From a bacterium (GTDB taxonomy: Bacteria; UBP15; UBA6099), in the NCBI GenBank assembly GCA_029564595.1, contig JAKQPS010000113.1, forward strand, positions 32,227-96,226: a stretch of DNA of 64,000 nucleotides, written 5' to 3'. Below the pieces are notes generated by a model. The model had not been told where the DNA came from, ran no database searches, and worked only from the letters and a program-made list of their open reading frames with translations. The translations under genes and the position numbers were made by a program. Positions 1 to 64,000 of the stretch are shown here, one piece after another. Positions within the stretch are counted from its first letter, which is position 1; each line of letters starts with the position of its first letter.

Positions 1-443
1 TAACGCTTCCGGCGGTAAACGACGTTGTCATATCAAAGAACACCGGAATAATCGTCAGGTTGAAGATATTCATCAACGACGAATACTTCACGGAGTTTCC
101 GGGGGACGGACTGATTATATCCAGCGCGACAGGCTCGACGGCATACTCGCTTTCGGCGGGCGGGCCGATGGTGTCTCCGGGGCTGGACGTGATAGTGATA
201 ACGCCTATCTGCCCGCACACGCTGCTGGAAAGGTCGCTTGTGATAGCCGGAAACGATGTCACTAGGGTCGCCGTGCCGTCCGTAAGAACGGACATCATGG
301 CGATAATCGACGGACAGAAGGAACAGCCGCTAGAGCCGGGCAGCGAGGTCGTCGTCCGCAGGGCGGAGCGCCCTGCCCGCTTCGTCAGGCTTAAACCTTC
401 TCGGTTTTTTGAAACGGTAAGAGGAAAACTTCACACCAGATGA
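1..443 (+). CDS. nadK: NAD+ kinase, C-terminal part (5' end outside window)
   Basis: Frame is open to the window start. GDGLIISSATGSTAYSLSAGGPMV is the NAD-kinase signature, and nadK-recN is the usual gene order. Confidence 0.85.
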   Translation, partial: TLPAVNDVVISKNTGIIVRLKIFINDEYFTEFPGDGLIISSATGSTAYSLSAGGPMVSPGLDVIVITPICPHTLLERSLVIAGNDVTRVAVPSVRTDIMAIIDGQKEQPLEPGSEVVVRRAERPARFVRLKPSRFFETVRGKLHTR

Positions 444-452
444 GGCCCGGTT

Positions 453-2201
453 TTGATACGCGAGTTCAGCGCGCATGACTTCGCTCTCGCCGACGACCTG
501 AAAGTGTCGTTGGGCGGCGGACTAAACGTCATCACAGGAGAGACAGGCTCCGGGAAATCGGTTTTAGTGAACGCGATAAACCTGCTGTTGGGCGGAAAAG
601 CGTCCGGAGCGATGGTGCGGTCGGGAGCCGAAAAGGCATCGTTGGAGTCGGTTTTCGACTGGGAGCCGCCCGCCGACGCTTTGGCCGCTCTGAACGAAGC
701 CGGCATCGCGGTCGAGGACGGAGAGTTGATAATTCAACGCGAGATATCGGAAAACGGGAGATCGACGGCGAGGCTCAACTCGCGCGCCGCTTCCGCCGCC
801 CTGCTCCGCTCGGTGGGAGAACGGCTGGCCGACATTCACGGGCAATATGATCATCAGGCGATATTGAGAGGAAGAGACCACACCCGGTTTCTGGACGCGC
901 TCGGCTCGGATTCACACCGGTCGCTTGTCCGCGAAGCCGCTTCCCTTAGACGCTCTCTGAACTCCTTGACTTCGGAAAAAGAGAGCGTCGAATCGCAGAG
1001 AAGAAAACGGGAGGACGAGCGCGACTTGCTCCTCTTCAGGATAAACGAGATTGAATCAGTGGTGAAAAGCGAAGAAGAGCACGCTGAAGCCGAAAGAGAG
1101 GCGCGGCTGCTGGAACGAGCTTCTGAACTAGCCGAGGCGGCGTCCAACGCTTTCTCTATGGTGGGCAGAGATTCGAACGAGACTTCCGCTCTCAATCTTA
1201 TCGCATCCGCGCTGGGAGAGTTGGACAATCTCGAAGGAGTCGAGCCGAGACTTGACGCGGCAAGGGAGAAACTGCTTGAGGCGGACGCTCTGGCGGACGC
1301 GGCGGCGAGAATCCTGCGCGACCTTTCGGACGAGATAGAGGCTGACCCGGAACGACTCAGGGGGCTTCAGGACAGGCTGCTGGAGACGCGGGACCTGATG
1401 AAAAAAAATAGATGCGACGGCGTCGGCGGGCTGTTGAGCGCAAGAGACGCGGCGCGAGCGCGGGTGGCCGAACTCGACCGCAGCGACGCCTCCGGAGCCG
1501 AGCTTGACGAAGCTATTAAAAAAACCCGCTCTCAATTGTCCGAGAAATCGGCTAAACTTACCGAATGCAGAAAAAAGACCGCTGCGACTTTTGAGAAACA
1601 GATGAAAAAAGAACTTGGCGAACTGGCGATGAAGGGCGCTTCATTCGAGGTGGAGTTCAGAAGCGCGCTCGACGAAGACGGCGTTCCTTCCGCGTCCGGC
1701 GCCGAGACTGCCGAATTCCTGTTTTCGGCAAATCCCGGAGAGCCTGCCCGCCCGCTGGGAGATGTCGCTTCTGGAGGCGAGATGTCGCGCGTGATGCTGG
1801 CCTTCAAAACGCTTCTCAACCGCTGCGACGACGCTCCCACCCTGATTTTCGACGAGATAGACTCAGGCGTTGGCGGGCTGACCGCAAACGCAATAGGAAA
1901 GAAACTCGCGGCGCTCGCGAAAGACCGTCAGGTGCTGGCGGTAACCCATCTTCCGCAGATAGCGGCGTTCGCGGACACGCATGTGGCGGTGTCGAAAGAA
2001 GGAAGAGGCGGTCGCACCGTAATGCGCGCCTCAATAGCCCGCGGCGAAGACAGGTTGCGTGAGATATGCAGGATGCTCGGCGATTCCGGAGTGAGAGACG
2101 CATCCGCTTCGATGGCAAGGCAGATGATAGACGACGCGGAACGGGATAAATCCGACGGCGATTCAAAAAAGACGCCCGCCCGCGAGCGCTCAAAAAAATA
2201 G
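453..2201 (+). CDS. recN: DNA repair protein RecN
   Basis: TTG start. N-terminal Walker A GLNVITGETGSGKS, long coiled-coil, and C-terminal SMC-like signature (LSGGEMSRVMLA, D-loop FDEIDSGVGG). Confidence 0.9.
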   Translation: MIREFSAHDFALADDLKVSLGGGLNVITGETGSGKSVLVNAINLLLGGKASGAMVRSGAEKASLESVFDWEPPADALAALNEAGIAVEDGELIIQREISENGRSTARLNSRAASAALLRSVGERLADIHGQYDHQAILRGRDHTRFLDALGSDSHRSLVREAASLRRSLNSLTSEKESVESQRRKREDERDLLLFRINEIESVVKSEEEHAEAEREARLLERASELAEAASNAFSMVGRDSNETSALNLIASALGELDNLEGVEPRLDAAREKLLEADALADAAARILRDLSDEIEADPERLRGLQDRLLETRDLMKKNRCDGVGGLLSARDAARARVAELDRSDASGAELDEAIKKTRSQLSEKSAKLTECRKKTAATFEKQMKKELGELAMKGASFEVEFRSALDEDGVPSASGAETAEFLFSANPGEPARPLGDVASGGEMSRVMLAFKTLLNRCDDAPTLIFDEIDSGVGGLTANAIGKKLAALAKDRQVLAVTHLPQIAAFADTHVAVSKEGRGGRTVMRASIARGEDRLREICRMLGDSGVRDASASMARQMIDDAERDKSDGDSKKTPARERSKK

Positions 2202-2231
2202 GAATGGCGCGCGACGCGCGCGGAACCGAAA

Positions 2232-3350
2232 ATGATATTTTCAGGAATAGCGAAAATCGACCGCCGCACAAAGAACTTGGTGAAAAGGCTTAAGCCCGGC
2301 GACATCGCGGTGATAATGCACGAGGACCTCGACATGGTTGCCGCTGAAAATCTCGTGGCATGCAAACCTCGCGCGGTGATAAACTGCCATTCCTCCATTT
2401 CGGGAAAATACGTAAACCGAGGCCCCTACCTGCTTATCGACGCGGGGATACCTCTCATAGACAACGCCGGAGACGAGCTTGCCTCCAAGATTTCCGAGGG
2501 AGACCGCGTCGAGGTTGTCGGCGGAGAGATACGCAAGAACGGCGCGGTCCTAGCGACCGGAGCGGTGGCTGACATACGGATGCTCAACGCGCGCAACCAA
2601 CTTGCCAAAGAGCACATGGGAGAAGTCTTCGAGAACTTCGCGGCCAACACTCTGGCGTACCTCGACAAAGAGAAAAGCCTTCTATACAGCAATCTGAACA
2701 TGGGGTCGCTGCGGTTGGACTTCAGGGGCAGGCAGGCGCTGATAGTCGTGCGCGGCTCGGAATTCAAAAAGGACCTCGACACGCTGCGGCAGTACATCCA
2801 CGAACAGGGGCCTGTGCTTATAGCGGTCGACGGCGGGGCGGACGCGCTGATAGAATTCGGTTTCAAACCGAACATCATTCTGGGCGACATGGACAGCGTG
2901 ACCGACGCGGCGCTTCGATGCGGGGCTATTCTGATAGTTCACGCGTACGAGGGCGGCGAGGCTCCCGGCATGGAGAGGCTGAATTCTCTCGGTCTGGAAG
3001 GCATTCCTATTCCCTCCATCGGAACGAGCGAGGACTTGGCGCTTCTGCTGGCGTTCGAGCGCGGCGCGGAGCTTATCACAATCGTCGGAAGCCATTTCAG
3101 CGTCGAGGAATTTCTCTCTAAAGGCCGGGGCGGCATGGCCAGCACTTTTCTCACCCGGCTGAGGGTCGGCTCCGTGCTCGTGGACGCCAAGGGCATAAGC
3201 AAACTTTATCAGAACAAAGTCAGGCCGATGCTGCTGATTTATCTTGCGGCGGCGGCGGCTTTTCCGATTGCGGCGATTTTTCTGGTTTCGCCGCTCGGCC
3301 CTTTAACGCAGCAGTTCATGCGGCTGCTTAAATTGATGTTTAATATGTGA
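2232..3350 (+). CDS. SteA-like putative cytokinetic ring protein (thiamin-pyrophosphokinase-like fold)
   Basis: 372 aa. Position is conserved directly after recN, as for actinobacterial steA (Rv1697/Cg1603 type). C-terminal hydrophobic tail. Assignment is mainly by synteny and overall similarity. Confidence 0.55.
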   Translation: MIFSGIAKIDRRTKNLVKRLKPGDIAVIMHEDLDMVAAENLVACKPRAVINCHSSISGKYVNRGPYLLIDAGIPLIDNAGDELASKISEGDRVEVVGGEIRKNGAVLATGAVADIRMLNARNQLAKEHMGEVFENFAANTLAYLDKEKSLLYSNLNMGSLRLDFRGRQALIVVRGSEFKKDLDTLRQYIHEQGPVLIAVDGGADALIEFGFKPNIILGDMDSVTDAALRCGAILIVHAYEGGEAPGMERLNSLGLEGIPIPSIGTSEDLALLLAFERGAELITIVGSHFSVEEFLSKGRGGMASTFLTRLRVGSVLVDAKGISKLYQNKVRPMLLIYLAAAAAFPIAAIFLVSPLGPLTQQFMRLLKLMFNM

Positions 3351-3363
3351 CGGGAGGCTTTTC

Positions 3364-4179
3364 TTGGGACCTATAGATATCAAATACCACGCGTTGTCGC
3401 TTGCCGCCGTTTTTCTTGCTTTAGGGGTCGGAATCATCGTCGGCAGCAGCACCAATTTCTTCGGCATCAGCGCCATACTCGAACGTCAGGATCAAGTGAT
3501 TCAGAAGCTTGAAACGAACTACAAGGAAATCCGCAAGGAAATGAGCGAGTCCAAGAGCCAGCTTGAAGGCGCGAGGGAGCGGATAGCCTCCCTCGAAGGC
3601 ACGATGGTGCCGAAGCTCCTCGAAGGCAGGCTTGAGGGGCTTCGCGTGGGCGTAGTGACAATCGGCGACATATCGGCTCTTGCCCCCGAAGGAGACGACT
3701 CTGTCGCCGGACCGCTGAAAACAGCCGACGCCTCTGTTGTTTTTAAACTGAGGCTCGCGCCTGAAAGGCTAGTCGAACTCGCCGGGGAGTCTCCTTCCGA
3801 TTACACCGAGCGCCTTGCGAAGGAACTTCTTCGAGGCTCCTCTTATGGCTCGAAGCTAACTGACTCTTTTCTTGCGGACGGAGCAGTCGCGGCCGGCGGT
3901 TTCAGTTCGGGCGCGGACGCAATCGTTTTCGCGCTCGGCAAGGACCTTGACCCTCAACTTCTGCGAACTGTTCTCATCCCTCTTCAGCAAGCTGCCATTG
4001 AGAATAAGGGCATAGTCGCCAATGTGGTATTCGGCGAGAGCGAGCCTTATCAGAGCGTTTTCAAACCGACGCCTTATCCTTACTTTCAAAGCGCAGAGAG
4101 CATAAACAGCCAGATTGACCTTATCATGAGCCTGCGTGAAATACAGAAACAGAGGCAGGGAAAGGCGGGCGGATTCTGA
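3364..4179 (+). CDS. SteB/MctB-family membrane protein (DUF3186-like)
   Basis: N-terminal TM HALSLAAVFLALGVGIIVGS is nearly identical to the Rv1698/MctB N-terminus, and a coiled-coil follows. Sits directly downstream of the steA-like gene. Confidence 0.6.
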   Translation: MGPIDIKYHALSLAAVFLALGVGIIVGSSTNFFGISAILERQDQVIQKLETNYKEIRKEMSESKSQLEGARERIASLEGTMVPKLLEGRLEGLRVGVVTIGDISALAPEGDDSVAGPLKTADASVVFKLRLAPERLVELAGESPSDYTERLAKELLRGSSYGSKLTDSFLADGAVAAGGFSSGADAIVFALGKDLDPQLLRTVLIPLQQAAIENKGIVANVVFGESEPYQSVFKPTPYPYFQSAESINSQIDLIMSLREIQKQRQGKAGGF

Positions 4180-4862
4180 TGCTTAATCCCGGAACCGTGT
4201 CGATAATCATCCCGGCGTACAATGAGGCGGACAGGCTTGGCCACACGCTCGAAGCGCTCATTCACTGCGGGTTGGGAGACGAAACGATAGTGATCGACGA
4301 CGGTTCGACTGACGACACGGCGCAAGTGGCCCTCGCGCACGGAGCGCGGCTTGTGAGAAGACCGAAGAACCGAGGCAAGGGAGCCGCGCTGAACGCCGGC
4401 CTTGCGGCGGCTCTCGGCGAGACCATCATGTTTCTCGACGCCGATCTCGGCGACAGCGCCTCGAACGCGCGTCCGATACTCGACGCCGTCCGCTCCGGCG
4501 GCGCGGACATGGCCATAGGCAGTTTCTCAGTTCCCGGAGGCGGGTTCGGGTTCGTTCTCAAATTCGCCAGATGGGGAGTCCGTCTCATGTGCGGATACAC
4601 TGCGACATCCCCCCTCTCCGGTCAGCGAGCGTTGCGCCGCTCAACTCTCCAATGTGTATATCCTCTAAGAAATGATTTCGGGGTGGAAACATCCATGCTC
4701 ATCGATGCGGTGCGCGCCGGAAAAAAGGTGGTCGAGGTTCCCGTCGCGCTCTCCCACAGGCCGACCGGCAAAACTCTTCGCGGCTACATGCACCGCGCCC
4801 GGCAGGGTCTGGATATTTCAAGGGCTTTGCTTTCAGCCGCCTTCAAACGCAAGGCAAAATAA
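4179..4862 (+). CDS. Family 2 glycosyltransferase
   Basis: IIIPAYNEADRL...IVIDDGSTDDT...FLDADL motifs (GT-A, DxD). 1-nt overlap with the upstream gene. Confidence 0.7.
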   Translation: MLNPGTVSIIIPAYNEADRLGHTLEALIHCGLGDETIVIDDGSTDDTAQVALAHGARLVRRPKNRGKGAALNAGLAAALGETIMFLDADLGDSASNARPILDAVRSGGADMAIGSFSVPGGGFGFVLKFARWGVRLMCGYTATSPLSGQRALRRSTLQCVYPLRNDFGVETSMLIDAVRAGKKVVEVPVALSHRPTGKTLRGYMHRARQGLDISRALLSAAFKRKAK

Positions 4863-4948
4863 ACCCGGATATTTCACGAGAAAACCTCATATTCTTCTCG
4901 CCGCTGTTCCATAAGATTGTCCGAACGAATCCAGATTGCCGTCGATTA

Positions 4949-6289
4949 TCAATATCTCTGAAGAAGGCCGAAAGAGGCCGAATTGTCTTTCATAAAACTT
5001 TCCCAGCCTAACATGTAATAGAGATTGTCATTTATAGCTCGTCCGGCGCGGAGGTTCAATTGAAGGTCGTTCGGGTCGGATATCTCGCCTACGTAATAAG
5101 TTTTGTTTTTCTGATACTCGAACCCGCCGCCAAGCTTGCCGCTTTTGACGCCGAACTTGTACCACATGTCCGGCTTGAAACCTTTGACACCGAACTGCAG
5201 GTTGGACGTGCTGTTTTCTCCGAGGTCGTCGAATCCGAAAAGATAAAACACTTCGGAGTTAGGCGGGAACACCCGGACGTTCATGTCGGCGAAATACTTA
5301 TCTTTCCTGCCCTCGTATCTAAGGCCGAAATCGGGTTTGAATTCTGTGGCGTTTATGGCGCGGATCATCTTGGTGAAACTGCTTGCCGCTTTGTCGGCGT
5401 TCTCCATCGTGGCTCGCGTAGTCTTTATCGTCTCGCGTATGTCCTGATTGATCTCGGTGTCGGTAACGAGGTCCCTGATCGCTCGCGTTGATTCCTCCAC
5501 ATGTTCCAGCGATTTTTTCAGCGTGTAAACGGTCTGCTTGATTTCGCTTTTGAAAAGCTCGTCTCCCACAATGTCTTCCGTGTGCAGAACCACGCGGTCA
5601 ACATCGGTTATGAGCGTGTCAATTTTCAAAGAAGTAGCCTTGAGATTCTCCGTGATTATTCTGGCGTTTTCGAGAGTGTCGACAACCTTGCCGCTGCCTG
5701 TGTCGCCGGTTTGCCTGAGCGCTATAGTGAATTTCAGGGCTTCCTCGGTTATCATGCGGACATTCTCGGTGGTGGCGAAGATGTCGTTCTGAAGCCTCTC
5801 GCTCTCCATCATCACGCGGGTTTTTGCGAGTATCAGGTTCATCTCGGCGAGCGCTGTGTTTGCCTTGTCGATGATATCCGGAACTGTGGCTGGAGACTTC
5901 GTTTCGCTGACGATATCGCCGTCTTTGAAATAGACGTAAGGAGGAGTGACGTTGGGTGGAGCCTCGATGTTGAGCACTTTGTCTTCGAGGAACCCGACTT
6001 TGATAGTAAAACTGGAGGTTTTATGAATCTTATATTTCTTTTCGATGCGAAGGTTGAGCATGACGTCGCCGTTGTCCATCAGTTCCATAGATTCGACCTT
6101 GCCGATGCTGATGCCTGAAAGCCAGACGGCGTTGCCCGCGCCGAGGCCCTGAACGTTGGAGAACACGGCTTTAAGCGTGTAGCTGTTATCGTTGTCGAGG
6201 CGCATTTCCTGAACGCGGTTGTAGCCTATGATCAGGATGGCGGCGGCGGCCAGAACGCCCGCGCCGACTTTGAAGTAATGAGTGAACAT
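4949..6289 (-). CDS. MCE/MlaD-family substrate-binding protein (long, 446 aa)
   Basis: N-terminal TM plus MCE domain (TLKAVFSNVQGLGAGNAVWLSGISIGKV) and a long helical C-terminal region. Last gene of the transporter operon. Confidence 0.8.
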   Translation of the reverse strand: MFTHYFKVGAGVLAAAAILIIGYNRVQEMRLDNDNSYTLKAVFSNVQGLGAGNAVWLSGISIGKVESMELMDNGDVMLNLRIEKKYKIHKTSSFTIKVGFLEDKVLNIEAPPNVTPPYVYFKDGDIVSETKSPATVPDIIDKANTALAEMNLILAKTRVMMESERLQNDIFATTENVRMITEEALKFTIALRQTGDTGSGKVVDTLENARIITENLKATSLKIDTLITDVDRVVLHTEDIVGDELFKSEIKQTVYTLKKSLEHVEESTRAIRDLVTDTEINQDIRETIKTTRATMENADKAASSFTKMIRAINATEFKPDFGLRYEGRKDKYFADMNVRVFPPNSEVFYLFGFDDLGENSTSNLQFGVKGFKPDMWYKFGVKSGKLGGGFEYQKNKTYYVGEISDPNDLQLNLRAGRAINDNLYYMLGWESFMKDNSASFGLLQRY

Positions 6290-7051
6290 TTAATTTCCTC
6301 CGATCGCGCCGCCGGGCCGCATGGCGTTGAGAAACGCGCCTATGTGCGGATGCCCGCAGCGCTCCAGTTCGTCGAGTTTGCCTTCGGCCAGTATGCGCCC
6401 TTCGTGTATCATCGCTATTCTGTCGCTGATGCGCGACGCGGCGTCTATGTCGTGCGTGACCACTATCGATGTCGTGCCGTACCTGTCGCGCATCCTCATA
6501 ATCAAGTCTGAAACAGTGGCGGTCAGGAGCGGGTCGAGCCCGGCGGTCGGCTCGTCGTAGAGGAGCGCGCGCGGGCTGAGCGCAAGCGCTCTGGCTATCG
6601 CAACGCGACGCCTCATCCCTCCGCTCAACTGGTCGGGCCTGTTTTCTTCCACGCCCTTCAATCCTACCGCCTCAAGCCTTTCCCTCACTATTTCCCTTAT
6701 CTCTTTCTCTTTCATCCGAGTGTGCCGCCTGAGCGGGAACGCCACGTTCTCCCTCACGTTCATCGAATCGAACAGCGCGCCCTCCTGAAAAACCATCCCC
6801 ATCTTCTTGCGCACCTCGTTCATCGTGGTTTCCGAAAGGTCGTCCACCCTCTCCCCGTCGATGAAGATTTGCCCAGATGTCGCGTTGATAAGTTTCATCA
6901 GGGCGCGAAGCAGAGTGCTTTTGCCGCAGCCGCTTCCGCCCATGAGCGTGACTATCTCGCCGGCGGCCGCGTGGAAATTTACTCCGTCTAGCACCGTCTT
7001 CGGCCCGAATTTCACCACTAGGTCTTTTGTCTCAATCATAACTTTTAGCAA
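6290..7051 (-). CDS. ABC transporter ATP-binding protein (MlaF/Mkl type)
   Basis: Walker A GGSGCGKST, ABC signature LSGGMRRRVAIARAL, Walker B LLYDEPTAGLD. Confidence 0.85.
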   Translation of the reverse strand: MLKVMIETKDLVVKFGPKTVLDGVNFHAAAGEIVTLMGGSGCGKSTLLRALMKLINATSGQIFIDGERVDDLSETTMNEVRKKMGMVFQEGALFDSMNVRENVAFPLRRHTRMKEKEIREIVRERLEAVGLKGVEENRPDQLSGGMRRRVAIARALALSPRALLYDEPTAGLDPLLTATVSDLIMRMRDRYGTTSIVVTHDIDAASRISDRIAMIHEGRILAEGKLDELERCGHPHIGAFLNAMRPGGAIGGN

Positions 7052-7097
7052 CCCCGCCCGCGCCGCGCGCGGGCTGCCCGCATTTTGCCGATGCGGG

Positions 7098-7859
7098 TTA
7101 AAACAGAAGCACGGTCAGCGCGTAGTTCAGCGCGAAGATGCTCACGATGGAGGCGACCACTGCGTTAGTCGTCGCCTTGCCGACGCCTGAAGCGCCGCCT
7201 TCGGTGTGCATCCCCTCAACGCATCCTATCAGCGCTATCGTTATCGCGAAAAGCCCGCTTTTCAGCATTGCGGCGGACACGTCCCGCTGTTCCACCAGCC
7301 TCGGTATGTAGCTGTAGAAAACTTCCCAGTTCACTCCGTAAACCTGATGAGCGACCATGTATGCGGCCATGATTCCCGTCAAACCGGCTATCACTGTTGC
7401 CACCGGAATCATTATCATCAGCGCGAGCATCCTCGGAGCCACAAGATACTGAATCGGGTTCACCGCAAGCGACCTGAGCGCGTCTATCTGCTCGGTCACT
7501 TTCATCGAGCCGAGTTCGGACGCGATGGAGGAGCCTACTCTGCCAGCCATAACCACTGCCGTCAGGACAGGCGCAAGCTCGCGCACCATCACGAACGCTA
7601 TACCGCCGCCTATGAACTGCGTGGTGCCGAACCTCACAGCCTGCTCTGTTACCTGCACGGAAAGGATCATCCCGGTGAATCCCACGACAAGAAGAGTTAT
7701 CGGGATGGAATTCACTCCGAGGTTGGACATGTGAAAAATGGTCATGCGGAAATCCACGGACAGGCGCGCAAAGTATGTCAGGGTGGTCGCCAGCATGCCG
7801 GCCAGTTTGCCGACATACTCGACCGCCGTCACAATCGGGTGAAACGCGGTTTTTCCCAT
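7098..7859 (-). CDS. ABC transporter permease (MlaE/YrbE type)
   Basis: Polytopic membrane protein with the conserved MlaE-family layout. Sits upstream of the ATPase and MCE genes on the same strand. Confidence 0.85.
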   Translation of the reverse strand: MGKTAFHPIVTAVEYVGKLAGMLATTLTYFARLSVDFRMTIFHMSNLGVNSIPITLLVVGFTGMILSVQVTEQAVRFGTTQFIGGGIAFVMVRELAPVLTAVVMAGRVGSSIASELGSMKVTEQIDALRSLAVNPIQYLVAPRMLALMIMIPVATVIAGLTGIMAAYMVAHQVYGVNWEVFYSYIPRLVEQRDVSAAMLKSGLFAITIALIGCVEGMHTEGGASGVGKATTNAVVASIVSIFALNYALTVLLF

Positions 7860-7873
7860 TCTTCCCCCGCCTG

Positions 7874-8890
7874 TCAGAAAGCCGCGCGATCGTTGAAGAA
7901 CTCGCGGAACTTGCTGAAATCGTTGACTATCCTGCCCACTCCCCGGATGGCGGTAAGTTCAGGCTCTTTGGACATATTGACCTTGACCTGAAACCGGCTC
8001 TGAAAATAATCCGCCAGTCCTTTAAGCAGGCTGCCGCCGCCGGTGAGAATAACGCCTCTGAAAAATATATCCTCGTAAAGTTCCGGCGGAGTTTCTTCGA
8101 GCGCCGCCTGAAGCCCGTCCGCCAGAGGTTTTAATCCTTTGTAAAGCATCGCGGCCAGATCGACATGCGGTATCTCTATCTCCTGCAGGCCTGAGCCGCC
8201 CTCGGTGTCCATCCGCCTGATGTAAATTTTCTCCCCTTTGCGGGGCTGAAGCCCTACTTTTATCTTCGCCTGCGCGGCTTCCTCTCGCGAAGACGCCGTG
8301 CCGAGGTTCACTTCTATAAGCCTCTGAACCATAGCCGTAAGGTCGTCGCCGCCGAATTCGAGCGTGCGGCCCACTATGATTTCGTTCGACGCGATTACAG
8401 AGATGTCCGTCACCCCCGCTCCGATGTCCACAATCAGACTTCCGCGCGGGTCGTTCATATTGCCAGTAATCGCGACGTATGAGGCCAGATTGCATGGTAC
8501 TAAATAGATTTTTCCCGCTCCGGCTTCACGCGCGGCGTCGCAAAGCGCGCGCTCGTGTACCGAACTTATTTTTATCGGAACCGCCGCCGCCACCATCGGC
8601 CTGAGCGCCATCGGCGATTTCATAGCCTGCGAAAACACCTTCCTGAGCATGAACCGGGTGGCCGCGTAATCGGCGATCACCCCTCGCGCCACCGGACGTA
8701 TCATCTCGGAACCGGCTCCCAGTTTGCCGGCTCTCTCGGACGCGCTCCGTCCTATGTACAGCACCCGCTTGCTGCGCGTGTCCGCAACCATTGCGGTCGG
8801 CTCGCTGTACGTAATTTTATTGCCTGACACAAGCGACGTCTTGCTCGTGCCGAGGTCCAGCCCGAGCCGCGGCGCCAGAAAAGGGATCAT
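7874..8890 (-). CDS. MreB-like actin-family ATPase (divergent)
   Basis: Actin-fold phosphate motifs LGLDLGTSKT, IRPVARGVIADY, VDIGAGVTD, LTGGGSLLKGL align with MreB. Lies 14 nt upstream of the permease gene on the same strand. Confidence 0.7.
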   Translation of the reverse strand: MIPFLAPRLGLDLGTSKTSLVSGNKITYSEPTAMVADTRSKRVLYIGRSASERAGKLGAGSEMIRPVARGVIADYAATRFMLRKVFSQAMKSPMALRPMVAAAVPIKISSVHERALCDAAREAGAGKIYLVPCNLASYVAITGNMNDPRGSLIVDIGAGVTDISVIASNEIIVGRTLEFGGDDLTAMVQRLIEVNLGTASSREEAAQAKIKVGLQPRKGEKIYIRRMDTEGGSGLQEIEIPHVDLAAMLYKGLKPLADGLQAALEETPPELYEDIFFRGVILTGGGSLLKGLADYFQSRFQVKVNMSKEPELTAIRGVGRIVNDFSKFREFFNDRAAF

Positions 8891-9045
8891 CCTTCAGCCC
8901 CCGCGCTGAATCCGGGACGCTCCGGCCCCGAACTATACATATTAGTAATATCCATATATGTTGATGATTATTTGCTTCGGACGTTTCAAATCGACAATAT
9001 CGCCCCGCCGTCCTTTCTCATTTGACCGTATTGGTGAAATACAGG

Positions 9046-9963
9046 CTAACTATTTCTTTCTTTGAAAATTCCGTCATCGAAACCCTGTATCCGGGAATCC
9101 GATTCCGCCATGTCCAGCCTTTTGGCCGCCAGACGCGCAAAACCGGCGTCCAGTTCCACACCACAGAAGTCCCGTCCGAGCTTCTTTGCCGCCACCGCAG
9201 TCGTCCCCGACCCCAGAAACGGGTCAAAAACCATCGCCCCCGGCCTCGAACTCGCCAATATTATTTTCGCCAGCATCTTTTCCGGCTTTTGTGTCGGGTG
9301 ACATGTGTTTTCCGGCATCGACCAGAACGGGACTGTTAGATCGTTCCAAAGGTTGGAAGGATGAGTGAGCCTGAACCTGCCTGCGGCGTCCTCCGACCAA
9401 TCCTTGGGCGCTCCGTTCTCCGTGTAAGGCGCGAGCGTGCGCCTTTTCACCTTTACCGCGTTCACGTCGAAGTAATACTCCTCGCCGACCGTGCAGAACC
9501 AGATGTCCTCATGGCAGTTTTTCCAGTTATTTTTTGCGCCGCGCCCCTTTTCCCGCTCCCATGTGATGCGGTTTCTTATAATGAAGAATTTTTCAAGCGC
9601 CCTCTGCGCCGCCGCAGACGATTTCCAGTCCGAACAGACATATATCGACGCGTTTTTCTTCAACAGGCGCGCCAGCGGAGCAAGCCATGACTCCATCCAT
9701 CCGGCATAAGCGTCATCGGCCCGCTTCCTGAACGCCGACGCGTTGAACGTCTTGTTCATATTGTACGGCGGGTCCACGAAACACAAATCCACGAATTCTT
9801 CAGGGAGAAGAGGCAGAGCGTCGAAAACATCCATGTTAAACACCCGCCCGCGCGCGTCTTCAACCGTCGCCGGCGCGTCAATGCGCGCGAGCTTCGCGTC
9901 ATATTTCGCCGCTTCCTCTTCCGTCAGCCTTATCGTCCTGTTGTTCTTCGCTCCGGATTTCAT
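9046..9963 (-). CDS. Beta-class N6-adenine/N4-cytosine DNA methyltransferase
   Basis: Motif IV FVDPPYN comes before motif I FDPFLGSGTT, which is beta-class order. No restriction endonuclease gene nearby. Confidence 0.8.
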   Translation of the reverse strand: MKSGAKNNRTIRLTEEEAAKYDAKLARIDAPATVEDARGRVFNMDVFDALPLLPEEFVDLCFVDPPYNMNKTFNASAFRKRADDAYAGWMESWLAPLARLLKKNASIYVCSDWKSSAAAQRALEKFFIIRNRITWEREKGRGAKNNWKNCHEDIWFCTVGEEYYFDVNAVKVKRRTLAPYTENGAPKDWSEDAAGRFRLTHPSNLWNDLTVPFWSMPENTCHPTQKPEKMLAKIILASSRPGAMVFDPFLGSGTTAVAAKKLGRDFCGVELDAGFARLAAKRLDMAESDSRIQGFDDGIFKERNS

Positions 9964-10111
9964 TTGCTCTTTTCCATTTCATCGAAATCAAAAACTGATT
10001 ATAAGCGTTCAGCCGATTGCGTGAAACAATAATGCCATAAAACACCTATTATTTCTATGATTTTTATCGGAGACATCTAAAGGTTTTTAATTTTCCGCCG
10101 ATAAAAGTGAT

Positions 10112-10522
10112 ATGAAGATAGATACGAGCACATTTGCGGCGTTTGCGGCCAAGAGCATGGAAAAGCTCAAGGCGGACTTCGACCCTGCCGAAAAAGAGCG
10201 CGAAGGCAGCCTCAAAGCGATTCTTACGAGAATAAAGAACGCCCGCATATCCCGCGACCTCAGAGACCACTACTCTAAGCTTGTCCGCACTATGGCCGCA
10301 GACGACAGATTGGACGACAAGCTGATCAAAAGCATCCTTGAAATAATTTTTCTTCTGGAAATGACATCTTCCGAAAACGAAAAAAACGAGGAATACGCGG
10401 TCGGAAACGCTGAGAAAACCGTTAACGATGAAATGAAACAACTCCGCAGCGACCGCGCAGAGATAAAAACCCGCAAAGAAAGCCTGCAAAAACTCCGGGA
10501 CAGCTTTTCCGCCATTGCCTGA
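10112..10522 (+). CDS. Hypothetical helical protein
   Basis: 136-aa ORF, charged and helical, no recognisable motif. Divergent from the methyltransferase gene. Confidence 0.4.
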   Translation: MKIDTSTFAAFAAKSMEKLKADFDPAEKEREGSLKAILTRIKNARISRDLRDHYSKLVRTMAADDRLDDKLIKSILEIIFLLEMTSSENEKNEEYAVGNAEKTVNDEMKQLRSDRAEIKTRKESLQKLRDSFSAIA

Positions 10523-10814
10523 TTCCGTCAGCTACGCAAATTACATTTCCACATCGATATGCATGAGTTATATGAATTCTTGATTTATGCCTGATTGGTC
10601 AAAAGAAAATAAGGCCTTGAAAATTCCGACAAAAACATCGCAATACTCTCAAAATTGACCGTGCAAAAAGACGCGAAAAATCTAGAAAATATTTTTCTAT
10701 AGGTTTTTTTCAGGTTAATATAACCCTTCTATCCATTGCGTCGCTATGAAATTTCGGGTGTTTATCTTATCATATAGTTCGACTGTCGGTTGAGTCGGCG
10801 GGGAATGATTATTT

Positions 10815-11285
10815 ATGAATATGAAGGAAATCGGAACTCCGAGGAAGGCTTTCGGAATCGTCTGGGCGGCGGAGCTTGTGGCTCCGGCTATTTATGTGGT
10901 TATCGGACACAGTTTCATCAAAGGCGGGGCAATGAGCGCGTTTGCGTCCGGAAACTCTCTGCTTATGAAGGCGATGCTGGCGACGGGGGCCTTGGTTTTT
11001 ATCGCCGGATTCGTCTTTCCGCAGATGAGGTTGAACGACGCCGCTTTTCAGAAGAAAGGCGGCGCGGACGAAGCCGCGCAATACGTCTTTACCACAGGGC
11101 TGATATCGCTAGGGATGTTTGAGACCGTCCCCCTGCTCGCTCTGGTATGGGGATTCGTCGCCGGGGATTTGACTTACCTTGTTCCTTCCGCAGTCATAGC
11201 GATGATAGCGATAATTTTTATACGCGGCCAGATAAATATGAGTTTCGACAGAGTTGAATCGTTGTTTCCGAACGGGAGAGGATAA
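10815..11285 (+). CDS. Hypothetical membrane protein (about 4 TM)
   Basis: Hydrophobic segments throughout. No family recognised. Confidence 0.45.
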   Translation: MNMKEIGTPRKAFGIVWAAELVAPAIYVVIGHSFIKGGAMSAFASGNSLLMKAMLATGALVFIAGFVFPQMRLNDAAFQKKGGADEAAQYVFTTGLISLGMFETVPLLALVWGFVAGDLTYLVPSAVIAMIAIIFIRGQINMSFDRVESLFPNGRG

Positions 11286-11286
11286 C

Positions 11287-11994
11287 ATGCCGAGCGCCGA
11301 AAAAGGGCCGGAAGCGGTCAGGAAAATCTTTCAAACAAAAAAGATGGCGCTGATAGCGAGCCTGCCGGCTAATGACGTTGGGCTTGCGGTTGCGGCGCAA
11401 GCTGGCGGAGCGGACATGATAAAGATACATTTGAACGTCCGCCACGCGGCGAGCGGCGCGTGTTTCGGCTCATTCGCAGAGGAGCGCGCCCGGATAGAAG
11501 CCGTGCTTGGCTCAGTTGAAATCCCTGTGGGAATAATGCCGGGCGCGGCAACGGCGGCGACCGCGCTAGAACTGGAATCTCTTGCGGAAATGGGAATCGC
11601 GTTTTACGACATTTACGCTAGCGACATGCCTGCGGAATATCTCAAAGTCGAAGGAATAGAGGCAATGGTAGCGCTCGGTCCGGACTGGCGGGAATGGGAG
11701 CCGGAAAGATATTCTTCGCTGGGAGTCGGGCTGCTCGAAGCTTCCATAGTGAAACATGAGGAATACGGCAGGCCGCTGTTCGCGTCCGACCTCGCGGCGT
11801 ATTCGAGGATAGCGGCGGCGTTCGCGGGAGCGGTTGTCGTTCCGACGCAGAAAGCGATCAGGCCCGACGAAACCGCGCTGCTGGCAAGATGCGGCGTCAG
11901 GGGATTGATGATAGGGAAAATCGTCGCGGGGGACAGCGCGTCCTCCTTTGAAAAGAGCGCGGCGGAATTCGCCCGGCGCATCGCCGAGCTTTAA
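11287..11994 (+). CDS. Hypothetical protein (possible TIM-barrel fold)
   Basis: Internal ATG start just after the upstream stop. Alternating beta/alpha pattern, but no confident family. Confidence 0.35.
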   Translation: MPSAEKGPEAVRKIFQTKKMALIASLPANDVGLAVAAQAGGADMIKIHLNVRHAASGACFGSFAEERARIEAVLGSVEIPVGIMPGAATAATALELESLAEMGIAFYDIYASDMPAEYLKVEGIEAMVALGPDWREWEPERYSSLGVGLLEASIVKHEEYGRPLFASDLAAYSRIAAAFAGAVVVPTQKAIRPDETALLARCGVRGLMIGKIVAGDSASSFEKSAAEFARRIAEL

Positions 11995-12014
11995 CCGCCC
12001 GGCACCGGAGTTAT

Positions 12015-12896
12015 ATGCATCCAATATTCTTTTCTTTTCCGCAGATTGAGATTCTAGGCAGGACGGTCGGGCCGTTGCATATTCACGCATACGGCGTGAT
12101 GCTCGCGGTGGCTTTTCTGTTCGGCCTCGCGCTGCTCATAAGAGAAGGCCGCCGCTATAAGTTCTCTTCAGACGACATGCTGGACATGACGATTTACATA
12201 ATTATTTCCAGCATAATCGGCGCGCGCATCATGTACATCTTGTTGTCAATAGGCGACTATTCCACCGACCCGCTGGGGGCGTTGAAGATATACGAAGGCG
12301 GGCTTTCGCAGCACGGCGGAGTCATCGGAGGCTTTGCGGGGCTTGCGCTGTTCGGTTGGAGAAAGAAATATTCCATCGCGGCGCTGTGCGACGCGGCGGC
12401 TCCGCCTCTTGTTCTAGGTTCGGCGGTCGCAAGATGGGGATGCTTCCTGAACGGATGCTGTTACGGAGCGCCGTGGAACGGGCCTTTCGCTATTGTTTTC
12501 CCCTCTTTGGGCGACGGTCTCCCCCGCCACCCGGCCATGCTTTACGACTCTTTCCTGCATTTCGCGCTGCTCGGCGCGATGTTCGCCCTCAGACGTTTCA
12601 AGCGGAAAGACGGGGACATGGTGGCGTTCTATCTTGTCGGTTTCGCTATTCTCAGATTCATCACTGAAATATTCCGCTCCGGGAACACCGGCGTGGCAGT
12701 CGTCGGAACGATCACCATAGCGCAGCTTGTGTCGATTCCGCTGATTGCCGCAGGGATATTCATCTATACGAGGCCCGCGAAGCCTGTCGCCGCGCCTTCC
12801 GCAAAAAATAACAAGAAGAACTCAAGCCCGCCGAAGAAAACCAAAGGCTCCTCCGCGTCCGCCCCTCAGAAGAAGAAAAATAAGGGGAAACGCTGA
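12015..12896 (+). CDS. lgt: Prolipoprotein diacylglyceryl transferase
   Basis: Lgt signatures HAYGVMLAVAF, GGLSQHGGVIGG, ARWGCFLNGCCYG. Has a Lys/Pro-rich C-terminal tail. Confidence 0.85.
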   Translation: MHPIFFSFPQIEILGRTVGPLHIHAYGVMLAVAFLFGLALLIREGRRYKFSSDDMLDMTIYIIISSIIGARIMYILLSIGDYSTDPLGALKIYEGGLSQHGGVIGGFAGLALFGWRKKYSIAALCDAAAPPLVLGSAVARWGCFLNGCCYGAPWNGPFAIVFPSLGDGLPRHPAMLYDSFLHFALLGAMFALRRFKRKDGDMVAFYLVGFAILRFITEIFRSGNTGVAVVGTITIAQLVSIPLIAAGIFIYTRPAKPVAAPSAKNNKKNSSPPKKTKGSSASAPQKKKNKGKR

Positions 12897-12900
12897 ACTC

Positions 12901-13926
12901 ATGTGTTCCGAATCGCCGCATGTCAATCAACTGGACGATGAGAATCTCGAAGACCGGGAACATGAGTTTCAGGCTGAGGCCGACTGCTCCCGGCTCGACA
13001 TGTTTATTAAGGAACGCCTGACGACTCTTTCTAGGGGCCACATTCAAAGGCTGATAAAGACCGACTCCGTCTCTCTGAACGGAGTGGCGGCGAAACCTTC
13101 AAAATCCGTCCGGCCCGGCGATTGGATAAGGGTCTCCCTTCCGCCGCTTCAACCTTCGGACATTGTTCCGGAAGACATCCCGCTGGACATCATTTTCGAG
13201 GACGGCGATATAATAGTCGTCAACAAACCCAAGGGAATGACGGTTCATCCCGCGCCGAATCAATCCACCGGAACGCTTGTAAACGCCCTTCTGAAATATT
13301 GCGGCAACAGTCTTTCCGGCATAAACGGAGTGGCCCGGCCCGGTATCGTTCACAGGATAGACAAGGACACTTCCGGTTTGCTGGTGGTGGCAAAAACCGA
13401 TTTCGCGCACAACCATATCGCCGAACAGATAAAACTCAGAGAGACGACCAAGAAGTACACCGCGGTCGCGCACGGCGCGCCCTCGAAAAGTTCCGGCCGC
13501 ATCGAAACGCTCATCGCCAGAAATCCGAGAGACAGAAAAAAGATGTGCGTGGCGAAAAAGGACGGAAGGGACGCGATAACGCTATACGAGACGAAAGAAA
13601 AGTTCGGGCATTTTTCCGAGATTGACGTAAGGATTTTGACCGGGCGCACGCATCAGATACGGGTGCATCTGGCGCACATAGGATGCCCTATCGCCGGCGA
13701 CGGCGCGTACGGCGGCGGCTCTCTAAAAACGCAGGAGCTTCGCGGGGATAGACGAGCGGCTTTTCAGGACGCCCTCGACCGGCTTCAGGGTCAGGCGCTT
13801 CACGCGCGCGAGATTTCTTTCAGACATCCGAGGACCAACGAGACTGTAAGTTTTACCGCGCCGCCCGCGCCGGACATAGCGGCATTCATCAATTTTCTAA
13901 AGGAGAACGATCCTCTTGAAGTTTAA
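12901..13926 (+). CDS. rluD: RluD-family 23S rRNA pseudouridine synthase
   Basis: S4 domain followed by the catalytic motif HRIDKDTSGLLVVAKT. ATG at 12901 immediately after the lgt stop. The upstream extension in the ORF track overlaps lgt. Confidence 0.85.
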   Translation: MCSESPHVNQLDDENLEDREHEFQAEADCSRLDMFIKERLTTLSRGHIQRLIKTDSVSLNGVAAKPSKSVRPGDWIRVSLPPLQPSDIVPEDIPLDIIFEDGDIIVVNKPKGMTVHPAPNQSTGTLVNALLKYCGNSLSGINGVARPGIVHRIDKDTSGLLVVAKTDFAHNHIAEQIKLRETTKKYTAVAHGAPSKSSGRIETLIARNPRDRKKMCVAKKDGRDAITLYETKEKFGHFSEIDVRILTGRTHQIRVHLAHIGCPIAGDGAYGGGSLKTQELRGDRRAAFQDALDRLQGQALHAREISFRHPRTNETVSFTAPPAPDIAAFINFLKENDPLEV

Positions 13927-15028
13927 GATTGAAGGAACGGAAGGAGCGGCCCGCGCGGGCGCGGTCGAACTGCCGAGAGGCAGTTTCCTGACTCCGGCGT
14001 TCATGCCGGTAGGCACGCAGGCCACCGTCAAAGGCCTCTCTCCCGAAGAACTGCGCGAACTTGGTTTCAGAGTGATACTGTCGAACGCGTATCATCTGTA
14101 TCTGCGCCCCGGACACGAGCTTGTGGAATCGATGGGCGGACTCCACAAGTTCATGGCGTGGGACGGACTGGCGCTCACTGACAGCGGAGGCTATCAGATT
14201 TTCAGCCTGAAAGGGATGATAAAACTCACTGACGAGGGCGTGACGTTCAAGTCGCATCTCGACGGGTCGTCGCATTTCATCCGGCCCGAAGACAGCATGG
14301 CGATACAGAGGGCTATAGGCGCGGACATGGTCATGGCGCTGGACGAATGCCCTCCGGGCGACTCGGACAGAATAAAACTTGAGGCGGCGGTCGCTCGCAC
14401 CGCCGCATGGCTGCGTCGCTGCCGCTCCGTTTCTCTCAAATCTCACCAGACGCTTATCCCGATTATTCAGGGCGGAACGGACCGCGAGATGAGGCGCAGG
14501 TCTGCGGATTTGACTCTCGAAATGGATTTCGACGCGCACGCGCTGGGCGGCCTCAGCGTCGGGGAGGAACGCGGCGCGATGCTTGACACTGTGGAGTTCG
14601 CCGCCCCGCTCCTGCCGCATGACAAACCCAGATACCTCATGGGCGTCGGAATGCCGTCGGACATCCTAGACGCTGTGGAGCGCGGGATCGACATGTTCGA
14701 CTGCGTGCTGCCGACTAGGATGGGAAGAAACGCCGCCGCATTCACATCGCGGGGCAGGATTAATCTGCGAAACGCGGCGCACGCCCGCGACGACAGCCCG
14801 ATCGACCCCGAATGCGACGGCGCGTGCTGCCGCAATTTTTCCCGCGCGTACGTCAGGCATCTCTTTATGTCCGGCGAGATTATGGCCGCGCGGATAACCT
14901 CTTTTCACAATCTCGCTTTTTATGCTAGAATGATGGCTCTCGCCCGAAAGGCGATACTCGAAAATAGATTCGCTTCTTTCAAGCGGGATTTCGAGGCAAA
15001 GCAAAACAACGGAGGCGTTAATGAATAA
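13916..15028 (+). CDS. tgt: Queuine tRNA-ribosyltransferase
   Basis: TPAFMPVGTQATVKG, LGGLSVGE, Zn-site CxCxxC...H. tgt-yajC gene order. Confidence 0.9.
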   Translation: MKFKIEGTEGAARAGAVELPRGSFLTPAFMPVGTQATVKGLSPEELRELGFRVILSNAYHLYLRPGHELVESMGGLHKFMAWDGLALTDSGGYQIFSLKGMIKLTDEGVTFKSHLDGSSHFIRPEDSMAIQRAIGADMVMALDECPPGDSDRIKLEAAVARTAAWLRRCRSVSLKSHQTLIPIIQGGTDREMRRRSADLTLEMDFDAHALGGLSVGEERGAMLDTVEFAAPLLPHDKPRYLMGVGMPSDILDAVERGIDMFDCVLPTRMGRNAAAFTSRGRINLRNAAHARDDSPIDPECDGACCRNFSRAYVRHLFMSGEIMAARITSFHNLAFYARMMALARKAILENRFASFKRDFEAKQNNGGVNE

Positions 15029-15305
15029 CCCCCAGATAGTGAACCTAGTGATGATTGTCGGGTTCATAGCAATTTTTTACTTCATACTGCTCCGCCCCCA
15101 GAGCGTTCAGCAGAAGAAAAGAAAAGAGCTGCTGGAATCGCTTAAGGTGGGCGACAAGGTTTTGCTCAACAGCGGAATCTACGGCGAAATAACCGAGGTC
15201 AGAAAAAGCAGTCTTCGGGTGAAGATCGCCAAAGATGTTGTAGTCAGATTGGATCGCAGCGGAGTACAGTCTAAAACAAGCAAAGAAAAAGAAGAAGCCG
15301 ACTAG
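15021..15305 (+). CDS. yajC: Preprotein translocase subunit YajC
   Basis: 94 aa with one TM, and YajC motif LKVGDKVLLNSGIYGEITEV. Confidence 0.85.
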   Translation: MNNPQIVNLVMIVGFIAIFYFILLRPQSVQQKKRKELLESLKVGDKVLLNSGIYGEITEVRKSSLRVKIAKDVVVRLDRSGVQSKTSKEKEEAD

Positions 15306-15316
15306 ACAGGGTCGAA

Positions 15317-16051
15317 ATGTCTGAAAAGATTCACCCCGGTAAAGACGGAATAAGCGCAGCGGGAATAGCGATAGCGCTGGCGGTGTTCGTAGTTGTCGCG
15401 ATGGGGCTGACGCGACTGTCCGACCGCGCGGTAACAGCTCCTGCTGAAATGACGGCGGCGCATCAAACGCTTCCGCGCGAACATGTCGAGCAGGCTCAAG
15501 TCGCCGCCGCGCCTGAGACGGGAGAAATCATGCCGCCCGCTCAAGCCGAAACGGAACGGCAAATCGTTGCTGCTGCGGAACCGCGCCGGGAACCAGCGCA
15601 ACCCCGCCCCGCCCCGCCCCAACCCGCAGTTCGCCCAACTCCAGCTCAATCCGAGAAAACTTCTGTGACCATAAATAGGGTGCAACAAGCGGCGCGCCCG
15701 GTTCCGTCGGAGCTTCTTCCCAATGTGACCGTCCCCGCGCCCGGAAAACTTGTCGAGCCTCCGCCCGCTGTCGAAAAAGTCGATCCGAAATCCATCAACG
15801 ACCCGGCGGCAGCCATGTGGTACTCAGTACGCGTCGGGTACACCGACAGCAAAGTGAGAGCGGACATCCTGCGAGACGTTCTGCGCGAACAGGGATTCCC
15901 GAAAGCGGACACCGTGAACGGGGGCGACGGAACGTATTTCGTTTCTCTCGGCGATTTCAACTACCGGTATCAGGCCGAACAGGTGTCGGACTCGGTGAAA
16001 GACAGGACGAGCCTTCTGCCGATGATTCACGAAAAAACGGTGGCTAAATAA
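15317..16051 (+). CDS. SPOR-domain protein with Pro-rich linker
   Basis: N-terminal TM, PAPPQP-rich spacer, and C-terminal SPOR-like fold (YSVRVGYTDSKVRADIL...YFVSLGDF). Confidence 0.6.
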   Translation: MSEKIHPGKDGISAAGIAIALAVFVVVAMGLTRLSDRAVTAPAEMTAAHQTLPREHVEQAQVAAAPETGEIMPPAQAETERQIVAAAEPRREPAQPRPAPPQPAVRPTPAQSEKTSVTINRVQQAARPVPSELLPNVTVPAPGKLVEPPPAVEKVDPKSINDPAAAMWYSVRVGYTDSKVRADILRDVLREQGFPKADTVNGGDGTYFVSLGDFNYRYQAEQVSDSVKDRTSLLPMIHEKTVAK

Positions 16052-16128
16052 ATATCTATCGCAACGCAACCGGCGCGATAATAGCCGCGCCGCAAACAAC
16101 TCGAAAAGAATCCATGGAGGAATATACA

Positions 16129-17070
16129 ATGAAAAGAATAATCAACGCACTGGCGGTCGCGGCGCTCGCGCTTTTTGCCGCTGTTATGGCAACGCCTGTT
16201 TTCGCAGCATCGTCCGACTCCGAGAAAGAAATCGCATCGGTATTCGAATCGCTTTGCGGCAACGCTGAAAAGAAGGTTGGCATACATGTGAAACCGGCTT
16301 CGCCCGCTCCCGGCAAGGCTTACTCCTCTGCGTCAATCTCGTATCTTTCATACGAGTTTGCGTCCGGCATGTGGATATTCAGGGAGATCGAGACGTCTGA
16401 CACCGGAGCGAAAAGAGTTTCCGGCGCGTGGAAGAATGTTCCGTTGGTTTCCGTATCCGGCGAAAAAACATTCAAAGACATCTATATAGACGACGCGTCC
16501 GTGCGAGGATATTCCGGAGAGGCGCTCGACCGCGCCCGACTCGAATATCTCCTCTCTCTTGATGGAATATCTTTTGACGGCGCTTCACTGAAACAAGCGG
16601 CAGCAAGCGCGGCTTCGGCCGATTCCGATAGAGTTGCCGTTCGTCAACTTCCCGCTCAGGCTTATTCTCAGGATTCCATCCCCGAACCTGTCATGAAGCT
16701 CATCATGGAGAAGCTTGACCCGGTGGTTTACACGGGCCTAATCATCGACGCCACGGAGACCGGAGCGAAAAGAACCCTCTCGCCGAACATCGTCACTTCC
16801 GACGGAAAAATCCTTCACGGTTTCGACAAGGAAATGAACACTTACAAGGACATCGACGGCAAAGACGTCATAAGGTACGCGCGTTCAGTCGATGAAGCAA
16901 AGGAACAGAAGGCGAACATCGGAACGGAGCCGCTGGTGATAAAGGCTGTCGGCGCGACTGGCCATTTCAAAGGCGACATCCTTATTTCGGATGAAGACGC
17001 AAAAGCGATTCTTGAGGCTGAAAAACACGGGAAGTTTCTTTCCAACAGAAAAGTGATTATTGCGCTCTGA
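16129..17070 (+). CDS. Secreted hypothetical protein
   Basis: Signal peptide MKRIINALAVAALALFAAVMATPVFAASS. GGAGGA Shine-Dalgarno 7 nt upstream. Confidence 0.5.
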   Translation: MKRIINALAVAALALFAAVMATPVFAASSDSEKEIASVFESLCGNAEKKVGIHVKPASPAPGKAYSSASISYLSYEFASGMWIFREIETSDTGAKRVSGAWKNVPLVSVSGEKTFKDIYIDDASVRGYSGEALDRARLEYLLSLDGISFDGASLKQAAASAASADSDRVAVRQLPAQAYSQDSIPEPVMKLIMEKLDPVVYTGLIIDATETGAKRTLSPNIVTSDGKILHGFDKEMNTYKDIDGKDVIRYARSVDEAKEQKANIGTEPLVIKAVGATGHFKGDILISDEDAKAILEAEKHGKFLSNRKVIIAL

Positions 17071-17122
17071 CGCCACATGCCCGCGAACGCGCGGCTTCGA
17101 TAGCAAGGGAAACGGTTGACAC

Positions 17123-18076
17123 ATGGCATTCAAACAGGAAACGTATGACGTTGTGATAATAGGGTCAGGGCCGGCGGGTCTGACGTGCGCGCTATACTGC
17201 GCGCGGGCCGGACTGGGCGCGGTCATTCTGGACAGAGGCATGCAGGGCGGCCAGATGGCTATGACTGAATGGATAGACAACTATCCGGGTTTTCACGAAG
17301 GAGTGGAAGGCTCCAAGCTCGGCGAACTGATGTTCGAACACGCGCGGAGGTTCGGCGCCGAATCGACATACGCGACGGTCGAACGCATTGTCGGAAAAGA
17401 CTCCGATGGCATTTTGACTGTCGAGACGGACATGGGGCCGTTGAAAGCGAAGGCCGTTGTGGTAGCCACCGGCGCGGCTCCCGCAGAACTTGGCGCGCCC
17501 GGCGAGGCCGAACTTCGCGGCAGAGGCGTTTCGTACTGCGCTGTGTGCGACGGCAATTTTTTTAAGGGACAGGACGTGTGCGTGATCGGCGGCGGCGACG
17601 CCGCTGTCGAGGAGGCGGCCTACTTAGCGAAGCTCTGCCGAAAGGTTTACATCGTCCACAGAAGAGACAAACTGAGAGCGGCGAAAGCGGCTCAGGACGC
17701 CGCCGCGTCAAAAGACAATATTGAGTTCGCGCTGAACAGCATTCCGACAGCGATACTCGGCGACACTGAAGTGAAGGCTCTTCGAGTCAAAGACGCCGTT
17801 GCCGGCGAAGAGAGAGATTTGCCCTGCTCCGGCGTTTTTATTTATGTCGGAATTAAACCCGCCACGGATTTCGCGCGCGGCGCGCTTGATCTGGATGAAA
17901 ACGGATTCATAGTCACGGACAATGAAATGAGAACGAGCATGGATGGAGTGTACGCTGCTGGCGACGCCCGCAGGCCGAGAAACAGGCAGGTTGTAACAGC
18001 CTGCGCCGACGGAGCGACCGCCGCTCTGACTATCGAGCGGATACTCAACGAACAACCGGACAGATGGAGAAAATAA
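17123..18076 (+). CDS. trxB: Thioredoxin-disulfide reductase
   Basis: FAD motif VVIIGSGPAG, redox CAVC, NADPH motif VIGGGDAAVEEA. Confidence 0.9.
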   Translation: MAFKQETYDVVIIGSGPAGLTCALYCARAGLGAVILDRGMQGGQMAMTEWIDNYPGFHEGVEGSKLGELMFEHARRFGAESTYATVERIVGKDSDGILTVETDMGPLKAKAVVVATGAAPAELGAPGEAELRGRGVSYCAVCDGNFFKGQDVCVIGGGDAAVEEAAYLAKLCRKVYIVHRRDKLRAAKAAQDAAASKDNIEFALNSIPTAILGDTEVKALRVKDAVAGEERDLPCSGVFIYVGIKPATDFARGALDLDENGFIVTDNEMRTSMDGVYAAGDARRPRNRQVVTACADGATAALTIERILNEQPDRWRK

Positions 18077-18897
18077 TGAGCGGACTATATGACAGGATAC
18101 AGGCGGCGGTCAAGGCTGTAAGAGCGAAAACGGATTTCTCCGCGCCCACAGGGATAATACTCGGCACGGGTTTGGGCGCGATCGCAAAGGAAATCGATAT
18201 TGAAACTTCCATCCCTTATGAGGAAATTCCCGGATTCGCCAAACCCACCATATTCGCGCACGAAGGCAATTTGCTGTTCGGCAAGCTGAGCGGCAGGCCG
18301 GTCATAGCGATGCAGGGAAGGTTCCACCTTTACGAGGGTTTCACGCCGGATCAGGTCGCGTTTCCGGTCAGAGTCATCCGCGCGCTGGGCGCTGACACGC
18401 TGATAGTGTCCAACGCGGCGGGCGGATTGAGAAGATTTTTCCAACCCGCCGCTCTAATGATTATCGACGATCACATAAATATGATGGGAATTAACCCGCT
18501 CATCGGGCCGAACGATGAAAGGCTGGGACCGAGATTCCCCGACATGTCGGAACCGTACGACCGGGCGCTTGTCGCGCTCGCGGAAAAAATAGCCCTCGAA
18601 GAAGGCATAGACGCGCACAAAGGCGTTTACGTGTCGGTGACAGGCCCCAATCTTGAGACCGCCGCCGAATACCGCATGTTCATCAATATGGGGGCGGATG
18701 CCGTGGGAATGAGCACTGTTCCGGAGGTCATCGTCGCCAAGCACGCGGGAATGCGCGTTTTCGGCGTCTCGGTGATTACCGACATGTGCGTGCCGGATTG
18801 CCTTAAACCCGCGGACATCAAAGACATTATCAAATACGCCAATCAAGCTGAACCGAAACTGACGCGCCTCATATCTAAACTCGTCGCTTCGATATAA
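18076..18897 (+). CDS. Purine nucleoside phosphorylase (PunA/MTAP-type, trimeric family)
   Basis: TAATG overlap with trxB. PNP family I motifs (GMSTVPEV, VSVITD). Confidence 0.8.
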   Translation: MSGLYDRIQAAVKAVRAKTDFSAPTGIILGTGLGAIAKEIDIETSIPYEEIPGFAKPTIFAHEGNLLFGKLSGRPVIAMQGRFHLYEGFTPDQVAFPVRVIRALGADTLIVSNAAGGLRRFFQPAALMIIDDHINMMGINPLIGPNDERLGPRFPDMSEPYDRALVALAEKIALEEGIDAHKGVYVSVTGPNLETAAEYRMFINMGADAVGMSTVPEVIVAKHAGMRVFGVSVITDMCVPDCLKPADIKDIIKYANQAEPKLTRLISKLVASI

Positions 18898-19137
18898 ATC
18901 ATTAATAAATTGGTTTGTTGGATTTTGCGGTGAAACCATTTTTTTGCAAAAAACATGTTTCCCCGCGCCCCTTCCGAAAAAAACTCTTTGTCGCCGATTT
19001 TGTTGAACTTCGTTCTTTACAAAATCGTCTCATTTCATTGATATGCGAAAAAGATATAGTTTTATGCAAGACACACAAATGGGTGGGTAAAATCAATTAA
19101 GAACTGACATAAACAAAATTCTTCCGCGCGCGTTATG

Positions 19138-20181
19138 TCAGAGTATCTCTTTTTTCAGGAAACGCTGCAAATCCGCAATCAGACGAAAATTCAGCGCGAA
19201 AGTGTTAATGTGCCCGGTGGGATACACCCTCAGCCACGGCATTCCGCCCCATGCCGCGTCTGTCGCCTCGACTGTTTCCACGGGGACGAGATGATCGTAA
19301 CGTCCTGAAGCCATGAACATGTTTTTCACCGGAACTCGCGGCTTCATCCGCCTCAGACTCATGAGAGCGTGCGCCCTGTCGTCCGACAGCATCGTCAACT
19401 CCCCGGCTGCCTCTCTGCGCCGCCAGTCATCGGCGTAATCCCATTTCGCGAAAAGGTCCGCCATGTCCACAGGAGGCATACACATTATGGCGAAATCGGC
19501 GTTGCTCGCGTTGCACGCGTAAGCGCCTGACAGAACGCCGCCGAAGGAGACCCCGAACAACCCGACGCTCCCTGCCCCGTTCTCGTTCAACCAGTTTATG
19601 AAAACCTGAACATCCGCGAACGACTGCCTGAACGAAAGCAGCGTCCATCTCGTCTCCGGAGTCATCAAATACTGCCCGCTGAAAGAACCTTCCGGAGTGC
19701 GCCGTTGCGAATACGGAATGGTGACCATCGCCGTTTCAAAACCCCAAGACGCGAACCTGAGCGCCCACCATTCAAAATAGAAATCGAAAGCCGCGTCCAC
19801 GTGCAGTCCGTTCAGCATCACGATGACAGGCGCTCCCTTGCGTCCGTCCAGCCGGAAATGCTTAACATACACCGTGTTGTTCTCTGAAAAAACCGTCTCT
19901 ATCGGGCTTGGATAGCTCCCCTCCCAAACAGACACGAACGGAAGCTGGGATGATTTTCTGAACCGTATGTCAGGGACTGCATCGGAAGGAGCGAAGAAAA
20001 GAGCCGGGTCTCCTAGCTCCTCGTCCGTCAGCAGAGCGCTCACATCGTATCCGGTCACATCCGGAATCTCCGGAGTCGAAGTCAGTTTCCCCGCTATCGA
20101 AGCAATCAAGTCAAAAACATCCGTCACGGCCTTGTCGAAATCCATTATGATACGCTCCCGGCGGCCCCAACTGCGAGCCAA
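19138..20181 (-). CDS. Alpha/beta-hydrolase fold protein
   Basis: Nucleophile elbow GVSFGG, plus downstream Asp and His candidates. Alternative start at 20145. Confidence 0.6.
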   Translation of the reverse strand: MARSWGRRERIIMDFDKAVTDVFDLIASIAGKLTSTPEIPDVTGYDVSALLTDEELGDPALFFAPSDAVPDIRFRKSSQLPFVSVWEGSYPSPIETVFSENNTVYVKHFRLDGRKGAPVIVMLNGLHVDAAFDFYFEWWALRFASWGFETAMVTIPYSQRRTPEGSFSGQYLMTPETRWTLLSFRQSFADVQVFINWLNENGAGSVGLFGVSFGGVLSGAYACNASNADFAIMCMPPVDMADLFAKWDYADDWRRREAAGELTMLSDDRAHALMSLRRMKPRVPVKNMFMASGRYDHLVPVETVEATDAAWGGMPWLRVYPTGHINTFALNFRLIADLQRFLKKEIL

Positions 20182-20393
20182 GTGTCTTTAACGATGATTC
20201 TAGCAGAACACAGCCAAAATATGCCATCGGAGATTTGTATGACTGATAATCTATCATACTGAAGTATATGCACTGCTCACAGCGCGCAAGCAATGAGTAA
20301 GAACAATTGCGTTGAATTTGTATATTACTGTAACATGCGCTCAAAGCGTCTGATACAATATCTCAAGGCGGAAAACCGGGATATAATTTAGAT

Positions 20394-20630
20394 TTGCAGG
20401 AGGAACCCATGAGCGAAGAATCGAAAGTGTGCGATGTTCCGGGGAAGAGCAACCATGTTCGCCATCATAACCACGGCGGACAAGCAGTATACGGATTAGG
20501 ATTTATCGGCGCGGCGGTATACTTCATCGGCAATGCAACAACCTTCGGCTCCGGCGTCGTCGGTTTCCTAAAAGCCATCGTATGGCCCGCATTCCTCGTG
20601 TATGAAGCATTCAAAACATTGTACAATTAA
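20394..20630 (+). CDS. Small glycine-zipper membrane protein (GlsB/YeaQ-like?)
   Basis: 78 aa, two hydrophobic helices with GxxxG repeats (GLGFIGAAVYFIG...GSGVVGF). Confidence 0.35.
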   Translation: MQEEPMSEESKVCDVPGKSNHVRHHNHGGQAVYGLGFIGAAVYFIGNATTFGSGVVGFLKAIVWPAFLVYEAFKTLYN

Positions 20631-20666
20631 GCGTTGCACATCGTCGCAAAGATTCTTTCTTACTCA

Positions 20667-20808
20667 TCGTTATCCGTCCACTAATATGCACTATCGTTGC
20701 CAAGGTCGTTACTCATCATTGCCAAGACCGTTACTCATCGTTGCCCGCCCACTAATATCCACTATCGTTGCCAAGTCCGTTACACATCGTTGCCAAGGTC
20801 GTTATTCA
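20667..20808. repeat. 2 x 71 bp tandem repeat made of three 22-27 bp sub-repeats (TCGTTGCCAAGGTCGTTACTCA type), iteron-like
   Basis: Seen directly. Units at 20667, 20694, 20716, 20738, 20765, 20787. The overlapping ORF 20602..20994 simply translates the repeats. Confidence 0.8.
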
Positions 20809-20809
20809 T

Positions 20810-20901
20810 CGTTGCCAAGGTCTCCTTGGCAACGCAGAACCAATGACAATGAAAGCGGAGCTTCCGGCTCATCCGTTACCAAGGCAACCTTGGTAACGAT
20901 G
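20810..20901. repeat. Two REP-like palindromes (cgttgccaagg-tct-ccttggcaacg at 20810-20834; atccgttaccaagg-caa-ccttggtaacgatg at 20871-20901)
   Basis: Perfect 11-14 bp inverted arms around a 3-bp spacer. Confidence 0.8.
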
Positions 20902-20978
20902 AAAGAATTACTGTATTCTAGCATCAATCACGCATCCCCTGACAATTGCCGCATGCTAATAAGCGTTACCTTGTCATC

Positions 20979-22145
20979 TTACGAAGATGATTGATTGCGT
21001 TTTATCCATCCATATCCATGATTTTTGCTGATACTATTTGCGACATCCAGTATAATGCGTAAGTCTGTTGTAGGATAATTATTCATCAATTCTACGATTG
21101 GAACACATGTCTGCTTACTATCATCCGTGTTTAATATACTATCAGTAGAAACATCGATTGTATTCTGTTCATAATTTCTTAAAAACCAATTCTCCATTAC
21201 TAACCTCAACATTTGATTTTCAAACAGATATTTTATCCTATCATTTTTTGATATCGTATTATCCATCTTCAGCGCTTCTACGATTTTGCTTTGAGATTGG
21301 TCATCAAGTCCAACACTAGTGTGTTTTGTGATACCCCTAATAAAATATTCGTATGAGACAAAATGAATATCCTTGCCAGTTTCTGCTTTATACTCTTTAC
21401 GAAGTTCAGGTCTTGGACCGATTCTTTGTCCATTGATAAGTAGCCACCAGTCTTCTTTGTCATCTTGAGTGACAAATAATGTATGCTGGTTACGCTTACC
21501 CATTTCATTTATTGTTTGTTTCCAAATTAAGAAATCTCCATATTTATTTTCTCCTTCTTTATTATTGTCACAATAACCGGGCGGCGTTTTTTTAGAATAT
21601 CTACCATCTGCTTCTTTAAACAAATCTCTCAAATCATCGTCATTGAAATGTTGTCCGATACGACCTCGCATAATGCATATTATCCTGTCCAAATAAGGGT
21701 CTTTGTATCTTGATATAGGATATTTTTCAATGTCATCCTTAATTCTTTTTTTAGCTTCAGATAACACCTTCTCTATGTTTTTGTTTAACTCATCCCATTG
21801 TATTACCGAATTTGATCCTTGAGATCCATCAATACTGTTGATAATGTTTTTTAATACTACATCGATATCGTTAAAATATTTGCTAACTTTCTTTGCTTCC
21901 GTTATTTGATCGTCTATTAATTTAATCCGGGCATCGAAAAACTCCTTTGCAACCTGATGTGGCACCCATATCCTTCCTAATATCTTCTCGTTTTCAATTG
22001 TTTTTATAAGACCTTCCCTTTCTTTTGTTTGAAGCCGATAAATATTTAAGTAAATATTCGTATCAAATATTATAGTTCCATTGTTCCAAATATCTTTTAA
22101 CTCATCTTCTGAAAGCGGCCACAAATGCTTAAACTGGTCAGGCAT
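20979..22145 (-). CDS. PIN-like nuclease-domain protein (388 aa) on an AT-rich cassette
   Basis: N-terminal PIN-like acidic motifs (IIFDTNIYLN, YGDFLIWKQ, FVTQDDKEDWW). Gene GC about 33% against about 60% in the flanks. Confidence 0.55.
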   Translation of the reverse strand: MPDQFKHLWPLSEDELKDIWNNGTIIFDTNIYLNIYRLQTKEREGLIKTIENEKILGRIWVPHQVAKEFFDARIKLIDDQITEAKKVSKYFNDIDVVLKNIINSIDGSQGSNSVIQWDELNKNIEKVLSEAKKRIKDDIEKYPISRYKDPYLDRIICIMRGRIGQHFNDDDLRDLFKEADGRYSKKTPPGYCDNNKEGENKYGDFLIWKQTINEMGKRNQHTLFVTQDDKEDWWLLINGQRIGPRPELRKEYKAETGKDIHFVSYEYFIRGITKHTSVGLDDQSQSKIVEALKMDNTISKNDRIKYLFENQMLRLVMENWFLRNYEQNTIDVSTDSILNTDDSKQTCVPIVELMNNYPTTDLRIILDVANSISKNHGYGWIKRNQSSS

Positions 22146-22325
22146 AAATCACCGTATTCTTAAAATTATTGCATATCTCAAAACACACTCTGTGACGACT
22201 AATATAATATATTAAATCTAATTGTCAGTAAATACAACAAGCAACATGATAAGATCGAATAGCAACATAAGAATTCGTCTCTATTCACTCGATTCGCATC
22301 TATTACAGCAGAGCCATGTTTACTC

Positions 22326-22355
22326 ATCGTTACCAAGGTGACCTTGGTAACGATG
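22326..22355. repeat. REP-like palindrome catcgttaccaagg-tga-ccttggtaacgatg (partner of the 20871-20901 copy)
   Basis: Perfect 14-bp arms. Closes the AT-rich cassette. Confidence 0.8.
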
Positions 22356-22439
22356 AAAATATTGTGTCGTTCATTGTGGCGGGTTCACGCTCCCGTGCGT
22401 GGCTTTCAAACCCGGTGCGGGCGCGCGAAATAAAAGAAA

Positions 22440-22490
22440 ATGGGGACAATCAGCGCGGTTTTTCGCGATGGGTGTCCCCTTTTTTCGGTT
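22440..22490 (-). terminator. Intrinsic terminator after the GRE operon (hairpin ggggaca..tgtcccc with U-runs on both sides)
   Basis: Stem-loop followed by T-runs in both orientations. Lies 30 nt downstream of the ACAD stop. Confidence 0.55.
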
Positions 22491-22519
22491 CTGTTATAAC
22501 TGCTCGCTGCCGATTCAGT

Positions 22520-23719
22520 TCACAGCAGGGCCATGCCTTTGATGGTCATTATCTCGTTTGTGGCGTCCATGATTTGCAGCAGTTTTGCGTCTCGCATGTA
22601 TTTCTCCAAGTTGTATTCTTTGGAGATGCCGTAACCGCCGAGTATCTGGACCATTTCAACGGTGTGCTTCATTGCAAGGTTGGTGGCAAAGACGCGGGCG
22701 GCGGCGGAAAGCTTGAGGTCGCCCATGAATTTGTTGGCGAGCGTCCAAGAGGCTTTCCAGAGGAGTCCGCGCGCGGCTTCTATCGCCTGATACGCCTCGA
22801 ACAGCCTGAAGCCTATTGCCTGATGCTGGAATATCGGTTTGCCGAACTGCACTCGCTCTTTGGCGTACTGCAACGCTTCTTCATACGCGGCGCGCATCAG
22901 CCCGACAGCCAGATATCCGACGCCGATGTTGCCGACTGTCTTTATCGCGTTGTGGATGGTGGGATAGCCGTCTCCGGGCGGCATTATCATGTTGCCCTCC
23001 GGGATGCGCGCGCCGTCGAAGCACACTTCGCCCTGATTCAACGCTCTCATGCCCAGCTTGTCCATGGATTTGCCGCGTTCGACGCCCTGCCCCAGCGGAA
23101 CAAGAAAAACGCCTGAACCTTTTATCCCCTTCGACGGGTCCACGCAGGCGAACACGAGGAACAGGTCGGCTATGCTGCCGTTGCTGACGAAGCTGGATTT
23201 TGCTCCGGTGATGACGTATTCGGAGCCTTCTTTTTTCGCGGATGTTTCGTGATGGACGCACGGGTCGTAGTAATTGCTGCCGTCCGAGCCGATGTTGCCT
23301 TCGGAGCTGCCCCATGCGGATATGTGCTCGGCTTTGGTGTCATCGCAGTAAGGAACGACATGTTTTTCGATGAGTTCTTTTTTGCCGCCGGCAAGAACGC
23401 TGAGGAACGCGGGGGCGACCATTCCGGCGAGCAGAGTGGCGGGAATGCCCACGCCGCCGACAGCGAGTTCTTCCCAGACCAGCGCGGTGCTAAGCGGGTC
23501 AAGCCCAAGCCCGCCGTGCTGGACGTTTATCGTCATCTTATGGAATCCCAACTCGTAAGCCTGCCTTAAAGTGTTCCTGAATTCAGGGCTGGCGTATGCC
23601 TCGTCCGGATTCTGCATTTTATCTATGGCAAGCTCGGCGGGCCTTATCACCTCGCGGGCGAACTTCTTTGCCATCTTCTGCAACTCAAGCTGTTCCTGCG
23701 TCGGTTTGAAATCAATCAT
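22520..23719 (-). CDS. Acyl-CoA dehydrogenase family protein
   Basis: ACAD fold throughout (C-terminal helical domain, conserved catalytic region). 4-nt overlap with the upstream gene. Confidence 0.85.
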   Translation of the reverse strand: MIDFKPTQEQLELQKMAKKFAREVIRPAELAIDKMQNPDEAYASPEFRNTLRQAYELGFHKMTINVQHGGLGLDPLSTALVWEELAVGGVGIPATLLAGMVAPAFLSVLAGGKKELIEKHVVPYCDDTKAEHISAWGSSEGNIGSDGSNYYDPCVHHETSAKKEGSEYVITGAKSSFVSNGSIADLFLVFACVDPSKGIKGSGVFLVPLGQGVERGKSMDKLGMRALNQGEVCFDGARIPEGNMIMPPGDGYPTIHNAIKTVGNIGVGYLAVGLMRAAYEEALQYAKERVQFGKPIFQHQAIGFRLFEAYQAIEAARGLLWKASWTLANKFMGDLKLSAAARVFATNLAMKHTVEMVQILGGYGISKEYNLEKYMRDAKLLQIMDATNEIMTIKGMALL

Positions 23720-24486
23720 TTCTCGAACCCCCAGTCAGTTCTTGCGAACGAGTAAGGAAGGAAAGCGTCCGGGTCGGCCTCGCCGACGACTTCGCCGGGA
23801 TGCATGATGGTGTCGCTTGTGAAGAAATATGCCGCCACCGGGCGCTTGCAGACGATTTCGCTCCAAGAGTCGTGCGCGGAAGGCTCGAATGTGATTTTGC
23901 CCATGCCCATCTCGAAAGAATGATAGACGATTTCCGTCCGCTGCCTGACGAGAAGAATCGGGCCGTCGAAGCCGGGTTTGAGGTCGGCGCGGGGCATGAA
24001 CTTGAAGAGGAAACTGGGGCCGACTTTGAGTGGCGGCTCGGCCATTTTGACAGCCAGTTCAGCCCTGATGGTCGCGAATCTAACACCTCTGCGCTCGACG
24101 GTTCCTTCGACAACTTTGTCTTCGCGGTTCAGAGTTATCTTCGCGGTTTTCTTCGGGAATCCGTAGATTTCCCGTCCGTTGAAAATCCGGTCGTCGTCGC
24201 CGTCGAGGGGCATGGACAGGCAGTAGTTGCCGACCTCGCCTTTATATTGGCACCTGATGAAAAGAGCGCACTCCCTGTATCCCGGCCCGAGGTTCGTGTC
24301 CGGAAAGTTCGAGATATAGGAAAGCGCCCACGGCTCGGCCGCAGGCTCCAATGGAGGCGGCAGAAGTTTCGCTATCACATCCGCTTCCGTCTCGTACATG
24401 ATGCCGAGCATCTGCGCCCCGTCGAACCTTCGTGTTGCGAATCCATAATAATTTTCAATTTCCTCTTTGCTTCTGATGAACCCCAT
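23716..24486 (-). CDS. Acetoacetate decarboxylase (ADC)-family protein
   Basis: 256 aa, ADC-like fold. Start chosen at MGFIRSKEE because of a strong GAGGAGG Shine-Dalgarno. The longer ORF in the track is a GC-rich extension. Confidence 0.7.
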   Translation of the reverse strand: MGFIRSKEEIENYYGFATRRFDGAQMLGIMYETEADVIAKLLPPPLEPAAEPWALSYISNFPDTNLGPGYRECALFIRCQYKGEVGNYCLSMPLDGDDDRIFNGREIYGFPKKTAKITLNREDKVVEGTVERRGVRFATIRAELAVKMAEPPLKVGPSFLFKFMPRADLKPGFDGPILLVRQRTEIVYHSFEMGMGKITFEPSAHDSWSEIVCKRPVAAYFFTSDTIMHPGEVVGEADPDAFLPYSFARTDWGFEK

Positions 24487-24563
24487 TTCCCAACCTCCTC
24501 TTAGTGTTTGAGCCGTCCGCTCGAAGCTTTCTACAGCCGTTCGCGTCCGGATTTTATTTGCTT

Positions 24564-27137
24564 TTAGGCGATATACTGCTCTGTGCGGGCTATCACCTCG
24601 TCCTGAATCTCCCTGCCGAGTTCGGTGAAATAAGCGCTGTATCCGCCGACTTTCACTATCAGGTCGCGGTGCGCGTCCGGGTCTTGCTGGGCTTCGCGCA
24701 TGGTTTCGGAAGACACGACGGTGGGCTGCAACTGAGCGCCGCCCATCTTGAAATATGCGCGTATGAGCGCGGCCCATTTCTTCCTCGCTTCTTGCGTTCC
24801 GCCGACGGCGGAGGGATGAAACTTCATGTTCACCGCCGCGCCTAGTATCTGCGTAAAATCAAGCGAGGCGACCGACCGCATAGCCGCAGTCACGCCATTC
24901 TTTTCGACGTTGTATGGATTGCAGCTCGCGGCGTACGGGGTCGCTGCGCGGCGTCCGTCGGGCGTGGCTATGGACAGCCTGCCGTCTATCGTGTGAGTGG
25001 TCATGCTTATCACGTACGGGACGAAGACACCGCCCCGGCTGGTCTTGTATTTGTAAGTTTCATCGAACATCGCGTTTGTCACCCGCCGCGCCAACTCGTC
25101 TGTCTCCGCGAAACCGTTCCCCCATTTTCCTTCAATTCCGGCTATCTCGCGCCGAAGGTCCTCGAGTCCGGCATAGTTCACGTTTATCGCCTCGATTATT
25201 TCGCGGAGCGCGAACTTGCGTTTTTCGAAAACGAGTTTTTTTATCACTAGAAGAGAGTCGGAAACGTTGGCGATGCTGTTAATGAAGGAAATGCCGCTGA
25301 GGTCGTACAGAGCGCCGCCGTTGACGACATCCCTGCCCTTTTCCGCGCATCCCTGCATGAACGCCGAGATCAGAGGAGCGGGAAGCATGTCGGCGAAGAC
25401 ATCGTCCTTGATATTCGACGCGTCGGCGATGAGTTTTATCTGATGCCGCGCCTGCTTGAGAAAAGCATCCTCGAAACTCTCGTAAGAGTCGAACGATTCA
25501 GGCTCGCCGGTCTTGAGTCCGACGTTTTTGATAAGGCCCATCATGGTGAGCGAGTTGCCGTTGCGCAAAGTTAGGTCGAGCAGCCGGGAAAGAAGAAGAG
25601 CCGAGGCGCTCATGCCGCCGGTCTTGCCCGGACACAGCATCTCGACGCAGCCCATCACGGCGTAGTCGCGGGCGTCAGCGTCGGAAAAACCGTGCCGCCG
25701 CATCGACTCGACATTGATATCGTCGTTGAAAAGAGAAATATTCGAGCCGCCCGTGAAAACCGCTTCCGCCGCCGCCGGAAGCAAGTCTTCAGGAGAATCC
25801 TTGTGCACGCGGAGAGAAACGTTGGTCACCGCTTTGGCTCTCGCGGCCGCTTCCAAGAACAGATAAGTCAATTCGTTTGTGCCGTCCGTCCCATCGGGTT
25901 TCACCCCGCCCACTGTGACAGGCGATGAACCGAGGAACCGGTGATAGAAATTGCTCAGCATGTTCGATTCCGGGCGTATGTTCTGGGACATTGTTTTGAG
26001 CAAAAGCTCTTCGAGCGCCGCGCGCGCTTCCTCCCGCGTTATTACTCCGGCCTCGATGTCTTTTTTGTAATAAGGATAAAATATCTGATCCATCCTGCCG
26101 AAGCTGTGGAGGTTGACCGGATGAGCAAGCTCCACCGCCGTCTTGACCGTCCACGCCGCTTGAACAGCCTGCATGAAAGTCTCCGACGGCATCAAGGGAG
26201 CGGTTTTGCAGTTTTCCAATGCGGCGCGAAGAGCGACTCTGCATTCCGGGACAAGTTCGTCTTCGAGCGCGGCTTTAACGGCGTCTGCCAGCCTGCGCGC
26301 GAAAACAATGGCGCCGTCTAGAGCCATTTCAACAGAGCGGTGAAAAGCCCGCGTTTCATCGTCCGCCGCAGCCGCGATCCTTTGCGCGGCCTCTTCCTTC
26401 ATCTTTAAAAGCCCTTTTTTTACTACCGTGTCGAAATCAATTATCACGTGCCCCTGATAAGAGGATATCGTCGAGCAGATCGACACCATCATAGTCTGCC
26501 GGGAGGTGATAGTTGGCAGCGCGAGACTGAATTCCCGCATGTCGTCGCCGAGCAGACCTGACGACATCAACCGACGGTCTACCTCTTCGACGACCGTTTT
26601 TCCCTCCCAGAACGGAAGAAGCTCGTTTACAAGAACTTTCCTGTCTTCCGGATCAATCACATATCTATTTATCTCGCGCTCGTCCATCGTTTTTATTTCA
26701 AGGTTCATGGGCTGCTGCCCGGCGGCGCGGGACGCTTTCATGTTTCGCGCGAAATCCCGCAGACCGCGTTTGCCGACAAGATACGAAAGAGCGCCGCCTA
26801 GAGACTTGAATCTGAATCTCATTATCGATCCGCGCGCAAGCTCGGTTTTAAAAACCCCGTTGAACACTCCCCGCTCAATGTCGATTGGGATGCCCATGAA
26901 ATCTTCCGTCCAGTATCCCGCGATGAGGTCTTCCGGCTCGACATGCATGTCCATGTTTTCATACACGTTCTTCATAGCGAGAGCCACGCGCTCGCCTGCG
27001 GTCAGTCCGGAGCCTTCCGTCTTCCTCCAGCTTTCGGTGTAATATTTCGCGCGCTGGATTGAAATCTTCGGAGTCTCCAGAATATACCTGTCGCGCAACT
27101 CGGCAATCCGGTTTTTGTTTTTCTCAAGAGTCAGCAT
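24564..27137 (-). CDS. Glycyl radical enzyme, PFL2/glycerol-dehydratase family
   Basis: N-terminus resembles CutC/GDH/HypD-type enzymes (RAKYYTESWRKTEG). Active-site Cys in MGCVEML. C-terminal glycyl-radical motif VKVGGYSAYF. Confidence 0.9.
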   Translation of the reverse strand: MLTLEKNKNRIAELRDRYILETPKISIQRAKYYTESWRKTEGSGLTAGERVALAMKNVYENMDMHVEPEDLIAGYWTEDFMGIPIDIERGVFNGVFKTELARGSIMRFRFKSLGGALSYLVGKRGLRDFARNMKASRAAGQQPMNLEIKTMDEREINRYVIDPEDRKVLVNELLPFWEGKTVVEEVDRRLMSSGLLGDDMREFSLALPTITSRQTMMVSICSTISSYQGHVIIDFDTVVKKGLLKMKEEAAQRIAAAADDETRAFHRSVEMALDGAIVFARRLADAVKAALEDELVPECRVALRAALENCKTAPLMPSETFMQAVQAAWTVKTAVELAHPVNLHSFGRMDQIFYPYYKKDIEAGVITREEARAALEELLLKTMSQNIRPESNMLSNFYHRFLGSSPVTVGGVKPDGTDGTNELTYLFLEAAARAKAVTNVSLRVHKDSPEDLLPAAAEAVFTGGSNISLFNDDINVESMRRHGFSDADARDYAVMGCVEMLCPGKTGGMSASALLLSRLLDLTLRNGNSLTMMGLIKNVGLKTGEPESFDSYESFEDAFLKQARHQIKLIADASNIKDDVFADMLPAPLISAFMQGCAEKGRDVVNGGALYDLSGISFINSIANVSDSLLVIKKLVFEKRKFALREIIEAINVNYAGLEDLRREIAGIEGKWGNGFAETDELARRVTNAMFDETYKYKTSRGGVFVPYVISMTTHTIDGRLSIATPDGRRAATPYAASCNPYNVEKNGVTAAMRSVASLDFTQILGAAVNMKFHPSAVGGTQEARKKWAALIRAYFKMGGAQLQPTVVSSETMREAQQDPDAHRDLIVKVGGYSAYFTELGREIQDEVIARTEQYIA

Positions 27138-27164
27138 CGTTAGTCTCCCTCGCGCGGTCGCGCT

Positions 27165-27839
27165 TCAACCGTCCAGAACCGACGCGTCGGCAAACTTGTC
27201 CAGCATTGCGTCGACCACCATCCTGACATGCTCCCTGCGTTCGGCCAGCGCGCTTTTAGCCAGAGGATCGCCCTTCCACAGCAACTCAAGCGCGGGCGCG
27301 TATGTGTAGTAATTTATCGCCAACCCGAACAGAGTGACGAAAAAATGTCTGGGCGCGACAGCCCCGCCGCCGGGCAGCAAAGCCCCGAACGCGACCTCTC
27401 CCCACCTCTGCAACGGCTCCATGTATTGCGCTATTTTCTCCAAACTCTGCGACCTAGAACATATCTCTCTCTGAATAAGCCGCGCGTAACCGGGATTCAA
27501 CTCCACGAAATCCAGATACGCTTCCATTCCGGCGTGAACCTTCTGCCTCGCAGTCCCTCCCGCGGTCAATGCGCCTATCAATGCCTGCGCCTGCGACTTG
27601 TAGTAAACGTCCAACACGTTGTCAAACAGGTTCTTTTTGCTTTCGAAATAATAGAACACAAGAGCTTTCGCGACTCCCGCCTTCTCCGCAATGTCGTTAA
27701 CGCTCACTCCGTCGTGTCCGCGCTCTATAAACAACTCTTCCGCCGCCCTGAAAATCTTTTCTCTTGCGTCCGGCTCGGACACCTTCGCTTCATTTTCGGT
27801 GACGACGTCTTTTTTCGTTAGTGTGTTCATCTTAATCAC
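27165..27839 (-). CDS. TetR/AcrR-family transcriptional regulator
   Basis: HTH region GHDGVSVNDIAEKAGVAKALVFYYF. GTG start at 27839, or ATG at 27830. Confidence 0.85.
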   Translation of the reverse strand: MIKMNTLTKKDVVTENEAKVSEPDAREKIFRAAEELFIERGHDGVSVNDIAEKAGVAKALVFYYFESKKNLFDNVLDVYYKSQAQALIGALTAGGTARQKVHAGMEAYLDFVELNPGYARLIQREICSRSQSLEKIAQYMEPLQRWGEVAFGALLPGGGAVAPRHFFVTLFGLAINYYTYAPALELLWKGDPLAKSALAERREHVRMVVDAMLDKFADASVLDG

Positions 27840-27878
27840 CGCCGAAACAGTCGGAGCGCATAATTATTTGCGAACATC

Positions 27879-27924
27879 TTGACCGAATGGTCAACTCCTG
27901 TCATTATGTTAACCGAGCGGTCAA
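27879..27924. promoter_or_regulatory. Two tandem palindromic operator candidates: TTGACCgaatGGTCAA and TTAACCgagcGGTCAA
   Basis: Perfect and near-perfect 6-4-6 inverted repeats in the divergent promoter region between the TetR and SDR genes. Confidence 0.5.
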
Positions 27925-28015
27925 AGACTGTCAAGACATATCGCCGAATTTAACCTAACCTTTCGCAAATGCTGGAAATAACAAGGTTAGATCGGCGGCA
28001 GGGAGGATGAATAAT

Positions 28016-29032
28016 ATGAAAGCGCTTGTCACTGGAGCAGACGGGCTTCTTGGAGGCAACCTAGTCCGGGAAATGATAGAAAGAGGAATCGAAGCGCGGG
28101 CGATAGTGCATCCGAAAAGCCTGTCTCGCACTCTCGACGGTCTTCCGATAGAGCGAATAACCGGAGACATCCTTGACGCCGGAGAGTTGGCAGAAGCGGC
28201 AAAGGGATGCGACGCGGTGTTCCATGTCGCGGCGTCCACCGCTCTCTGGCCGCCCAAGTCTCCCATAATCACCGCCGTGAATGTGGAAGGCACGCGGAAT
28301 ATGCTGGACGCGGCGGTCAAAGCGGGCGTGAAGAGGTTCGTCCATGTCGGTTCCGCCAGTTCGTTCGGGTATGGAACCAAAGAGCGGCCCGGAGACGAGT
28401 CGACTCCTTTTAAATACGCTGATTTCGGTCTAGCCTATTTTGATTCCAAGCTGGAAGCTCAAAGAATCGCGTTGAAGCACGCCGCCGACGGCAAGCTGGA
28501 CGTTGTGGTGGTGAATCCGACATTTATGATAGGCCCGTTCGATTCCGGCCCCAGTTCAGGGAAAATGATTTCTAAATTCGCCGAAATGAGGCCGCCGTTC
28601 TACCCGCCGGGAGGCCGCAACTTCATACACGCGCGAGACGCGGCAAAAGGAATGCTTGCGGCGTGCGAGCGAGGACGGACCGGGGAATGTTACCTTCTGG
28701 GCAACAGGAATATGGATATGAAGGAATTTTTCAGCGAGGTCGCGCGCGTGGCGGGCTTCAAGCCGCCCGCGCTTGAGATTCCCAAAGAGATAATGATGAT
28801 TGCCGGGGCCGCCGGATCGGCTATTAGCAACATAACCGGAAAGCAGCCTGAACTATCCTATGAAATGGCCCGCAGTTCGTGTGTCGGCGCGTATTATAGC
28901 GCCGCGAAGGCGGTCAGAGAGCTTGCCCTGCCGCAGACGCCGATAGAGACGGCGGTGGAGGAAGCGTACGAATGGCTCGCCGAAAACGGGCACATCAAGA
29001 GCGCGCGAGGTCGCGCCGGAAAGAGGCGATGA
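28016..29032 (+). CDS. NAD(P)-dependent epimerase/dehydratase-family oxidoreductase (extended SDR)
   Basis: Rossmann motif VTGADGLLGGNL. Catalytic Y..K region. Confidence 0.75.
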   Translation: MKALVTGADGLLGGNLVREMIERGIEARAIVHPKSLSRTLDGLPIERITGDILDAGELAEAAKGCDAVFHVAASTALWPPKSPIITAVNVEGTRNMLDAAVKAGVKRFVHVGSASSFGYGTKERPGDESTPFKYADFGLAYFDSKLEAQRIALKHAADGKLDVVVVNPTFMIGPFDSGPSSGKMISKFAEMRPPFYPPGGRNFIHARDAAKGMLAACERGRTGECYLLGNRNMDMKEFFSEVARVAGFKPPALEIPKEIMMIAGAAGSAISNITGKQPELSYEMARSSCVGAYYSAAKAVRELALPQTPIETAVEEAYEWLAENGHIKSARGRAGKRR

Positions 29033-29850
29033 GCATGGCCGCTAAACATTTCGAGAACAAGACCGCTCTCATAACCGGGGGCAGCCGGGGGATAGGGCTT
29101 GCGGTGGCGCGCGAACTGTCGCGCAGAGGCGCCCGCTGCGCCATCGCCGCGCGCGGAGCCGAACGGCTCGAACGCGCCCGCGCCTCTCTCGCCTCAGACG
29201 GTTTCGACGTCCTCACTATTCAAGCAGACGTCGCGGACGCTGCGTCTTGCGCCGACATGGTCTCTCGCGCAGTCGCGGAGTTCGGGCGTCTGGACATCCT
29301 TGTAAACAACGCGGGCGTATCTATGCGCGCCAACCTCGAAGACCTCGACGCCGAAGCCTGCCGCTCGATGGTGGACATCAATCTGATGGGGTGCATATAT
29401 CCGACGCTCAGCGCGCTCGATCAACTGAAGAACAACAAAGGCAGTGTCGTCTTCACGTCCAGCATAGCGGGTCTGATAGGGCTGCCGACGGCGACGATAT
29501 ATTGCGCGACCAAGCACGCGCTTCGCGGATTCGCGGACGCGTTGAGGTGCGAGATCGGGCCGGACGGCGCGCATGTCGGCGTCGTCTATGTCGGGTTCAC
29601 TGAAAACGACCCTGAGAAGAAAGTGGTCAGCGCGGACGGAGGAGCCGTCCCGCCCGGCCCGGCGCACATGACACAGGAGCAAGTGGCGCGCGAGTTCGCC
29701 GAGCTAATCCGCCACCGGCGCTCCCGCGCCGTGCTTTCGCCAATCGGCAAATTGGCCGAGCTTGCCGGAAGGCTGTCTCCGGACATCGTCGGCGAAGCCA
29801 TCGTCTTCAGCCGCAAAACCAAACTCAACGAGCGCCTCGGCATATCCTGA
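29029..29850 (+). CDS. Classical short-chain dehydrogenase/reductase
   Basis: TGGSRGIGLAVA, NNAG, YCATK motifs. ATGA overlap with the upstream gene. Confidence 0.8.
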   Translation: MSMAAKHFENKTALITGGSRGIGLAVARELSRRGARCAIAARGAERLERARASLASDGFDVLTIQADVADAASCADMVSRAVAEFGRLDILVNNAGVSMRANLEDLDAEACRSMVDINLMGCIYPTLSALDQLKNNKGSVVFTSSIAGLIGLPTATIYCATKHALRGFADALRCEIGPDGAHVGVVYVGFTENDPEKKVVSADGGAVPPGPAHMTQEQVAREFAELIRHRRSRAVLSPIGKLAELAGRLSPDIVGEAIVFSRKTKLNERLGIS

Positions 29851-29950
29851 GATTTATGTTGCGCTGAAGCAATAATGCGCCGCTCATGGGCGCGGCTGAT
29901 GTTAGCAGGTAAAACGGTTGCCGCTTTCGCGGGAATGACGGCAATAAATA

Positions 29951-30133
29951 AACCCGAATCCGTCATTAGGATTCGGGAGCGATTGTTTAGAGCGGATGAA
30001 ATGCTAGGCGCAAGGCGCATTTTTGCAGTGAATAGAACTTATTGTTCATGAACAAAAAAATGTGGCGGCAACGAAGCAGTTCGCCGCTATGAAAATCGCC
30101 CCGGTTCGTCGGCTCTATCGACGAATCCGGGAT
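29951..30133 (-). repeat. Copy C (short variant, reverse orientation) of the structured intergenic repeat family
   Basis: The reverse complement aligns with the 5' and 3' modules of copies A and B (cccggattcgtcgatagagccgacgaaccggggcgattttcatagcggcgaac...; ...aatgcgcc..catccgctctaaacaatcgct..gaatcctaatgacggattcggg). Confidence 0.75.
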
Positions 30134-30216
30134 AAATGTTGCTTTTTTCTCTCTTGGCAGTATTCGGTTTAACGCGCAGTTTGAAATAATCCAGCGAAAT
30201 CAATGCCGTTTCATTA

Positions 30217-31125
30217 TTAACGTTCATCGAAACGGATTATCGTTTCCATCCCGTTGTGATCGCTAATCAGTCGTCCCGAAACCAACTCGTCGAACACCCA
30301 CCGCGCTGATTCTATGGTTATTTTCCAGTCCGACCCGTTCTCGTCGTAGAAAAGATGGTCCACATGGTCGAGATGAGCGCTGGCCATTTTTAGTTTTGAA
30401 TTCTGAAGGAGCCAATCGCAATCCTCTTCACCGGGATTGCAGTTGAAATCGCCGTGGATGATAACCGGCCGCCGCGTACCGCCTGAAAACCTCTCGACCG
30501 CCGCCATCATCTGCTTATAGTTCTCGATTCTCGGCTTGGGACCGAATCCCGCCTGCGCGTGCAGCGTGTAAATGTCTATCTCCAGCCCGCCGGGCAGAAC
30601 CGTGGTCGCGCCGAGAAATCCTTTATGGCTGAAAGCGTCAACTCCGAACTGCTCTTTCCATCTCTCGAAAACCGACCTCTGTATTTCGCCTTTTGAGAAA
30701 ATGTACAATCCGCTTCCTGTCGGGGACGTCGGCGAGCCTGTCCCCATGGCCACGAAATGGTTTTTCAGCCTGCGCGGAAAAACCTCTCTCTCCGGAATGA
30801 ACGCTTCCTGCAGCCCTATGACATCATAGTCTTTGATGAGCTTGGCGATGAGCGTGGCCCTTTTTTCCGTCGGAACCAGCAGGTTGCGGTCAAATGTTAT
30901 GAAATCCGGGAGCATACAGACGTTGTACGTCAGGAATTTCAAAGTGTGAGATTTCTTCGGCGACTGTTCCGCTGTTTCAGACGCCGACGCCGTCAACGGA
31001 ACCAAAACCGCCATTGCCGTAAAAACAGCGGAAACAATCAAAGCGATGCCATGTCTTTTCAGATTGGAGTTCAAGAGTCGGCAACCATCCTTTTCAACCA
31101 TGCGCTTCGGCGATGGCGATTTCAT
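30217..31125 (-). CDS. Secreted endonuclease/exonuclease/phosphatase (EEP)-family protein (sphingomyelinase-like)
   Basis: Signal peptide. EEP motifs YNVCMLP, GLQE, IIHGDFN, SDHNG. Confidence 0.65.
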   Translation of the reverse strand: MKSPSPKRMVEKDGCRLLNSNLKRHGIALIVSAVFTAMAVLVPLTASASETAEQSPKKSHTLKFLTYNVCMLPDFITFDRNLLVPTEKRATLIAKLIKDYDVIGLQEAFIPEREVFPRRLKNHFVAMGTGSPTSPTGSGLYIFSKGEIQRSVFERWKEQFGVDAFSHKGFLGATTVLPGGLEIDIYTLHAQAGFGPKPRIENYKQMMAAVERFSGGTRRPVIIHGDFNCNPGEEDCDWLLQNSKLKMASAHLDHVDHLFYDENGSDWKITIESARWVFDELVSGRLISDHNGMETIIRFDER

Positions 31126-31137
31126 TGTTAAGAGCGA

Positions 31138-32334
31138 TTATTTGAAAACTTTTACAATAATGCCCAAGGCCTCTTCTATCTGGTCTTTCGTAATTATAAG
31201 AGGCGGAGCGAATCTGATGATGTCGGGCCGGGCGTCTTTGGCCAGCAGCCCGGCGTCGAGCAACTCAAGCGATTTGTCATGAGCGACAGGTTTTTCAAGA
31301 ACCACGCCGACAAGCAGTCCTTTGCCACGAACCAGAGAAACGCCGGGAAGCTTAAGCTCCCGAAGGCGGGACATGAAAAATTCTCCCATAATCGCGGAGT
31401 TCTCGACCATTTTTTCATCCCGCAGCGCGTCCATCGCGGCTATCGCAACAGCGGCGGCGAGAGGGTTGCCGCCGAACGTGCTTCCATGCGTGCCATGAGT
31501 GAAAACGCTCATCACGTTCTCGTTCGCGCAGACTGCGGACACCGGAAGAACGCCTCCGCCCAGAGCTTTTCCGAGCGTGACTATGTCGGGCCGGATTCCG
31601 TAATGCTCGAAGCAGAACATTTTTCCCGTGCGCCCGAGCCCGGTCTGAATCTCGTCTAGGCACAAAAGAACGTTGCGCCTGTCGCAAATCTCCCGTACGC
31701 GGGCCAGATAGTCGTCTGGAGGGACCACCACCCCGCCCTCTCCCTGTATCGGCTCAAGCAGAACGCCCGCCGTGTCCTCGGTAATAGCGGCCTCAAGAGC
31801 GGCGGCGTCCCCGAACGGGACGATGTCGATTCCGGGAAGAAGCGGGCCGAAGCTTTTCTTAGTCGTATCGCTGGTGGACATGCTGATGGCGGCTATGGTG
31901 CGGCCGTGAAAGTTGTTGGCGGCGGCGATAATTCCAGCGCGGCCGTCGGGGACGCCCTTGATTTCGTGCGCCCATTTGCGCATCGCCTTAAGCGCCGTCT
32001 CGACCGCTTCCGCCCCAGTGTTCATGGGCAACGCCTTCTCGAACCCCGTCAGCGCGCACAATTTTTCGAGGAACGGCCCAAGCATGTCATTGTGAAACGC
32101 CCTAGATGTGAGGGTCGCCCGCCCGGCCTGCTCTATCAGCGCCTTAACTATTTTAGGATGCCTGTGCCCGTGGCTCATCGCAGAGTACGCGCTCAGCATG
32201 TCCATATACCTGCGCCCCTCCGGATCCCACACGTATACGCCTTCGCCTTTCGATATGCACACCGGGAGTGGCTCATAGTTTCGCGCGCACCACTTATCCG
32301 CAAGCTTCATCAGTCTTTCGCTTTCGCTGCCCAT
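31138..32334 (-). CDS. Ornithine/acetylornithine aminotransferase (class III PLP)
   Basis: Class-III aminotransferase signatures (LCLDEIQTGLGRTGK, TLGKALGGG). Closest in feel to ornithine-oxoacid transaminase. Confidence 0.8.
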   Translation of the reverse strand: MGSESERLMKLADKWCARNYEPLPVCISKGEGVYVWDPEGRRYMDMLSAYSAMSHGHRHPKIVKALIEQAGRATLTSRAFHNDMLGPFLEKLCALTGFEKALPMNTGAEAVETALKAMRKWAHEIKGVPDGRAGIIAAANNFHGRTIAAISMSTSDTTKKSFGPLLPGIDIVPFGDAAALEAAITEDTAGVLLEPIQGEGGVVVPPDDYLARVREICDRRNVLLCLDEIQTGLGRTGKMFCFEHYGIRPDIVTLGKALGGGVLPVSAVCANENVMSVFTHGTHGSTFGGNPLAAAVAIAAMDALRDEKMVENSAIMGEFFMSRLRELKLPGVSLVRGKGLLVGVVLEKPVAHDKSLELLDAGLLAKDARPDIIRFAPPLIITKDQIEEALGIIVKVFK

Positions 32335-32463
32335 GCAAAGTTGATCCCATCTTAAAATATTAGGCCGCGCAGACCTTCGCGCGACCCCGAATAATATACA
32401 TCATTGATGGTTTTTTTTCATCAATTCCGCGTTCCGCGGCGTTCACGGTCTATAATTTCGATT

Positions 32464-33816
32464 ATGAGCGAACCGAAAGTGATATTGAGGCGCTGCGAGA
32501 CCGCCGACCCGGCGAGAATCAGAGCCATCATAGCGGAGTGTTTTGAGGAACTGCAGTTTCACCCGCGCGGGCGAACTCTCATAAAACCCAACGTCGTCAC
32601 CGCAAACAGGCAATACATACATCACTCGCACACTCACCCGGCAGTGACGGAAGCTCTAGCTCATCACCTGAAAACCCGACCCGAAGTATCGCAGATTACC
32701 ATCGGCGAATCCTCCGGCTTCGGCATACCTCCCGGACTTTTCATGCATGAGGCCGGTTACGACGCCCTCGCTCGTCGGCTCAAAGTGCGACTTGTCGATT
32801 TTAACGAGGACCGCGCGACTTGGGTGGACTTGAAGAAAGCCGTCGCTCAGAAAGGGTTCCACGTCCCCCGCTCCATCCTCGAAGCCGACACGAAAATCTG
32901 GGTCCCGAAACTGAAGTATCATATCTGTTGCGAAGTGACGAACGCGCTGAAGCTCAACATAGGAATCCTACAGCACCGGGACCGGATGGCCGTCCACGAC
33001 AACCGGCTCAACGACAAGATAGTGGATATGCTGGAAATCGGATATCCTGACTGCGTCGTCACGGACGCGATACACATCGGGCACGGGTTTGAGAGCGCGC
33101 CTCAGGGATTCCATCTCGGCCTGCTGCTGGTGTCGAACAATCCGCTAGCCGCAGACGCGGTCGCCGGCGCGGCCCTCGGTTACAAACCCGAAGAAATCGT
33201 TCATCTGCGCATCGCGCGCGACAGAGGCTACGGCTCAATTGACCTCGACGACATCAGTATTTCAGGGGACTATCCGCTGGATGAAATCATATCCAAGACA
33301 AAGGGGCTGACAAGCGAATATCAGGACATACTAGCGGTGGACACGCCGATAAAGTTTTATTGCGGAGACGCGCCGGAACACGAGCCGGAGAACGCTCCCT
33401 CGCCGAACTGTTCGCCGTCCGTGCGCAGGGAGTCCGACAGCGAGAACTTCTGTTACGGGGGCTGCCTCGCGGCGGTCAAAGGATGCCTCGGCACGATAGA
33501 CAAACGCCGCCCCGGCTCCGTCGCGCGCGCCCGCCCCGGCGCTGTCGTCACCGGCATCTACAAAGGCGATGTCATACATCCCGGCCAGACGGCTTTTCTC
33601 ATCGGCGACTGCTCCCGCGTTGACGGCAGGCTCGAAGCGAAACGCGTCATCAGGCTCGCCGGATGCCCCATAGGAGCCTCCAAGCTGCTGATAAAAATGC
33701 CGAGCGTCTTCAAGATGCCTTCCCCCATGAGCGACGCGCGCTCAGCCGCCCAGTTCATCTACTTCACCCTCCGCCACGCCCTAAGAAAACTCGCCCTCAA
33801 AATCATCCCCGGCTAA
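32464..33816 (+). CDS. DUF362-domain protein (Cys-rich C-terminal region)
   Basis: DUF362-like N-terminal region (LIKPNVV), then Cys clusters (CSPSV..CYGGC..C). ATG at 32464. Confidence 0.6.
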   Translation: MSEPKVILRRCETADPARIRAIIAECFEELQFHPRGRTLIKPNVVTANRQYIHHSHTHPAVTEALAHHLKTRPEVSQITIGESSGFGIPPGLFMHEAGYDALARRLKVRLVDFNEDRATWVDLKKAVAQKGFHVPRSILEADTKIWVPKLKYHICCEVTNALKLNIGILQHRDRMAVHDNRLNDKIVDMLEIGYPDCVVTDAIHIGHGFESAPQGFHLGLLLVSNNPLAADAVAGAALGYKPEEIVHLRIARDRGYGSIDLDDISISGDYPLDEIISKTKGLTSEYQDILAVDTPIKFYCGDAPEHEPENAPSPNCSPSVRRESDSENFCYGGCLAAVKGCLGTIDKRRPGSVARARPGAVVTGIYKGDVIHPGQTAFLIGDCSRVDGRLEAKRVIRLAGCPIGASKLLIKMPSVFKMPSPMSDARSAAQFIYFTLRHALRKLALKIIPG

Positions 33817-34041
33817 CAGCGCCGGTATCCGCGATTCGATTGTTCGAACCTGACTCGAACGCAAAACAAGCCCTATCAGGCAAGCATGTAAATGCAAAGT
33901 ATGTTATAACTCATCAGGCCATCGGCAAGCCCAATTCTCAACCGCAAAAACAATCTGAATTCCTGTTTCTCATATATAGTTCCCAAATGGTATGATCAAT
34001 CAACATGATATAGTAAAATATGAAATGAGAAACAATTGATT

Positions 34042-34491
34042 ATGAAAGATGACTTTGACATAAGTTTTCATATTCTTACTCAAATATCTGACGATTTTCA
34101 ACTTGAATATGAATTGTATTTTTGGCATTTGCAATATATTCACCTCAAAAAACATATTGGTTGCAAAGAACAGTATTTTGAATGCCGTTGCGGTTACGAT
34201 TCTTTGAAAGATCTTCTAAATGAGCTTTTCGACGATATGAATACTGATTTCAACACTTTCTTGTCATCACAAAAAGAAGTTCGCATTCTCGACGGTTTGT
34301 CAGAAGTTTTTGAAGACGCGCTCTCAGCATATGATTGGATGCAACTATTATACAAAGATGGGAAATGGAGAATTTCAAGTTTTTATAACATTGAAAAATA
34401 CAATAATAGTCAGATGAAAAATATGTCTACTAACTGGGATTTATCATTAAAAACCCTCTTGAGCAATTTGCCTTCTTTCGATGACATATGA
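34042..34491 (+). CDS. Hypothetical protein on AT-rich islet (about 33% GC)
   Basis: 150-aa ORF, acidic and Trp/Tyr-rich, no motif recognised. Confidence 0.45.
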   Translation: MKDDFDISFHILTQISDDFQLEYELYFWHLQYIHLKKHIGCKEQYFECRCGYDSLKDLLNELFDDMNTDFNTFLSSQKEVRILDGLSEVFEDALSAYDWMQLLYKDGKWRISSFYNIEKYNNSQMKNMSTNWDLSLKTLLSNLPSFDDI

Positions 34492-34679
34492 CCTTTCCTC
34501 ACAAAAGATTAAATCATTATTCAAACCACTCTAACCTCAACCGATATATTTGTTGTTTTGTCCGTTTCTGTGTTTTCATTTCTGCAACTATAAGATTCAT
34601 CATTGTGCGCGGTGATCGTTCTGGTTTTTGCGGGCTATGAAATTTGATTTTGGAAACAGTAATATAATGATGATTTCTA

Positions 34680-35048
34680 TTATAGCGTCATATTATCGCT
34701 TCGTCGTTGCAAATGGTCTGTAAGTTTTTTCAGAATATTCTCCAAGCGTTCATCGCTTATTCTTCCTAAGACGCCCTCAAGAAGGGCGGCTTCGACTGTC
34801 GCTAGTTTTCCTATGCGTATCAAGGACGCAATTTTCAAACCCGACGAATTAAAATCTGAATCATCCGTCGAAATCAATTCGTCCCAATCCTTGATGCTGT
34901 GTCGAAGTTGTGAGGTAACAGCGCATATCAGCCAGTCGTCGTATGGACCGGGCAAAGACGCCAGAACGACAATTGGATGGAATTTTCCTTTGTGAAGATC
35001 GGACTGAGGAAATCTTATGAGTGAAACTATGCCGGGACTTATGTTCAT
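34680..35048 (-). CDS. MazF/PemK-family type II toxin (mRNA interferase-like)
   Basis: Pattern G.IV...FP...GK.HP.VVL......DDWLICAVTSQ is typical of the PemK/MazF fold. 4-nt overlap with the upstream small gene. Confidence 0.6.
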   Translation of the reverse strand: MNISPGIVSLIRFPQSDLHKGKFHPIVVLASLPGPYDDWLICAVTSQLRHSIKDWDELISTDDSDFNSSGLKIASLIRIGKLATVEAALLEGVLGRISDERLENILKKLTDHLQRRSDNMTL

Positions 35049-35269
35049 TTTCTTTCTTTCAGGTCATCAATAGCGTATTCAACTTCCTCGGGATTGCGCC
35101 AGAAATCAAAAGCTCCGGATTCGAGAGCAAGAATTCCCCACTTCGTTTCTCCCGCTGTTCCGGGCGCGGCGCTTTCTTTTTCAAGAGAAATGATGAACTT
35201 AAGAACAGCGCCGAGCCTTTCTTCCGTCATCCTTTCAATTTCGCTGATGACTCTATCCTTTATTCTCAC
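35045..35269 (-). CDS. Putative cognate antitoxin (74 aa)
   Basis: Small acidic protein immediately upstream of the toxin and overlapping it. Confidence 0.5.
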   Translation of the reverse strand: MRIKDRVISEIERMTEERLGAVLKFIISLEKESAAPGTAGETKWGILALESGAFDFWRNPEEVEYAIDDLKERK

Positions 35270-35532
35270 AATTTATCACCTCATAATGGCATTATACAAC
35301 GCAAGTCCCGATGAAGCAAAAGCATTACATTTTCTGCAGAGATATCATCCTTCCGCTCCCTATGCTTAGACATAATCGATTTGTTATTGTCTTTGGTGAG
35401 AGGCTGAGGCAATCGGCGAAGCAGACGCGCGCGGAGGGACGACTAACAGAAAAGCTTCGCGACTGTTCGGTCGCGAAGCTTTTTGATAGATTGCGCTATG
35501 TCAATGTTTGCGTTTTGCCGGGCGATGCTCGG

Positions 35533-37083
35533 TTATTTCGGCATCTCGACGACGATGAATCTGTTGTAGCCTCTTCGTTCGATTACGAGAAGAATTTCAA
35601 CTGGCTCGTCGCCTTTGCGGCCCTTCGAAACGTCTTTGATAATCTCGCGCAGGTCGGAGGGCGTTTCGACTTCTTTTCTGTCGGCTTTGATGATAATGTC
35701 GCCCTGCATGATGCCGGCTTTGTCCGCCGGGCCGTTCGGCTCGACCCCCGCCACGACGACGCCTTTTTCCGTTTTCGCTTCAAGCTGCTTTGCCGTCTTC
35801 GCATCCAGCGACTGCAACTGCATTCCGAGCGAAGTCTTTGCGTCGTCTTTTTTAGGTTGCGAGGCGTCGGCGGTCTCGTCGGGCCGTTCGTCGAGTTTTA
35901 CGTTCAGTTTCACTTTTTTGCCGTCGCGCATGACGGTCACTGTCGCCTTTGCGCCTTTGCCGAGTTTCGCCACTTCTTTCTGTAGCTGTTTGACATTCTT
36001 GATGTCGATGTCGTTCAGCTTGATTATTACGTCTTCGACCTTCATGCCTGCTTTGTCAGCGGGAGCGTCGGGGATTATGTTTGTGACGATGGCGCCGTCT
36101 TTTGATTCAATCTTCAACGCGCGAGCCAACTGTTCGGTAATGTCGTCAATGTAGATGCCGAGATATCCGCGAGAAACCGTTCCTGTCTCAATAAGCTGCT
36201 CGAACACTTCGCGGGCCATGTTGATTGGGATGGCGAAGCCGATGCCGATATTGCCCGAACCGCCGCCCATAATCCCGCCGCCGTTGGAGTAGATGGCGGT
36301 GTTGACGCCGATGACCTCGCCCCGGATGTTCACGAGCGGTCCGCCGCTGTTGCCGGGATTTATGGCGGCGTCGGTCTGTAGAAAATCGTCGTAAGGCCCC
36401 TGCCCTATGACGCGCCCGCGCGCGCTGATTATCCCGGCGGTCACCGTGCTTTCCAGCCCGAACGGGTTGCCGAACGCTATGGCCCACTCGCCGATTCTAA
36501 CCTTGTCGCTGTCGCCTATCGGCGCGGCGGCAAGCTGCCTGTCCGCCTTTATCCTTATAACCGCAATGTCCGTCAACTGGTCGGCTCCGACCAGTTCTGC
36601 GTCATATTCTTTTTCGTCGCCGGGAATTTTAACTATGATTTCATCGACGTCTTTGACGACGTGGGCGTTGGTGAGGATATAGCCGTCCGACTTGATGATG
36701 AAGCCGGAACCGAGGCTGGTCTGTTTGAATTCCTGTTTCTGGTTCTGCTGCTGGCGTCTGCCGCCGAAAAACTTTTCCATCATGTCGTCGTCTTCGCCGA
36801 AGGGGTTTGAAAACCCGAAGAAAGGATGCGAGCGCATCTCGACGATTTTGGCCGTGTTGATGTTGACCATGCTCGGTTTAATAAGGTCTGCGACCCGAAC
36901 GAAATCGTTCTGGACGTCGAGAGCCGCCGCCGAGGGTTGCAAGGCTTTGCCGTCCACGCCGCCCTTTGACGCGTCCGCCGCGTTGGAAATCGGTATCAGG
37001 TCCAACCGCGCCGCAATCACAAGGCCGATCATAATCCCCATGATCAGCGTCGCCACCAATGCAATTCTCGTCTTCGTTTTCAT
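35533..37083 (-). CDS. DegP/HtrA-family serine protease with two PDZ domains
   Basis: Catalytic triad context (TNAHVV, D, GNSGGPLVN) and two PDZ domains. Start taken at MKTKTRIAL to avoid overlap with the response-regulator gene. Confidence 0.85.
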   Translation of the reverse strand: MKTKTRIALVATLIMGIMIGLVIAARLDLIPISNAADASKGGVDGKALQPSAAALDVQNDFVRVADLIKPSMVNINTAKIVEMRSHPFFGFSNPFGEDDDMMEKFFGGRRQQQNQKQEFKQTSLGSGFIIKSDGYILTNAHVVKDVDEIIVKIPGDEKEYDAELVGADQLTDIAVIRIKADRQLAAAPIGDSDKVRIGEWAIAFGNPFGLESTVTAGIISARGRVIGQGPYDDFLQTDAAINPGNSGGPLVNIRGEVIGVNTAIYSNGGGIMGGGSGNIGIGFAIPINMAREVFEQLIETGTVSRGYLGIYIDDITEQLARALKIESKDGAIVTNIIPDAPADKAGMKVEDVIIKLNDIDIKNVKQLQKEVAKLGKGAKATVTVMRDGKKVKLNVKLDERPDETADASQPKKDDAKTSLGMQLQSLDAKTAKQLEAKTEKGVVVAGVEPNGPADKAGIMQGDIIIKADRKEVETPSDLREIIKDVSKGRKGDEPVEILLVIERRGYNRFIVVEMPK

Positions 37084-37084
37084 G

Positions 37085-37477
37085 TCATTCTCCTCCGTTG
37101 CCACCGGATTCAAAGTCCGGTTCCACAATCTGCCTGACCGCGCTAATGAGCGGGTCGGTGTTCGAGCTTTTTTCCACCCAAGACGTGGCGTGGTGCGCCC
37201 TGAAATCCATCTTGAACAGCGGATAAGCCGTGTTCACAATCACCGGAGTGCCCCCGTTAAGCCTCGATATCTCCCCGATGACTTCAAGCCCGTCCTTTTC
37301 CGGCATCCCGATATCAAGAATAACAAGGTCGGGGCAATGAATCTTGGTCATTTGCAGAGCTTCCACGCCGTCCGCCGCCGTCACCACCGCATATCCCTCG
37401 CACTCGAATTCCATCTTGTACAGTTCCCTAATATCCCTGTTGTCGTCCGCAATCAAAAGTGTCGCCATTTCAATCAT
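37085..37477 (-). CDS. Single-domain response regulator (CheY-like receiver)
   Basis: LLIADDNRDIRE, phospho-acceptor D in LVILDIGMP, K in PVIVNTAY. Confidence 0.75.
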   Translation of the reverse strand: MIEMATLLIADDNRDIRELYKMEFECEGYAVVTAADGVEALQMTKIHCPDLVILDIGMPEKDGLEVIGEISRLNGGTPVIVNTAYPLFKMDFRAHHATSWVEKSSNTDPLISAVRQIVEPDFESGGNGGE

Positions 37478-37706
37478 TTCCCTTAATCTGACAGCCGCGC
37501 GGGCAGAAAGTTTCGCGCGCCGCAATCTTTTTCAGACAAATTCCCCGAACCGTCTGAAGTGTGAACGCTGTGATAGATTATAAAATCAAATCAGAAAATG
37601 TAAAATGCATCGGTCTTGCGGGCGGAGCAAGAGAGCCGTAGGAATCTCCGGATATTTAGGTTTGACACCGCCTGCGCCCTGTGCTAGATTGACTGCGAAA
37701 AGGATT

Positions 37707-37808
37707 GGAAGCTGAAATGAGCGGAACAACAATGCAACCGGATAATAGGCGCGCATTTTGGAGCGGCTATTATTATTATTTCTGGGGTCACCCCACGGTT
37801 GCGCGGTT
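37707..37808 (+). promoter_or_regulatory. 33-codon leader ORF MSGTTMQPDNRRAFWSGYYYYFWGHPTVARLSR (aromatic-codon run)
   Basis: Read directly from the sequence. Not in the ORF track because it is under 60 aa. Shine-Dalgarno-like GGAAG/AGGA upstream, and a terminator follows. Confidence 0.5.
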
Positions 37809-37832
37809 GAGCCGCTGAGATTCAGCGCCCGA

Positions 37833-37867
37833 CCGAAAACACAACCGCGGGGCGGCATCAAACCCCG
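37833..37867 (+). terminator. Intrinsic terminator/attenuator hairpin aaccgcgggg-N10-ccccgcggtt followed by UUUUUU
   Basis: 10-bp GC-rich stem plus T-run. Lies between the leader ORF and the DAHP synthase start. Confidence 0.6.
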
Positions 37868-37936
37868 CGGTTTTTTCGTTTGTAAAAAAAAACGCGGGGA
37901 GAACGACTCCGTCCCGGGCGCAAATGGAGGCGCGAA

Positions 37937-38962
37937 ATGATTATCATTCTTTCTCACAAGGCAACGGACAACAACAAGAATTCGGTGATCGACCGGCTCA
38001 AAAAAATGGGCTACAAAGTCGATATCTCAGAAGGCAAAGAGCGTACCCTTATCGGCGCGGTCGGCTCGAACGTGGAGAACAAGAACGAGGTCATGGCGCA
38101 ATTCATGTCTTTGCCCTTCGTGGAAAACGTCGTGCCGATTCTCAAGCCGTACAAAATGGTGAGCCGGGAAATAAGGGAGCGTTCCGTTATCAAGGTGAGG
38201 GACGGGATAGAAATCGGCGGAAAAGAGATAATGCTGATGGCGGGGCCGTGCGCGGTGGAAGGCGAAGCGCTGATGATAGAGTGCGCTCACATGCTCAAAG
38301 CCGCCGGGGTAAAAATCCTCAGGGGCGGCGCGTACAAACCCCGCACTTCCCCGTACAGCTTTCAGGGCTACGAGGAGAAGGGATTGAAGATGCTGGCAAA
38401 AGCGAGCGAGGAAACCGGGCTGGCTATTATCACCGAAGTCATTCAGGGGCGGGACGTGAAAAAAGTCGCCAACTACGCTGACATACTGCAAATCGGGGCG
38501 CGCAACATGCAGAACTTTAATCTGCTCAAGGAGTGCGGCAAAGTGGATAAACCGGTGCTGCTGAAGCGCGGGTTGTCGGCGACAATCGAGGAATGGCTGC
38601 TGGCCGCCGAATACATCGTCAAAGAAGGCAACCCGAAGGTGATGCTGTGCGAACGCGGGATAAGGACTTTCGAGACTTATACGAGGAACACGCTGGATTT
38701 GAACGCGGTGGCGGCGGCGAAATCGCTCACGCATCTGCCGGTGGTCGCCGATCCGAGCCATGGAACGGGACGCTGGGAGCTTGTGTCGCCTATGGCAAAA
38801 GCCTCCGTCGCGGCGGGCGCGGACGCTCTTATAATTGAAGTCCACCCCCGCCCGGAAGAGGCTTTCAGCGACGGACAGCAGACGCTTAACTTCAAACATT
38901 TCAAACAGATGAAAAAAGAGTTGAAACCTGTGGCGGCGGCCGTCGGAAGAACGCTAAAATAG
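37937..38962 (+). CDS. 3-deoxy-7-phosphoheptulonate (DAHP) synthase, class I-beta with N-terminal regulatory domain
   Basis: Roughly 75-aa N-terminal ferredoxin-like/ACT-like domain, then the KDO8PS/DAHPS I-beta barrel ([25 protein letters not shown]). Confidence 0.85.
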
Positions 38963-38991
38963 GTTTGCTTTCGCGGGCTAACCGGCATTAT

Positions 38992-39215
38992 CCCGGATTC
39001 GTCGGTAGAGCCGACGAATCCTGTGCGATTTAGATAGCGGCGAACTGATTCGTTGCCGCCACATTCTTAGTTCAGTAGGGTCGCGGTTTCCGCGCCCAAT
39101 GACTACGACAATTTGGGGCGGGGCAACCCCGCCCCTACTTCAGAAATGCGCGTTGAGCTTTGCATTTCATCTGATCTGAATAATCGCTCCAGAATCATAA
39201 TGAAGGATTCAGGAT
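38992..39215 (+). repeat. Copy A of the structured intergenic repeat family (about 224 nt)
   Basis: Hairpins gattcgtcgg-tagag-ccgacgaatc, ggcgcgg-ttt-ccgcgcc, ggggcgggg-caa-ccccgcccc, gaatc-N9-gattc. Homologous to 53704-53926. Confidence 0.75.
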
Positions 39216-39231
39216 TTCCCACCAATGCGGG

Positions 39232-40374
39232 CTAAAACGCGAACTCGGCGTATTCGTATTCGCAAGGGTGTCCGTAAAGGACTTTGAATTTTTTCGACGC
39301 CGGATAGAGTATCACGGACAATGTGGTGCAGAAATAATCGCTGTGCCTGCACACCGTGTTGTCCGAGCCGATGCCGTCCGCGCCGTGGTCTGAAAAAATC
39401 CTGATAAGGTCTTCCTCAGAAAACTTCTGTTGCTTGGAGAGAAGTTCCTCAAGCCGGGCTAGCCTGACTTCGGAGGACTCTCTGCATCTCTTGCCGCGAA
39501 GAGCCGGCACGTTGGTCCTCGAATATACGGCGGACGGCGGAACGTCAACTTTCGCGAGCCTTTCAGTCAGATAGTGGTTCGTGTGGGCAATGACGCCTTC
39601 CTTCGGCTTACGCTCATCCACCATAGTCTTCGAGATTTCGACCGAGCGCAGGTCGCCCTGAGCATCGCAAATCATCCAAAGCGCGCACCCGTTATACTTG
39701 CTTTTTCTCAGAAACACTATCGCCTCGGCTGTTGTTTTGCACTTCTCTAGAGTGTCCTGAAGAGCCATAGTCATGGGAACCGAATTTGAGGAGGCGTCCT
39801 GCCCGTAGCCGTAGTTGTAAGTAATGGAAAGACCATGCTCGTTAATAGAGTCGTGGCTGCCCGCCAGAGGGGCGTTAGTCGCTGCTAGAACGCGGTATCC
39901 GTCGCTCGGAACGTCCATGCGGACAAGATGTGTGGGGGAGAAAAATTCGGGATAGTCGAAATTTTTGATAATAATCGGCTCGCCGGATGCGGACCTTTCA
40001 GAGGCGACGGCCGCCGCGCTGCACGCGCCGCCTATAAAATGAGTCTTTGCCATCTCTATTTCCATCGACTGAAGGAAAATCATGTGCTTCATACCTTCGC
40101 CCGCGCCCTCTGCTATGCCTTCGAGCCGGGCGTGCTGACGAGGCGAATCCTTCTTGATTCCCGCCGCGAAATCTCCCCACATTTTCATTTTTGCCAGTTT
40201 GAGGAACAGCCCGGTCGGAAGAAAGAAAGGCTTGATGGCTTTTAACTCAGGAGAAGTCGCCAACATTGAATGGGAGTGTTTAATGATGTCCACGCAAGCG
40301 CGCCCCTGCTGGGCGCCCATTTCTTTATGCGAGCCTTTGAATATTTTTATTTGTATGTCCGACTTCTTTCTCAT
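39232..40374 (-). CDS. Peptidase C45 / acyl-CoA:6-aminopenicillanic-acid acyltransferase-family protein
   Basis: Ntn-hydrolase-like layout with a candidate nucleophile Cys in FIGGACSAAAV. Confidence 0.6.
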   Translation of the reverse strand: MRKKSDIQIKIFKGSHKEMGAQQGRACVDIIKHSHSMLATSPELKAIKPFFLPTGLFLKLAKMKMWGDFAAGIKKDSPRQHARLEGIAEGAGEGMKHMIFLQSMEIEMAKTHFIGGACSAAAVASERSASGEPIIIKNFDYPEFFSPTHLVRMDVPSDGYRVLAATNAPLAGSHDSINEHGLSITYNYGYGQDASSNSVPMTMALQDTLEKCKTTAEAIVFLRKSKYNGCALWMICDAQGDLRSVEISKTMVDERKPKEGVIAHTNHYLTERLAKVDVPPSAVYSRTNVPALRGKRCRESSEVRLARLEELLSKQQKFSEEDLIRIFSDHGADGIGSDNTVCRHSDYFCTTLSVILYPASKKFKVLYGHPCEYEYAEFAF

Positions 40375-40509
40375 GGTTCCTCCATCGGCAGGGCCGCTTT
40401 TCGAGTTTATTCATTATATGTCATTATCCAGAGTTGTTTGAAATATTTTTGACGCTGCCGGTTCGACGCGAAGCTTTTATCTTAAAATAGACGCGCGGAG
40501 GGTTTCCTA

Positions 40510-41037
40510 ATGTACAAATTCAAAGTGATCGAGCCGTTCGCGTGCGATAAGGAAAAAGCGTTCGAAACAACGACGCGGGATTTCGACGGTCTGGAGAAAT
40601 ATATAAAAAATGTGACTATGATAAAAACGGAGACGCATGAGAAATCCCCGGAAGGCGTCGAACGCTGGATGCTCATGTTTCACGGCGACGGAGCGATACC
40701 GCTGATAGCGCGAGCGGTTGTGAAACCCGACATGCTGCGCTGGCGCGAGGAACTCATCTGCGACCCCGCCGACTTGACAATCAAATGGAAAATCATCACC
40801 AACCATTTCACAGAATATTTTCATTGCGACGGAGTGACACATTACATCGACGCGCCCGAAGGCAGTCGCGTGGAAATCGACGGCAGGCTGTGGGTCGATC
40901 CAATGAAAATCCCCGGAATATCGGAAAATCTTGTGCGCCGGGCCATAGAAAAACTGGAACCGTTTATCGGCGCGCTAATCTCGCCCAACCTAAAAGTGTT
41001 TTACAAGGCGATAAAAAAGAGAGAGAATATCAAATGA
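40510..41037 (+). CDS. Hypothetical protein (possible SRPBCC-like fold)
   Basis: 175-aa ORF, no strong motif. Confidence 0.35.
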   Translation: MYKFKVIEPFACDKEKAFETTTRDFDGLEKYIKNVTMIKTETHEKSPEGVERWMLMFHGDGAIPLIARAVVKPDMLRWREELICDPADLTIKWKIITNHFTEYFHCDGVTHYIDAPEGSRVEIDGRLWVDPMKIPGISENLVRRAIEKLEPFIGALISPNLKVFYKAIKKRENIK

Positions 41038-41081
41038 CGGCGCGCGGACTCAGCCGCGACCGATAAGGAAGCCGCAAGACT

Positions 41082-41522
41082 ATGGCTGAAAAAAGAGAAA
41101 CTGAAAAACACGTTGCCGATGGACTCCGATTCGAGTGCAAGCGAGGCTGCGTGAAGTGTTGCGAGATTCCCGGCGCGGTGTTCGTGCATGAGCGCGAAAT
41201 TCCCGCAATGGCCAAGTTCTTTGAAATGTCTCCGGAAGAATTCATAAGCGCGCATCTGAACAGACATCTGGGTGGCGTCTATCAATTCAATTTCGACGAC
41301 GACGAGCCTTGCAGGTTCCTCCAGCCTTCCGGTTGCTCGATATACGAGGTGCGCCCCGCGCAATGCAGCTCGTTCCCGTTCTGGCCAGAAAATATTTCAA
41401 ACCCCGAAGAATGGGAAAAATTGAGAGCTATGTGTCCGGGCATAGGCCGCGGACGAGTCTATTCTATTGATGAGATTACTGAAATCATGACCACCGTCTG
41501 CTACGGCCCGTTCATTTACTGA
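41082..41522 (+). CDS. YkgJ-family cysteine-cluster protein (CxxCxxCC)
   Basis: CKRGCVKCCE cluster plus downstream Cys residues. Confidence 0.65.
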   Translation: MAEKRETEKHVADGLRFECKRGCVKCCEIPGAVFVHEREIPAMAKFFEMSPEEFISAHLNRHLGGVYQFNFDDDEPCRFLQPSGCSIYEVRPAQCSSFPFWPENISNPEEWEKLRAMCPGIGRGRVYSIDEITEIMTTVCYGPFIY

Positions 41523-41946
41523 TTTGTTTCGCGCATGCCGATGACTTTGGACATGTCAGTTTGATTGAAAAAGGTTCCCAGCAAACTTTTCACTAGAAGA
41601 CAAAATACAATCGGCTGTCCTATATGTCGTAATTGTGCTATTTGGCGCTTTATCATCATTGATATTATCAATAATAAGCGATAGCGCAATCACGATTCAG
41701 CAAATATGCTTATTGCTATTGTGTTATTTGCTTAATAGATATTGTTTGGCGTTAACCCTAACGAATAAGCTTTTCGTATCGTTTCGCATGACAGAATAAC
41801 TGCAAAAATAAATAAATGACACAATAAAAACATTTTGCACATGCGGTTTTTTATTGTAACATATTTTTAGATGTCGATTCTAGCGATTCGGCGTCGCGAT
41901 CTTTTTCGCGAAGCTTGCGAACTAAAATCGAGGACAAAGGCCAAAC

Positions 41947-42294
41947 ATGAAGAATAATGCATCCGGGTTCACCGCTATCGAGGTCATTTTAATAGTAATC
42001 GCCATCAGCATACTTGCGGCAATAGTGATTCCCCGGTTCATGGTCAACACCCGCATGGCTAGAGTTCAGTCCTGCGAGATGAACAGGGCGATAATCAACA
42101 CTCAAGTCGAGAGTTATTATCAGTTCGAGGCCACATGGCCGATGGACACGCTTGACGATATAAAAATCAATCCGAGATATTTTCCGGACGGGATACCGAC
42201 CTGCCCGCTCGACGAATCTTCATACCAGCTTATTACATCGCCGCACCACAGAGTTTCCGGTCACCGAGAAGGAGCCGGCACTCACGTTTTTTGA
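41947..42294 (+). CDS. Prepilin-type N-terminal cleavage/methylation-domain protein (type IV pilin or pseudopilin)
   Basis: Class III signal GFTAIEVILIVIAISILAAIVIPRF. Preceded by a 420-bp AT-rich regulatory region. Confidence 0.75.
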   Translation: MKNNASGFTAIEVILIVIAISILAAIVIPRFMVNTRMARVQSCEMNRAIINTQVESYYQFEATWPMDTLDDIKINPRYFPDGIPTCPLDESSYQLITSPHHRVSGHREGAGTHVF

Positions 42295-42602
42295 TTTAAA
42301 AAACACGTTTGAAACAGTTCTCGACATCGGCGTTTTGGATCCACAATTGAAAAAGTTGTTTAACCACTTTGCTAGAGCTTAATGCTTATATTCGTTTTTC
42401 GATGGCGAATCAGACGAATCGGTTTGAATCATTTCAAATAGCGGCGATGAATCGCCAAAATTCAAGGGTGTGATAGTTTTACCAGTTCTTAATTGATTTT
42501 ACCTATCGAACACCCACAACTGGGTTGTGGGCGCCCACCCAGCACAATGGGTAAAATCCTTTAATGCCTCGTACATGTATACCATATGGAAAACGGAGAA
42601 AC

Positions 42603-42642
42603 ATGCAAAAAAGCGGATCCCATATAGAGGACCCGCCTTTTT
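42603..42642. terminator. Putative bidirectional terminator (aaaaagcggatcc..ggacccgccttttt)
   Basis: Hairpin flanked by an A-run and a T-run, sitting between the convergent pilin and glnA genes. Confidence 0.45.
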
Positions 42643-42731
42643 GAAGTTTATCTTGCCGTAAAACCCCTGTATCGTCGGCGTCTTACATTCAGCCGAAAAC
42701 GCGCGAGGGGAAATCTTGATTCCTCAACTTT

Positions 42732-44063
42732 TCACAGAATCGGCAGCAACTTGTCAAGTTCGTATCTGGTGACCTGCATCCTGTATTCTTCCCATTCCGC
42801 TTTCTTGACGTTGATAAACCTTGTAAACGCGTGATCTCCGAGTGCGCGCCTGACAAGCTCGCTTTCCTCTGCGATCGCCACCGCTTCTCCGAGGTTGTCC
42901 GGAAGAGACTTTATGCCTAGCTGTTTTCTCTCTGCGGAAGTCAACTCGTAAAGATTCTTTTCCATCGGCTCGGTGAACTCGTAGCCTTTCTCAATGCCGT
43001 CAAGCCCGGCATGGAGCATCACCGCGAAAGTAAGGTACGGGTTGCAGGCGGGGTCCGGGCAGCGCAACTCGATGCGAGTGGCGTTCTCCCGTCCGGGATG
43101 ATACATCGGAACCCTTATGAGCGCCGACCTGTTTCTCATCGACCATGCGATGTAAACGGGAGCCTCGTAACCGGGGACCAGCCTCTTGTACGAGTTCACC
43201 CACTGCGCGAAAATCGCGCTCATCTCTCTGGCGTGCGTCAACTGTCCGGCGATAAAATGCTTTGCTTCTTTGGTCAGATTGTATTTTTCTTCAGGCGCGA
43301 AAAACGCGTTGCGTCCGCCTTTGAACAGAGACTGATGCACGTGCATTCCGCTTCCGGCTTCGCCGAACAGCGGTTTTGGCATGAATGTGGCGTGAAGGCC
43401 GTGCTTGCGCGCCACTTCTTTTACTACCACTCTGTACGTTATCACATTGTCCGCCATGTCCAGAGCCGGGCCGTACCTCATGTCGATTTCATGCTGGCTC
43501 GGACCGTTCTCATGGTGGCTATACTCGACTTTGATTCCCATTTCCTCAAGGGCGAGCACCGTCTCGCGCCGCACCTCGCTGGCGGAATCGAGGTCCAGAT
43601 CAAAATAAGTCCCCTTATCGAGCGGGTCCAGTTCGGCGGACTGCTTCAGATAGAAGAACTCAGGCTCCGGGCCGACGAAATAGTTGTCAAAGCCCATTTT
43701 CTGGGCGCGCTCGACGGCCTTCCTCAGAATCTGCCTCGGATCCCCGTCGTAAGGCTCCCCTTGCGGGGTCTTAACGTCGCAGATCATGCGGCCCACCGGT
43801 TTTTCCTTAGGCCGCCACGGAGCGAGCCTGAACGTCGTCGGATCCGGAAACGCCACCATGTCGCTCTCTTCGATGTCCTGATACCCTGTCACCGAAGACC
43901 CGTCGAACCCCATCCCGCTTTCCATCGCGTTCTCAAGCTCTCTTCTGGTTATCTCGAAACTTTTTACGCGGCCCAGTATATCCGCGAACCACATCCTTAC
44001 GAACTTCACATCCTCGTCCTTAATTATCTTAAGGACCTCTTCATTGGTTTTAGCGGTGACCAT
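42732..44063 (-). CDS. glnA: Glutamine synthetase type I
   Basis: 443 aa. GS-I signatures (FDGSS, NAYKRLVPGYEAP, RVP...R). Confidence 0.9.
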   Translation of the reverse strand: MVTAKTNEEVLKIIKDEDVKFVRMWFADILGRVKSFEITRRELENAMESGMGFDGSSVTGYQDIEESDMVAFPDPTTFRLAPWRPKEKPVGRMICDVKTPQGEPYDGDPRQILRKAVERAQKMGFDNYFVGPEPEFFYLKQSAELDPLDKGTYFDLDLDSASEVRRETVLALEEMGIKVEYSHHENGPSQHEIDMRYGPALDMADNVITYRVVVKEVARKHGLHATFMPKPLFGEAGSGMHVHQSLFKGGRNAFFAPEEKYNLTKEAKHFIAGQLTHAREMSAIFAQWVNSYKRLVPGYEAPVYIAWSMRNRSALIRVPMYHPGRENATRIELRCPDPACNPYLTFAVMLHAGLDGIEKGYEFTEPMEKNLYELTSAERKQLGIKSLPDNLGEAVAIAEESELVRRALGDHAFTRFINVKKAEWEEYRMQVTRYELDKLLPIL

Positions 44064-44205
44064 TTTACACTCCTTCTAATAATATTGTTTTTGCGAACAT
44101 CTTCGGATGGCTCAAGTCCGTCCGGCGCGCGCATTCCAACATAATATCCATATCGTCCCGGCTAACAAGCGCCGGGGTGAATTAAATGCCTTTTAAAACA
44201 GTCGC

Positions 44206-45654
44206 TCATTTCTTTGCTTCTTGGATTTCTTTCTCTGTTGAAACTTCTTTTCCTTCAAACTCCTCTTCGGGAGCGGGAAGGAATTTCCTTTCCACCATAA
44301 ACTCTCCCGTGCTCTGGTTCATCCGTATCAGATCGACATGGTCGAAAACGAAAGCTCCATTTTCGTCTACATGCAGGGTTATTAAAGCGGCGGAATAACT
44401 CGGCTTTTCCTCTGATTCGATATATCTGGCTCCGGCGGCTCCCGTCGTTCCGGCAACAATCAAAACGGAGTCCCCTATCCTTTCTGCGCTTATCGAATGA
44501 GCGTGGCCGCTCAATACAACCGGCGCCAGCCCCGCCGCAGCCGCCCCTATTTCAGGATTGTGAACCATCAAGACATCTGGCTTTTTCTTCAACTTCGATA
44601 GTTTCTCGATTATCCTTCCTGTCGCCTCAAGCGTCTCTTCAGGGTCCACTTCCGCGTCGAATGAAACCTTGCCTTTGGGGTCGCCGAATCCGATTATTCG
44701 CAGTTTGCCGTGAACCGCGATATCGCCGTCCAGAACCCGCAGTCCGAAATCCCGTTTCAACTCTTCGACGACTTCCGGCGAATCATGGTTTCCTGACACG
44801 AAAAAGTGCGGCTTGCTGATGCCTTTTAAAGAATCCATCAATTTAAGCTCAAGGGCGGTTCCCATGTCCGTCATATCGCCTGTGTTCATTATCAAATCCG
44901 GCGAAAGGCCTTTGACGAGAACTTTCACGAAGTCGCCCGCGAGAGGATTATTATGGATATCCGAGATGTGAAGGATTCTGATTCTGCCGGCATTTTCCTT
45001 CTCGCTGTAACGGTCCAACTCGACATAGAACGACGACATGTTGGCCGCCATATCCCGCACATATTTGCGAAGGTTCCTGCCTCCTTCGACGCTCCTGTTA
45101 ATGTTGTCCACAATCTCCGGCGCGTATGTTATTAGACCCCGGTATGTCGGCTGTCTGAAAGCGTCCAACTGATATTGGGTTAGCACAACAGCGCCCAAAG
45201 CCGCCGCTGACGCGAGTCCGATCCCCGCTCCTAAAATGATTTCAATTAGTCTGATTCTTCTTCCTATAGAAGCTCCGGCGGCTCCGCCTACGGCGGCGAG
45301 AGCTAACACTACTAGGATAAATTCTCCTACCGCCTTCTGCGCATTATCCTTCATTGTCTCAAGAAGGTCGTCGAATCCGACGCCGTCTGCGATTATCTCG
45401 TCGATGGACTCCTCGTGAATTCTTTCCAGCCCGACAATGATTTTTACAGGGGCTGAATGCGTTTTTGCTGAAACCTCGCCGAACGGGTAAATCGCAAGGA
45501 GAGTCTCGCCGCTCGCCGCGGGAGCAATTGAAAACCGGGCGCGGATAATCCCTAATTCTGCGGTCCGGGACGCTGACATAAACACAAACGCAAGCGAGAA
45601 CATAGCGGATGTCGCCGCAAGAACCGCAAGCGAGAGTATTTTCTTTTTGTTCAT
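44206..45654 (-). CDS. Membrane-anchored calcineurin-like metallophosphoesterase
   Basis: N-terminal TM segments, then MPP motifs ILHISDIHN, GDMTDMG, GNHD, GHAH. Confidence 0.7.
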   Translation of the reverse strand: MNKKKILSLAVLAATSAMFSLAFVFMSASRTAELGIIRARFSIAPAASGETLLAIYPFGEVSAKTHSAPVKIIVGLERIHEESIDEIIADGVGFDDLLETMKDNAQKAVGEFILVVLALAAVGGAAGASIGRRIRLIEIILGAGIGLASAAALGAVVLTQYQLDAFRQPTYRGLITYAPEIVDNINRSVEGGRNLRKYVRDMAANMSSFYVELDRYSEKENAGRIRILHISDIHNNPLAGDFVKVLVKGLSPDLIMNTGDMTDMGTALELKLMDSLKGISKPHFFVSGNHDSPEVVEELKRDFGLRVLDGDIAVHGKLRIIGFGDPKGKVSFDAEVDPEETLEATGRIIEKLSKLKKKPDVLMVHNPEIGAAAAGLAPVVLSGHAHSISAERIGDSVLIVAGTTGAAGARYIESEEKPSYSAALITLHVDENGAFVFDHVDLIRMNQSTGEFMVERKFLPAPEEEFEGKEVSTEKEIQEAKK

Positions 45655-45688
45655 TCGGAATTCCGCCGCGTTTCAGCCCGATTCAATG

Positions 45689-46294
45689 TCAATCGTTCAT
45701 CAGAATAAGCCTTGAGAACTTCGCCGGGGCGCGATTCTTGGCTCGCCCCACTGCCTTTTTGCCTTCGAGAAATCCTATTTCCAACGCCTTCATATTTAAC
45801 GCTTCGGTTCCTTTCGGGGAACGCGAAAGAACCGCCGCTTTAATGGCGTTTTTCGACACCACTCCGGTCGCTTCCGCAAGAGCGCCGAGCGACAGGGAGT
45901 TCATCGCTTGCAAAGAACCGGCTTTCTCCCTTGCAAGCGAAGTCATCGGAATCTCGTATGCCGTCGAGATCGGTATCTGAGAGCATAAATCCGAATTGAC
46001 GATAAGCGTTCCCGTCTCTTTAAGGTCCATAAAATACTCGTCTAGAGAAGCCTGATTGTAGCACATCAGAATATCAAGATTCTTCGCTTTCGGGTAATCG
46101 ATGTAACTGTCGCTGATGACCACCTCGGCCTTGCAGTTGCCGCCTCTGGCCTCCGGCCCGTAACTCTGTGTCTGGCACACGTATCGCCCGTCGTGAATCC
46201 CGGCCGCTTCAGCAAGAATTATCGAGGCCAGAATGACCCCTTGGCCTCCTGAACCGGCTATCCTTATTTTTATTCTCTCTTTTTCTATTTTCAT
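45689..46294 (-). CDS. korC: 2-oxoacid:ferredoxin oxidoreductase gamma subunit
   Basis: Gamma-subunit family (IAGSGGQGVILAS). Confidence 0.8.
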   Translation of the reverse strand: MKIEKERIKIRIAGSGGQGVILASIILAEAAGIHDGRYVCQTQSYGPEARGGNCKAEVVISDSYIDYPKAKNLDILMCYNQASLDEYFMDLKETGTLIVNSDLCSQIPISTAYEIPMTSLAREKAGSLQAMNSLSLGALAEATGVVSKNAIKAAVLSRSPKGTEALNMKALEIGFLEGKKAVGRAKNRAPAKFSRLILMND

Positions 46295-46296
46295 CT

Positions 46297-47124
46297 TTAT
46301 GCGCCGCCTCCGGATTTCCGGATTACCTCGTCATACATCTCGCAATACTCCGGATAATCGAAGTCGGCAAGAATCCCAATCTCCATCTTGCCCATCCTCT
46401 CTTCATCCGAGAGTTTCTGAAACGCCTCTGTCCTTACGCTGTTGTCGCGCATCCAGCGCATCATGTCAGTCGGCTTTCCCATCTTGTTCCTTCTTCCGAA
46501 AGTGGTGTGGCAATAAGCGGCTACTTCGAGCATACAGAACCCTTTTTTCGTAATCGCGCTCATTATCAGATTGTCCAGCATGGGGACGTGATAGACGGTT
46601 CCGCGGGCGACCCAAGAGGCGCCAGACCCGCGCGCAAGCTCGCAGATGTCGAACGGGCGCTCGATATTGCCAAACGCGGAGGTGGCGGACTTCGCTCCCA
46701 TCGGAGTCGTCGGCGAATACTGTCCTCCCGTCATTCCGTACACGTTGTTGTTTATCACTATCGCGCAAAGGTCGATGTTGCGCCTCGCGGTGTGTATGAA
46801 ATGGTTGCCGCCTATCGCCGTCGCGTCTCCGTCTCCCATCACGACTATCACGGTCAGTTTCGGATTGGCAAGCTTTATGCCGGTGGCGAAGGACAGCGCC
46901 CGGCCGTGCGTGGTGTGAAGCGTGTTGAAATCCACATACACAGGGAGCCTCCCCGAACACCCTATGCCAGAAACCACCACCACGTTGTCCTGATCCAGCC
47001 CCAGCCTGTCTATCGCCCTTATCATCGCCCCCATCAGAATCCCGTCTCCGCAGCCGGGACACCACAAATGAGGGAATTTCTTTTCGGATCGGAGGTATTT
47101 GTGAACCAGTTTCGTGCGCTCCAT
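46297..47124 (-). CDS. korB: 2-oxoacid:ferredoxin oxidoreductase beta subunit (TPP-binding)
   Basis: CPGCGDG plus TPP motif GDGDxxxIGGNH. Confidence 0.9.
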   Translation of the reverse strand: MERTKLVHKYLRSEKKFPHLWCPGCGDGILMGAMIRAIDRLGLDQDNVVVVSGIGCSGRLPVYVDFNTLHTTHGRALSFATGIKLANPKLTVIVVMGDGDATAIGGNHFIHTARRNIDLCAIVINNNVYGMTGGQYSPTTPMGAKSATSAFGNIERPFDICELARGSGASWVARGTVYHVPMLDNLIMSAITKKGFCMLEVAAYCHTTFGRRNKMGKPTDMMRWMRDNSVRTEAFQKLSDEERMGKMEIGILADFDYPEYCEMYDEVIRKSGGGA

Positions 47125-47125
47125 C

Positions 47126-48358
47126 TCACTCTACCTCCAGAATTGCGTGAAGTATCTCTTCAGGCTCTATCATCGCTCCGTCGAACCTGTTGAGCGGCAC
47201 AACTGAACAACGACCGCATGCGTGCCTTTCGACTTCTCCCACCAACTGCCCCTGATTCATCTCAGGCACTATTATCGCGTCCACATGCTCCGACAGCCTC
47301 TGCACGGCTCTGACCGGGAACGGCCACAGCGTCAGCAGTCTGACTATCCCGGCCTTGGAACCGCCCTTTCTGGCCATCGTCACCGCCCGCCGCGCGCTCC
47401 TCGATGTTGAACCATACGATAGCACCGCCACCTTCGCGTCGTCGATAAACTCCGTCTCGACCATTATCAGTTCTCTGCGCGCCTTCTCTATCTTGGTTGT
47501 TAACCTCGTAAGAAATTCCTTTATCTCGTCCTGCCTCTGTGTCGGGAAACCGTGCTGGTCGTGAACCAGTCCCGTAATGTGATAGCGGTATCCGTCTCCA
47601 AATGCGGCCATAGGAGGAACGCCAGTCGGCGTGTTTTCATACGGGATGTGCCATTCCGGAGGCACTGACGGCTTGACACGGTTGACCACCGGTATGTTCG
47701 CCTCAGCGGGCAGAGTCATTTTCTCTCTCATGTGCCCCACGATTTCATCCATCAGCAGTATCACCGGCGTGCGATACTTCTCAGAAAAATTAAACGCTTT
47801 TATGGTAAGCGTGTAACACTCTTCAACTGAATTAGGGCAGAGAACTATTATCCGCTGGTCTCCGTGACGGCCCCATCTGGCCTGCATGACGTCGCCCTGA
47901 GCCGGATTGGTCGGCAAACCCGTGCTTGGGCCTCCCCTCATCACGTTGACAACCACGCACGGAACTTCCGCGATTATTCCGAACCCTATGTTTTCCTGCA
48001 TCAGGGAAAACCCCGGCCCGCTTGTCGCCGTCATGGATTTCAGTCCGGCTATGGACGCCCCGATTATTGCCGCCATGCTGGCTATCTCGTCTTCCATCTG
48101 TATGAATTTGCCACCCACCGCAGGCAGCCGTGTGGACAAAACTTCAGATATTTCAGTTGCCGGAGTTATCGGATAACCGGCGAAGAAACCCAAACCGGCT
48201 GCAAGCGCGCCTTCAACGCACGCTTCGTTGCCGCTTATCAGAACGATCTGGCCGGCGTCGCTCTTGGAAGCGGCGGCGCGTTTGGCCTTTTGTTGAGGCT
48301 GTTGCCGCGACGTTCCCTTATTCTTTCCGTCTTTTGCTTCAGTCGCTTTTTTCTCCAT
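47126..48358 (-). CDS. korA: 2-oxoacid:ferredoxin oxidoreductase alpha subunit
   Basis: ISGNEACVEGALAAG..GYPITP. Start uncertain: the longest ORF (to 48397) carries a Lys-rich N-terminal tail and overlaps the delta gene. Confidence 0.85.
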   Translation of the reverse strand: MEKKATEAKDGKNKGTSRQQPQQKAKRAAASKSDAGQIVLISGNEACVEGALAAGLGFFAGYPITPATEISEVLSTRLPAVGGKFIQMEDEIASMAAIIGASIAGLKSMTATSGPGFSLMQENIGFGIIAEVPCVVVNVMRGGPSTGLPTNPAQGDVMQARWGRHGDQRIIVLCPNSVEECYTLTIKAFNFSEKYRTPVILLMDEIVGHMREKMTLPAEANIPVVNRVKPSVPPEWHIPYENTPTGVPPMAAFGDGYRYHITGLVHDQHGFPTQRQDEIKEFLTRLTTKIEKARRELIMVETEFIDDAKVAVLSYGSTSRSARRAVTMARKGGSKAGIVRLLTLWPFPVRAVQRLSEHVDAIIVPEMNQGQLVGEVERHACGRCSVVPLNRFDGAMIEPEEILHAILEVE

Positions 48359-48635
48359 TGCCGCTTCCCCCTTTCTTTTTTGTTCGCGTGATGGCAAAAT
48401 CAGGGCATCTCAGTTCGCACACGCCGCAGCTTACACAATCCGATGGCTTGGCCAGTTTTGCTTTCTGCTTGGCTTCGTCTAGTATCAGAGCGCCCTGAGG
48501 ACAGAACTCGACGCAAATTCCGCATCCCTTGCACCATTTCTCGAACACCACTATCGGAAGGTCTACGCCGTTGACTTCGTCCTGTTCGACGCGTCCCACA
48601 AGGTCGGGTTTTCTCCGACTCTTCGCTTTAACCAT
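48339..48635 (-). CDS. korD: 2-oxoacid:ferredoxin oxidoreductase delta subunit (2x[4Fe-4S] ferredoxin)
   Basis: CKGCGICVEFCP and CVSCGVCELRCP. Start at MVKAKSRR. Confidence 0.8.
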   Translation of the reverse strand: MVKAKSRRKPDLVGRVEQDEVNGVDLPIVVFEKWCKGCGICVEFCPQGALILDEAKQKAKLAKPSDCVSCGVCELRCPDFAITRTKKKGGSGNGEKSD

Positions 48636-48890
48636 GCATGCGCCTCCCCTGTCGTCGTCTCCGCATATTATACTACCGGGAAAACTTAAATACATGTCGA
48701 AAAACGAATTCAACCATATCATGCCCAGACGCGAAACGATGCCGCCGATTATCCGCGCCCGCGTATTGCCTGTCCGCAATGCATTACACAAATTTCAATA
48801 TTTTTAAAACCCTTGCCCGCGCGCTTAAAATTCTGCTAAACTACTAATCGCAAGGCGCATGTGAAAAAAATAACAAGGGGGCCGGGTTTT

Positions 48891-49937
48891 ATGAAAAACG
48901 AGATAGTTCTCGTTACAGGTTCTGGCGGTTTCAACGGTCGTGTCGTTCTGGAAATGCTGAAAGAAAAAGGATATAAAGTGCGCGCGACGGACCTCGAAGT
49001 CGGCGAACGCACCGCAAGCAGAGATTATTACGATTCTCTCGGAGTGGAGTTCATCCCTTCCGATCTCACGAAGCCTGAAACGCTTCCCGCAGTTCTGAAA
49101 GGCGTCAAATGCATTATGCATACTGCGTCGCTCTTTGACTACAGCGCCACGCTGGAAGCCAACAACGTTATCAATGTTGACGGCGGGCGCAACCTTCTAG
49201 AAGCGTGCGTTGCCGCGGGCGTGGACAAAATTATCCTCTGGGGCACAATCGGCGTTTACGGCGTGCAGGAGATATTCCCCGTTACCGAAAAGAATCCGCC
49301 CAACCCCGGAAACGCTTACGAAATTTCCAAATATGAGCAGGAAAAGCTCTTTCTCGGTTATGCCGCAGAAGGAAAAATCAAAGTGGCGGTGATGCGCCCC
49401 GCTCCTGTTTACGGGCCGCGCAACAGGTACGGCTTCATCAACATAGTCAAACTTGCCACAGCCGCCCCAGCGATACCGGTGCCGGAGAAGCTTGAAGTCA
49501 GACTGCCTTCCATCCATGTCAAAGACGTGGCTCGCGCCGGCATATTCCTATTCGAAGCGCCGGACGAAAAGACAAACGGAGAAGTCTTCACGCTCATCGA
49601 CGATTCCTGCATCCGCGTGTCCGACTTCCTGTACCTCATAGCCGGTCTTCTCGGCAGACCCACCATGCCGATTAAAATCAGCTTGGACAGAAACATCCTG
49701 ATTAGCATCGGCCATCTGGCCGCCAAGATATCCGCCGCAGGCGCAATCCACCTCACTCACAAACGCCCCATCCTCGAAGACGCGACCGTCGGCTACCTTC
49801 AGTACGATTACATTTTCTCCAACCAGAAGCTTAAAGACATCGGGTTCAAGTTCGCATACCCCGACGTCCGCGTCGGACTCATTGAAATGACGGACTGGAT
49901 AAAAGAAGAAAATTACGAGCCTTTGAAACTTTTTTAA
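48891..49937 (+). CDS. NAD-dependent epimerase/dehydratase-family protein
   Basis: VLVTGSGGFNGRVV Rossmann motif. Confidence 0.75.
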   Translation: MKNEIVLVTGSGGFNGRVVLEMLKEKGYKVRATDLEVGERTASRDYYDSLGVEFIPSDLTKPETLPAVLKGVKCIMHTASLFDYSATLEANNVINVDGGRNLLEACVAAGVDKIILWGTIGVYGVQEIFPVTEKNPPNPGNAYEISKYEQEKLFLGYAAEGKIKVAVMRPAPVYGPRNRYGFINIVKLATAAPAIPVPEKLEVRLPSIHVKDVARAGIFLFEAPDEKTNGEVFTLIDDSCIRVSDFLYLIAGLLGRPTMPIKISLDRNILISIGHLAAKISAAGAIHLTHKRPILEDATVGYLQYDYIFSNQKLKDIGFKFAYPDVRVGLIEMTDWIKEENYEPLKLF

Positions 49938-49961
49938 TTTTAGTCGCAACACGCAACCGAA

Positions 49962-49992
49962 ACCGCGAGCGCATTCAGCTCGCGGTTTTTTT
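49962..49992 (+). terminator. Intrinsic terminator accgcgagc-gcattca-gctcgcggt followed by UUUUUUUU
   Basis: Seen directly, 25 nt after the epimerase stop. Confidence 0.65.
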
Positions 49993-50134
49993 TGTTGCGC
50001 GTTTTAATCAAAATGTCATTTTGTCTAATCGCAGCATTCTCAAGCGCGCATTTTATTGTTTTAATGCGCCATGTTCCTGTTATAATACTTCAGGCGTTCG
50101 CAGGCGGCCGCATAAACTGAAAGGCGGAACTAAA

Positions 50135-51064
50135 ATGAAATTTAAGTTGTTTAATCGGTTTTCATTCATATTGTGTTTATCTATTGTCATGGCGCTCTTT
50201 TCTTTTCTCCTTACAGGATGCAGACCTGATTCGTCTTCCGGTCAAATTGAAAAATGGATGGGAGACTACGCCTCCGAGATGTCCGAGCGAGGTTTGAATC
50301 TACAGGCTATACAAGCATACGAAAGAAGCCTTTCGGTGTCAGGGCTGACCGCTTCGGACAAAGCGGAAATCCATTTTGCCATTGCGGAAATATACAGAGA
50401 AAAGATGTCTGACTGCGACAATGCTCTGGCCCACTACGTAATGATCGACTATATCCAACCGGACGGGAGTTTTGCAAAGAAATCCGCGCCGCTGATTTCA
50501 GAGTGTATGGAAAAAACCGGACGCTTCATGGACGCGCGCCGCGCCGTTGAAGGCGAGAAAACGGACGCCGAAAAGGAAACTATCGTAGCGGTGGTCAAAG
50601 GCGTGGAGATTACGCTGTCGGACTTGGATCAGATTGTCAGAGACACGATGATGGACCCAAGCCAGTTATCAAGAGAAGAAAAAATCGAACTGCTCAGCGC
50701 AAGAATATCTCAGGAGCTTATGGCCGACGCCGCTTTGCAAAAAGGTTATCATAAAGACCCGGATATTCAGAAAAAAGTCGAAGAATTCAGGCGCGCTCAA
50801 CTCGCCAACAAGGTTTTTCAGGAGGAAATACGCGGAAAATCGAGAGTGTCGCCGGAAATCGTAAAAAGGTATTACGATGAGAACAGGAGCCTTTTTACTG
50901 ATGAAAACGGCAACATCGCCCCATTTGAACTGGCAAGCTCCCAGATATACGCAAAATTAAATCTCGACGCGCAACAGAGAGCTGCCCAGACGTATCTGCA
51001 AAGCTTGCTGGCTTCTGAAAAAACAGAGATATTCAGAGACAGAATACCCGACAAAGCGAAGTAG
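50135..51064 (+). CDS. Lipoprotein with SurA-N-terminal-like chaperone domain
   Basis: Lipobox LLTGC. The central region resembles the SurA_N/PpiD helical chaperone domain. Confidence 0.5.
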   Translation: MKFKLFNRFSFILCLSIVMALFSFLLTGCRPDSSSGQIEKWMGDYASEMSERGLNLQAIQAYERSLSVSGLTASDKAEIHFAIAEIYREKMSDCDNALAHYVMIDYIQPDGSFAKKSAPLISECMEKTGRFMDARRAVEGEKTDAEKETIVAVVKGVEITLSDLDQIVRDTMMDPSQLSREEKIELLSARISQELMADAALQKGYHKDPDIQKKVEEFRRAQLANKVFQEEIRGKSRVSPEIVKRYYDENRSLFTDENGNIAPFELASSQIYAKLNLDAQQRAAQTYLQSLLASEKTEIFRDRIPDKAK

Positions 51065-51258
51065 TTTGAGCGGCTATCGACGTCCTGAATGTTACATGTT
51101 TAATTAACACACAAAATAATCTGGAACCTGCGGAATCGTCGCTGAGAAGCGCGTATGAATTTTAGTTGTGTTTTATAGCTTAACCATCTATCCATATAAA
51201 CGGCTCGTATGTTATAATCACACTCCAAAATATTGACTGCCGACGGAGGGTGGGAACA

Positions 51259-52050
51259 ATGTCTCTTGATTTCAGCAAAATGGAAGTTATCAATCAAGGC
51301 AAAACAAAAATCATATATCAGAACCCTGACGACGCAGGTTCGGTGTACATGGCGTTCAAGGACGACATCACCGCCGGAGACGGAGTCAAGCGCGACGTGA
51401 TTGAAGGCAAAGCGCTTATCGACTGGAAAACGAACCGGGACATTTTCGAACTGCTCAACCGCAGAGGCGTTCGCACTCACTACATCTCCAGCCCCGCCGA
51501 AAAAGTCTCGCTGGTCAAAAAATTGGACAGAAAAATCAACCTCGAAGTGATAGCGCGCCGCGTCGCCGCCGGCTCTATCCTTAAATGGAGCAATGTGGCG
51601 GAAGGCGACCGCTTCGATCCGCCCTCCGTTCAATTCCACTATAAAGACGACCCTCTCCACGACCCGATGCTCGACGAGGCTTATATCGATTTTATGATCC
51701 GCGAAAAGAATTCCTTCGAATACGCCGACATGCGGCGCATCAATGTCGAGGTCTTCCTCATCCTTGAAGAGGCATTCGCAAAGTTCGGCGTCCAGCTTGT
51801 CGACTTCAAGCTCGAATACGGCATAATCGACGGAAAAACCACGCTGATAGACGAAATCACGGGCGGGTCTTTCAGGCTGTGGCCGTACGCGAAGGAAAAT
51901 CCAAACCTGAACCAGCCGAATGTCATTTCAGAACTTAATCCCGCAGGCAGGCTCGACAAGGATATCTACCGAATGGGCGGAGACCTTGCAGTCGTGTCGA
52001 ACAAGTTCGCTGAAATCGCGTCTATAACCGAAAAGTTCAAGGACCTCTGA
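51259..52050 (+). CDS. purC: Phosphoribosylaminoimidazole-succinocarboxamide synthase
   Basis: SAICAR synthetase signatures (GKTKIIY, LEVIARR, DFKLEYG). Confidence 0.9.
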   Translation: MSLDFSKMEVINQGKTKIIYQNPDDAGSVYMAFKDDITAGDGVKRDVIEGKALIDWKTNRDIFELLNRRGVRTHYISSPAEKVSLVKKLDRKINLEVIARRVAAGSILKWSNVAEGDRFDPPSVQFHYKDDPLHDPMLDEAYIDFMIREKNSFEYADMRRINVEVFLILEEAFAKFGVQLVDFKLEYGIIDGKTTLIDEITGGSFRLWPYAKENPNLNQPNVISELNPAGRLDKDIYRMGGDLAVVSNKFAEIASITEKFKDL

Positions 52051-52223
52051 GACTTCTCTTTGCGCGCGGTTTTCTGCTGACTATTCCCGGTTTTGCCCCG
52101 GAACGCGTTCGTATATGTTATACTTCTATCTGCCGGGGACGGACGCGATAGTGTATTCAGGCTCCATTCTCGATGCGTAATTCAGCGGTTTCTTTTTGAC
52201 GCATTACATGCCGGAGCGAAAAC

Positions 52224-53621
52224 ATGCCGCATCATGAACAAAAAGACGAACTGAGAGTCGATGAAAAATTCTATAATAAACTCGGCGTTGACGACGATAA
52301 AGCGCTTGCCAACATAGAGAGCGCGATTGAGTTGTATCAGGGCAAACACGACCGCGCCGGTAGAACCGACGCCGCCATAAATTTCGAAAAATCGCTCAGC
52401 ATACTGTCGGTGTCGTTCGTGAGGCTGTGTCAGGAAATCCTTCGCGCCACTGACGGAGCGTTCTCGCCCGAACAAAGGCTTTTTTTGAATTTCGGCGTGG
52501 TGGATCCGAGGCTTTTTTCGAGTTTGACCGTAATCGGAGACCTTGTGGCGGAGATAGATTCGCGTCAACCCTCCGAAAGATTCGAATCCTACTATATGGA
52601 TGAATGGCTTGAGAGAATAGCGCGCGGCGCTATTGCTCCCACTTCAGAGGCCGCCAAAGTCAAATCAAAGACAAAAAGTCAGGAAGTGGAAGACGCCCGG
52701 CGCGAAAAGAAAAGGAAACTTGAAATTGAGCTTGAGTCTCTTTCCGGAGAAGAGCTTGACGCGTTCGTGATATTCAAGGATTTATACGGAAACTATTACC
52801 CCGACGCCGACCAGAACGGCAAACTCAAGGAATTGGCAGATATAAGAAAAACCGTCTCTAATCTGGAGAGAATCATCAAAGAACAAAATGCCAAGATGGC
52901 GGAAATCGAGTCGCTTACGGTCAAGGAAACCGCCGGAGGCGGCACTATCGCTGAAAGCCGCCGCTCGACAAGATTCGCCAGAATGCGAGAGGAATTCGAC
53001 ATCCTAGTGACCGTGATGAGAAGCTGCGCGGCTAGAGGCGGTCTTGTGAAAAACACTCCCGCTCTCATAGATAAATGGATTCCTATGGACTCCCGCGTCA
53101 GCGTAAACACGATCGCTCACGTTGAGAGCAAATTCTCGGAGTTTGAAAGTCTTGATTACACCATTTTCACGGACGCGAAGGGCGCTCGCAAGGCTCCAAA
53201 AGTCCTTGTTCTACCGGGCGTCGGAGCGGGCATGGCATGGAAAGACCGCATTATGGTTTCGTTGTTCCCGCCTCCAGCCACTCAGCCGGACATCAGCCTC
53301 ATCAAGACCTTCGCCGGCTACCGCTGGCACATCGCCACTTCGTCTTTTAACTGGAAACACCTCCCCGGCGAACTCGGCAGCATGTATCAGCTTATTTACC
53401 CCGACCTGACATACAACAACCTCGAAAAATCTTTCACAGACGACTACGTGAACTGGATGACGAAAGAAGCTCAAGGGTTTCAGGTTCTTTCCGCTCAAAC
53501 CCGGATACTGTTCTGGAAGAAAATCCCCTTCCCCGCCGAATACAAGCGGAAGCTCTCCAAACGCGCTGCGGCCTATGCCAAGCTCTACGCCGAAGACCTC
53601 GCCCGCGGAATATCAAGCTAA
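52224..53621 (+). CDS. Hypothetical protein (465 aa, no recognised domain)
   Basis: Long ORF with coding-like composition and a coiled-coil middle section. No recognised motif. Confidence 0.45.
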   Translation: MPHHEQKDELRVDEKFYNKLGVDDDKALANIESAIELYQGKHDRAGRTDAAINFEKSLSILSVSFVRLCQEILRATDGAFSPEQRLFLNFGVVDPRLFSSLTVIGDLVAEIDSRQPSERFESYYMDEWLERIARGAIAPTSEAAKVKSKTKSQEVEDARREKKRKLEIELESLSGEELDAFVIFKDLYGNYYPDADQNGKLKELADIRKTVSNLERIIKEQNAKMAEIESLTVKETAGGGTIAESRRSTRFARMREEFDILVTVMRSCAARGGLVKNTPALIDKWIPMDSRVSVNTIAHVESKFSEFESLDYTIFTDAKGARKAPKVLVLPGVGAGMAWKDRIMVSLFPPPATQPDISLIKTFAGYRWHIATSSFNWKHLPGELGSMYQLIYPDLTYNNLEKSFTDDYVNWMTKEAQGFQVLSAQTRILFWKKIPFPAEYKRKLSKRAAAYAKLYAEDLARGISS

Positions 53622-53703
53622 ACAACAATGTTTTATCGCCCTGTTTAGCGGATGTTTTTGATTCGACCGGCTTTGTTCTTTAGTTGTATATACCTTCATT
53701 AAA

Positions 53704-53926
53704 CCCGAATTCGTCGATAGAACCGACGAACCGGGGCGATTTTCATAGCGGCGAACCGCTTCGTTCCCGCCTCGAAAATTTGTTCAATAGGGGCGCGGTT
53801 TCCGCGCCCGACAACTGCTGCGATTTGGGGCGGGGCAACCCCGCCTCTACTGCGAAATGCGCTTTGCGTTCCGCTTTTCATCCGCGCTGAACAATCGCTT
53901 TCGAATCCTGATTAAGGATTCGGATT
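53704..53926 (+). repeat. Copy B of the structured intergenic repeat family (about 223 nt)
   Basis: Collinear with copy A. Carries the same four hairpin modules with compensatory base differences. Confidence 0.75.
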
Positions 53927-54042
53927 AAAGCATAAAAAGCTGTGATATCCTGCCGGGTTCGCGCTGACGGAATGAAGGTGGATAAGAGCATCTCGCCGCT
54001 TGGAAGATACTGATTGCCGCGCGCCATTATTCCTATCTTATC

Positions 54043-54633
54043 TTAGCCGTTTGACATAAAAAAAGCCGAACTGCTGAGAGCGATCTTCGGGCGGTCCGTC
54101 AATTTGAAACCAGCCTCTTCGATTGTCTTTATCGTTTCATCGAATTGTCGCAAAGAAACATGAAACTTAGGCTCCATAATAAGGAATCCTGCTCCCGGCT
54201 TTAGACATGCCCGCAAACGGCTGAGAAATAGCGGCAGGTTATCCACCTCGTGAATAACCCAACTGGCGACCGCGAAATCAGCCTGAATAGGAAGCTCCGG
54301 CCCGTCTGAAGGCGCAAGCGCGGTTGTTATGCGGTCGCCCACGCCGGCCCGCGCGGCGCGTTTCGCAAGCACGTCCAGCATCGGCTGTTGTATGTCGCAA
54401 CTATAGACGCGTCCGCGCGGCCCCGCGACTTTCGCAATGGCTATTGAAAAAAAGCCCATGCCACATCCCAAGTCCAGAGAGACAGCTCCTTCATTGATAT
54501 ATGGACGGACTATCTGCTCAGGATTTTGGAAAAGCCGCCTCAGCGTGTTGTCGAAAAAATACGCGTTCCTCCACGGACACACACGATGACTGTCAACAGA
54601 CATAAATGTTTCCTCCGCATTCAAAACAACCAT
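54043..54633 (-). CDS. Class I SAM-dependent methyltransferase
   Basis: Motif I VSLDLGCGMGFF, post-I acidic residue, motif II context. Confidence 0.75.
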   Translation of the reverse strand: MVVLNAEETFMSVDSHRVCPWRNAYFFDNTLRRLFQNPEQIVRPYINEGAVSLDLGCGMGFFSIAIAKVAGPRGRVYSCDIQQPMLDVLAKRAARAGVGDRITTALAPSDGPELPIQADFAVASWVIHEVDNLPLFLSRLRACLKPGAGFLIMEPKFHVSLRQFDETIKTIEEAGFKLTDRPKIALSSSAFFMSNG

Positions 54634-54809
54634 GTTTTGCCTTGTCAGGATATTTGAAACAAAATAGATGATATTCTGTCCGCGTCAAACAAGAACGAAG
54701 CGACAAGCCGCTTCGTATGTAACCGAGTTCAAGTCGACTATTCAAGACCATATAGCTCTCTTGTTTTTGTTTGGTTCGTTTCTTCAGTTGAAAAGTCTGT
54801 CGCGCGCGA

Positions 54810-57428
54810 TTATTCGCGAGCGATGTCCGCATATAGCGACGTTTTCTGCTCCATGACATTGGCGTTGAGTTTTATCGGACGGTTGAACAGAGAGCGGGCT
54901 TCTATCAGTTTCACCGCGCGGCTCATAGAAGAGTCTTCAGGGAGAAGCTCTTCGAGCATGTTGCGCGCGGATTCCAGAGCCTGCGCGTTAAACAGGTTTC
55001 CTTCGACATTCGGGAAGTAAGCGATGTACAGGATGTCCATCTCCACCAAGTCGTTGAAGAAATGAGTGCCGAGAGAAACTTCGGGGATAAGGTTGTCGTT
55101 CATAGCGACAAGTTCGCAGATAACAGAGGCGGCGTTGATTTCGGTGAAGGAAACCGGAAGCCCCAGTTCGGGCATGGAAGACCCCCAACGGCCGGGGCCT
55201 ATCATCATGATGTTGCCGCCGGATTTGAGTTGCGGGAGGCGGGCAATCTTTCCTATGAGTCTGGCGGCGGCGTACCTGTCCGAGCGAGGAAGCTCTCCGT
55301 ATACCGAGGGAGGCACATAGATTATCCAGTCTATGTTGATATCGCGGCTTTTTCCGATGACAGCGCCGGTGGACTTCATAATCAGATTTTCGACGGGGAT
55401 AACGGGAGTCTCGGCGACTTCCCCGACCCCTTTGATGTTCAGGGGACGACATTGCAAAAGATTGATTCTGAGAGCGCCGTCGTCAGTGAAGTTGCCAGTG
55501 AACTCGATGTCAACGTCGGCGCCGTAAGCCTCACGCAGGATTGACATCATCTCGCGCATATCATCGGCGAAAGAGGTTTCCTTGAGGAGTTTGTTGAAAG
55601 TGAGGGCGCGGGAGGAAACATTTTTCATGCCGGCGGCTGCGGCGCGCCTGTCTGTTTCGGAGTCCCGCGAAGACACCATCTCAAGAGGAATGTCCTCGCA
55701 CCTATTGGCAATTTTCTCAAAGGACATGAAGACCAGTTGGTTGGAATCAAGGTCGATCACGTCAGCTCTGCGCTGCGCGTATTTTCTCACTTTGTCGAAG
55801 CTGGATTCCGGGCGCATGCCGGGCATGTTGAGGGCGACGATTCTGGTGTAATCGTCGTCCACGCGGTCGACGGCGCGTGTTCCCAACCCGAACACGAGCC
55901 TGAGCATTCCCGCCTCCGGCACGATGCGTTTGTCCCAGACATAAGGATTGTGGGAGTAGCCGACGCCCGCGATGTGCGGGAAGAAAAGCCGGTTGTGGAA
56001 GGAGCCGGACACGCGTTGAACGAGCAGAGCCATCTGCTCATCCTGTTGGAGAAGTCCGCGCCTCGCGCGGTATGAAAGAGCTTTCTCGCTCATTGAGCTG
56101 GCATAGATGGACAACGCGGCGGAGATGAAATCTTCGAGCCTTTTCTCGCGAGGCCCCTGATTGGCGCAGAACACGCTTTCGTATTTTCCTGAAAACGCAT
56201 TCAGATAATTGTCTTCAAGAAGACTGCTCGACCTTACGATTATCGGCGACTGCCCGAAGTAGTCGAGCATATCCGCGAACTGCTTAATGATGGAATCCGG
56301 GAACTGGCCGACGAGCATCCTTCTGCGCGCCTGTCCCGCTCCTTCCATGAACCTTTCAGGGTCTTTCTGTTTTTCTCTGATGTGCCAAAGTCCGTTATGA
56401 ACGATAAATGAATAGAAGACATCCGAGCCGACGTAAAAAGAATCGTGCGCTTCAAGAAGGTCGGGCCACCGTCCGCCTTGTTTGCGAAGTATAGCGCGGG
56501 ATATGAGCATGCCGACTGACTTGCCGCCTATCTGTCCGCTGCCTATCATCCTCGATTTTATCTGCAACACATCGGAAAGAGTCAGGCATGAGCGAGCCAG
56601 TTCGAGAACCCGCGCGTCGCGGGATATCGTTATCCCGGCCAGTTTCGAGAGAGCGTCCGCCGCGTCGCTCTCAGGCCGTTCACCGCGTTTCACCGCATCG
56701 TTGATTTCTTTCGCCTCAGCGTAAATCCTTTCAAGGTCGCCCAAAGCGGCTTCGTTTTCTCCGGGGTTGACGCCCGGAGCGGACATCATAACGTCTGAAA
56801 TGGAAGCGCTGTTTGTGACGGGTTGGAAACCTGAGCCGTCCCATACGTGCAGCATGTACATGGTGGGCGAATATCTGCGCTGTACTTTCAGAGGATGGAG
56901 ATACAATTCTCCGCTCTGTCTGAAAACGTTTATTATCACTTGGGCGGTGTTGTGTATGCGCTGGATGACGTCCGAAGAGTTGCGTCCACGCAACAACGCA
57001 AAATAGGCGATAGCTTCAACATCCAGAAGGTAAGGGCAAATCAGCACGAACATGTTGCCGAGCATCTGATCGCTGTGCCAGCGCTCCGAAAGGTCGGTCA
57101 GGCTGTCGAAGATATAGAAAGCGCCGCGGCCGTTCTCCCGGATTACGGCGTGGAGGTCGGAAATAAATTTCTCAAACCCGGCTTCCAGAGCGGGGCGAAC
57201 GATGTCCACGCCTGAATCCTCCGGCACAAGAGGCCGGTGGGAGCCGAACCGGAAATACACCACCTTGCGCCCTTTGGCCCTCGCGCTCTGCCAGTACGGA
57301 GCGAGAAAGAACTCATAATCCTCAAGGGTGTCAGCGCGCCAAACGATGTTGTCTCCGGGGATAAGCCCGCGCAACGTGTTGTCCAGACCGGGAAGCCCGG
57401 TGCTGAGTTGGGAATCTATCTGAGTCAT
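54810..57428 (-). CDS. Fusion protein: degenerate KaiC/RecA-like N-domain + PEP-synthase/PPDK-type ATP-grasp (PEP/pyruvate-binding) domain
   Basis: N-terminal GLPGLDNTLRGLIPGDNIVW resembles the KaiC/RadA GxPGLDxxLGGGxxxG lead-in but has no Walker A. Central IIVRSSSLLEDNYLNAFSGKYESV matches the PPDK_N/PEP-synthase nucleotide-binding motif. Confidence 0.55.
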   Translation of the reverse strand: MTQIDSQLSTGLPGLDNTLRGLIPGDNIVWRADTLEDYEFFLAPYWQSARAKGRKVVYFRFGSHRPLVPEDSGVDIVRPALEAGFEKFISDLHAVIRENGRGAFYIFDSLTDLSERWHSDQMLGNMFVLICPYLLDVEAIAYFALLRGRNSSDVIQRIHNTAQVIINVFRQSGELYLHPLKVQRRYSPTMYMLHVWDGSGFQPVTNSASISDVMMSAPGVNPGENEAALGDLERIYAEAKEINDAVKRGERPESDAADALSKLAGITISRDARVLELARSCLTLSDVLQIKSRMIGSGQIGGKSVGMLISRAILRKQGGRWPDLLEAHDSFYVGSDVFYSFIVHNGLWHIREKQKDPERFMEGAGQARRRMLVGQFPDSIIKQFADMLDYFGQSPIIVRSSSLLEDNYLNAFSGKYESVFCANQGPREKRLEDFISAALSIYASSMSEKALSYRARRGLLQQDEQMALLVQRVSGSFHNRLFFPHIAGVGYSHNPYVWDKRIVPEAGMLRLVFGLGTRAVDRVDDDYTRIVALNMPGMRPESSFDKVRKYAQRRADVIDLDSNQLVFMSFEKIANRCEDIPLEMVSSRDSETDRRAAAAGMKNVSSRALTFNKLLKETSFADDMREMMSILREAYGADVDIEFTGNFTDDGALRINLLQCRPLNIKGVGEVAETPVIPVENLIMKSTGAVIGKSRDINIDWIIYVPPSVYGELPRSDRYAAARLIGKIARLPQLKSGGNIMMIGPGRWGSSMPELGLPVSFTEINAASVICELVAMNDNLIPEVSLGTHFFNDLVEMDILYIAYFPNVEGNLFNAQALESARNMLEELLPEDSSMSRAVKLIEARSLFNRPIKLNANVMEQKTSLYADIARE

Positions 57429-57489
57429 GCCCGCCCTCTAAGCGCTCCGGTATTGAATATCAAAATGCTCATTAATTCCGAAACCGCCG

Positions 57490-59538
57490 TCACAGATATG
57501 ACGGGATGTAACCGAAATAACGCCCCATCCAGTAAGGAGTAATCATGTCGACGCCGGCGAAGTTGCGGCCGTGGTCGTGTTCGGGATATGAAAGATGAGG
57601 GTCGTACGGGCTGCGCTGCCACTGGAAGTCCTGCGGCCGCCTGTATTGGATGGGAACAGGCTCGCACGTCCAGTCGTCATGTCCGGGAACTGTTTTGAAT
57701 TCGACAGGTTCGGCCGGGATGTAAGGAGCGCGAGGCCCGCGAGGAAACGCCATCAACGTGTCGACCGCATTGAACACCGCGCTCGCGTCACGGTCGCCCA
57801 TAGCTCCGAGGTACTGCCAAGTGAAATGCGGGTTGCCTTCATGCTCGGTGCGTCTCTTCTCGGGAGCTTGGCAACCGTCTTCCATCTTCACCTTGTCCTT
57901 CCAGAGCCATTGTAGCGTCTCGCGGTATCTCTCTCTTATCTTCGGATGCCGCTCGAACCTTGCAAGATGGAAGTAGTTGTTGTGGAGCAGATTCAGGTTG
58001 AACCATAAGGTATCCCAATAATCGTTATAAGCCTCTCCGTAAACGTAAACTTTTTTCAGGATCGACAGGTAGTTGCGCTCGAACGAACGTTCCGGCTCCG
58101 GATTGGGGTCTTTCGAGATAAGGTTAATGTATCTCTGCCGCCAGAGTTTGCGAGTGTCGTCGTCTTGGGCAACCGTGGCGGCCATATTAAACCAGTTGAG
58201 TATAAGCGCGGCGTTGAATCCGTTGGCCATGCGCGCGGGGCTTGTGTAGGGGTCGTAAGTGAGGTCTCCGCCTTCCGAGCCTTGAATGCCGTATCCGGAC
58301 ATTATGCCGTGCCGGGTGTGCTTGCCGTCCACATCCTGTATGCGCATCCTGTTGTCCCAGATATGAAACGACATCGACACTATGTTTTCAGAGGCTTTCC
58401 TTCTGAATTCAGGCTCATCGAACAAGTCGAAAACCGTGGCGTTGCCCCAGTAGACGCCAGTGAACTGGTCCCTGCTGGCGGTGCTCAGAAAACGCCATCC
58501 TTTGTACGGACCTTCGGTTATCTCAAACTGGAACCGCGAGGGGTCCGGCTTTATGTAAGGCTCATCCCTGTGGCCTATCCATTCGTCGTTTTCATAGGCC
58601 CTGCCGATAAGGCCGGGAACGCCTGTGATTTCTCTAAGTCGGGTTGTGGCGTCGAGCGACTTCAACATGTTGGCGCGGGCGTAATCTTCGCCCGTGACCG
58701 CGTAGAAATATGCCGCTCCGGCCAGATACGTTCCCGTCCAGATGGCCGAATCGCCGTAGTGCTGATACGCCCCTTTCGGGTCGATTTCAAGCGTCAGTCC
58801 ATAAGGAGAAAACCTGTCCTGATAATCCTTGTTGTACTCGCGCGCCTTCAACTCCATCCACCCGGGGGCCGAAGTGTCCGCAGACGAGCGCAGCGCGTAG
58901 AACTCGCTCGCAGTCGCGCCCGAAGCGTCGGATGCTTCGATAATCAGCAACACAACCGCTTCTCTGTCGGGAGAGGCCGCCAGTTCGCAGGCCGGGGACA
59001 CCGACAGCCACGCGGGGGCGGCATCTTCCGCCGGGGCTTTCATGCCCGGTTTCGCCGCTCCTTCGAAATATGTTCTGGCCCTGACGACGCGGCAGTCTCC
59101 GTAAGGAGCTTGCCCCCCCTGCCCTTCGAGCCTGACTTTTACCGTCTCTCCAAGCTTCGCCACAGGAATTTCCCTGTATACCAGCCTGAAATCCGTTGAC
59201 GACACCACAAAGGAAATGTCAGACTCCGCGAAAGAGCCGTCCGCTTTCTTTGCCCGCAGCCTCGCGGTCGTCCTCTCGATTCCCGCAGGATATCCCTCTA
59301 TCGTGTTCCGCGAGGTCAAGCGAAGCCCGTGAGGAAGAGAGCCGGAAACGATTTCAAATGTCTCCCCGGCTGCCGCGCCGTCCATCAGCGCCTGCGCTTC
59401 AAAGTATTCGCCCAAAGGAATAGCATCCGCTCCGGGGACGGATATCCCAGCAAGCGCGCCTGAAACAGCTCCAGCTAAGAAGAACAGAGCAGCAATCGCA
59501 GAAATTATTTTCGTTTTCATTTTCCGCCTCCGAATCAT
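57490..59538 (-). CDS. Secreted hypothetical protein (682 aa, Trp/Tyr-rich, possible carbohydrate-active enzyme)
   Basis: Signal peptide (KIISAIAALFFLAGAVSGALA). Same strand as the downstream fusion gene, 61 nt upstream of it. Confidence 0.45.
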   Translation of the reverse strand: MIRRRKMKTKIISAIAALFFLAGAVSGALAGISVPGADAIPLGEYFEAQALMDGAAAGETFEIVSGSLPHGLRLTSRNTIEGYPAGIERTTARLRAKKADGSFAESDISFVVSSTDFRLVYREIPVAKLGETVKVRLEGQGGQAPYGDCRVVRARTYFEGAAKPGMKAPAEDAAPAWLSVSPACELAASPDREAVVLLIIEASDASGATASEFYALRSSADTSAPGWMELKAREYNKDYQDRFSPYGLTLEIDPKGAYQHYGDSAIWTGTYLAGAAYFYAVTGEDYARANMLKSLDATTRLREITGVPGLIGRAYENDEWIGHRDEPYIKPDPSRFQFEITEGPYKGWRFLSTASRDQFTGVYWGNATVFDLFDEPEFRRKASENIVSMSFHIWDNRMRIQDVDGKHTRHGIMSGYGIQGSEGGDLTYDPYTSPARMANGFNAALILNWFNMAATVAQDDDTRKLWRQRYINLISKDPNPEPERSFERNYLSILKKVYVYGEAYNDYWDTLWFNLNLLHNNYFHLARFERHPKIRERYRETLQWLWKDKVKMEDGCQAPEKRRTEHEGNPHFTWQYLGAMGDRDASAVFNAVDTLMAFPRGPRAPYIPAEPVEFKTVPGHDDWTCEPVPIQYRRPQDFQWQRSPYDPHLSYPEHDHGRNFAGVDMITPYWMGRYFGYIPSYL

Positions 59539-59780
59539 CCCGGCGTATTTAAAACCGCCGACATGAGATTATAACTCCGAGGCTGCATTTTTTTATATAG
59601 AGAGCGAATTGAGACAACCAATAGTTTTCCGTTATCCGCAATTACGTGGCGAAATATGAGTTGCAACCCGGATTTTCGTATATAATATCGCGTGATAAAA
59701 GCGGGAAAGAGCGGCGCATTTAGTAAAGCGAACGGCGTTTATGAAACACATAAACCCCGCCATCGTTCGAAAGGAGATAT

Positions 59781-60419
59781 ATGAGCCAATCTTTGAATAA
59801 AAGCGATTCGCTAGGGCTAGATAGTGGAGGACTTGCGGCGGCGGGACCATCAGCGGCCATATCATACCCGAAAGCAAAAGAGCCGATGGGGTTGAACAAG
59901 CTGTTCTCTCTGAGCTATCCGGTTAAGAGCGGCATAGCGCGCGTGGCGCTGCTGGCTCTGGCCGTTGGGTTTGAATACTTGTCGCGAAATTGCGACAAGT
60001 TGAAAAAAGAGATATCGACATGGGAGGAAGGCCGGGTTTTCGCCCTCAGCGTCCTCAGCCAAGGCCCGTCTGTTGTTTTAAGAAAAGAAAACGGCGCGAT
60101 CCGATATATCGGCGGCAATCTCAAAGACTCCGAAATAGTGTTTTATTTCAAGAACATTGATTCGGCGTTGATGCTGTTCGCAGGGTTGATCGGAGCCCAC
60201 ACGGCTTCCGCCCAGCATCGCACGATTGTTCACGGCGACATCGGGATCGCTATGGAGGTCCTGCGGGCGATGAACATCGCGCAGTCCTACCTCTATCCCG
60301 GAATAGTGTTGAAGAAAACATTCAAGCGCGCGCCTAAGTTGTCATTCAGCGAGCAAATATTGAAATTGAAACTTATGCTCGCGCTTTTGCCCGGCATAGC
60401 CGCGGCCGCAAAAAAATAG
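59781..60419 (+). CDS. Hypothetical protein
   Basis: 212-aa ORF immediately upstream of the Fe-ADH gene. No motif recognised. Confidence 0.35.
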   Translation: MSQSLNKSDSLGLDSGGLAAAGPSAAISYPKAKEPMGLNKLFSLSYPVKSGIARVALLALAVGFEYLSRNCDKLKKEISTWEEGRVFALSVLSQGPSVVLRKENGAIRYIGGNLKDSEIVFYFKNIDSALMLFAGLIGAHTASAQHRTIVHGDIGIAMEVLRAMNIAQSYLYPGIVLKKTFKRAPKLSFSEQILKLKLMLALLPGIAAAAKK

Positions 60420-60436
60420 TCAAAACATCGGGAGAC

Positions 60437-61618
60437 ATGATAATGAAATCGGATTTCTACGAATTCTTCTGTCCAGTGAAAGTAATCAGCGGAAAGCAGG
60501 CGCTCTCCAACCTGCCGCACGAAATGGATCAGTTGAACGTCAAGCGGGCGCTGGTCGTGACGGATAAAGGGGTGGCGGGAGCGGGCCTGATAAGCTACGT
60601 CCAAGACGCGTTTCAAGGCTCATCCTGCGAGATAGGCCATATTTTCGACGAGACGCCTCCTGATTCAAGCAATATGGTGGTCAATCAGGTGGCCGAACTG
60701 TTCCGGCAGAAGAACTGCGACTGTTTCGTGGCGGTCGGCGGAGGAAGCTGCATCGATACCGCTAAGGGAGCAAACATCGTGGTTACGGAACAGACGGACG
60801 ACCTGATGAAGTTCAGAGGAGCGGAAAGGCTGAAAAAAGCGATGAAGCCGCTACTGGTTGTGCCGACGACCGCCGGGACAGGTTCGGAAGTCACGCTTGT
60901 CGCCGTCATCAGCAACGTTCAGGCTGGCGTTAAAATGGCCTTCACGTCGGACCGGCTTTATCCGAACGTGGCGATTCTGGATCCGAAGATGACGATGACA
61001 ATGCCGCCGAAAATCACCGCCGCCACAGGGATGGACGCTCTGACTCACGCAATCGAAGCATATTATTGCCTGCAGAAAAACCCGATTTCCGATTCGCTGG
61101 CAATCACAGCGATTAAGCTGGCGATGGGGAACCTTGTAAAATGCGTCGAGAACGGAAAAGACGAATCCGCGCGTCTGGCGATGGCAAACTCTTCGCTCAT
61201 CGCCGGGATGGCGTTTTCAAACTCGATGGTCGGAGTGGTTCACGCGCTGGCGCACGCGACCGGCGGCGTATGCCATGTGCCCCACGGGGTAGCCAACGCA
61301 ATCCTGCTTCCATTCGGCATGGAAAACAACCTCGCAAAGAGAGCCGCCGAAATAGGCGAGCTTGCGCCATACCTTTGCGAACGGGAGATACAGGGAGACG
61401 ACCGAGCTAAAGCCGGGGCCGCGATTCAGGCCGTTAGAGACCTCAATAAAAAGTTGAACCAGTTGAGCGGTCTTCCCAACAGGCTGCGGGATGCCGGAGT
61501 GACCGAAGACAAACTAGAAGCGATTGCAAAAGTGGCCGTAAACGACGGGGCTTTGATATACAATCCGGAAGAAGTCACATTTGAAGAAGCGCTTGAAATA
61601 TTGCGGCGAGCATTCTAA
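60437..61618 (+). CDS. Iron-containing alcohol dehydrogenase
   Basis: Fe-ADH signatures (GGGSCIDTAKG, metal-binding His cluster HALAHATGGVCHVPHG). Confidence 0.85.
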   Translation: MIMKSDFYEFFCPVKVISGKQALSNLPHEMDQLNVKRALVVTDKGVAGAGLISYVQDAFQGSSCEIGHIFDETPPDSSNMVVNQVAELFRQKNCDCFVAVGGGSCIDTAKGANIVVTEQTDDLMKFRGAERLKKAMKPLLVVPTTAGTGSEVTLVAVISNVQAGVKMAFTSDRLYPNVAILDPKMTMTMPPKITAATGMDALTHAIEAYYCLQKNPISDSLAITAIKLAMGNLVKCVENGKDESARLAMANSSLIAGMAFSNSMVGVVHALAHATGGVCHVPHGVANAILLPFGMENNLAKRAAEIGELAPYLCEREIQGDDRAKAGAAIQAVRDLNKKLNQLSGLPNRLRDAGVTEDKLEAIAKVAVNDGALIYNPEEVTFEEALEILRRAF

Positions 61619-61655
61619 CCTCGCATTTTTTCGAAACAACGCCAAAAACCGAAAA

Positions 61656-61676
61656 GCCTCCCTGATGGGGAGGCGA
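61656..61676. terminator. Bidirectional terminator hairpin gcctccc-tgat-ggggaggc
   Basis: Lies between the convergent Fe-ADH and phasin genes. A T-run follows on the minus strand. Confidence 0.5.
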
Positions 61677-61707
61677 TTCGGTTATATATGCCTGCGTATC
61701 TGAAAGT

Positions 61708-62079
61708 TCAGGCCTTTTTGGACGGGGTCTGAGCCTTTTTGATCGCCCTTTGAAGCTTGGAGATTTTGTCTTCGAGGTCTTCGATGTCTTCGCGGGTGAC
61801 GAGACCGATCTCAGAGAAAATCTTGTTCGCGCGCTCTTTAAACTTGTCGGCTACTTTCTCGCGGCTCTCTTTGCCCTTGTCCAGCCATTCGTCATAGCGT
61901 TCCTCGCCTAGCTCTACGAGCTGCTCGAAGCGCTCCTGCAGGTTGACTTCCTTCGCCTCTTCCACAACCGGTTCCGCTTCTTCTTCCGTGCGGCCTTCCA
62001 CGAAGTCCTCGATCAGGTCCTGCATCTTCGCCAGCAAACCTATCCCCGCGTATCCTACCTTGTCCAGTTCCAGCGCCAT
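61708..62079 (-). CDS. Phasin-family (PHA granule-associated) protein
   Basis: 123 aa, helical, and matches the phasin/COG3937 pattern (MALELDKVGYAGIGLL...). Confidence 0.55.
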   Translation of the reverse strand: MALELDKVGYAGIGLLAKMQDLIEDFVEGRTEEEAEPVVEEAKEVNLQERFEQLVELGEERYDEWLDKGKESREKVADKFKERANKIFSEIGLVTREDIEDLEDKISKLQRAIKKAQTPSKKA

Positions 62080-62365
62080 TTCTCTTTCCTCCTCAATTTT
62101 TTCGACCAGTTTGTTTGGTCTTTATGCCACTAATTATAAACGCGCCATTAACTTTGTCAAGCAATATTTAAATAATTATTAAATAATTCAATCTATAAAT
62201 AAATTTACCACATACAAAGGCATTATTTGTCGAGCGATATTGATTAATTTAATTTGTTTTTTAATAATCTTGAACTATTCAACTCGATTTTAGACGTCGA
62301 CACGAAGCAAAAGAGGTTGTTTTATGATGATTATTTAAAGGTTATTAATATTGATTAAAAAAAAA

Positions 62366-64000
62366 TCACATCATATTCTGAGGATTAACATCTACGGATA
62401 CGCATTTGCGGGATGTGGCTGGAAGAGCTTCCATAGCTTCGCGCGCGACAGCAAGAACGACTTTGATTGACGCTCCCCTGAGTAGAACAAGATATCTGAA
62501 TCTATTGTGCATCTTAAAGAAAGGAGCTTCTGCTGGGCCGAGCAATCCGATGTATTCATTTTTTTCCGCGTTTTTAGCAGCTTTTTCGAGCGCGGCCAGC
62601 ATTTCGTTGGCAACCGACGCGGATTCTCTTTCATCTTCGGAAGAAATTATAAAGTTAGCCATCTGTGTGAAAGGGGGATATAGAGCTTCGCGGCGTATCT
62701 TAAGTTCAAAGTCGTAGAAATCGTCCGGGTCTCCGCCTGCCGCGGCGCGGATGGCGGGATGGTCGGGATTGAGGGTCTGAATTATCACGCGTCCGGGTAT
62801 GTCTCGCCTGCCCGCGCGGCCCGCGACCTGTGTGAGCAGTTGAAATGTCCGCTCTCCGGCTCTGAAGTCGGGCATATTGATTATGCTGTCCGCCGAGATC
62901 ACGCCGACGAGCGTGACGCCGGGAAAATCCAGCCCTTTTGCTATCATCTGCGTGCCGACTAGGATGTCTATCTCGCGCTCCTCGAAAGCGTTTATTATGC
63001 GGCGGTACTCGCCGCGCCGGGTCACGGTGTCTCTGTCCATGCGCTCAATGCGGGCGTCTTTAAACTTCCTCTTAAGCTGATTCATAACCCTTTCTGTGCC
63101 GAACCCGTAGTAGCGCAGAGCCGACCCGCCGGCGCCGCAGTTCGGGCACCGCTCCGGTTTCGTCTCGCTGTGACCGCAGATATGGCATTTCAGCAGGGCT
63201 TCCATCCTGTGGTACTTCATGTTCACCGAACAGAGGGGGCACTTAATAGTCTCGCCGCAACTGAAACACTGGATATATTGAGCGTATCCCCGGTGGTTGA
63301 GGAAAATCATGGACTGCTCGTTTTTCTCGAAAGTTTCCGCCACCGAGTTGATGAGAGCCGGGCTGAAAAGAGAGGTGACGCGCGAGGGCTGAACCCTGCG
63401 CATATCAATGATGGCGATGTCGGGCATCTCGCTGGCTCCGACGCGGCTTGGCAAAGTGAGCCTTTTGATTTTTCCGCTCCTGACCATGTGGATGGTTTCA
63501 AGCGAAGGAGTCGCCCCGCCGAGCACGACCGGGCATCCGACTAGTTTGGCGCGCTGGACGGCCGCGTCCCTTGCGTGGTACATGGGTCTGTGTTCCTGTT
63601 TATATGACGATTCATGTTCTTCGTCGACCACAATAAGCCCGATGTTTTCGAGCGGGGCAAACACCGCGGACCTTGCCCCTATCACGATATCCACTTCCCC
63701 GGAAACGATCCGGTTCCACTCGAAGAGGCGCTCGGACATCGAGAGCGAACTGTGCCAGATTGCGACGCGTCCAGCGAAACGCTTCATAAACCGGGCGATT
63801 ATCTGCGTCGCAAGCGCAATTTCAGGGACAAGGATGAGAGCCTTTTTCCCATTGCCTATGCAACACCTCGCGGCTTGCATGTAAATTTCTGTTTTTCCGC
63901 TTCCGGTGACGCCCTGAAGCAGAAAGACCTGATGTTTCTGCGGAATTATCGCCGAGCAGACTGAGCCGAACGCTTCTCTCTGATCTGGATTCAGAGTGTG
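62366..64000 (-). CDS. priA: Primosomal protein N' (PriA helicase), 5' part beyond window
   Basis: Helicase motifs. The frame continues to the window edge (QGVTGSGKTE Walker A is encoded at 63900-63930). Zn-finger CxxC pairs and the C-terminal domain are present. Confidence 0.85.
   Translation of the reverse strand, partial: HTLNPDQREAFGSVCSAIIPQKHQVFLLQGVTGSGKTEIYMQAARCCIGNGKKALILVPEIALATQIIARFMKRFAGRVAIWHSSLSMSERLFEWNRIVSGEVDIVIGARSAVFAPLENIGLIVVDEEHESSYKQEHRPMYHARDAAVQRAKLVGCPVVLGGATPSLETIHMVRSGKIKRLTLPSRVGASEMPDIAIIDMRRVQPSRVTSLFSPALINSVAETFEKNEQSMIFLNHRGYAQYIQCFSCGETIKCPLCSVNMKYHRMEALLKCHICGHSETKPERCPNCGAGGSALRYYGFGTERVMNQLKRKFKDARIERMDRDTVTRRGEYRRIINAFEEREIDILVGTQMIAKGLDFPGVTLVGVISADSIINMPDFRAGERTFQLLTQVAGRAGRRDIPGRVIIQTLNPDHPAIRAAAGGDPDDFYDFELKIRREALYPPFTQMANFIISSEDERESASVANEMLAALEKAAKNAEKNEYIGLLGPAEAPFFKMHNRFRYLVLLRGASIKVVLAVAREAMEALPATSRKCVSVDVNPQNMM

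Follow-up and report, generated by a model that had tools for sequence, protein, structure and literature searches.

Few unexplained features of bacterial genomes are as common as REP-type repeats, which are usually taken as markers of old, stable DNA. Their hairpins are preferred insertion targets, as for IS1397 and IS621, and mobile insertion cassettes (MICs) bring along passenger genes between their repeat ends, with no transposase. In integrons, the attC site is an inverted repeat of 57-141 bp that is imperfect, contains R''/L''-L'/R' boxes and extrahelical bases, and has a GTTRRRY core. The pdif (Xer) modules of Acinetobacter plasmids consist of one or a few genes with short, partly palindromic sites, and a host recombinase acts on them in trans. 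REP and REPIN elements and the RAYT transposase were described by Bertels and Rainey in 2011 (PMC3116915; PMC3337134). The locus that we compare with these systems lies in a 64,000-nt stretch of DNA from a bacterium of the UBP15 lineage, and the whole of this stretch is referred to here as the window.

An AT-rich stretch at about 21000-22350 has a GC content of 0.31-0.35 and is embedded in flanks of 0.52-0.60. The mean of the window is 0.53, which is below the background of about 60% that an earlier note on this DNA had assumed. That note had described an AT-rich cassette with a single gene, and the sole long ORF in the stretch is indeed the one at 20979-22145 on the minus strand, which encodes a 388-aa protein of the PIN_8 family. 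The rest of the cassette is non-coding (75 bp downstream of the PIN ORF, about 180 bp upstream) and holds no second ORF. A promoter-like site on the minus strand (22201-22228; CTGACA, 16 nt, TATATT; 10 of 12 positions) precedes the PIN start codon by about 55 nt, although it is a consensus match only and such sites are no more numerous in this region than in shuffles. To the left is the gene for a 73-aa small hydrophobic protein (20409-20630, plus strand) with no Pfam match, and to the right is an acyl-CoA dehydrogenase gene (22520-23719, minus strand) that serves as the synteny anchor with relatives. A terminator-like hairpin read from the sequence (22442-22485; GGGGACA...TGTCCCC and then T6) is positioned between the right palindrome and the dehydrogenase gene and is kept in relatives, which places the palindromes outside the dehydrogenase transcription unit. 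A terminator role for the palindromes themselves was rejected, because they have no T-run and the dehydrogenase gene has this hairpin of its own. An Rfam scan of the whole window found no family.

Both cassette junctions recur in independent ENA and JGI assemblies (L001, L003 and L004; 99.99-100% identical), and a Logan contig (L002) that ends at the first palindrome confirms the right junction, so mis-assembly is unlikely. All contigs with identical flanking proteins carry the PIN cassette, and there is consequently no empty site within the strain, which is present in the samples ERZ795025, ERZ27257490, JGI 3300025708, SRR4236664 and SRR4236650. The absence of an integrase or transposase beside the gene, already remarked on from the sequence, holds for the Pfam calls on contig L001, which corresponds to 17430-32145 of the window and reaches 10 kb to the right and 3.5 kb to the left of the PIN gene.

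The palindromes that bound the cassette follow the pattern CGTTRCCAAGG-NNN-CCTTGGYAACG, and the pattern CGTTRCCAAGGNNNCCTTGGYAACG has three matches in the window versus none in 100 shuffles. The earlier note had placed the cassette simply between two copies. Both of these copies are present, but the locus holds a third, and the cassette sits in the second palindrome of a resident doublet, with one palindrome added. Palindrome A of this alpha doublet (20805-20839; core 20810-20834, loop TCT) is separated from palindrome B (20869-20903; core 20874-20898, loop CAA) by a spacer of 39 nt (20835-20873), and the central part of the spacer (20840-20868) contains a small hairpin, GAAAGC-gga-GCTTCC, at 20851-20865. 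Palindrome B forms the left junction of the insertion. The right-junction palindrome (22323-22357; core 22328-22352, loop TGA) combines features of both, since its 5' flank TTTACTCAT is typical of palindrome A and its A/T stem variant is typical of palindrome B. Its 3' flank runs on into the conserved chromosomal ATGAAAATATTGTGTCGTTCATTG, and as single-stranded DNA it is predicted to form 15 pairs (-15.9 kcal/mol, z = -8.2). The alpha doublet is abutted by a tandem array of half-palindromes (20660-20816), in which a 22-nt unit ATCGTTGCCAAGGnCGTTACTC repeated 5.6 times is nested within a 71-nt unit repeated 2.2 times. A degenerate orthologous version of this array occurs in UBA6099 (L030, 260-343). 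A 47-nt "motif X" apparently common to the end of the PIN cassette (20921-20968) and to L030 130-180 was dropped, as it was unsupported by blastn-short.

Comparison with relatives reveals three states of the alpha site. The spacers of the window doublet (20810), of UBA6099 (L030_343) and of ADurb.Bin236 (L023_7442) are mutual nearest neighbors with 85-87% identity, which indicates that the three doublets are orthologous, and the flanks of the locus are 93-95% identical to those of the relatives. In ADurb.Bin236, palindrome B is joined directly to the conserved dehydrogenase flank, and the site is empty. In the present genome, 1454 bp (20899-22352) comprising the PIN cassette and one further palindrome lie between palindrome B and this flank. 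UBA6099 and UBA6099-like metagenome contigs have 1478 bp at the same point, made up of a TM-pYEATS cassette and a second doublet of another subtype. The starts of the two cassettes differ by no more than about 2 nt and directly follow CCTTGGTAACGATGA in the orthologous palindrome, and the PIN and pYEATS genes are in opposite orientations relative to the common flank. From these alignments, it appears that two different integrase-less cassettes independently entered one palindrome and that each duplicated the site.

This comparison with an empty site, which had been proposed in the earlier note, bears out its view of the cassette as foreign, recently acquired DNA that is absent from relatives, and it makes mobilization via a REP-like site the best-supported reading. 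Presence of the cassette with native-like GC in all relatives, or a match of the protein to a housekeeping family, would have argued against recent acquisition of a defence gene; the cassette is not shared by the relatives, and no housekeeping family matches the protein. On the left side of the locus, every UBA6099 contig that was reached via the pYEATS protein ends in the repeat, and the corresponding side in ADurb.Bin236 is rearranged. For this reason, a secondary deletion might lie behind the "empty" state.

We give an even chance to the reading that a foreign single-gene cassette was recently gained here by recombination into palindrome B of a resident REPIN-like doublet. The mobile unit would then be the cassette together with one palindrome. 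A single crossover between the palindrome of a circular donor and the resident palindrome would leave a palindrome on each side of the cassette, and the reverse reaction would yield an excised circle and leave the empty doublet behind. The junction of the excised circle would read ...GCCATGTTTACTCAT-CGTTACCAAGG-NNN-CCTTGGTAACG-ATGAAAGAATTACTG..., and the empty junction would have alpha palindrome B followed by ATGAAAATATTGTGTCGTTCATTG. Because the site is symmetric, either orientation of the cassette would be possible. The enzyme would have to be encoded outside the cassette, and it may be a host recombinase or transposase that acts in trans on the hairpins, or alternatively RecA might act on about 30-100 bp of repeat homology. 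The PIN cargo would come equipped with its own promoter-like region. Neither the same cassette at two different sites nor a circular junction was seen, so we infer mobility from the end states only. The three-state comparison points to a REP-type repeat as the place where foreign single genes without a recombinase enter. If this is general, then it may be a route by which accessory genes that lack an integrase, candidate immunity genes among them, spread in uncultivable lineages, and it would link REPIN biology to integron-like gene capture.

The palindrome is not private to this locus, and the suggestion that it is REP-like can be upheld. Dispersed and lineage-specific, this REP/REPIN-like repeat has 68 copies across the window and 30 genome loci, all of the latter from MAGs. 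Its hosts are UBP15-type UBA6099 and the unclassified "bacterium" bins ADurb.Bin236 and USCA_metabat.19, and it also occurs in one locus of an Omnitrophota-labelled bin and one of a Hydrogenedentales-labelled bin. It was found in no viral contigs and in none of the genomes with an approximately 70%-identical dehydrogenase, and a metagenome scan with the acyl-CoA dehydrogenase returned only relatives of at most 72% identity, all without the palindrome. Eighteen inverted doublets have a spacing of 57-69 nt, close to the 60-70 nt in Pseudomonas (PMC3390384). The doublet loops TCT and AGA are mutually complementary, and whole doublets are predicted to fold as one long hairpin (-28 to -33 kcal/mol; z of -7.4 to -9.5). 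Stem symmetry is preserved, with 38 GC, 21 AU and 1 GU counts at pair 10-26 and with eight stem pairs changed on both sides versus 4.9 +/- 0.5 in shuffles. Like REP and REPIN elements, these are thus short extragenic palindromes that are multicopy and form inverted doublets of fixed spacing. A possible difference is that no cognate RAYT was found near the 68 palindromes, nor any HUH motif, integrase or transposase, in a survey of incomplete MAGs that applied Pfam and PHROG to 83 neighboring ORFs (best 25 families) and scanned about 300 kb for what we take to be the HUH..Y motif. Another is the recent doublet insertion in L014, which has a 38-bp target duplication, whereas HUH transposition makes none. 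Long target duplications were seen in L014 and L024 (14 bp) only, and they were rejected as a general feature of doublets.

The palindromes might instead be incidental. The interval between the 73-aa and dehydrogenase genes could be an ordinary transfer hotspot in which alleles of differing cargo are swapped via homology of the conserved flanking genes, and the palindromes could be passive REP-like residents of dispensable intergenic DNA, or insulators, that have nothing to do with integration. We find this somewhat unlikely, although the distribution of the repeat agrees with it in part, since most copies are solitary in core intergenic DNA between housekeeping genes and have no cassette, and the recombinase survey was negative. 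A replacement through flanking homology would not predict an extra palindrome or doublet copy with each insertion, nor would it place the starts of two cassettes within about 2 nt of each other at a palindrome that a third genome joins to the same flank. Low-GC DNA is also unevenly placed, with a 500-bp flank below 45% GC at 17 of 35 elements (49%) versus 20% of random positions. This enrichment beside foreign low-GC DNA is the opposite of the situation in Pseudomonas, where old core regions are marked by REPs and islands form REP deserts (PMC3390384). At the same time, a second AT-rich islet in the window (33817-35530) is without a palindrome, which implies that foreign DNA enters by other routes too.

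Two further low-GC, single-ORF segments bounded by palindromes (L018 576-2028 and L037 4663-6414) came from the search for other cassettes that the earlier note had suggested. Their proteins have no Pfam or PADLOC match. A site orthologous to the one in L037 holds a single palindrome in L020. This pair is not a clean insertion, as the sequence to the left of the palindrome differs too, up to the stop codon of the upstream gene, and an exchange of that extent also fits a passive hotspot.

A broader version of recombination at palindromes, which we think unlikely, is that the palindromic doublets are attachment sites of an undescribed integron-like cassette-capture system in a candidate phylum. 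It would use symmetric sites spread across the chromosome and a host enzyme supplied in trans, which would have left the half-site arrays and the 38-bp duplication as its footprints. If true, then single accessory or defence genes would find a distributed landing platform in REP-type repeats. The locus does resemble an integron in having one gene with one hairpin site, a duplicated site, a cassette without a recombinase, and different cassettes at one place in close relatives. Unlike in integrons, a cassette may point either way, the PIN cassette comes with a promoter-like region of its own, and the sites are scattered across the chromosome instead of being arrayed. No IntI or attI was found, and no integrase lies in the window at 17430-32145. 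The likeness to pdif modules is that a small module is bounded by short recombination-type sites. However, dif-like sites have 11-bp arms around a 6-bp center, or one of 6-8 bp in Xer/dif-type modules generally, whereas the arms here are 11-15 bp around a 3-nt center, and the present locus is on the chromosome of an unrelated phylum. The locus also differs from MICs and insertion sequences, since the empty site already has a doublet to which the insertion adds one palindrome. It is not a composite element in a naive target, and no insertion sequence is present.

The cargo protein matches Pfam PIN_8 (PF18476) at residues 25-248 and covers 226 of the 227 profile positions (E = 2.6e-55; 188.3 bits versus a cut-off of 26.1). 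The PIN-like nuclease domain that had been read from the motifs FDTN, GDFLIW and QDDKEDWW is therefore real, and all three motifs are present in a protein with a PIN fold that belongs to an uncharacterized family. D28, N30, E68, D204 and D232 do not vary among 31 homologues, in which D228 and E231 are at least 90% conserved. The protein has in common with PIN_8, DUF4935/PIN_12 and VapC proteins the PIN fold, the complete acidic site, the VapC structural group and a long helical insertion after strand 2, which here consists of helices 63-106 and 117-141 and divides the PIN core. PIN_8 is annotated as "function unknown" and assigned to the VapC group, not the FEN group, and DUF4935 proteins are encoded as single genes, like the PIN protein here (PMC5499597). 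It differs from VapC in being three times larger and in lacking an antitoxin gene. Because of the VapC-group affiliation, the PIN_8 protein is most likely a metal-dependent RNase.

The C-terminus at about 317-385 appears to be a degenerate HEPN/RES-NTD1-like domain, and this diverged domain probably senses or regulates. It has no direct match to HEPN/RES-NTD1 (PF18870) at E <= 10 and is without the conserved PYDS-EGGY-GGPY segment. The homologues P0018 and P0027 score above the PF18870 threshold and P0002 just below it, and hhalign relates the C-terminus in the window to the HEPN/RES-NTD1-type C-termini of homologues with a probability of 92% (E of 5e-7). C-termini vary widely across PIN_8 relatives. 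The 388-aa protein forms its own 50%-identity cluster, with the nearest relative 40% identical over residues 1-302. Searches with this protein gave no PADLOC-DB 2.0 family (2023 library) at E <= 1, no NCBIfam match, nothing in a PDB sequence search, and nothing significant from Foldseek against the PDB and BFVD. Nothing useful was found in the literature on PF18476, on PIN_8 in defence or on pYEATS.

Relatives of the PIN protein are encoded on 168 IMG/VR contigs, where their neighbors are most often integrases, followed by regulators or repressors, portal proteins, sigma factors or late activators, and HNH endonucleases. Clostridium phage phiCp-A encodes its relative in the final gene of its genome. 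This setting suggests that the protein may be a one-gene conflict effector that acts in phage exclusion or abortive infection, like prophage accessory genes. The defence or abortive-infection role proposed in the earlier note is not supported as stated there and is a candidate function only, since PADLOC and NCBIfam were negative and the proteins of the other bounded cassettes are without a defence signature. The gene could also be an addiction-type toxin with no immunity role, or a phage's own nuclease for degrading host or competitor nucleic acid, stranded as cargo. We judge these functions quite improbable. They would be in keeping with a gene common in prophages and predicted viruses, with a family of unknown function and with the negative PADLOC result, yet no small antitoxin gene of the VapBC type is adjacent in the cassette. 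The prophage positions next to integrases or at a genome end and the variable C-termini are typical of accessory conflict genes, which is suggestive only. This solitary, divergent PIN_8 protein can serve as a test case for its family, which comprises more than 7000 sequence clusters, has no known function and is frequent in prophages.

Structure-specific DNA nucleases (the FEN/5'-nuclease group) belong to the PIN-like superfamily, and the PIN protein could in principle be the mobilizing enzyme, cutting the palindrome as a hairpin or cruciform and homing its own gene. The exact placement of the gene at a hairpin site would fit, as would a small ORF with a weak PIN_12 match beside a UBA6099 doublet (L019 2765-3286). 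We nevertheless consider this very unlikely, given that PIN_8 falls in the VapC group (PMC5499597), that the other bounded cassettes (pYEATS, L018 and L037) encode no PIN protein, and that the palindrome is widespread in genomes without the PIN gene, whose nearest homologue is only 34-40% identical. Viral contigs, 168 of which encode PIN_8 relatives, do not carry the palindrome. Finally, an integron-type cassette in an integrase-less attC cluster (CALIN) would share the topology described above, but its chance is close to negligible because the site is a perfect palindrome of 25-31 bp around a 3-nt loop and shows no attC features (neither GTTGCCA nor GTTACCA matches GTTRRRY), the two cassettes inserted there have opposite orientations, the PIN cassette has its own promoter-like region, most copies are solitary, and contig L001, which spans 10 kb to the right and 3.5 kb to the left of the gene, has no integrase.

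Two further observations count in favor of recombination at the palindromes. Breaks in the synteny of ADurb.Bin236 coincide with palindrome doublets, and assemblies tend to break at palindromes.

The AT-rich single-gene cassette described in the earlier note is real: its one ORF (20979-22145, minus strand; 388 aa) is embedded in DNA of 31-35% GC, whereas the adjoining kilobases have 52-60%. The chromosome had been put at about 60% GC, but the mean measured over the window is 53%. The pattern CGTTRCCAAGG-NNN-CCTTGGYAACG matches three times in the 64 kb (20810-20834, 20874-20898, and 22328-22352) and never in 100 shuffles. The last two palindromes bound the cassette as claimed, but the first had been overlooked, as had the doublet that it forms with the second across a 39-nt spacer carrying its own small hairpin. 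Also missed was a tandem half-palindrome array directly left of this doublet (20660-20816), in which 22-nt units (5.6 copies) are nested in a 71-nt repeat. Both cassette junctions are recovered in independent ENA and JGI assemblies (L001, L003, L004; 99.99-100% identity), and Logan contig L002/L005, which ends at window 20809, confirms the right one. Contig L010 ends at window 20835, and L137 and L138 each consist of a cassette alone, with palindrome halves at its ends; such ends, exactly at palindromes, reflect assembler behavior at repeats.

Comparison with two related MAGs reveals three states of the orthologous site. Over window 22328-29850, the right flank shares 93-95% identity with UBA6099 and with UBA6099-like metagenome contigs. 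Spacer typing finds the doublets at window 20810, L030_343 (UBA6099, left), and L023_7442 (ADurb.Bin236, adjoining the dehydrogenase gene) to be mutually nearest (85-87%), so they represent one orthologous doublet, alpha. In ADurb.Bin236, alpha palindrome B directly abuts ATGATAAATATGCGTTGTTCATTGTGGCGGGTTCACGC, the conserved chromosomal flank. In the window, 1454 bp consisting of the PIN cassette and one more palindrome intervene between B and this flank. In UBA6099, the intervening 1478 bp hold a different AT-rich cassette, whose only gene product is a transmembrane protein bearing a prokaryotic YEATS domain (PF20305, E=4e-13); this gene reads in the opposite direction to the PIN gene. This cassette is accompanied by a second doublet, beta, which belongs to another subtype and whose nearest relative lies elsewhere in ADurb.Bin236 (L040, 87%). 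These states indicate that two unrelated, integrase-less cassettes entered the same palindrome, at most about 2 nt apart, and that each insertion added a further copy of the site. The 5' flank of the window's right-junction palindrome, TTTACTCAT, is the one that genomic copies typically carry; this suggests that the cassette was linked to such a palindrome before it arrived at this locus.

When one genome per species was scanned, the palindrome turned up at 30 loci, every one from MAGs: bacterium UBP15_UBA6099, ADurb.Bin236, and USCA_metabat.19, as well as a single contig from each of two bins labelled Omnitrophota and Hydrogenedentales. It was not found in IMG/VR or in genomes with an acyl-CoA dehydrogenase about 70% identical to that of the window. 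The window and these loci hold 68 copies (up to 3 mismatches allowed), usually as doublets with a first half (t)TACTCAT-CGTTGCCAAGG-TCT-CCTTGGCAACG, a middle of about 39 nt that includes GAAAGC-gga-GCTTTC, and a second half CGTTACCAAGG-AGA-CCTTGGTAACG-ATGA. The halves start 57-68 nt apart, and their loops are complementary, which implies that they are inverted copies of one unit. A doublet can fold as two hairpins or as a single long hairpin (-28 to -33 kcal/mol, z -7.4 to -9.5). Stem symmetry is kept by two-sided changes (pair 10-26 is GC 38 times, AU 21 times, and GU once), with double changes in 8 stem pairs compared to 4.9 +/- 0.5 in shuffles. The genes beside palindromes are mostly housekeeping. 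A 500-bp flank with less than 45% GC occurs at 17 of the 35 elements for which both flanks are available, versus 20% of random positions in the same loci.

The doublet anatomy matches that of REP/REPIN sequences (PMC3116915, PMC3337134), which form pairs 60-70 bp apart in Pseudomonas (PMC3390384), and the palindrome has the structural features of this class, but no RAYT, the defining component, was found nearby. Foreign islands are REP deserts in Pseudomonas (PMC3390384), whereas the palindromes here do the reverse and are enriched beside low-GC DNA. Integron cassettes offer the same integration topology as the crossover that we propose, yet the palindromic site is neither an attC nor a dif site; the locus is no integron cassette, although it behaves like one. 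Integration would occur by a single crossover between the palindrome on a circular molecule of cassette plus site and resident palindrome B, which fits the observed end states. Excision would be the reverse reaction and would restore the empty doublet, and the symmetry of the site would explain the occurrence of cassettes in both orientations. No RAYT-like, integrase, or transposase gene was found in these incomplete MAGs by non-exhaustive checks, which comprised two overviews of 83 palindrome-adjacent ORFs and a search for a motif in about 300 kb. Alternatively, RecA might catalyze the reaction, using 30-100 bp of homology. We consider the observation real and the acquisition recent, with palindrome-targeted integration the best-supported reading; the account as a whole seems to us about evenly poised between right and wrong.

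The 388-aa protein belongs to PIN_8 by every test applied (PF18476, E=2.6e-55), with a weaker Pfam match to PIN_12/DUF4935. D28, N30, E68, D204, and D232 are invariant in 31 aligned homologues, as is the family motif R182...PPGY. In the AlphaFold model (pLDDT 83), two long helices (63-106 and 117-141) interrupt the PIN core. Over its last 70 residues, the protein aligns with the C-terminal ends of homologues P0002, P0018, and P0027 (hhalign probability 92%, E 5e-7), which match HEPN_RES_NTD1 in Pfam (P0002 just under the threshold); the window protein lacks their PYDS-EGGY-GGPY segment and has no direct Pfam match there. PADLOC, NCBIfam, and PDB sequence searches gave no match. The family comprises 7392 clusters (50% identity, E<=1e-3), among which the window protein is a singleton whose closest relative is 40% identical across residues 1-302. 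Homologue matches rarely reach beyond residue ~300, so C-termini vary within the family. PHROG 9788 matches the protein (E=3e-64), a relative is the final gene of the Clostridium phage phiCp-A genome, and 168 IMG/VR contigs encode others. Integrases are the commonest of their immediate neighbors, ahead of regulators/repressors, portal proteins, sigma factors/late activators, and HNH endonucleases. In prophages, such surroundings are the place of accessory genes.

The protein is probably a metal-dependent nuclease that would act alone as a conflict effector. Circumstantial support comes from its intact active-site residues, the promoter-like region of its cassette, the accessory-gene prophage positions of its relatives, their variable C-termini, and the absence of an antitoxin gene, which also sets it apart from VapBC; the cassette has no space for a partner gene. 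The alternative cassette at the site likewise encodes a domain known from conflict systems, prokaryotic YEATS. Counting against this role, the protein is recognized by no defence database (PADLOC), and two further cassette proteins have no recognizable function. The putative defence role is plausible. RNA is the most likely substrate, given the affiliation of PIN_8, listed as 'function unknown', with the VapC structural group (Matelska et al. 2017, PMC5499597). Control of the nuclease would lie with its helical insertion and its diverged C-terminal domain.

More low-GC, palindrome-bounded segments with one ORF occur in UBA6099, at L018 576-2028 (307 aa) and L037 4663-6414 (446 aa). The L037 site has a single palindrome in its ADurb.Bin236 orthologue (L020), where the left-hand sequence differs too. 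Synteny breaks between the window and ADurb.Bin236 coincide with doublets (L023, L040), and sequence flanking the UBA6099-type locus on its far left recurs in inverted form beside the beta doublet in ADurb.Bin236, which implies that the palindromic repeats are also rearrangement sites. Beside this beta doublet, at the junction of window blocks 50378-53619 and 35426-38005, lie low-GC DNA and an IS4-like transposase fragment (DUF4372 + DDE_Tnp_1; L040 4166-4906).

A doublet at L014 1673-1859 is present in UBA6099 only, the ADurb.Bin236 orthologue being empty (L031 ~7050-7100). It is a recent insertion into the loop of a terminator-like hairpin, with a perfect 38-bp direct target duplication, TTTCCAAATGACTTGCATGGGACGTCGGGAGAGAAGCG, on both sides; the target duplications of transposases are far shorter. 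Head-to-tail arrays of half-sites (left arm plus 5' flank) like that in the window occur beside several palindrome copies, at L012 ~1745-1791, L021 ~741-800, L026 ~7755-7781, and L017 ~7573-7620. They may stem from repeated one-sided recombination or from slippage, or may form an array to which a protein binds. Neither the L014 duplication nor these arrays match any known enzyme. A doublet-bearing unit of ~306 bp is a tandem duplicate in UBA6099 (L019 3592-4308) and single in ADurb.Bin236 (L022 7162-7559), and the low-GC genes around it (a small weak-PIN_12 ORF, a DUF4747-like ORF) differ between the two. Another family of dispersed hairpins, CCCGAATCC-NNCATTA-GGATTCGGG, occurs at window 29953-29977 and 39189-39213 and in L011, L018, L021, L034, and L035, and outside the window it frequently adjoins the first family.

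A second AT-rich islet (33817-35530; GC 0.36 over 34001-35000) is palindrome-free, and both its flanks are synteny breakpoints with doublets in ADurb.Bin236 (L023, L040). It encodes a 151-aa ORF (34036-34491, plus strand) with only a weak PADLOC match, a PemK/MazF-type toxin lookalike recognized by eye (34680-35048, minus), and a small ORF upstream of the latter (35045-35269, minus). The conserved right flank (23716-29850) carries a gene cluster for a TetR regulator, a PFL-like glycyl-radical enzyme, a protein of the acetoacetate decarboxylase family, and an acyl-CoA dehydrogenase, then an epimerase and a short-chain dehydrogenase, with which synteny to the UBA6099-like contigs L135 and L136 ends (29850). 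Window 29850-30217 is a further variable spot: past the breakpoint, those contigs encode a DUF4276 protein and an AAA_15/AAA_21 ATPase (L135 9805-11392, L136 9743-11330), and the window has an Exo_endo_phos gene and an aminotransferase gene instead.

Follow-up and report, generated by a model that had tools for sequence, protein, structure and literature searches.

Glycyl radical enzymes (GREs) that act as eliminases or isomerases all carry a Cys-x-Glu (CXE) motif, and in glycerol dehydratase (GD) a glutamate serves in deprotonation and a histidine in protonation of the leaving group (June 2026 GRE review). The locus described here lies in a 64,000-nucleotide stretch of bacterial DNA, which we call the window, and encodes a GRE of 857 residues. 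The B12-independent GD and 1,2-propanediol dehydratase (PD) (PDB 1R8W and 5I2G) share with it the fold (TM 0.82 to 0.89), the glycyl radical domain, the CXE loop, and the equivalent of GD His164 and PD His166, and the activases of relatives of the window GRE are likewise radical-SAM proteins of the TIGR02494 type. However, the identity is just 26 to 27%, the glycine loop reads KVGGYS rather than RVxGY, and the window GRE carries a family-specific helical insertion of 64 residues near its N terminus (residues ∼84 to 147). The substrate-binding aspartate of GD, which we take to be Asp447, aligns to Ala511 of the window GRE. Because alanine replaces the hydroxyl-binding aspartate of GD and PD, a simple small diol held as in those enzymes is presumably not the substrate. 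The genetic partners differ as well. Unlike the GD and PD clusters, the window cluster has no microcompartment, aldehyde dehydrogenase, or 1,3-propanediol dehydrogenase genes, and it encodes two SDR oxidoreductases, an acetoacetate decarboxylase (ADC)-like protein, and an acyl-CoA dehydrogenase (ACAD)-like protein of an aspartate type.

The best GRE match in a phmmer search of the PDB was HypD, the trans-4-hydroxy-L-proline dehydratase (PDB 6VXC), at 354 bits, with the eliminases ranging from 300 to 354 bits, and the CXE motif and the histidine are conserved. However, the window GRE scores 412 bits with the NCBIfam HypD model, for which the cut-off is 1100, and no proline-pathway gene (P5C reductase) is found nearby. 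HypD residues Asp278, Ser334, and Tyr450 presumably correspond to Asn342, Tyr398, and Ala513. The isomerases YbiW and PflD ("anhydroglycolysis"; PDB scores of 272 to 302 bits) have in common with the window GRE the CXE chemistry and C-O cleavage to a ketone, and a sister group of the window GRE, subfamily B, has a genetic context of the same logic (a sugar transporter, kinase, aldolase, and Fe-ADH). Subfamily A, that of the window GRE, differs in having no sugar-context genes and more hydrophobic family-specific residues, namely, Leu402, Met509, Ala511, and Ile710, where subfamily B has Glu, Glu/Ile, Phe, and Asn.

Among the GRE C-S lyases (HpsG and IslA/IseG), HpsG is the second-best NCBIfam model for the window GRE (423 bits; cut-off, 1000). 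However, when the Arg/Gln/Arg sulfonate-binding triad of these lyases, R183, Q187, and R672 in HpsG (June 2026 GRE review), was sought in the window GRE alignment, Gln228, a gap, and Pro707 were found instead, and there is no sulfite reductase context around the gene. Five relatives do have a gene for a TauE/TSUP permease close to the cluster. PFL2 of Archaeoglobus fulgidus (PDB 2F3O), the function of which is debated, has the highest identity among solved GREs (28%) and, like the window GRE, comes from an uncharacterized, partly archaeal region of GRE sequence space, yet it is still distant (336 bits) and has an adjacent activase, PflC. The CutC and PRK09983 models gave 394 and 371 bits against cut-offs of 1050 and 1109. 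All NCBIfam scores are thus under the cut-off, and no characterized GRE equivalog (GD/PD, HypD, HpfG/HpsG, CutC, IslA, or YbiW/PflD) is reached. A preliminary description of this DNA, made from the sequence, had held that the partners are not those of any characterized GRE pathway. In agreement with that statement, no equivalog model is reached, the June 2026 GRE review has no pathway with such partners, and a literature search gave no paper that brings these terms together; the novelty of the partner set among GRE pathways is supported.

Gene organization and transcription unit

The four minus-strand genes that had been described are all present, as seen in their translations and Pfam matches. 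The first gene of the unit encodes a TetR-family repressor (positions 27165 to 27830; 221 residues in the source gene call; PF00440 TetR_N, E = 3e-16), and its end is separated by 27 nt from the start codon of the GRE gene (24564 to 27137; Pfam PFL-like and Gly_radical). After a gap of 77 nt comes the gene for a 256-residue ADC-fold protein of the acetoacetate decarboxylase superfamily (23716 to 24486; PF06314, E = 2e-50). A longer ADC open reading frame was set aside, since an AGGAGG Shine-Dalgarno sequence stands in front of the ATG at 24486. The ATG of the last gene, encoding a 399-residue ACAD-like flavoprotein (22520 to 23719; ACAD Pfam domains), overlaps the ADC stop codon by 4 nt (ATGA); this is the translational coupling noted previously, and the overlap is also conserved in relatives. 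Forty nucleotides past the ACAD stop, an intrinsic-terminator-like hairpin on the minus strand (22428 to 22479; GGGGACA...TGUCCCC, followed by AUUUUCUUUUAUUU) has a minimum free energy of -21.9 kcal/mol (z = -3.2 versus shuffled sequences) and marks the predicted end of the operon. The proposed cotranscription of the GRE, ADC, and ACAD genes is supported by synteny across phyla, by the conserved 4-nt overlap, and by the predicted terminator right after the ACAD gene.

On the plus strand are the genes for an extended SDR (SDRe; 28016 to 29032; 338 residues; GxxGxxG and YxxxK motifs; Pfam Epimerase and 3Beta_HSD) and a classical SDR (SDRc; 29029 to 29850; 273 residues; TGxxxGxG and YxxxK motifs; Pfam adh_short, E = 2e-51; supported by the source gene calls). 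The two genes overlap by 4 nt at the SDRe stop and the SDRc start.

Active-site residues and family position of the GRE

The Pfam matches (PFL-like PF02901, E = 3e-135; Gly_radical PF01228, E = 4e-21), an AF2 model with a pTM of 0.86, and Foldseek TM scores of 0.82/0.89 to GD, HypD, PD, and CutC at 26 to 28% identity all indicate the ten-stranded-barrel PFL-like fold with a C-terminal glycyl radical domain. Foldseek identity to every solved member is 21 to 28%. The motifs read from the translation are MGCVEM, with Cys497 and Glu499, and IVKVGGYSAYF, in which Gly832 is the radical glycine and a lysine takes the place of the usual arginine of the canonical RVxG[FWY]. The KVGGYS variant was invariant in 20 homologs obtained by word search; the set of glycine-loop sequences was biased by the pattern used to collect it, KVGGYS[TA]YF. 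The active site was mapped by pairwise sequence alignments, and the AF2 model is poor precisely at the Cys loop and neighboring loops (pLDDT below 50 at residues 495 to 508 and 712 to 740). In these alignments Cys497 pairs with HypD Cys434 and PD Cys438, and His230 pairs with PD His166 and the corresponding histidine of GD and HypD. Cys497 is found in 50/50 subfamily-A and 38/38 subfamily-B sequences, His230 in 50/50 subfamily-A sequences, and the CXE motif with Glu499 in 47 of those 50.

The radical glycine, the thiyl cysteine, the Cys-x-Glu base, and a dehydratase-type histidine are therefore all retained. We place the window GRE, on sequence criteria, in an uncharacterized clade of these oxygen-sensitive enzymes, of the 1,2-eliminase/isomerase type within the PFL2 group, the known subfamily-A members of which all come from uncultured organisms. 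Given the subfamily-A-specific residues and the absence of any dedicated transporter conserved across the related loci, the substrate is probably fairly hydrophobic.

ADC-like and ACAD-like proteins

The clostridial ADC and the butyryl-CoA and acryloyl-CoA dehydrogenases have the same folds as the two partner proteins of the window, in which the Schiff-base Lys-Lys pair, the Glu76 equivalent, and all ACAD domains are kept. The lysine pair of the ADC-like protein, equivalent to Lys115 and Lys116 of true ADC, lies in an FPKK sequence (Lys114 in 37/37 and Lys115 in 34/37 orthologs), and Glu74, which corresponds to Glu76, is invariant. However, the clostridial Arg29 and Glu61, which have known roles in CaADC, are absent from the ADC-like protein; in comparisons with CaADC, CvADC, and 3C8W, they align to Ala26 and Tyr59. 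The score with the NCBIfam acetoacetate decarboxylase model NF002614 (75 bits) is under the equivalog cut-off of 150. We regard the protein as a member of the ADC superfamily only.

The ACAD-like protein gave four ACAD Pfam domain matches, covering the N-terminal, middle, and C-terminal domains (PF02771, PF02770, and PF00441), and PDB matches of up to 189 bits. Its best NCBIfam model, acryloyl-CoA reductase, scored 215 bits, far under the cut-off of 640. The sequence QIMDATNE aligns to QIYEGTNE of Bcd (PDB 1BUC), and at this position, that of the catalytic glutamate of (I/L)YEGT in MCAD, SCAD, and Bcd, the protein has Asp385; the Met-Asp pair is invariant in 34/34 orthologs. Nitroalkane oxidase also has an aspartate base here. 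The usual substrates of ACAD-family enzymes are thioesters of CoA or a carrier protein, and a CoA-activating gene is not among the conserved ones, so the role that we give below to the ADC-like and ACAD-like proteins is conjecture.

Conservation of the module

Thirty nonredundant subfamily-A loci with enough flanking sequence were compared. The usual gene order is tetR, GRE, activase, SDR, SDR, ADC, and ACAD, with SDRe in 25 loci, ADC in 23, ACAD in 22, TetR preceding the GRE in 21, and activase in 18. The set of TetR, GRE, activase, extended SDR, classical SDR, ADC-like, and ACAD-like genes occurs in at least eight bacterial phyla, and the cluster is one that recurs in many uncultured anaerobes. 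Asgard archaea have partial versions of the module, and the family is also present in Myxococcota. The preliminary description had proposed an examination of neighborhood conservation for the GRE, ADC, and ACAD genes, and what is conserved is a six-gene module. In most relatives the SDR genes are part of the operon itself, flanked by those for the activase and ADC, and in several, SDRe and SDRc are fused into one polypeptide of ∼600 residues. The suggestion that the divergent SDR pair belongs to the same pathway is thus strongly supported by comparative gene order.

With 406 proteins at an E value of 1e-5 or better, the ADC-like family is a small one, and the four hits with a context that was checked or recognizable (P0253, P0255, P0319, and P0359) are all in GRE clusters. 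This argues against two side-by-side pathways, one consisting of the GRE, its activase, and the SDRs (e.g., an eliminase acting on a diol or ether, together with aldehyde reductases) and the other of an independently traveling ADC-ACAD unit, as do the co-occurrence of ADC and ACAD with the GRE in most of the loci across distant phyla and the single predicted promoter and single terminator common to the three genes in the window. On the other hand, 7 of the 30 loci have no ADC-ACAD pair, and in different loci the pair is found upstream of TetR, downstream of the SDRs, or on the other strand. In one locus (L093) there is no GRE within 10 kb of the pair, and the GRE, activase, and fused SDRs stand alone in another (L089). 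The ADC-ACAD pair may thus be a separable module, and we give the two-pathway reading a small but real chance of being right.

Regulation and the SDR pair

Two 16-bp palindromes, candidate operators, lie in the promoter of the TetR gene, whose product has an N-terminal HTH domain (PF00440). Operator O2 is a perfect palindrome, TTGACCATTCGGTCAA (27879 to 27894, zero mismatches), and operator O1, TTGACCGCTCGGTTAA (27909 to 27924), 30 bp away, has one mismatch; they are the sole sites in the window with at most one mismatch. The pair is kept upstream of TetR in five orthologous loci (L005, L006, L008, L014, and L046) with GREs 59 to 70% identical, at a spacing of 29 to 33 bp (30 bp in three of the five). 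Two sigma-70-like promoters are predicted there, both by consensus match only. The minus-strand promoter, for tetR-GRE-ADC-ACAD (27906 to 27934; TTGACA, 17 nt, TAACAT), has 10/12 consensus matches and is the top promoter match in an 8-kb scan, and the plus-strand promoter, for the SDR pair (27879 to 27907), has TTGACC, 17 nt, and CATTAT with a TG extension. O2 overlaps the -35 element of the plus-strand promoter and is situated just downstream of the minus-strand one, and O1 overlaps the spacer and -10 element of the latter together with the predicted start region of the former. The operator pair is therefore positioned to shut off both predicted divergent promoters, and this geometry, with the phylogenetic footprint, favors the TetR control that had been suggested. 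The tandem operators do sit in a divergent intergenic region, as had been stated, namely that between the TetR and SDR genes. However, the TetR gene is not divergent from the GRE gene but is transcribed with it on the minus strand, and O1 is not a perfect palindrome.

Arrangements with a locally autoregulated TetR and a divergent promoter typically belong to inducible catabolism, which speaks against a biosynthetic or modifying cluster, for example, one that tailors a membrane lipid such as a hopanoid- or sterol-like polyol. That idea draws on SDRe, which is HpnA-like and aldehyde/ketone-reductase-like: its two top NCBIfam models are, in order, HpnA, which is hopanoid associated (285 bits), and SdmB, a sterol demethylase reductase (165 bits). 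It also draws on the absence of a conserved importer and on the presence of the family in Myxococcota and Asgard archaea. However, the HpnA score is under the cut-off of 368, among solved structures SDRe is closest to a putative oxidoreductase of generic type (PDB 3WJ7, 187 bits), and there are no squalene, hopene, or sterol genes in the window or in the annotated related loci. We hold a biosynthetic role to be quite unlikely. SDRc scored 224 bits with NCBIfam PRK06181, above the cut-off of 215.

Activation of the GRE

The preliminary description found no activase gene in the window, and our searches gave the same result: no open reading frame with CxxxCxxC was present except that of a PF03692 protein, tblastn with two cognate activases hit only a ferredoxin domain, and Pfam scans of ∼50 window open reading frames gave no Radical_SAM match. 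Nor was an activase found in the 7.4 kb past the low end of the window or within 8 kb in the ADurb.Bin236 GenBank contig, and among the best 120 activase homologs, none is named for the source organism. However, the absence is not a trait of the cluster as a whole. The cognate activase, the gene for which usually adjoins that of a GRE, does not lie next to the GRE at the window locus, whereas a TIGR02494 activase (319 to 326 bits; cut-off, 174) adjoins the GRE in 18/30 related loci, which makes its absence a feature of this lineage and of ∼40% of the loci.

Loss of the activase could have left the GRE a nonfunctional relic. Against this, all six genes are under strong purifying selection, with dN/dS values of 0.05 to 0.06 for the GRE and 0.01 to 0.09 for its partners relative to three sister assemblies (dS, 0.14 to 0.6). 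There are no stop codons, the catalytic residues are intact, and some of the genomes with related loci that also have no adjacent activase hold one elsewhere; decay of the GRE is thus very improbable. Three metagenome-assembled genomes combine an activase-less subfamily-A locus with a subfamily-B GRE and activase on another contig, and the GREs of both subfamilies, in this set collected by the glycine-loop pattern, have the same KVGGYS glycine loop. Cross-activation occurs between GREs with conserved glycine loops (June 2026 GRE review). The GRE is probably not an activase-independent enzyme, and because all six genes are under purifying selection and 18/30 relatives carry an adjacent activase, the activase most likely acts in trans here.

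The names given to homologs would make the GRE an arylacetate decarboxylase or a hydrocarbon-activating X-succinate synthase: NCBI calls a 98%-identical protein "4-hydroxyphenylacetate decarboxylase large subunit," and the Asgard literature assigns Asgard homologs to Ass/Bss on 29 to 33% identity and a single conserved cysteine. This reading is hardly credible in view of the PDB scores (BSS, about 176; MASS, 174; and HPAD, 176 bits, versus 300 to 354 for eliminases), the Foldseek identity of 21 to 22% to BSS, the score of 252 bits with the NCBIfam HPAD model NF033715 against a cut-off of 1150, and the CXE and histidine signature, which fits eliminases. Neither set of accessory subunits was found: there is no small beta, gamma, or delta open reading frame between the operon genes, and there is no Fe-S small-subunit gene.

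Proposed function

We favor, with moderate confidence, a TetR-repressed six-gene catabolic module built around an uncharacterized clade of 1,2-eliminase/isomerase-type GREs. An inducer, probably the substrate or an intermediate and probably fairly hydrophobic, would release TetR from both operators, and a radical-SAM activase encoded elsewhere in the genome would activate the GRE. The activated enzyme would take a hydrogen from a hydroxyl-bearing carbon; Glu499 would deprotonate that hydroxyl, and His230 would help to expel a vicinal O-linked leaving group, a hydroxyl or an ether, to yield a ketone or aldehyde. Alcohol and carbonyl groups of the substrate or product would be converted into each other by the two SDRs. 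Next, the carbonyl product would be processed by the ADC-like and ACAD-like proteins, which are translationally coupled, the former through its Schiff-base lysine, for which it would need a ketone, and the latter as a flavoprotein with an aspartate base. The last step may be desaturation with decarboxylation or retro-aldol cleavage, apparently with no dedicated CoA ligase or transferase. Judged by its genes and their order, the locus is a widespread variant of the GRE 1,2-eliminase cluster.

Gene organization

Four closely spaced genes occupy the minus strand at 22520-27830. The first (27165-27830) encodes a TetR-family regulator, whose ATG at 27830 agrees with the 221-amino-acid gene call in public contigs. 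It is followed by genes for an 857-amino-acid glycyl radical enzyme (GRE; 24564-27137), with Pfam PFL-like (E = 3e-135) and Gly_radical (E = 4e-21) domains, a 256-amino-acid acetoacetate decarboxylase (ADC)-fold protein (23716-24486), with an AGGAGG Shine-Dalgarno sequence ahead of its start codon, and a 399-amino-acid acyl-CoA dehydrogenase (ACAD)-like protein (22520-23719) carrying the complete set of acyl-CoA dehydrogenase domains. The GRE motifs quoted in the preliminary description, GCVEM and VKVGGYSAYF, were both found, and the 4-nucleotide coupling it reported for the last two genes is an ATGA overlap of the ADC stop codon and the ACAD start codon. A terminator-like hairpin with a U-run (-21.9 kcal/mol), 40 nucleotides past the ACAD stop on the same strand, indicates that the transcription unit ends there. 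Divergent from the operon, on the plus strand, are an extended SDR (SDRe, 28016-29032) and a classical SDR (SDRc, 29029-29850), coupled via a 4-nucleotide overlap.

Beside the SDR pair, at 30217-33816, are genes for an EEP-family phosphoesterase, a class-III aminotransferase, and a DUF362 protein with a Cys-rich C-terminal extension. These genes are syntenic in a near-identical contig (L001) and not in more distant relatives, and so they are probably unrelated neighbors. A second extended SDR of the Epimerase/3beta-HSD type (48861-49937), 29% identical to SDRe, adjoins a four-subunit 2-oxoacid:ferredoxin oxidoreductase (45689-48791, minus strand). The remainder of the window is housekeeping (RecN, MreB, Mla transporter, Lgt, Tgt, glutamine synthetase, DAHP synthase, HtrA, PriA), and an Rfam scan of positions 1-64000 found no family at gathering score.

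Conservation of the gene cluster

Homologs of the GRE number in the hundreds, all of them derived from metagenomes or metagenome-assembled genomes (MAGs). A scan of one genome per species yielded 79 loci, whose open reading frames (ORFs) were annotated from BLAST comparisons with two cognate activases and the proteins of the window; gene identities in relatives were confirmed on Pfam-annotated contigs. The loci fall into two sister groups, subfamily A, whose GREs share at least 54% identity with that of the window, and subfamily B, whose GREs share 49 to 53%. The hosts of subfamily A include Myxococcota, Actinomycetota, Thermodesulfobacteriota, Nitrospirales, Gemmatimonadota, Hydrogenedentota, Phycisphaerae, unclassified bacteria (among them ADurb.Bin236 and UBA6099), and some Asgard archaea. 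The usual gene order is TetR>GRE>activase>SDRe>SDRc>ADC>ACAD. When neighborhood conservation was examined in the 30 nonredundant subfamily A loci with enough flanking DNA, SDRe was present in 25, ADC in 23, ACAD in 22, TetR in 21, and an adjacent activase in 18.

The divergent SDR pair had been tentatively assigned to the same pathway. The conserved placement of the SDRs in most relatives, where they stand within the operon and in several loci are fused into one SDRe-SDRc protein of ∼600 amino acids, shows that the pair belongs to the same system. The arrangement in the window is a rearranged version common to the closest relatives (L005, L006, L008, L012, L014, and L046). Two further genes recur in relatives and are absent from the window. 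A TauE/SafE (TSUP) permease adjoins the cluster in L005 (6440-7168), L088 (2175-2891), L091 (1216-1962), L022, and L031. A 507-amino-acid protein with a URO-D (uroporphyrinogen decarboxylase/methyltransferase-like) domain and a small N-terminal beta domain is inserted in several clusters, in the TetR/GRE gap in L022, L023, L026, L034, L037, and L041 and after the GRE in L020; it is possibly an extra decarboxylase of the pathway.

The preliminary description had set the ADC and ACAD partnership apart from characterized GRE pathways, and the literature bears this out. A June 2026 review of the superfamily lists pathways for glycerol dehydratase (GD), propanediol dehydratase (PD), HpfG, HypD, HpyG, HpzG, CutC, IslA/IseG, HpsG, HplG, YbiW, and PflD, none with ADC or ACAD partners, and full-text searches found no paper connecting GREs with either. 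According to the same review, whole GRE clades, notably archaeal GREs, lack assignment. The window GRE represents a widespread uncharacterized clade with an unprecedented partner set; the finding first described is real and its interpretation was essentially right.

Class and active-site residues of the GRE

The AlphaFold2 (AF2) model of the GRE (pTM 0.86) superimposes on the characterized eliminases GD, HypD, PD, and CutC with TM scores of 0.82 to 0.89 at just 26 to 28% identity, compared with 21 to 22% identity to the X-succinate synthase BSS. HMMER scores follow the same order, with 240 to 354 bits to solved eliminases and isomerases, 174 to 177 to BSS, MASS, and 4-hydroxyphenylacetate decarboxylase (HPAD), and 90 to PFL. 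The protein is near no NCBIfam equivalog (HpsG, 423 against a cutoff of 1000; HypD, 412 against 1100; CutC, 394 against 1050).

Cys497 and His230 are invariant in subfamily A, and Glu499 is almost invariant. The GD residue opposite His230 is the His that gives a proton to the departing hydroxyl. Ala511 occupies the position of the Asp found after the Cys loop of GD and PD. A segment of 64 residues (∼84-147), predicted by AF2 as three helices (pLDDT ∼83-88), has no counterpart in solved GREs; the model is too uncertain at the active-site loops for pocket analysis. Positions that distinguish the subfamilies are Leu402, Met509, Ala511, and Ile710 in A and Glu, Glu/Ile, Phe, and Asn in B. These hydrophobic A-specific residues, together with the lack of a conserved transporter, suggest that the subfamily A substrate would be less polar than the sugar-like one implied for B.

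Partner enzymes

The Schiff-base lysine pair (FPKK) and the equivalent of Glu76 are retained in the ADC-fold protein and its orthologs, the first Lys and the Glu in all of them and the second Lys in 34 of 37. However, Arg29 and Glu61 of the clostridial ADC are Ala and Tyr here, and the protein scores only half the NCBIfam cutoff. In the ACAD-like protein, QIMDATNE aligns with the catalytic motif QIYEGTNE of butyryl-CoA dehydrogenase, and its Met-Asp is invariant in all 34 orthologs. Nitroalkane oxidase is a known case of an Asp base at the ACAD catalytic position. The window has no gene for a CoA ligase, CoA transferase, ETF, or thiolase, and none of these is a conserved member of the related clusters. 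Of the two SDRs, SDRe most resembles HpnA-type extended SDRs and, among solved structures, a putative oxidoreductase (3WJ7); SDRc is a generic classical SDR.

The ADC and ACAD genes are adjacent wherever found, and the 4-nucleotide overlap is retained in the window's clade. The pair is missing from 7 of the 30 subfamily A loci, and in L093 (8692-11967) it occurs on its own, with a second ACAD beside it and no GRE in the 10 kb around, the ADC-like protein being 70% identical to that of the window. The pair is therefore a semiautonomous module, able to exist independently.

Three other readings of the cluster were considered. The canonical acetoacetate route, in which the GRE converts a 3-hydroxy-4-X-butyrate to acetoacetate and ADC makes acetone, is weakened by the absence of Arg29 and Glu61 from the ADC-like protein and by the hydrophobic family-specific residues of the GRE. 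The recurrent TauE permease prompted the idea of a C-S lyase; the GRE lacks the Arg/Gln/Arg triad with which C-S lyases bind the sulfonate, and the idea was rejected for that mode of binding. Finally, PFL-type formation of an acyl-CoA that feeds the ACAD was rejected on the single Cys and the low score to PFL.

The missing activase

The reported absence of an activase from the window was upheld by a motif scan, tblastn with two cognate activases, and Pfam scans of ∼50 ORFs. Nor does one lie in the 7.4 kb beyond the low end, as read from syntenic contigs. The absence is a feature of the lineage, however, and not a hallmark of the system, as relatives with an adjacent activase outnumber the 12 of 30 subfamily A loci that lack one. 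In close relatives the activase gene is found after ACAD (L005 and the contig of protein match P0124), in the GRE/ADC gap (L008), or beside the TauE permease (L091).

Directly downstream of the operon is a low-GC insertion bounded by palindromic repeats. It holds a PIN_8-domain gene (20979-22145, minus strand; 40% GC) in an island at 20640-22360, flanked by near-identical palindromes, TCATCGTTACCAAGGT.ACCTTGGTAACGATGA, at 22324-22356 and 20874-20903, with a half-site array and 71-nucleotide repeats at 20660-20840. The palindrome core, CCTTGGYAACGATG, is present in 6 copies where 0.02 would be expected. The island has the look of a site-specific insertion or cassette; a PADLOC search with the PIN protein gave no match. 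Since an ADurb.Bin236 GenBank contig lacks the island, with its junction inside the repeats, and lacks the activase too, the insertion did not displace an activase, and tblastn found no degraded activase remnant in the gap after ACAD or in the island.

Against three sister assemblies (dS 0.14 to 0.6), dN/dS is 0.05 to 0.06 for the GRE and 0.01 to 0.09 for the other five genes, which indicates that the system is maintained by selection. When the nearest relative's activase was searched against 5.8 billion proteins, no ADurb.Bin236-named match was among the top 120, and the two closest context-checked matches (P0122 and P0124), together with P0126 as judged from its contig, belong to other relatives' clusters. 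In three MAGs (L044/L063, L017/L082, and L018/L085), a subfamily A GRE without an adjacent activase accompanies a subfamily B GRE with one on another contig. Such an arrangement would fit a single activase that serves paralogous GREs sharing the KVGGYS loop, although the loop sequences were gathered with the pattern KVGGYS[TA]YF, which biases the collection toward that loop. Cross-activation does occur between GREs with conserved Gly loops (June 2026 review), and activation in trans is the most economical reading for the window GRE. The activase-less loci are a natural test case for cross-activation by nonadjacent activases, which that review calls poorly studied.

Regulation

The preliminary description placed a TetR regulator with tandem operators in the divergent promoter. 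The operators are indeed there, in the 176-bp TetR/SDR intergenic region; the TetR gene itself is codirectional with the GRE gene and is the first of its operon. Operator O2, TTGACCATTCGGTCAA (27894-27879), is a perfect palindrome and O1, TTGACCGCTCGGTTAA (27924-27909), has one mismatch; they are the only sites with at most one mismatch across the 64 kb. In five orthologous loci this operator pair, spaced by 29 to 33 bp (30 bp in three of them), again precedes the TetR gene. The GREs of those loci are only 59 to 70% identical, and the pair is a phylogenetic footprint. The best sigma-70-like match on each strand of the intergenic region is a predicted promoter. That on the minus strand (TTGACA, 17 nucleotides, TAACAT) overlaps O1 and fires into O2, and that on the plus strand has O2 as its -35 and fires into O1. 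Since the promoters interlock with the operators, a single TetR repressor would control both divergent units.

Proposed pathway

The genes and their conservation, the catalytic residues, the operators, and the purifying selection are established by the data, and the steps below are built on them. Taken together, the data probably describe a catabolic module around a GRE of the eliminase or isomerase type, whose activase acts in trans. An inducer would relieve TetR repression, and the activated GRE would take a hydrogen from a carbinol carbon. Glu499 would deprotonate the hydroxyl and His230 would aid loss of a vicinal oxygen-linked group, giving a ketone or aldehyde. The SDRs may adjust alcohol and carbonyl states, and the ADC-fold enzyme, which needs a ketone because a Schiff base must form, would process the carbonyl product with the Asp-type flavoprotein by desaturation and decarboxylation or retro-aldol cleavage.

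For any particular substrate we have much less confidence than for this general picture. One specific and rather improbable proposal is that the subfamily A GREs carry out a class of reaction new for anaerobes, in which a radical C-O lyase cleaves a hydrophobic vicinal diol or hydroxy-ether. Examples of such a substrate would be lignin-type beta-aryl ethers, alkoxy-alcohols, and lipid or terpenoid polyols. An Asp-type ACAD-like ketone desaturase, together with an ADC-fold Schiff-base hydratase/retro-aldolase or decarboxylase, would then degrade the ketone product with no need for CoA activation. If true, this would be a previously unknown CoA-independent anaerobic route of C-C cleavage, carried between bacteria and Asgard archaea by horizontal transfer.

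Subfamily B and the Asgard members

Subfamily B loci (L049, L054, L056-L057, L059, L061-L064, L071, L074, and L076-L087) often have two tandem GREs. The accompanying genes encode an activase, a TetR of a second type, an MFS_2 sugar transporter, an FGGY kinase, a DeoC-like aldolase, and an Fe-ADH. Their Cys loop is GCVD instead of the GCVE of subfamily A; characterized GRE eliminases have Glu throughout, in contrast to this Asp. The context suggests an uncharacterized sugar route resembling YbiW/PflD anhydroglycolysis.

Both subfamilies are present in many Asgard MAGs of Promethearchaeota and Helarchaeota (L015, L017-L020, L064-L065, L072, L076-L077, L079, L082-L086, and L090). Asgard GREs have been labeled alkyl- or benzylsuccinate synthases on 29 to 33% identity (PMC8163825). 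If those proteins are the same ones, the CXE/CXD loops and gene contexts would argue against the succinate-synthase label for these clades.

Significance

The clade is abundant in sediment and digester MAGs, spans at least eight bacterial phyla and Asgard archaea, and has no cultured or characterized member. GREs do some of the hardest anaerobic chemistry, and every newly assigned GRE clade has opened a new pathway, as for choline, hydroxyproline, sulfonates, and anhydro-sugars. Assignment of a substrate here would mend database names, homologs being now labeled HPAD, PFL, or alkylsuccinate synthase, and would add a carbon-cycling reaction of anoxic habitats.

Follow-up and report, generated by a model that had tools for sequence, protein, structure and literature searches.

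A putative leader-peptide transcription attenuator upstream of a class I-beta DAHP synthase gene

When a short ORF rich in aromatic codons and a terminator-like hairpin precede a gene for DAHP synthase (DAHPS), at the entry of the shikimate pathway, one has to ask whether the three form a ribosome-mediated attenuator, or whether the hairpin answers to some other signal, or perhaps to none. This question is raised by a locus within a 64,000-nucleotide stretch of bacterial DNA (hereafter the window), for which an initial annotation had proposed attenuation of DAHP synthase by ribosome stalling. Judging from the sequence comparisons and folding models given below, we consider it highly probable that the element would act as a classical ribosome-mediated (leader-peptide) transcription attenuator of a monocistronic class I-beta DAHPS gene, and the earlier proposal gains support both from the conservation of the leader and from the presence of mutually exclusive folds.

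Layout of the locus

Promoter, Shine-Dalgarno (SD) sequence, ORF, aromatic codon cluster, terminator and gene follow one another in this order on the forward strand, and are spaced accordingly. A promoter scan identified a sigma-70-type promoter at 37662-37690 (10/12 matches), composed of a -35 box TTGACA (37662-37667), a 17-nt spacer and a TG-extended -10 box TAGATT (37685-37690), with the transcript predicted to start at about 37697. The leader ORF (37717-37818) extends from an ATG at 37717 to a TGA at 37816-37818, and comprises 33 codons and the stop (product MSGTTMQPDNRRAFWSGYYYYFWGHPTVARLSR). An SD-like purine-rich stretch, AAGGATTGGAAG at 37700-37711, can be read in the sequence 5 nt before the ATG, in agreement with the plausible SD previously claimed for this ORF. 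An internal start at Met6 (37732), prompted by resemblance to the leaders of two other loci, L082 and L089 (MQPxR.F), was considered and rejected, because the orthologous locus L161 has Arg at that position yet keeps the ATG equivalent to 37717.

Codons 14-23 (37756-37785) form the putative regulatory cluster, F W S G Y Y Y Y F W, in which the aromatic codons are TTT TGG, then four TAT, then TTC TGG, so that eight of the ten residues are aromatic (two Phe, two Trp and four Tyr). No other 10-codon stretch of the 64 kb, in any of the six frames, is as aromatic or reaches eight of ten, and the YYYY run is likewise without a second instance there. Against the background of the window's own genes (7.1% aromatic content), the probability of observing at least eight aromatic residues in ten is 2.4e-8 per window position.

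The intrinsic terminator lies at 37843-37876 and has a GC-rich stem of 10 bp (37843-37852 paired with 37863-37872), a 10-nt loop and a run of six U at 37871-37876 (-19.2 kcal/mol). The initial annotation was therefore right about the existence of both elements and inexact about their details: the ORF, placed at 37707-37808, lies 10 nt further to the right, the strong terminator is found at 37843-37876 rather than at 37833-37867, and the aromatic residues, counted as seven, are eight, as they also were in the annotation's own list.

The gene downstream, at 37937-38962 in the ORF map, is preceded by the SD GGAGG (37926-37930, read from the sequence 6 nt before the ATG) and encodes a product of 341 aa, whose N-terminus carries a ferredoxin-like regulatory domain. 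Its assignment to class I-beta DAHP synthase, already made by the initial annotation, is borne out by matches to DAHP_synth_1 (PF00793, 8.6e-80) and DAHP_snth_FXD (PF18152, 1.2e-17) in Pfam, and to PRK08673 (NF006421, 493 bits, the cut-off being 335) and TIGR01361 DAHP_synth_Bsub (403 bits) in NCBIfam. Since the next gene (39232-40374, minus strand) is convergent, the DAHPS gene is monocistronic, and no other aromatic-pathway genes were found in the 64 kb.

Alternative folds and the position of the ribosome

The leader RNA (37697-37940) has a folding energy of -103.3 kcal/mol, well below that of its dinucleotide shuffles (z = -5.4). In minimum free energy (MFE) folds of the ribosome-free RNA, region 1 (37719-37752), the 5' strand of a large leader hairpin, has both the Tyr codons and region 2 as partners; GCAACCGG at 37733-37740, for instance, pairs with 37795-37802. 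Region 2 (GGGGUCACCCCACGGUUG, 37784-37801) lies within the leader ORF, at codons 23-29, and the aromatic cluster runs directly into it. It represents the 5' arm of an antiterminator: once the RNA on the 5' side of a stalled ribosome is left out of the folding, it pairs with 37842-37860 (-19.1 kcal/mol; z = -3.0 against shuffles), i.e. with region 3, which is made up of the terminator 5' arm AACCGCGGGG (37843-37852) together with its flank and the loop. A middle hairpin across the leader stop codon (37803-37834) is accommodated inside the antiterminator helix. Region 3 is the partner common to region 2 and region 4, and terminator and antiterminator are mutually exclusive (the two conformers have -41.5 and -44.5 kcal/mol). 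Folding thus recovers the exclusive structures for which the initial annotation had suggested looking, and the leader segment that it thought capable of pairing with the terminator 5' arm (beginning ccccacggttg) is the antiterminator arm itself. When no ribosome is present, the terminator is intact in the MFE folds of 10/10 sequences (the window and its orthologues, see below), and in the window and most orthologues an upstream leader segment pairs with the antiterminator arm.

These pairings would allow the following course of events. Transcription would start about 20 nt 5' of the 33-codon leader ORF. With ample charged tRNA-Tyr, tRNA-Phe and tRNA-Trp, the ribosome would pass codons 14-23 and reach the stop at 37816, where it would cover or sterically block region 2 (37784-37801); with region 2 blocked, the terminator (37843-37872 and the six U) would form, and RNA polymerase would halt before the DAHPS gene. 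Scarcity of an aromatic aminoacyl-tRNA would make the ribosome stall within F14 W15.. Y18-Y21, with region 2 just past its leading edge and free to pair with the emerging terminator 5' arm (37842-37860), so that no terminator would form and the gene would be transcribed. If the leader were not translated at all, region 1 (37719-37752) would hold region 2, and the default would be termination. We infer translation of the leader, stalling, termination itself and the identity of the amino acids that matter from this arrangement; as to the last of these, the codon mix, in which Tyr is dominant and accompanied by Phe and Trp, suggests that the leader would respond to all three.

The influence of the ribosome was expressed as the equilibrium probability of the terminator helix at each ribosome position, the RNA 5' of the ribosome being excluded. 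In the window this probability is 0.73 for codons 12-18 and drops to 0.01 at Y19; it is 0.32 at Y20 and holds at 0.97 between F22 and the stop. In eight of nine lineages a level of about 0.97 is reached one or two codons at most from the cluster's 3' end, the exception being L166, which is flat. In L163, L166 and L167 the terminator remains at 0.82 or above at equilibrium for all ribosome positions, and therefore any read-through in these lineages would have to be kinetic. Such thermodynamic models depend on their assumptions. With a 33-nt monosome mask and pairing across the ribosome allowed, the window forms the antiterminator for a stall at F14 only, while for stalls at W15-W23 region 1 recaptures region 2; a model in which the window responds to stalling at Tyr codons would therefore need steric exclusion or a second ribosome in a queue. 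When the monosome is placed on the stop codon, the terminator 5' arm can still pair upstream in several lineages under this unconstrained model. A further criterion, that the terminator 5' arm be paired before the 3' arm is made, was dropped as non-discriminating, because it also held without a ribosome in several lineages.

Conservation of the leader and competing explanations

Orthologues were collected by a protein-database search at graded identity followed by twelve exact-sequence contig look-ups, and their neighbourhood DNA was compared, except for P0005 and P0007, whose look-ups yielded no DNA; with the DAHPS protein as query, scans of GTDB genomes and JGI metagenomes gave none above 61% identity among the matches listed. 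Upstream DNA was available for ten orthologous lineages, with DAHPS proteins 65-96% identical to that of the window, and nine of them keep the leader layout: L161/L162 (96%), L163 (80%), L164 (79%), L166 (75%), L167 (72%), L168 (69%), L169 (70%), L170 (66%) and L171 (65%). The tenth, L165 (79%), has no leader upstream of DAHPS. The aromatic run, whose conservation the initial annotation had left to be checked, is present in the same nine of ten, in such forms as FMFYYYY, YAGWHGYYYF, FYGYYFYFYY, WYAYYF, WYFYFY, YFGYWYF, FAFSAYYFTW and FCNYYFAW; in every lineage a Tyr-rich cluster also holds Phe, and at least one Trp occurs somewhere in the leader peptide. The orthologous ORFs have 33-36 codons, occupy the same place and end 20-27 nt before the terminator. 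They are preceded by SD-like GGAG, GAGG or AAGG within about 10 nt 5' of the start (weak in L169), and all nine other leader-bearing loci have a -35 box TTGACA or TTGACG and a -10 box at the same distance. The terminators follow the pattern AACCGCGGGG..CCCCGCGGU(n), with six to nine U after the hairpin in most lineages and five in L163. Over ten sequences, 99% of the cells of the terminator are paired, with two compensatory pairs, and TATTAT is invariant in alignment A1.

Each lineage also has a post-cluster segment that is complementary to the 5' flank and arm of its own terminator, giving duplexes of -17.6 to -31.1 kcal/mol (z from -2.0 to -6.1 against shuffles). RNAalifold applied to the MAFFT alignment recovers the terminator alone, and column-based covariation of the antiterminator in this alignment was non-significant (75% of cells paired, with 75 of 500 shuffles reaching the score), because the antiterminator helix has indels between lineages. 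The place of fixed-column covariation was therefore taken by an alignment-free duplex test, in which the pairing of each segment with its own terminator arm was found to be better than pairing across lineages (mean -22.7 versus -18.6; permutation p = 2e-4), and this indicates that the antiterminator segment and the terminator arm co-evolved.

Alternative pairings alone do not identify the selector, and one may therefore also consider a switch that is real but set by a trans-acting factor (a TRAP-like RNA-binding protein, uncharged tRNA as in T-box leaders, or a small molecule acting through a riboswitch), the ORF being incidental. The dominance of the terminator at equilibrium in three lineages, wherever the ribosome stands, would fit such a scheme, and yet we think it unlikely. 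The reading frame, start codon, SD, length and in-frame aromatic codons of the leader are all kept while the surrounding nucleotides diverge, and the cluster shows biased codon usage, a signature of translation: the leaders use UAU for 29 of 32 Tyr codons, the DAHPS genes next to them for 17 of 71 (p = 1.4e-10), and UUU accounts for 13 of 20 Phe codons in the former versus 14 of 55 in the latter. This enrichment of U-ending Tyr and Phe codons fits selection on the decoding of these codons. Furthermore, there is no conserved unpaired motif or repeated triplet array that a protein or ligand could recognize, and Rfam searches gave no match to a T-box or riboswitch, either at the gathering threshold or at E <= 10 (the T-box covariance model was run over 37000-38500).

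Another explanation, which we regard as very improbable, is that the ORF encodes a functional small aromatic-rich peptide and possesses its own terminator, DAHPS being transcribed independently. At P0007 a gene caller did predict a gene of 39 residues some 105 nt upstream of DAHPS, and at L166 one of 62 residues just upstream of it. Against this, the promoter scan found no promoter-like site between the terminator and the DAHPS start (37877-37936), from which independent transcription might begin. The peptide itself is non-conserved outside the aromatic run, apart from an approximate P-R-(V/L)-(W/V) present in several lineages, and these residues are dictated by RNA pairing, being the translation of the antiterminator arm CCCCGCGGTTGTGG. 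The unit, moreover, always lies directly upstream of DAHPS whatever the neighbours, and it accompanies the gene despite differing genes further upstream (response regulator, ArsP_1 permease, PilZ and others).

The same pattern of peptide conservation weighs against a TnaC-type sensor, in which nascent-peptide arrest would report a free aromatic amino acid; to this, and to the related idea that the leader controls translation of DAHPS, we attach similarly little credence. Aromatic-rich nascent chains are able to interact with the ribosome exit tunnel, but arrest peptides need conserved residues whereas here the aromatic run alone is kept, and it would make no sense for a biosynthetic gene to be induced when its end-product is in excess. 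Control of translation might draw on a stretch of nine A followed by CGCGGGG (37884-37899), which is complementary to the terminator 3' arm and U-tract, pairs with 37863-37869 in the full-length MFE fold, and could re-pair in this way in the read-through RNA of the window and of L161, the only orthologue to keep it. It can act only after read-through. The hairpin and U-tract, however, constitute a canonical intrinsic terminator, and the DAHPS SD lies 50 nt past it, outside the conserved pairings. Finally, a chance juxtaposition of an accidental ORF and an ordinary terminator, conceivable since short ORFs and hairpins are common (a terminator scan of 37400-39400 gave 4 sites versus 2.9 expected), is effectively refuted by conservation: the arrangement recurs in nine diverged lineages, the aromatic stretch is unique in 64 kb (P of about 2e-8 per position), and among 155 distant DAHPS loci aromatic-rich upstream regions are commoner on the forward than on the reverse strand (at least five aromatic residues in eight codons in 10/155 versus 3/155, and at least six in five versus none).

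Relation to known leaders and biological meaning

Leader-peptide attenuation is a kind of control already known, including for DAHP synthase (aroR-aroF of C. glutamicum and uORFC-13-1 of Acholeplasma), and it is the sequence family that is uncatalogued, as it matches no Rfam family and is set apart from aroR and uORFC-13-1 by their descriptions. Over the whole window, no Rfam leader family (Trp_leader, His_leader, Leu_leader, Thr_leader and others) was matched at its gathering threshold. The best match was Leu_leader with 15.2 bits versus 50 (E = 5.7). An nhmmer profile of the family picked up no further copy, whether in the window or among 160 more distant DAHPS loci, and the terminator motif was absent from loci L001-L160 when searched as a regular expression. 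Aromatic leaders with terminators, unrelated to this family, occur before I-beta DAHPS genes in other phyla.

The E. coli systems pheL-pheA and trpL-trpEDCBA follow a four-segment design (1:2, 2:3, 3:4) in which a stalled ribosome frees segment 2; their leaders have 14-15 codons, carry the regulatory codons within segment 1 and are each devoted to a single amino acid. The element described here resembles them in its codons for pathway end-products, in its segment design and in the predicted default of termination without translation, but its leader has 33 codons, and its putative regulatory codons, which stand for three amino acids, sit between segments 1 and 2, where the 1:2 hairpin has its tip. 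The E. coli thr and ilvGMEDA leaders, which belong to other pathways and are unrelated in sequence, combine codons for several amino acids made by one common pathway; in our family it is the codon content that suggests multivalency.

The DAHPS of C. glutamicum is of the class I-alpha type, in contrast to the I-beta enzyme with a ferredoxin-like domain encoded here. In the aroR-aroF system of that organism, a leader peptide with aromatic codons lies upstream of DAHPS, and stalling raises transcription (Neshat et al. 2014, as presented in PMC11802643 and PMC4046766), which provides an experimental precedent for the same regulatory logic at the same enzymatic step. According to the account in PMC11802643, aroR contains Phe-Tyr-Phe only and responds to Phe and not to Tyr. 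Compared with this description, the cluster in our family is longer (6-10 codons) and Tyr-dominated, Trp is always present in the peptide, and the host belongs to a different phylum. Closer in layout is uORFC-13-1 of Acholeplasma, a predicted uORF found exclusively before aroF (DAHP synthase), which has a promoter, an RBS and a start codon, as well as an intrinsic terminator immediately downstream; its U-run encodes at least one Phe, it is confined to Acholeplasma together with some environmental sequences, and an experimental test of it is not reported (Brewer et al. 2021, PMC8632094). Both consist of a uORF with promoter and RBS, followed by a terminator, before a DAHPS gene; going by the description of uORFC-13-1, the family here differs in its sequence, its Tyr-rich cluster and its conserved CCGCGG-based terminator.

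One may go further and read the element as a three-input sensor of aromatic tRNA charging at pathway entry, tuned by wobble and belonging to an independently evolved, uncatalogued family, although as a whole we find this reading somewhat doubtful and offer it tentatively. Under it, the U-ending codons (UAU in 29/32) would tune sensitivity via wobble, possibly involving queuosine of tRNA-Tyr, and the family would be one of several independent aromatic leaders before I-beta DAHPS genes of uncultured phyla (Tepidisphaeraceae, Calditrichaceae and others).

No principle is changed by these observations. What they add is a well-supported regulatory RNA family, present in nine diverged lineages, in a deep bacterial lineage without cultured members, where, to judge from sequence, classical attenuation would operate. 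NCBI leaves this lineage unclassified, and in a comparison of Tgt proteins its closest named relatives showed no more than 55% identity. It would be the second conserved case of a leader peptide before DAHP synthase, after that of Acholeplasma, and the first Tyr-dominated one among those searched. The ferredoxin-like domain of the Thermotoga enzyme binds Tyr and Phe, and pathway entry would be under two-level control by the same end-products, through the leader and through the allosteric domain. Leaders of this type are cheap annotation markers of the amino acids that uncultured organisms make and sense, and the compact 180-nt element may serve as a biosensor part for aromatic amino acids. Should several such leaders indeed have evolved independently, attenuation would be a common, uncatalogued control of shikimate pathway entry outside model organisms.

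The leader locus and the gene it precedes

The initial annotation placed an aromatic-rich short ORF and a terminator ahead of a DAHP synthase (DAHPS) gene, and all three elements are present in the sequence, although its internal positions were shifted by 10 nt. The leader ORF runs from an ATG at 37717 to a TGA at 37816-37818 (33 codons) and encodes MSGTTMQPDNRRAFWSGYYYYFWGHPTVARLSR. A promoter scan places a sigma-70-type promoter at 37662-37690 (TTGACA, 17 nt, TG-extended TAGATT), from whose position transcription is predicted to start about 20 nt 5' of the leader ATG, itself preceded by the purine-rich AAGGATTGGAAG. The terminator, a 10-bp GC-rich stem (37843-37852 / 37863-37872) followed by six U, has a folding energy of -19.2 kcal/mol, and the GGAGG and ATG of a 341-residue protein lie 60 nt past it. 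Eight of the ten residues in FWSGYYYYFW are aromatic, rather than the seven first counted. No other ten-codon stretch has eight aromatic residues in any of the six frames of the 64 kb, and the run of four Tyr codons (37768-37779) is likewise unique; given the 7.1% aromatic content of the window's genes, the probability of at least eight in ten is 2.4e-8 per position. The only other stretch with at least seven in ten, YPYFYSLFFYF at 46259-46290 (plus strand, frame 2), is antisense to a pyruvate:ferredoxin oxidoreductase gamma-subunit gene (45689-46294, minus) and is taken as chance.

Since the 341-residue protein matches DAHP_synth_1 (8.6e-80), the ferredoxin-like DAHP_snth_FXD domain (1.2e-17) and NCBIfam PRK08673 and TIGR01361, it is a class I-beta DAHP synthase, as originally assigned, with an N-terminal regulatory domain. 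Its gene is monocistronic, followed by a convergent gene; the response-regulator gene upstream of the leader (37085-37525) is divergent with its own promoter, and thus the terminator belongs to neither neighbor. That second promoter (37577-37604, minus; TTTACA, 16 nt, TATAAT) is near-consensus, with 11/12 matches, and since it faces the response-regulator gene the 400-nt intergenic region contains two back-to-back promoters. Elsewhere in the window, a 74-aa ORF with no Pfam match and the 121-aa PemK/MazF-like toxin gene downstream of it (Pfam 2.8e-09) overlap by 4 nt (34680-35269, minus) and are probably a type II toxin-antitoxin pair. Genes for a glycyl-radical enzyme (24564-27137) and for subunits of pyruvate:ferredoxin oxidoreductase suggest that the host is an anaerobe, apparently of a poorly sampled deep lineage; the nearest named relatives of the window's Tgt (Bacillota, Nitrospinota) are at most 55% identical.

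Orthologous leaders and their codon choice

A protein search gave a graded series of DAHPS orthologues, from 100% down to 62% identity, and twelve exact-sequence look-ups yielded upstream DNA for ten distinct lineages; DAHPS genes among the matches listed in pattern scans of GTDB genomes and JGI metagenomes were at most 61% identical. The unit of promoter, aromatic leader and terminator is present in nine of the ten lineages, with DAHPS 65-96% identical, and the aromatic codon run is conserved as the attenuation proposal predicts. The leader peptides are MSGTTRQPDNRRAFWSGYYYYFGGHPTVARLRR (L161, DAHPS 96%), ..GDFMFYYYYTKSRCERWLR (L163, 80%), ..IYAGWHGYYYFIPPRVVRLRS (L164, 79%), ..EGFYGYYFYFYYQPKTPGGAAS (L166, 75%), ..GNWYAYYFMHESRIVEPIS (L167, 72%), ..NGWYFYFYRIPREEALSHA (L168, 69%), ..RIYFGYWYFNPPRVWDASASV (L169, 70%), ..LFAFSAYYFTWSNAGPRLWMRLSA (L170, 66%) and ..SSFCNYYFAWQDTDPRLWPPVR (L171, 65%). 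All nine have a -35 box of TTGACA or TTGACG with a -10 box 17-18 nt on, a Shine-Dalgarno-like motif (weak in L169), a leader ORF 33-36 codons long whose stop codon is 20-27 nt from the terminator, and a terminator of the form AACCGCGGGG..CCCCGCGGU(5-9), in which L170 and L171 carry compensatory changes. Over their N-terminal two-thirds the peptides show no relationship between lineages; retained are the aromatic run and, in several lineages, a roughly preserved P-R-(V/L)-(W/V), the in-frame reading of CCCCGCGGTTGTGG, the antiterminator arm. Because the genes upstream vary between lineages, the unit travels with the DAHPS gene, and since the Tgt of the L171 contig is only 58% identical to that of the window, the family spans considerable depth. 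In the tenth lineage (L165, DAHPS 79%; 2080-2504) no leader, promoter or terminator was found upstream of the DAHPS gene, which begins inside the 3' end of an ArsP_1 permease gene; presumably this lineage has lost or replaced the attenuator.

Each leader includes two or more Tyr codons together with at least one each for Phe and Trp, a mix in keeping with an enzyme that supplies all three branches. Tyr is encoded by UAU in 29/32 codons of the nine leaders versus 17/71 in the adjoining DAHPS genes (Fisher p = 1.4e-10), which prefer UAC (54/71), and Phe by UUU in 13/20 versus 14/55 (p = 0.003); these counts are non-independent, the leaders being related, but the bias persists where the flanks have diverged. 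UAU makes up 46% of Tyr codons in the window's genes. Using a less favored codon in a leader has precedent in the CUA codons of the Salmonella leu leader, and the bias fits selection on decoding speed. The window also carries tgt (13916-15028), encoding the queuine tRNA-ribosyltransferase that modifies tRNA-Tyr, probably by coincidence.

Alternative folds and the predicted switch

The 244-nt leader folds at -103.3 kcal/mol (z = -5.4 versus shuffles). Folded up to the U-tract with no ribosome on it, the RNA forms the terminator, and the 5' half of the leader (37702-37752) is base-paired to the Tyr codons and to 37795-37834. When the RNA under and behind a Tyr-stalled ribosome is removed, GGGGUCACCCCACGGUUG (37784-37801) pairs with CAACCGCGGGGCGGCAUCA (37842-37860), which is the 5' arm and loop of the terminator. 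This antiterminator conformer (-41.5 versus -44.5 kcal/mol for the terminator conformer) is able to form before the terminator 3' arm is transcribed. The mutually exclusive folds envisaged at the outset were thus both recovered, sharing the terminator 5' arm, and from them the modeled element divides into four segments, as a classical attenuator does: 1 (37719-37752), 2 (37784-37801), 3 (37842-37860) and 4 (37863-37872). A ribosome stalled at the aromatic codons would leave segment 2 free to pair with segment 3 before segment 4 is made, giving read-through into the DAHPS gene; with a ribosome past the cluster, segment 2 would no longer be free, and in an untranslated leader segment 1 would hold it, so that in either case the terminator (3:4) would form. 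Directly 3' of the terminator, A9 plus CGCGGGG (37884-37899) is complementary to the terminator 3' arm and U-tract, and in the full-length minimum-energy fold it pairs with 37863-37869, displacing the terminator; any effect it has would require read-through first. L161 (96%) shares it and more distant orthologues lack it, L167 having a looser version by the DAHPS Shine-Dalgarno.

In nine non-redundant lineages we compared the 36 nt after the aromatic cluster with the same lineage's terminator 5' flank and arm. All nine showed complementarity (-17.6 to -31.1 kcal/mol; z -2.0 to -6.1 versus shuffles), and pairing averaged -22.7 within a lineage versus -18.6 across lineages (p = 2e-4 in an alignment-free permutation test with row and column effects canceled out). 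Since own pairings beat cross-lineage ones, this is evidence that the two strands co-evolve. In fixed columns of a MAFFT alignment the antiterminator helix was 75% paired, versus 38-57% when slid; the covariation score for these columns was not significant, because of indels. Ribosome-free folds left the terminator intact in 10/10 cases, and in most the antiterminator arm was held by an upstream segment.

We also folded the RNA from 15 nt past each A-site codon to the U-tract and took the equilibrium probability of the terminator helix, a model that assumes no pairing between RNA behind and ahead of the ribosome. In the window it is 0.73 at codons 12-18, 0.01 at Tyr19, 0.32 at Tyr20, 0.84 at Tyr21, and it stays at 0.97 for Phe22 and every later codon up to the stop. 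L164, L169, L170 and L171 stay below 0.25 up to the cluster and mostly exceed 0.9 beyond it, L168 has a minimum of 0.53 at Tyr21, and L163, L166 and L167 are at least 0.82 throughout. In eight of nine lineages (L166 is flat) the probability rises to about 0.97 within a codon or two of the cluster's 3' end, the placement expected if the cluster holds the last stall codons that would free segment 2. With only a 33-nt footprint masked, stalls at W15-W23 let segment 1 of the window (GCAACCGG, 37733-37740) take segment 2 back, and the antiterminator forms for the F14 stall alone; seven of the eight other lineages are robust at every early codon and L169 is mixed. When a monosome occupies the stop codon, upstream pairing of the terminator 5' arm is likewise allowed by the unconstrained model in several lineages. 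Because unconstrained models allow such recapture, the Tyr-stall model in the window needs steric exclusion or a queued second ribosome, for which the space between start codon and stalled ribosome suffices.

Relation to other aromatic leaders

Leader-peptide attenuation of aromatic genes is textbook material (trpL, pheL, pheST). For DAHP synthase itself, the portions of the literature consulted describe demonstrated attenuation in C. glutamicum, where aroR (Phe-Tyr-Phe) lies upstream of aroF (PMC11802643, PMC4046766) and responds to Phe, not Tyr (PMC11802643), and a predicted uORF with a terminator motif and Phe-coding U-run upstream of aroF in Acholeplasma (uORFC-13-1; PMC8632094). Compared by these descriptions, the window element resembles both in its predicted working. 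Rfam searches of the window assigned it to no family, and no sequence similarity is evident between its leader family and the other aromatic leaders identified in this analysis. Its own traits are a long, Tyr-dominated cluster of three amino acids at the tip of the 1:2 hairpin, a strongly conserved CCGCGG-based terminator, and a host lineage whose Tgt is at most 55% identical to named relatives. The regulatory codons lie between segments 1 and 2, whereas in trpL they lie inside segment 1, a genuine difference in design.

In a scan for aromatic clusters in short ORFs ahead of 155 I-beta DAHPS genes of lower identity (50-61%), we found at least five aromatic in eight codons in 10/155 regions versus 3 on the reverse-strand control, and at least six in 5 versus 0. 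A strong terminator stands between ORF and gene in eight of these ten and in L089 and L143 (4 of 8 codons). The ten loci fall in Tepidisphaeraceae, Calditrichaceae and unnamed metagenomic lineages, and comprise three or more small sequence families together with singletons: L062 (2719-2960) and L077 (1995-2240), both Tepidisphaeraceae, with L133 (2790-2965), sharing the terminator GCCTCAGGAC..; L082 (1102-1245) with L089 (2807-2975); L109 (2837-2980) with L143 (77-235); L067 (2863-2990; Calditrichaceae, MLNNLWTNFYYYYYQQARSA); and L099 (170-280) and L126 (1866-2040). By a crude test, antiterminator complementarity is significant in six of the ten. Neither regular expressions nor nhmmer matched any of them to the window's family; aromatic leaders before I-beta DAHP synthase therefore seem to have arisen several times.

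Conservation of the layout, exclusive folds and co-evolution of the strands thus support the ribosome-stalling attenuation of DAHP synthase initially proposed. A ribosome-mediated attenuator is very probably the mechanism, with leader translation, termination and the governing amino acid as predictions from sequence. The element represents a new family within a well-known type of regulator, unsurprising to a specialist, and provides a good annotation and a clean example.
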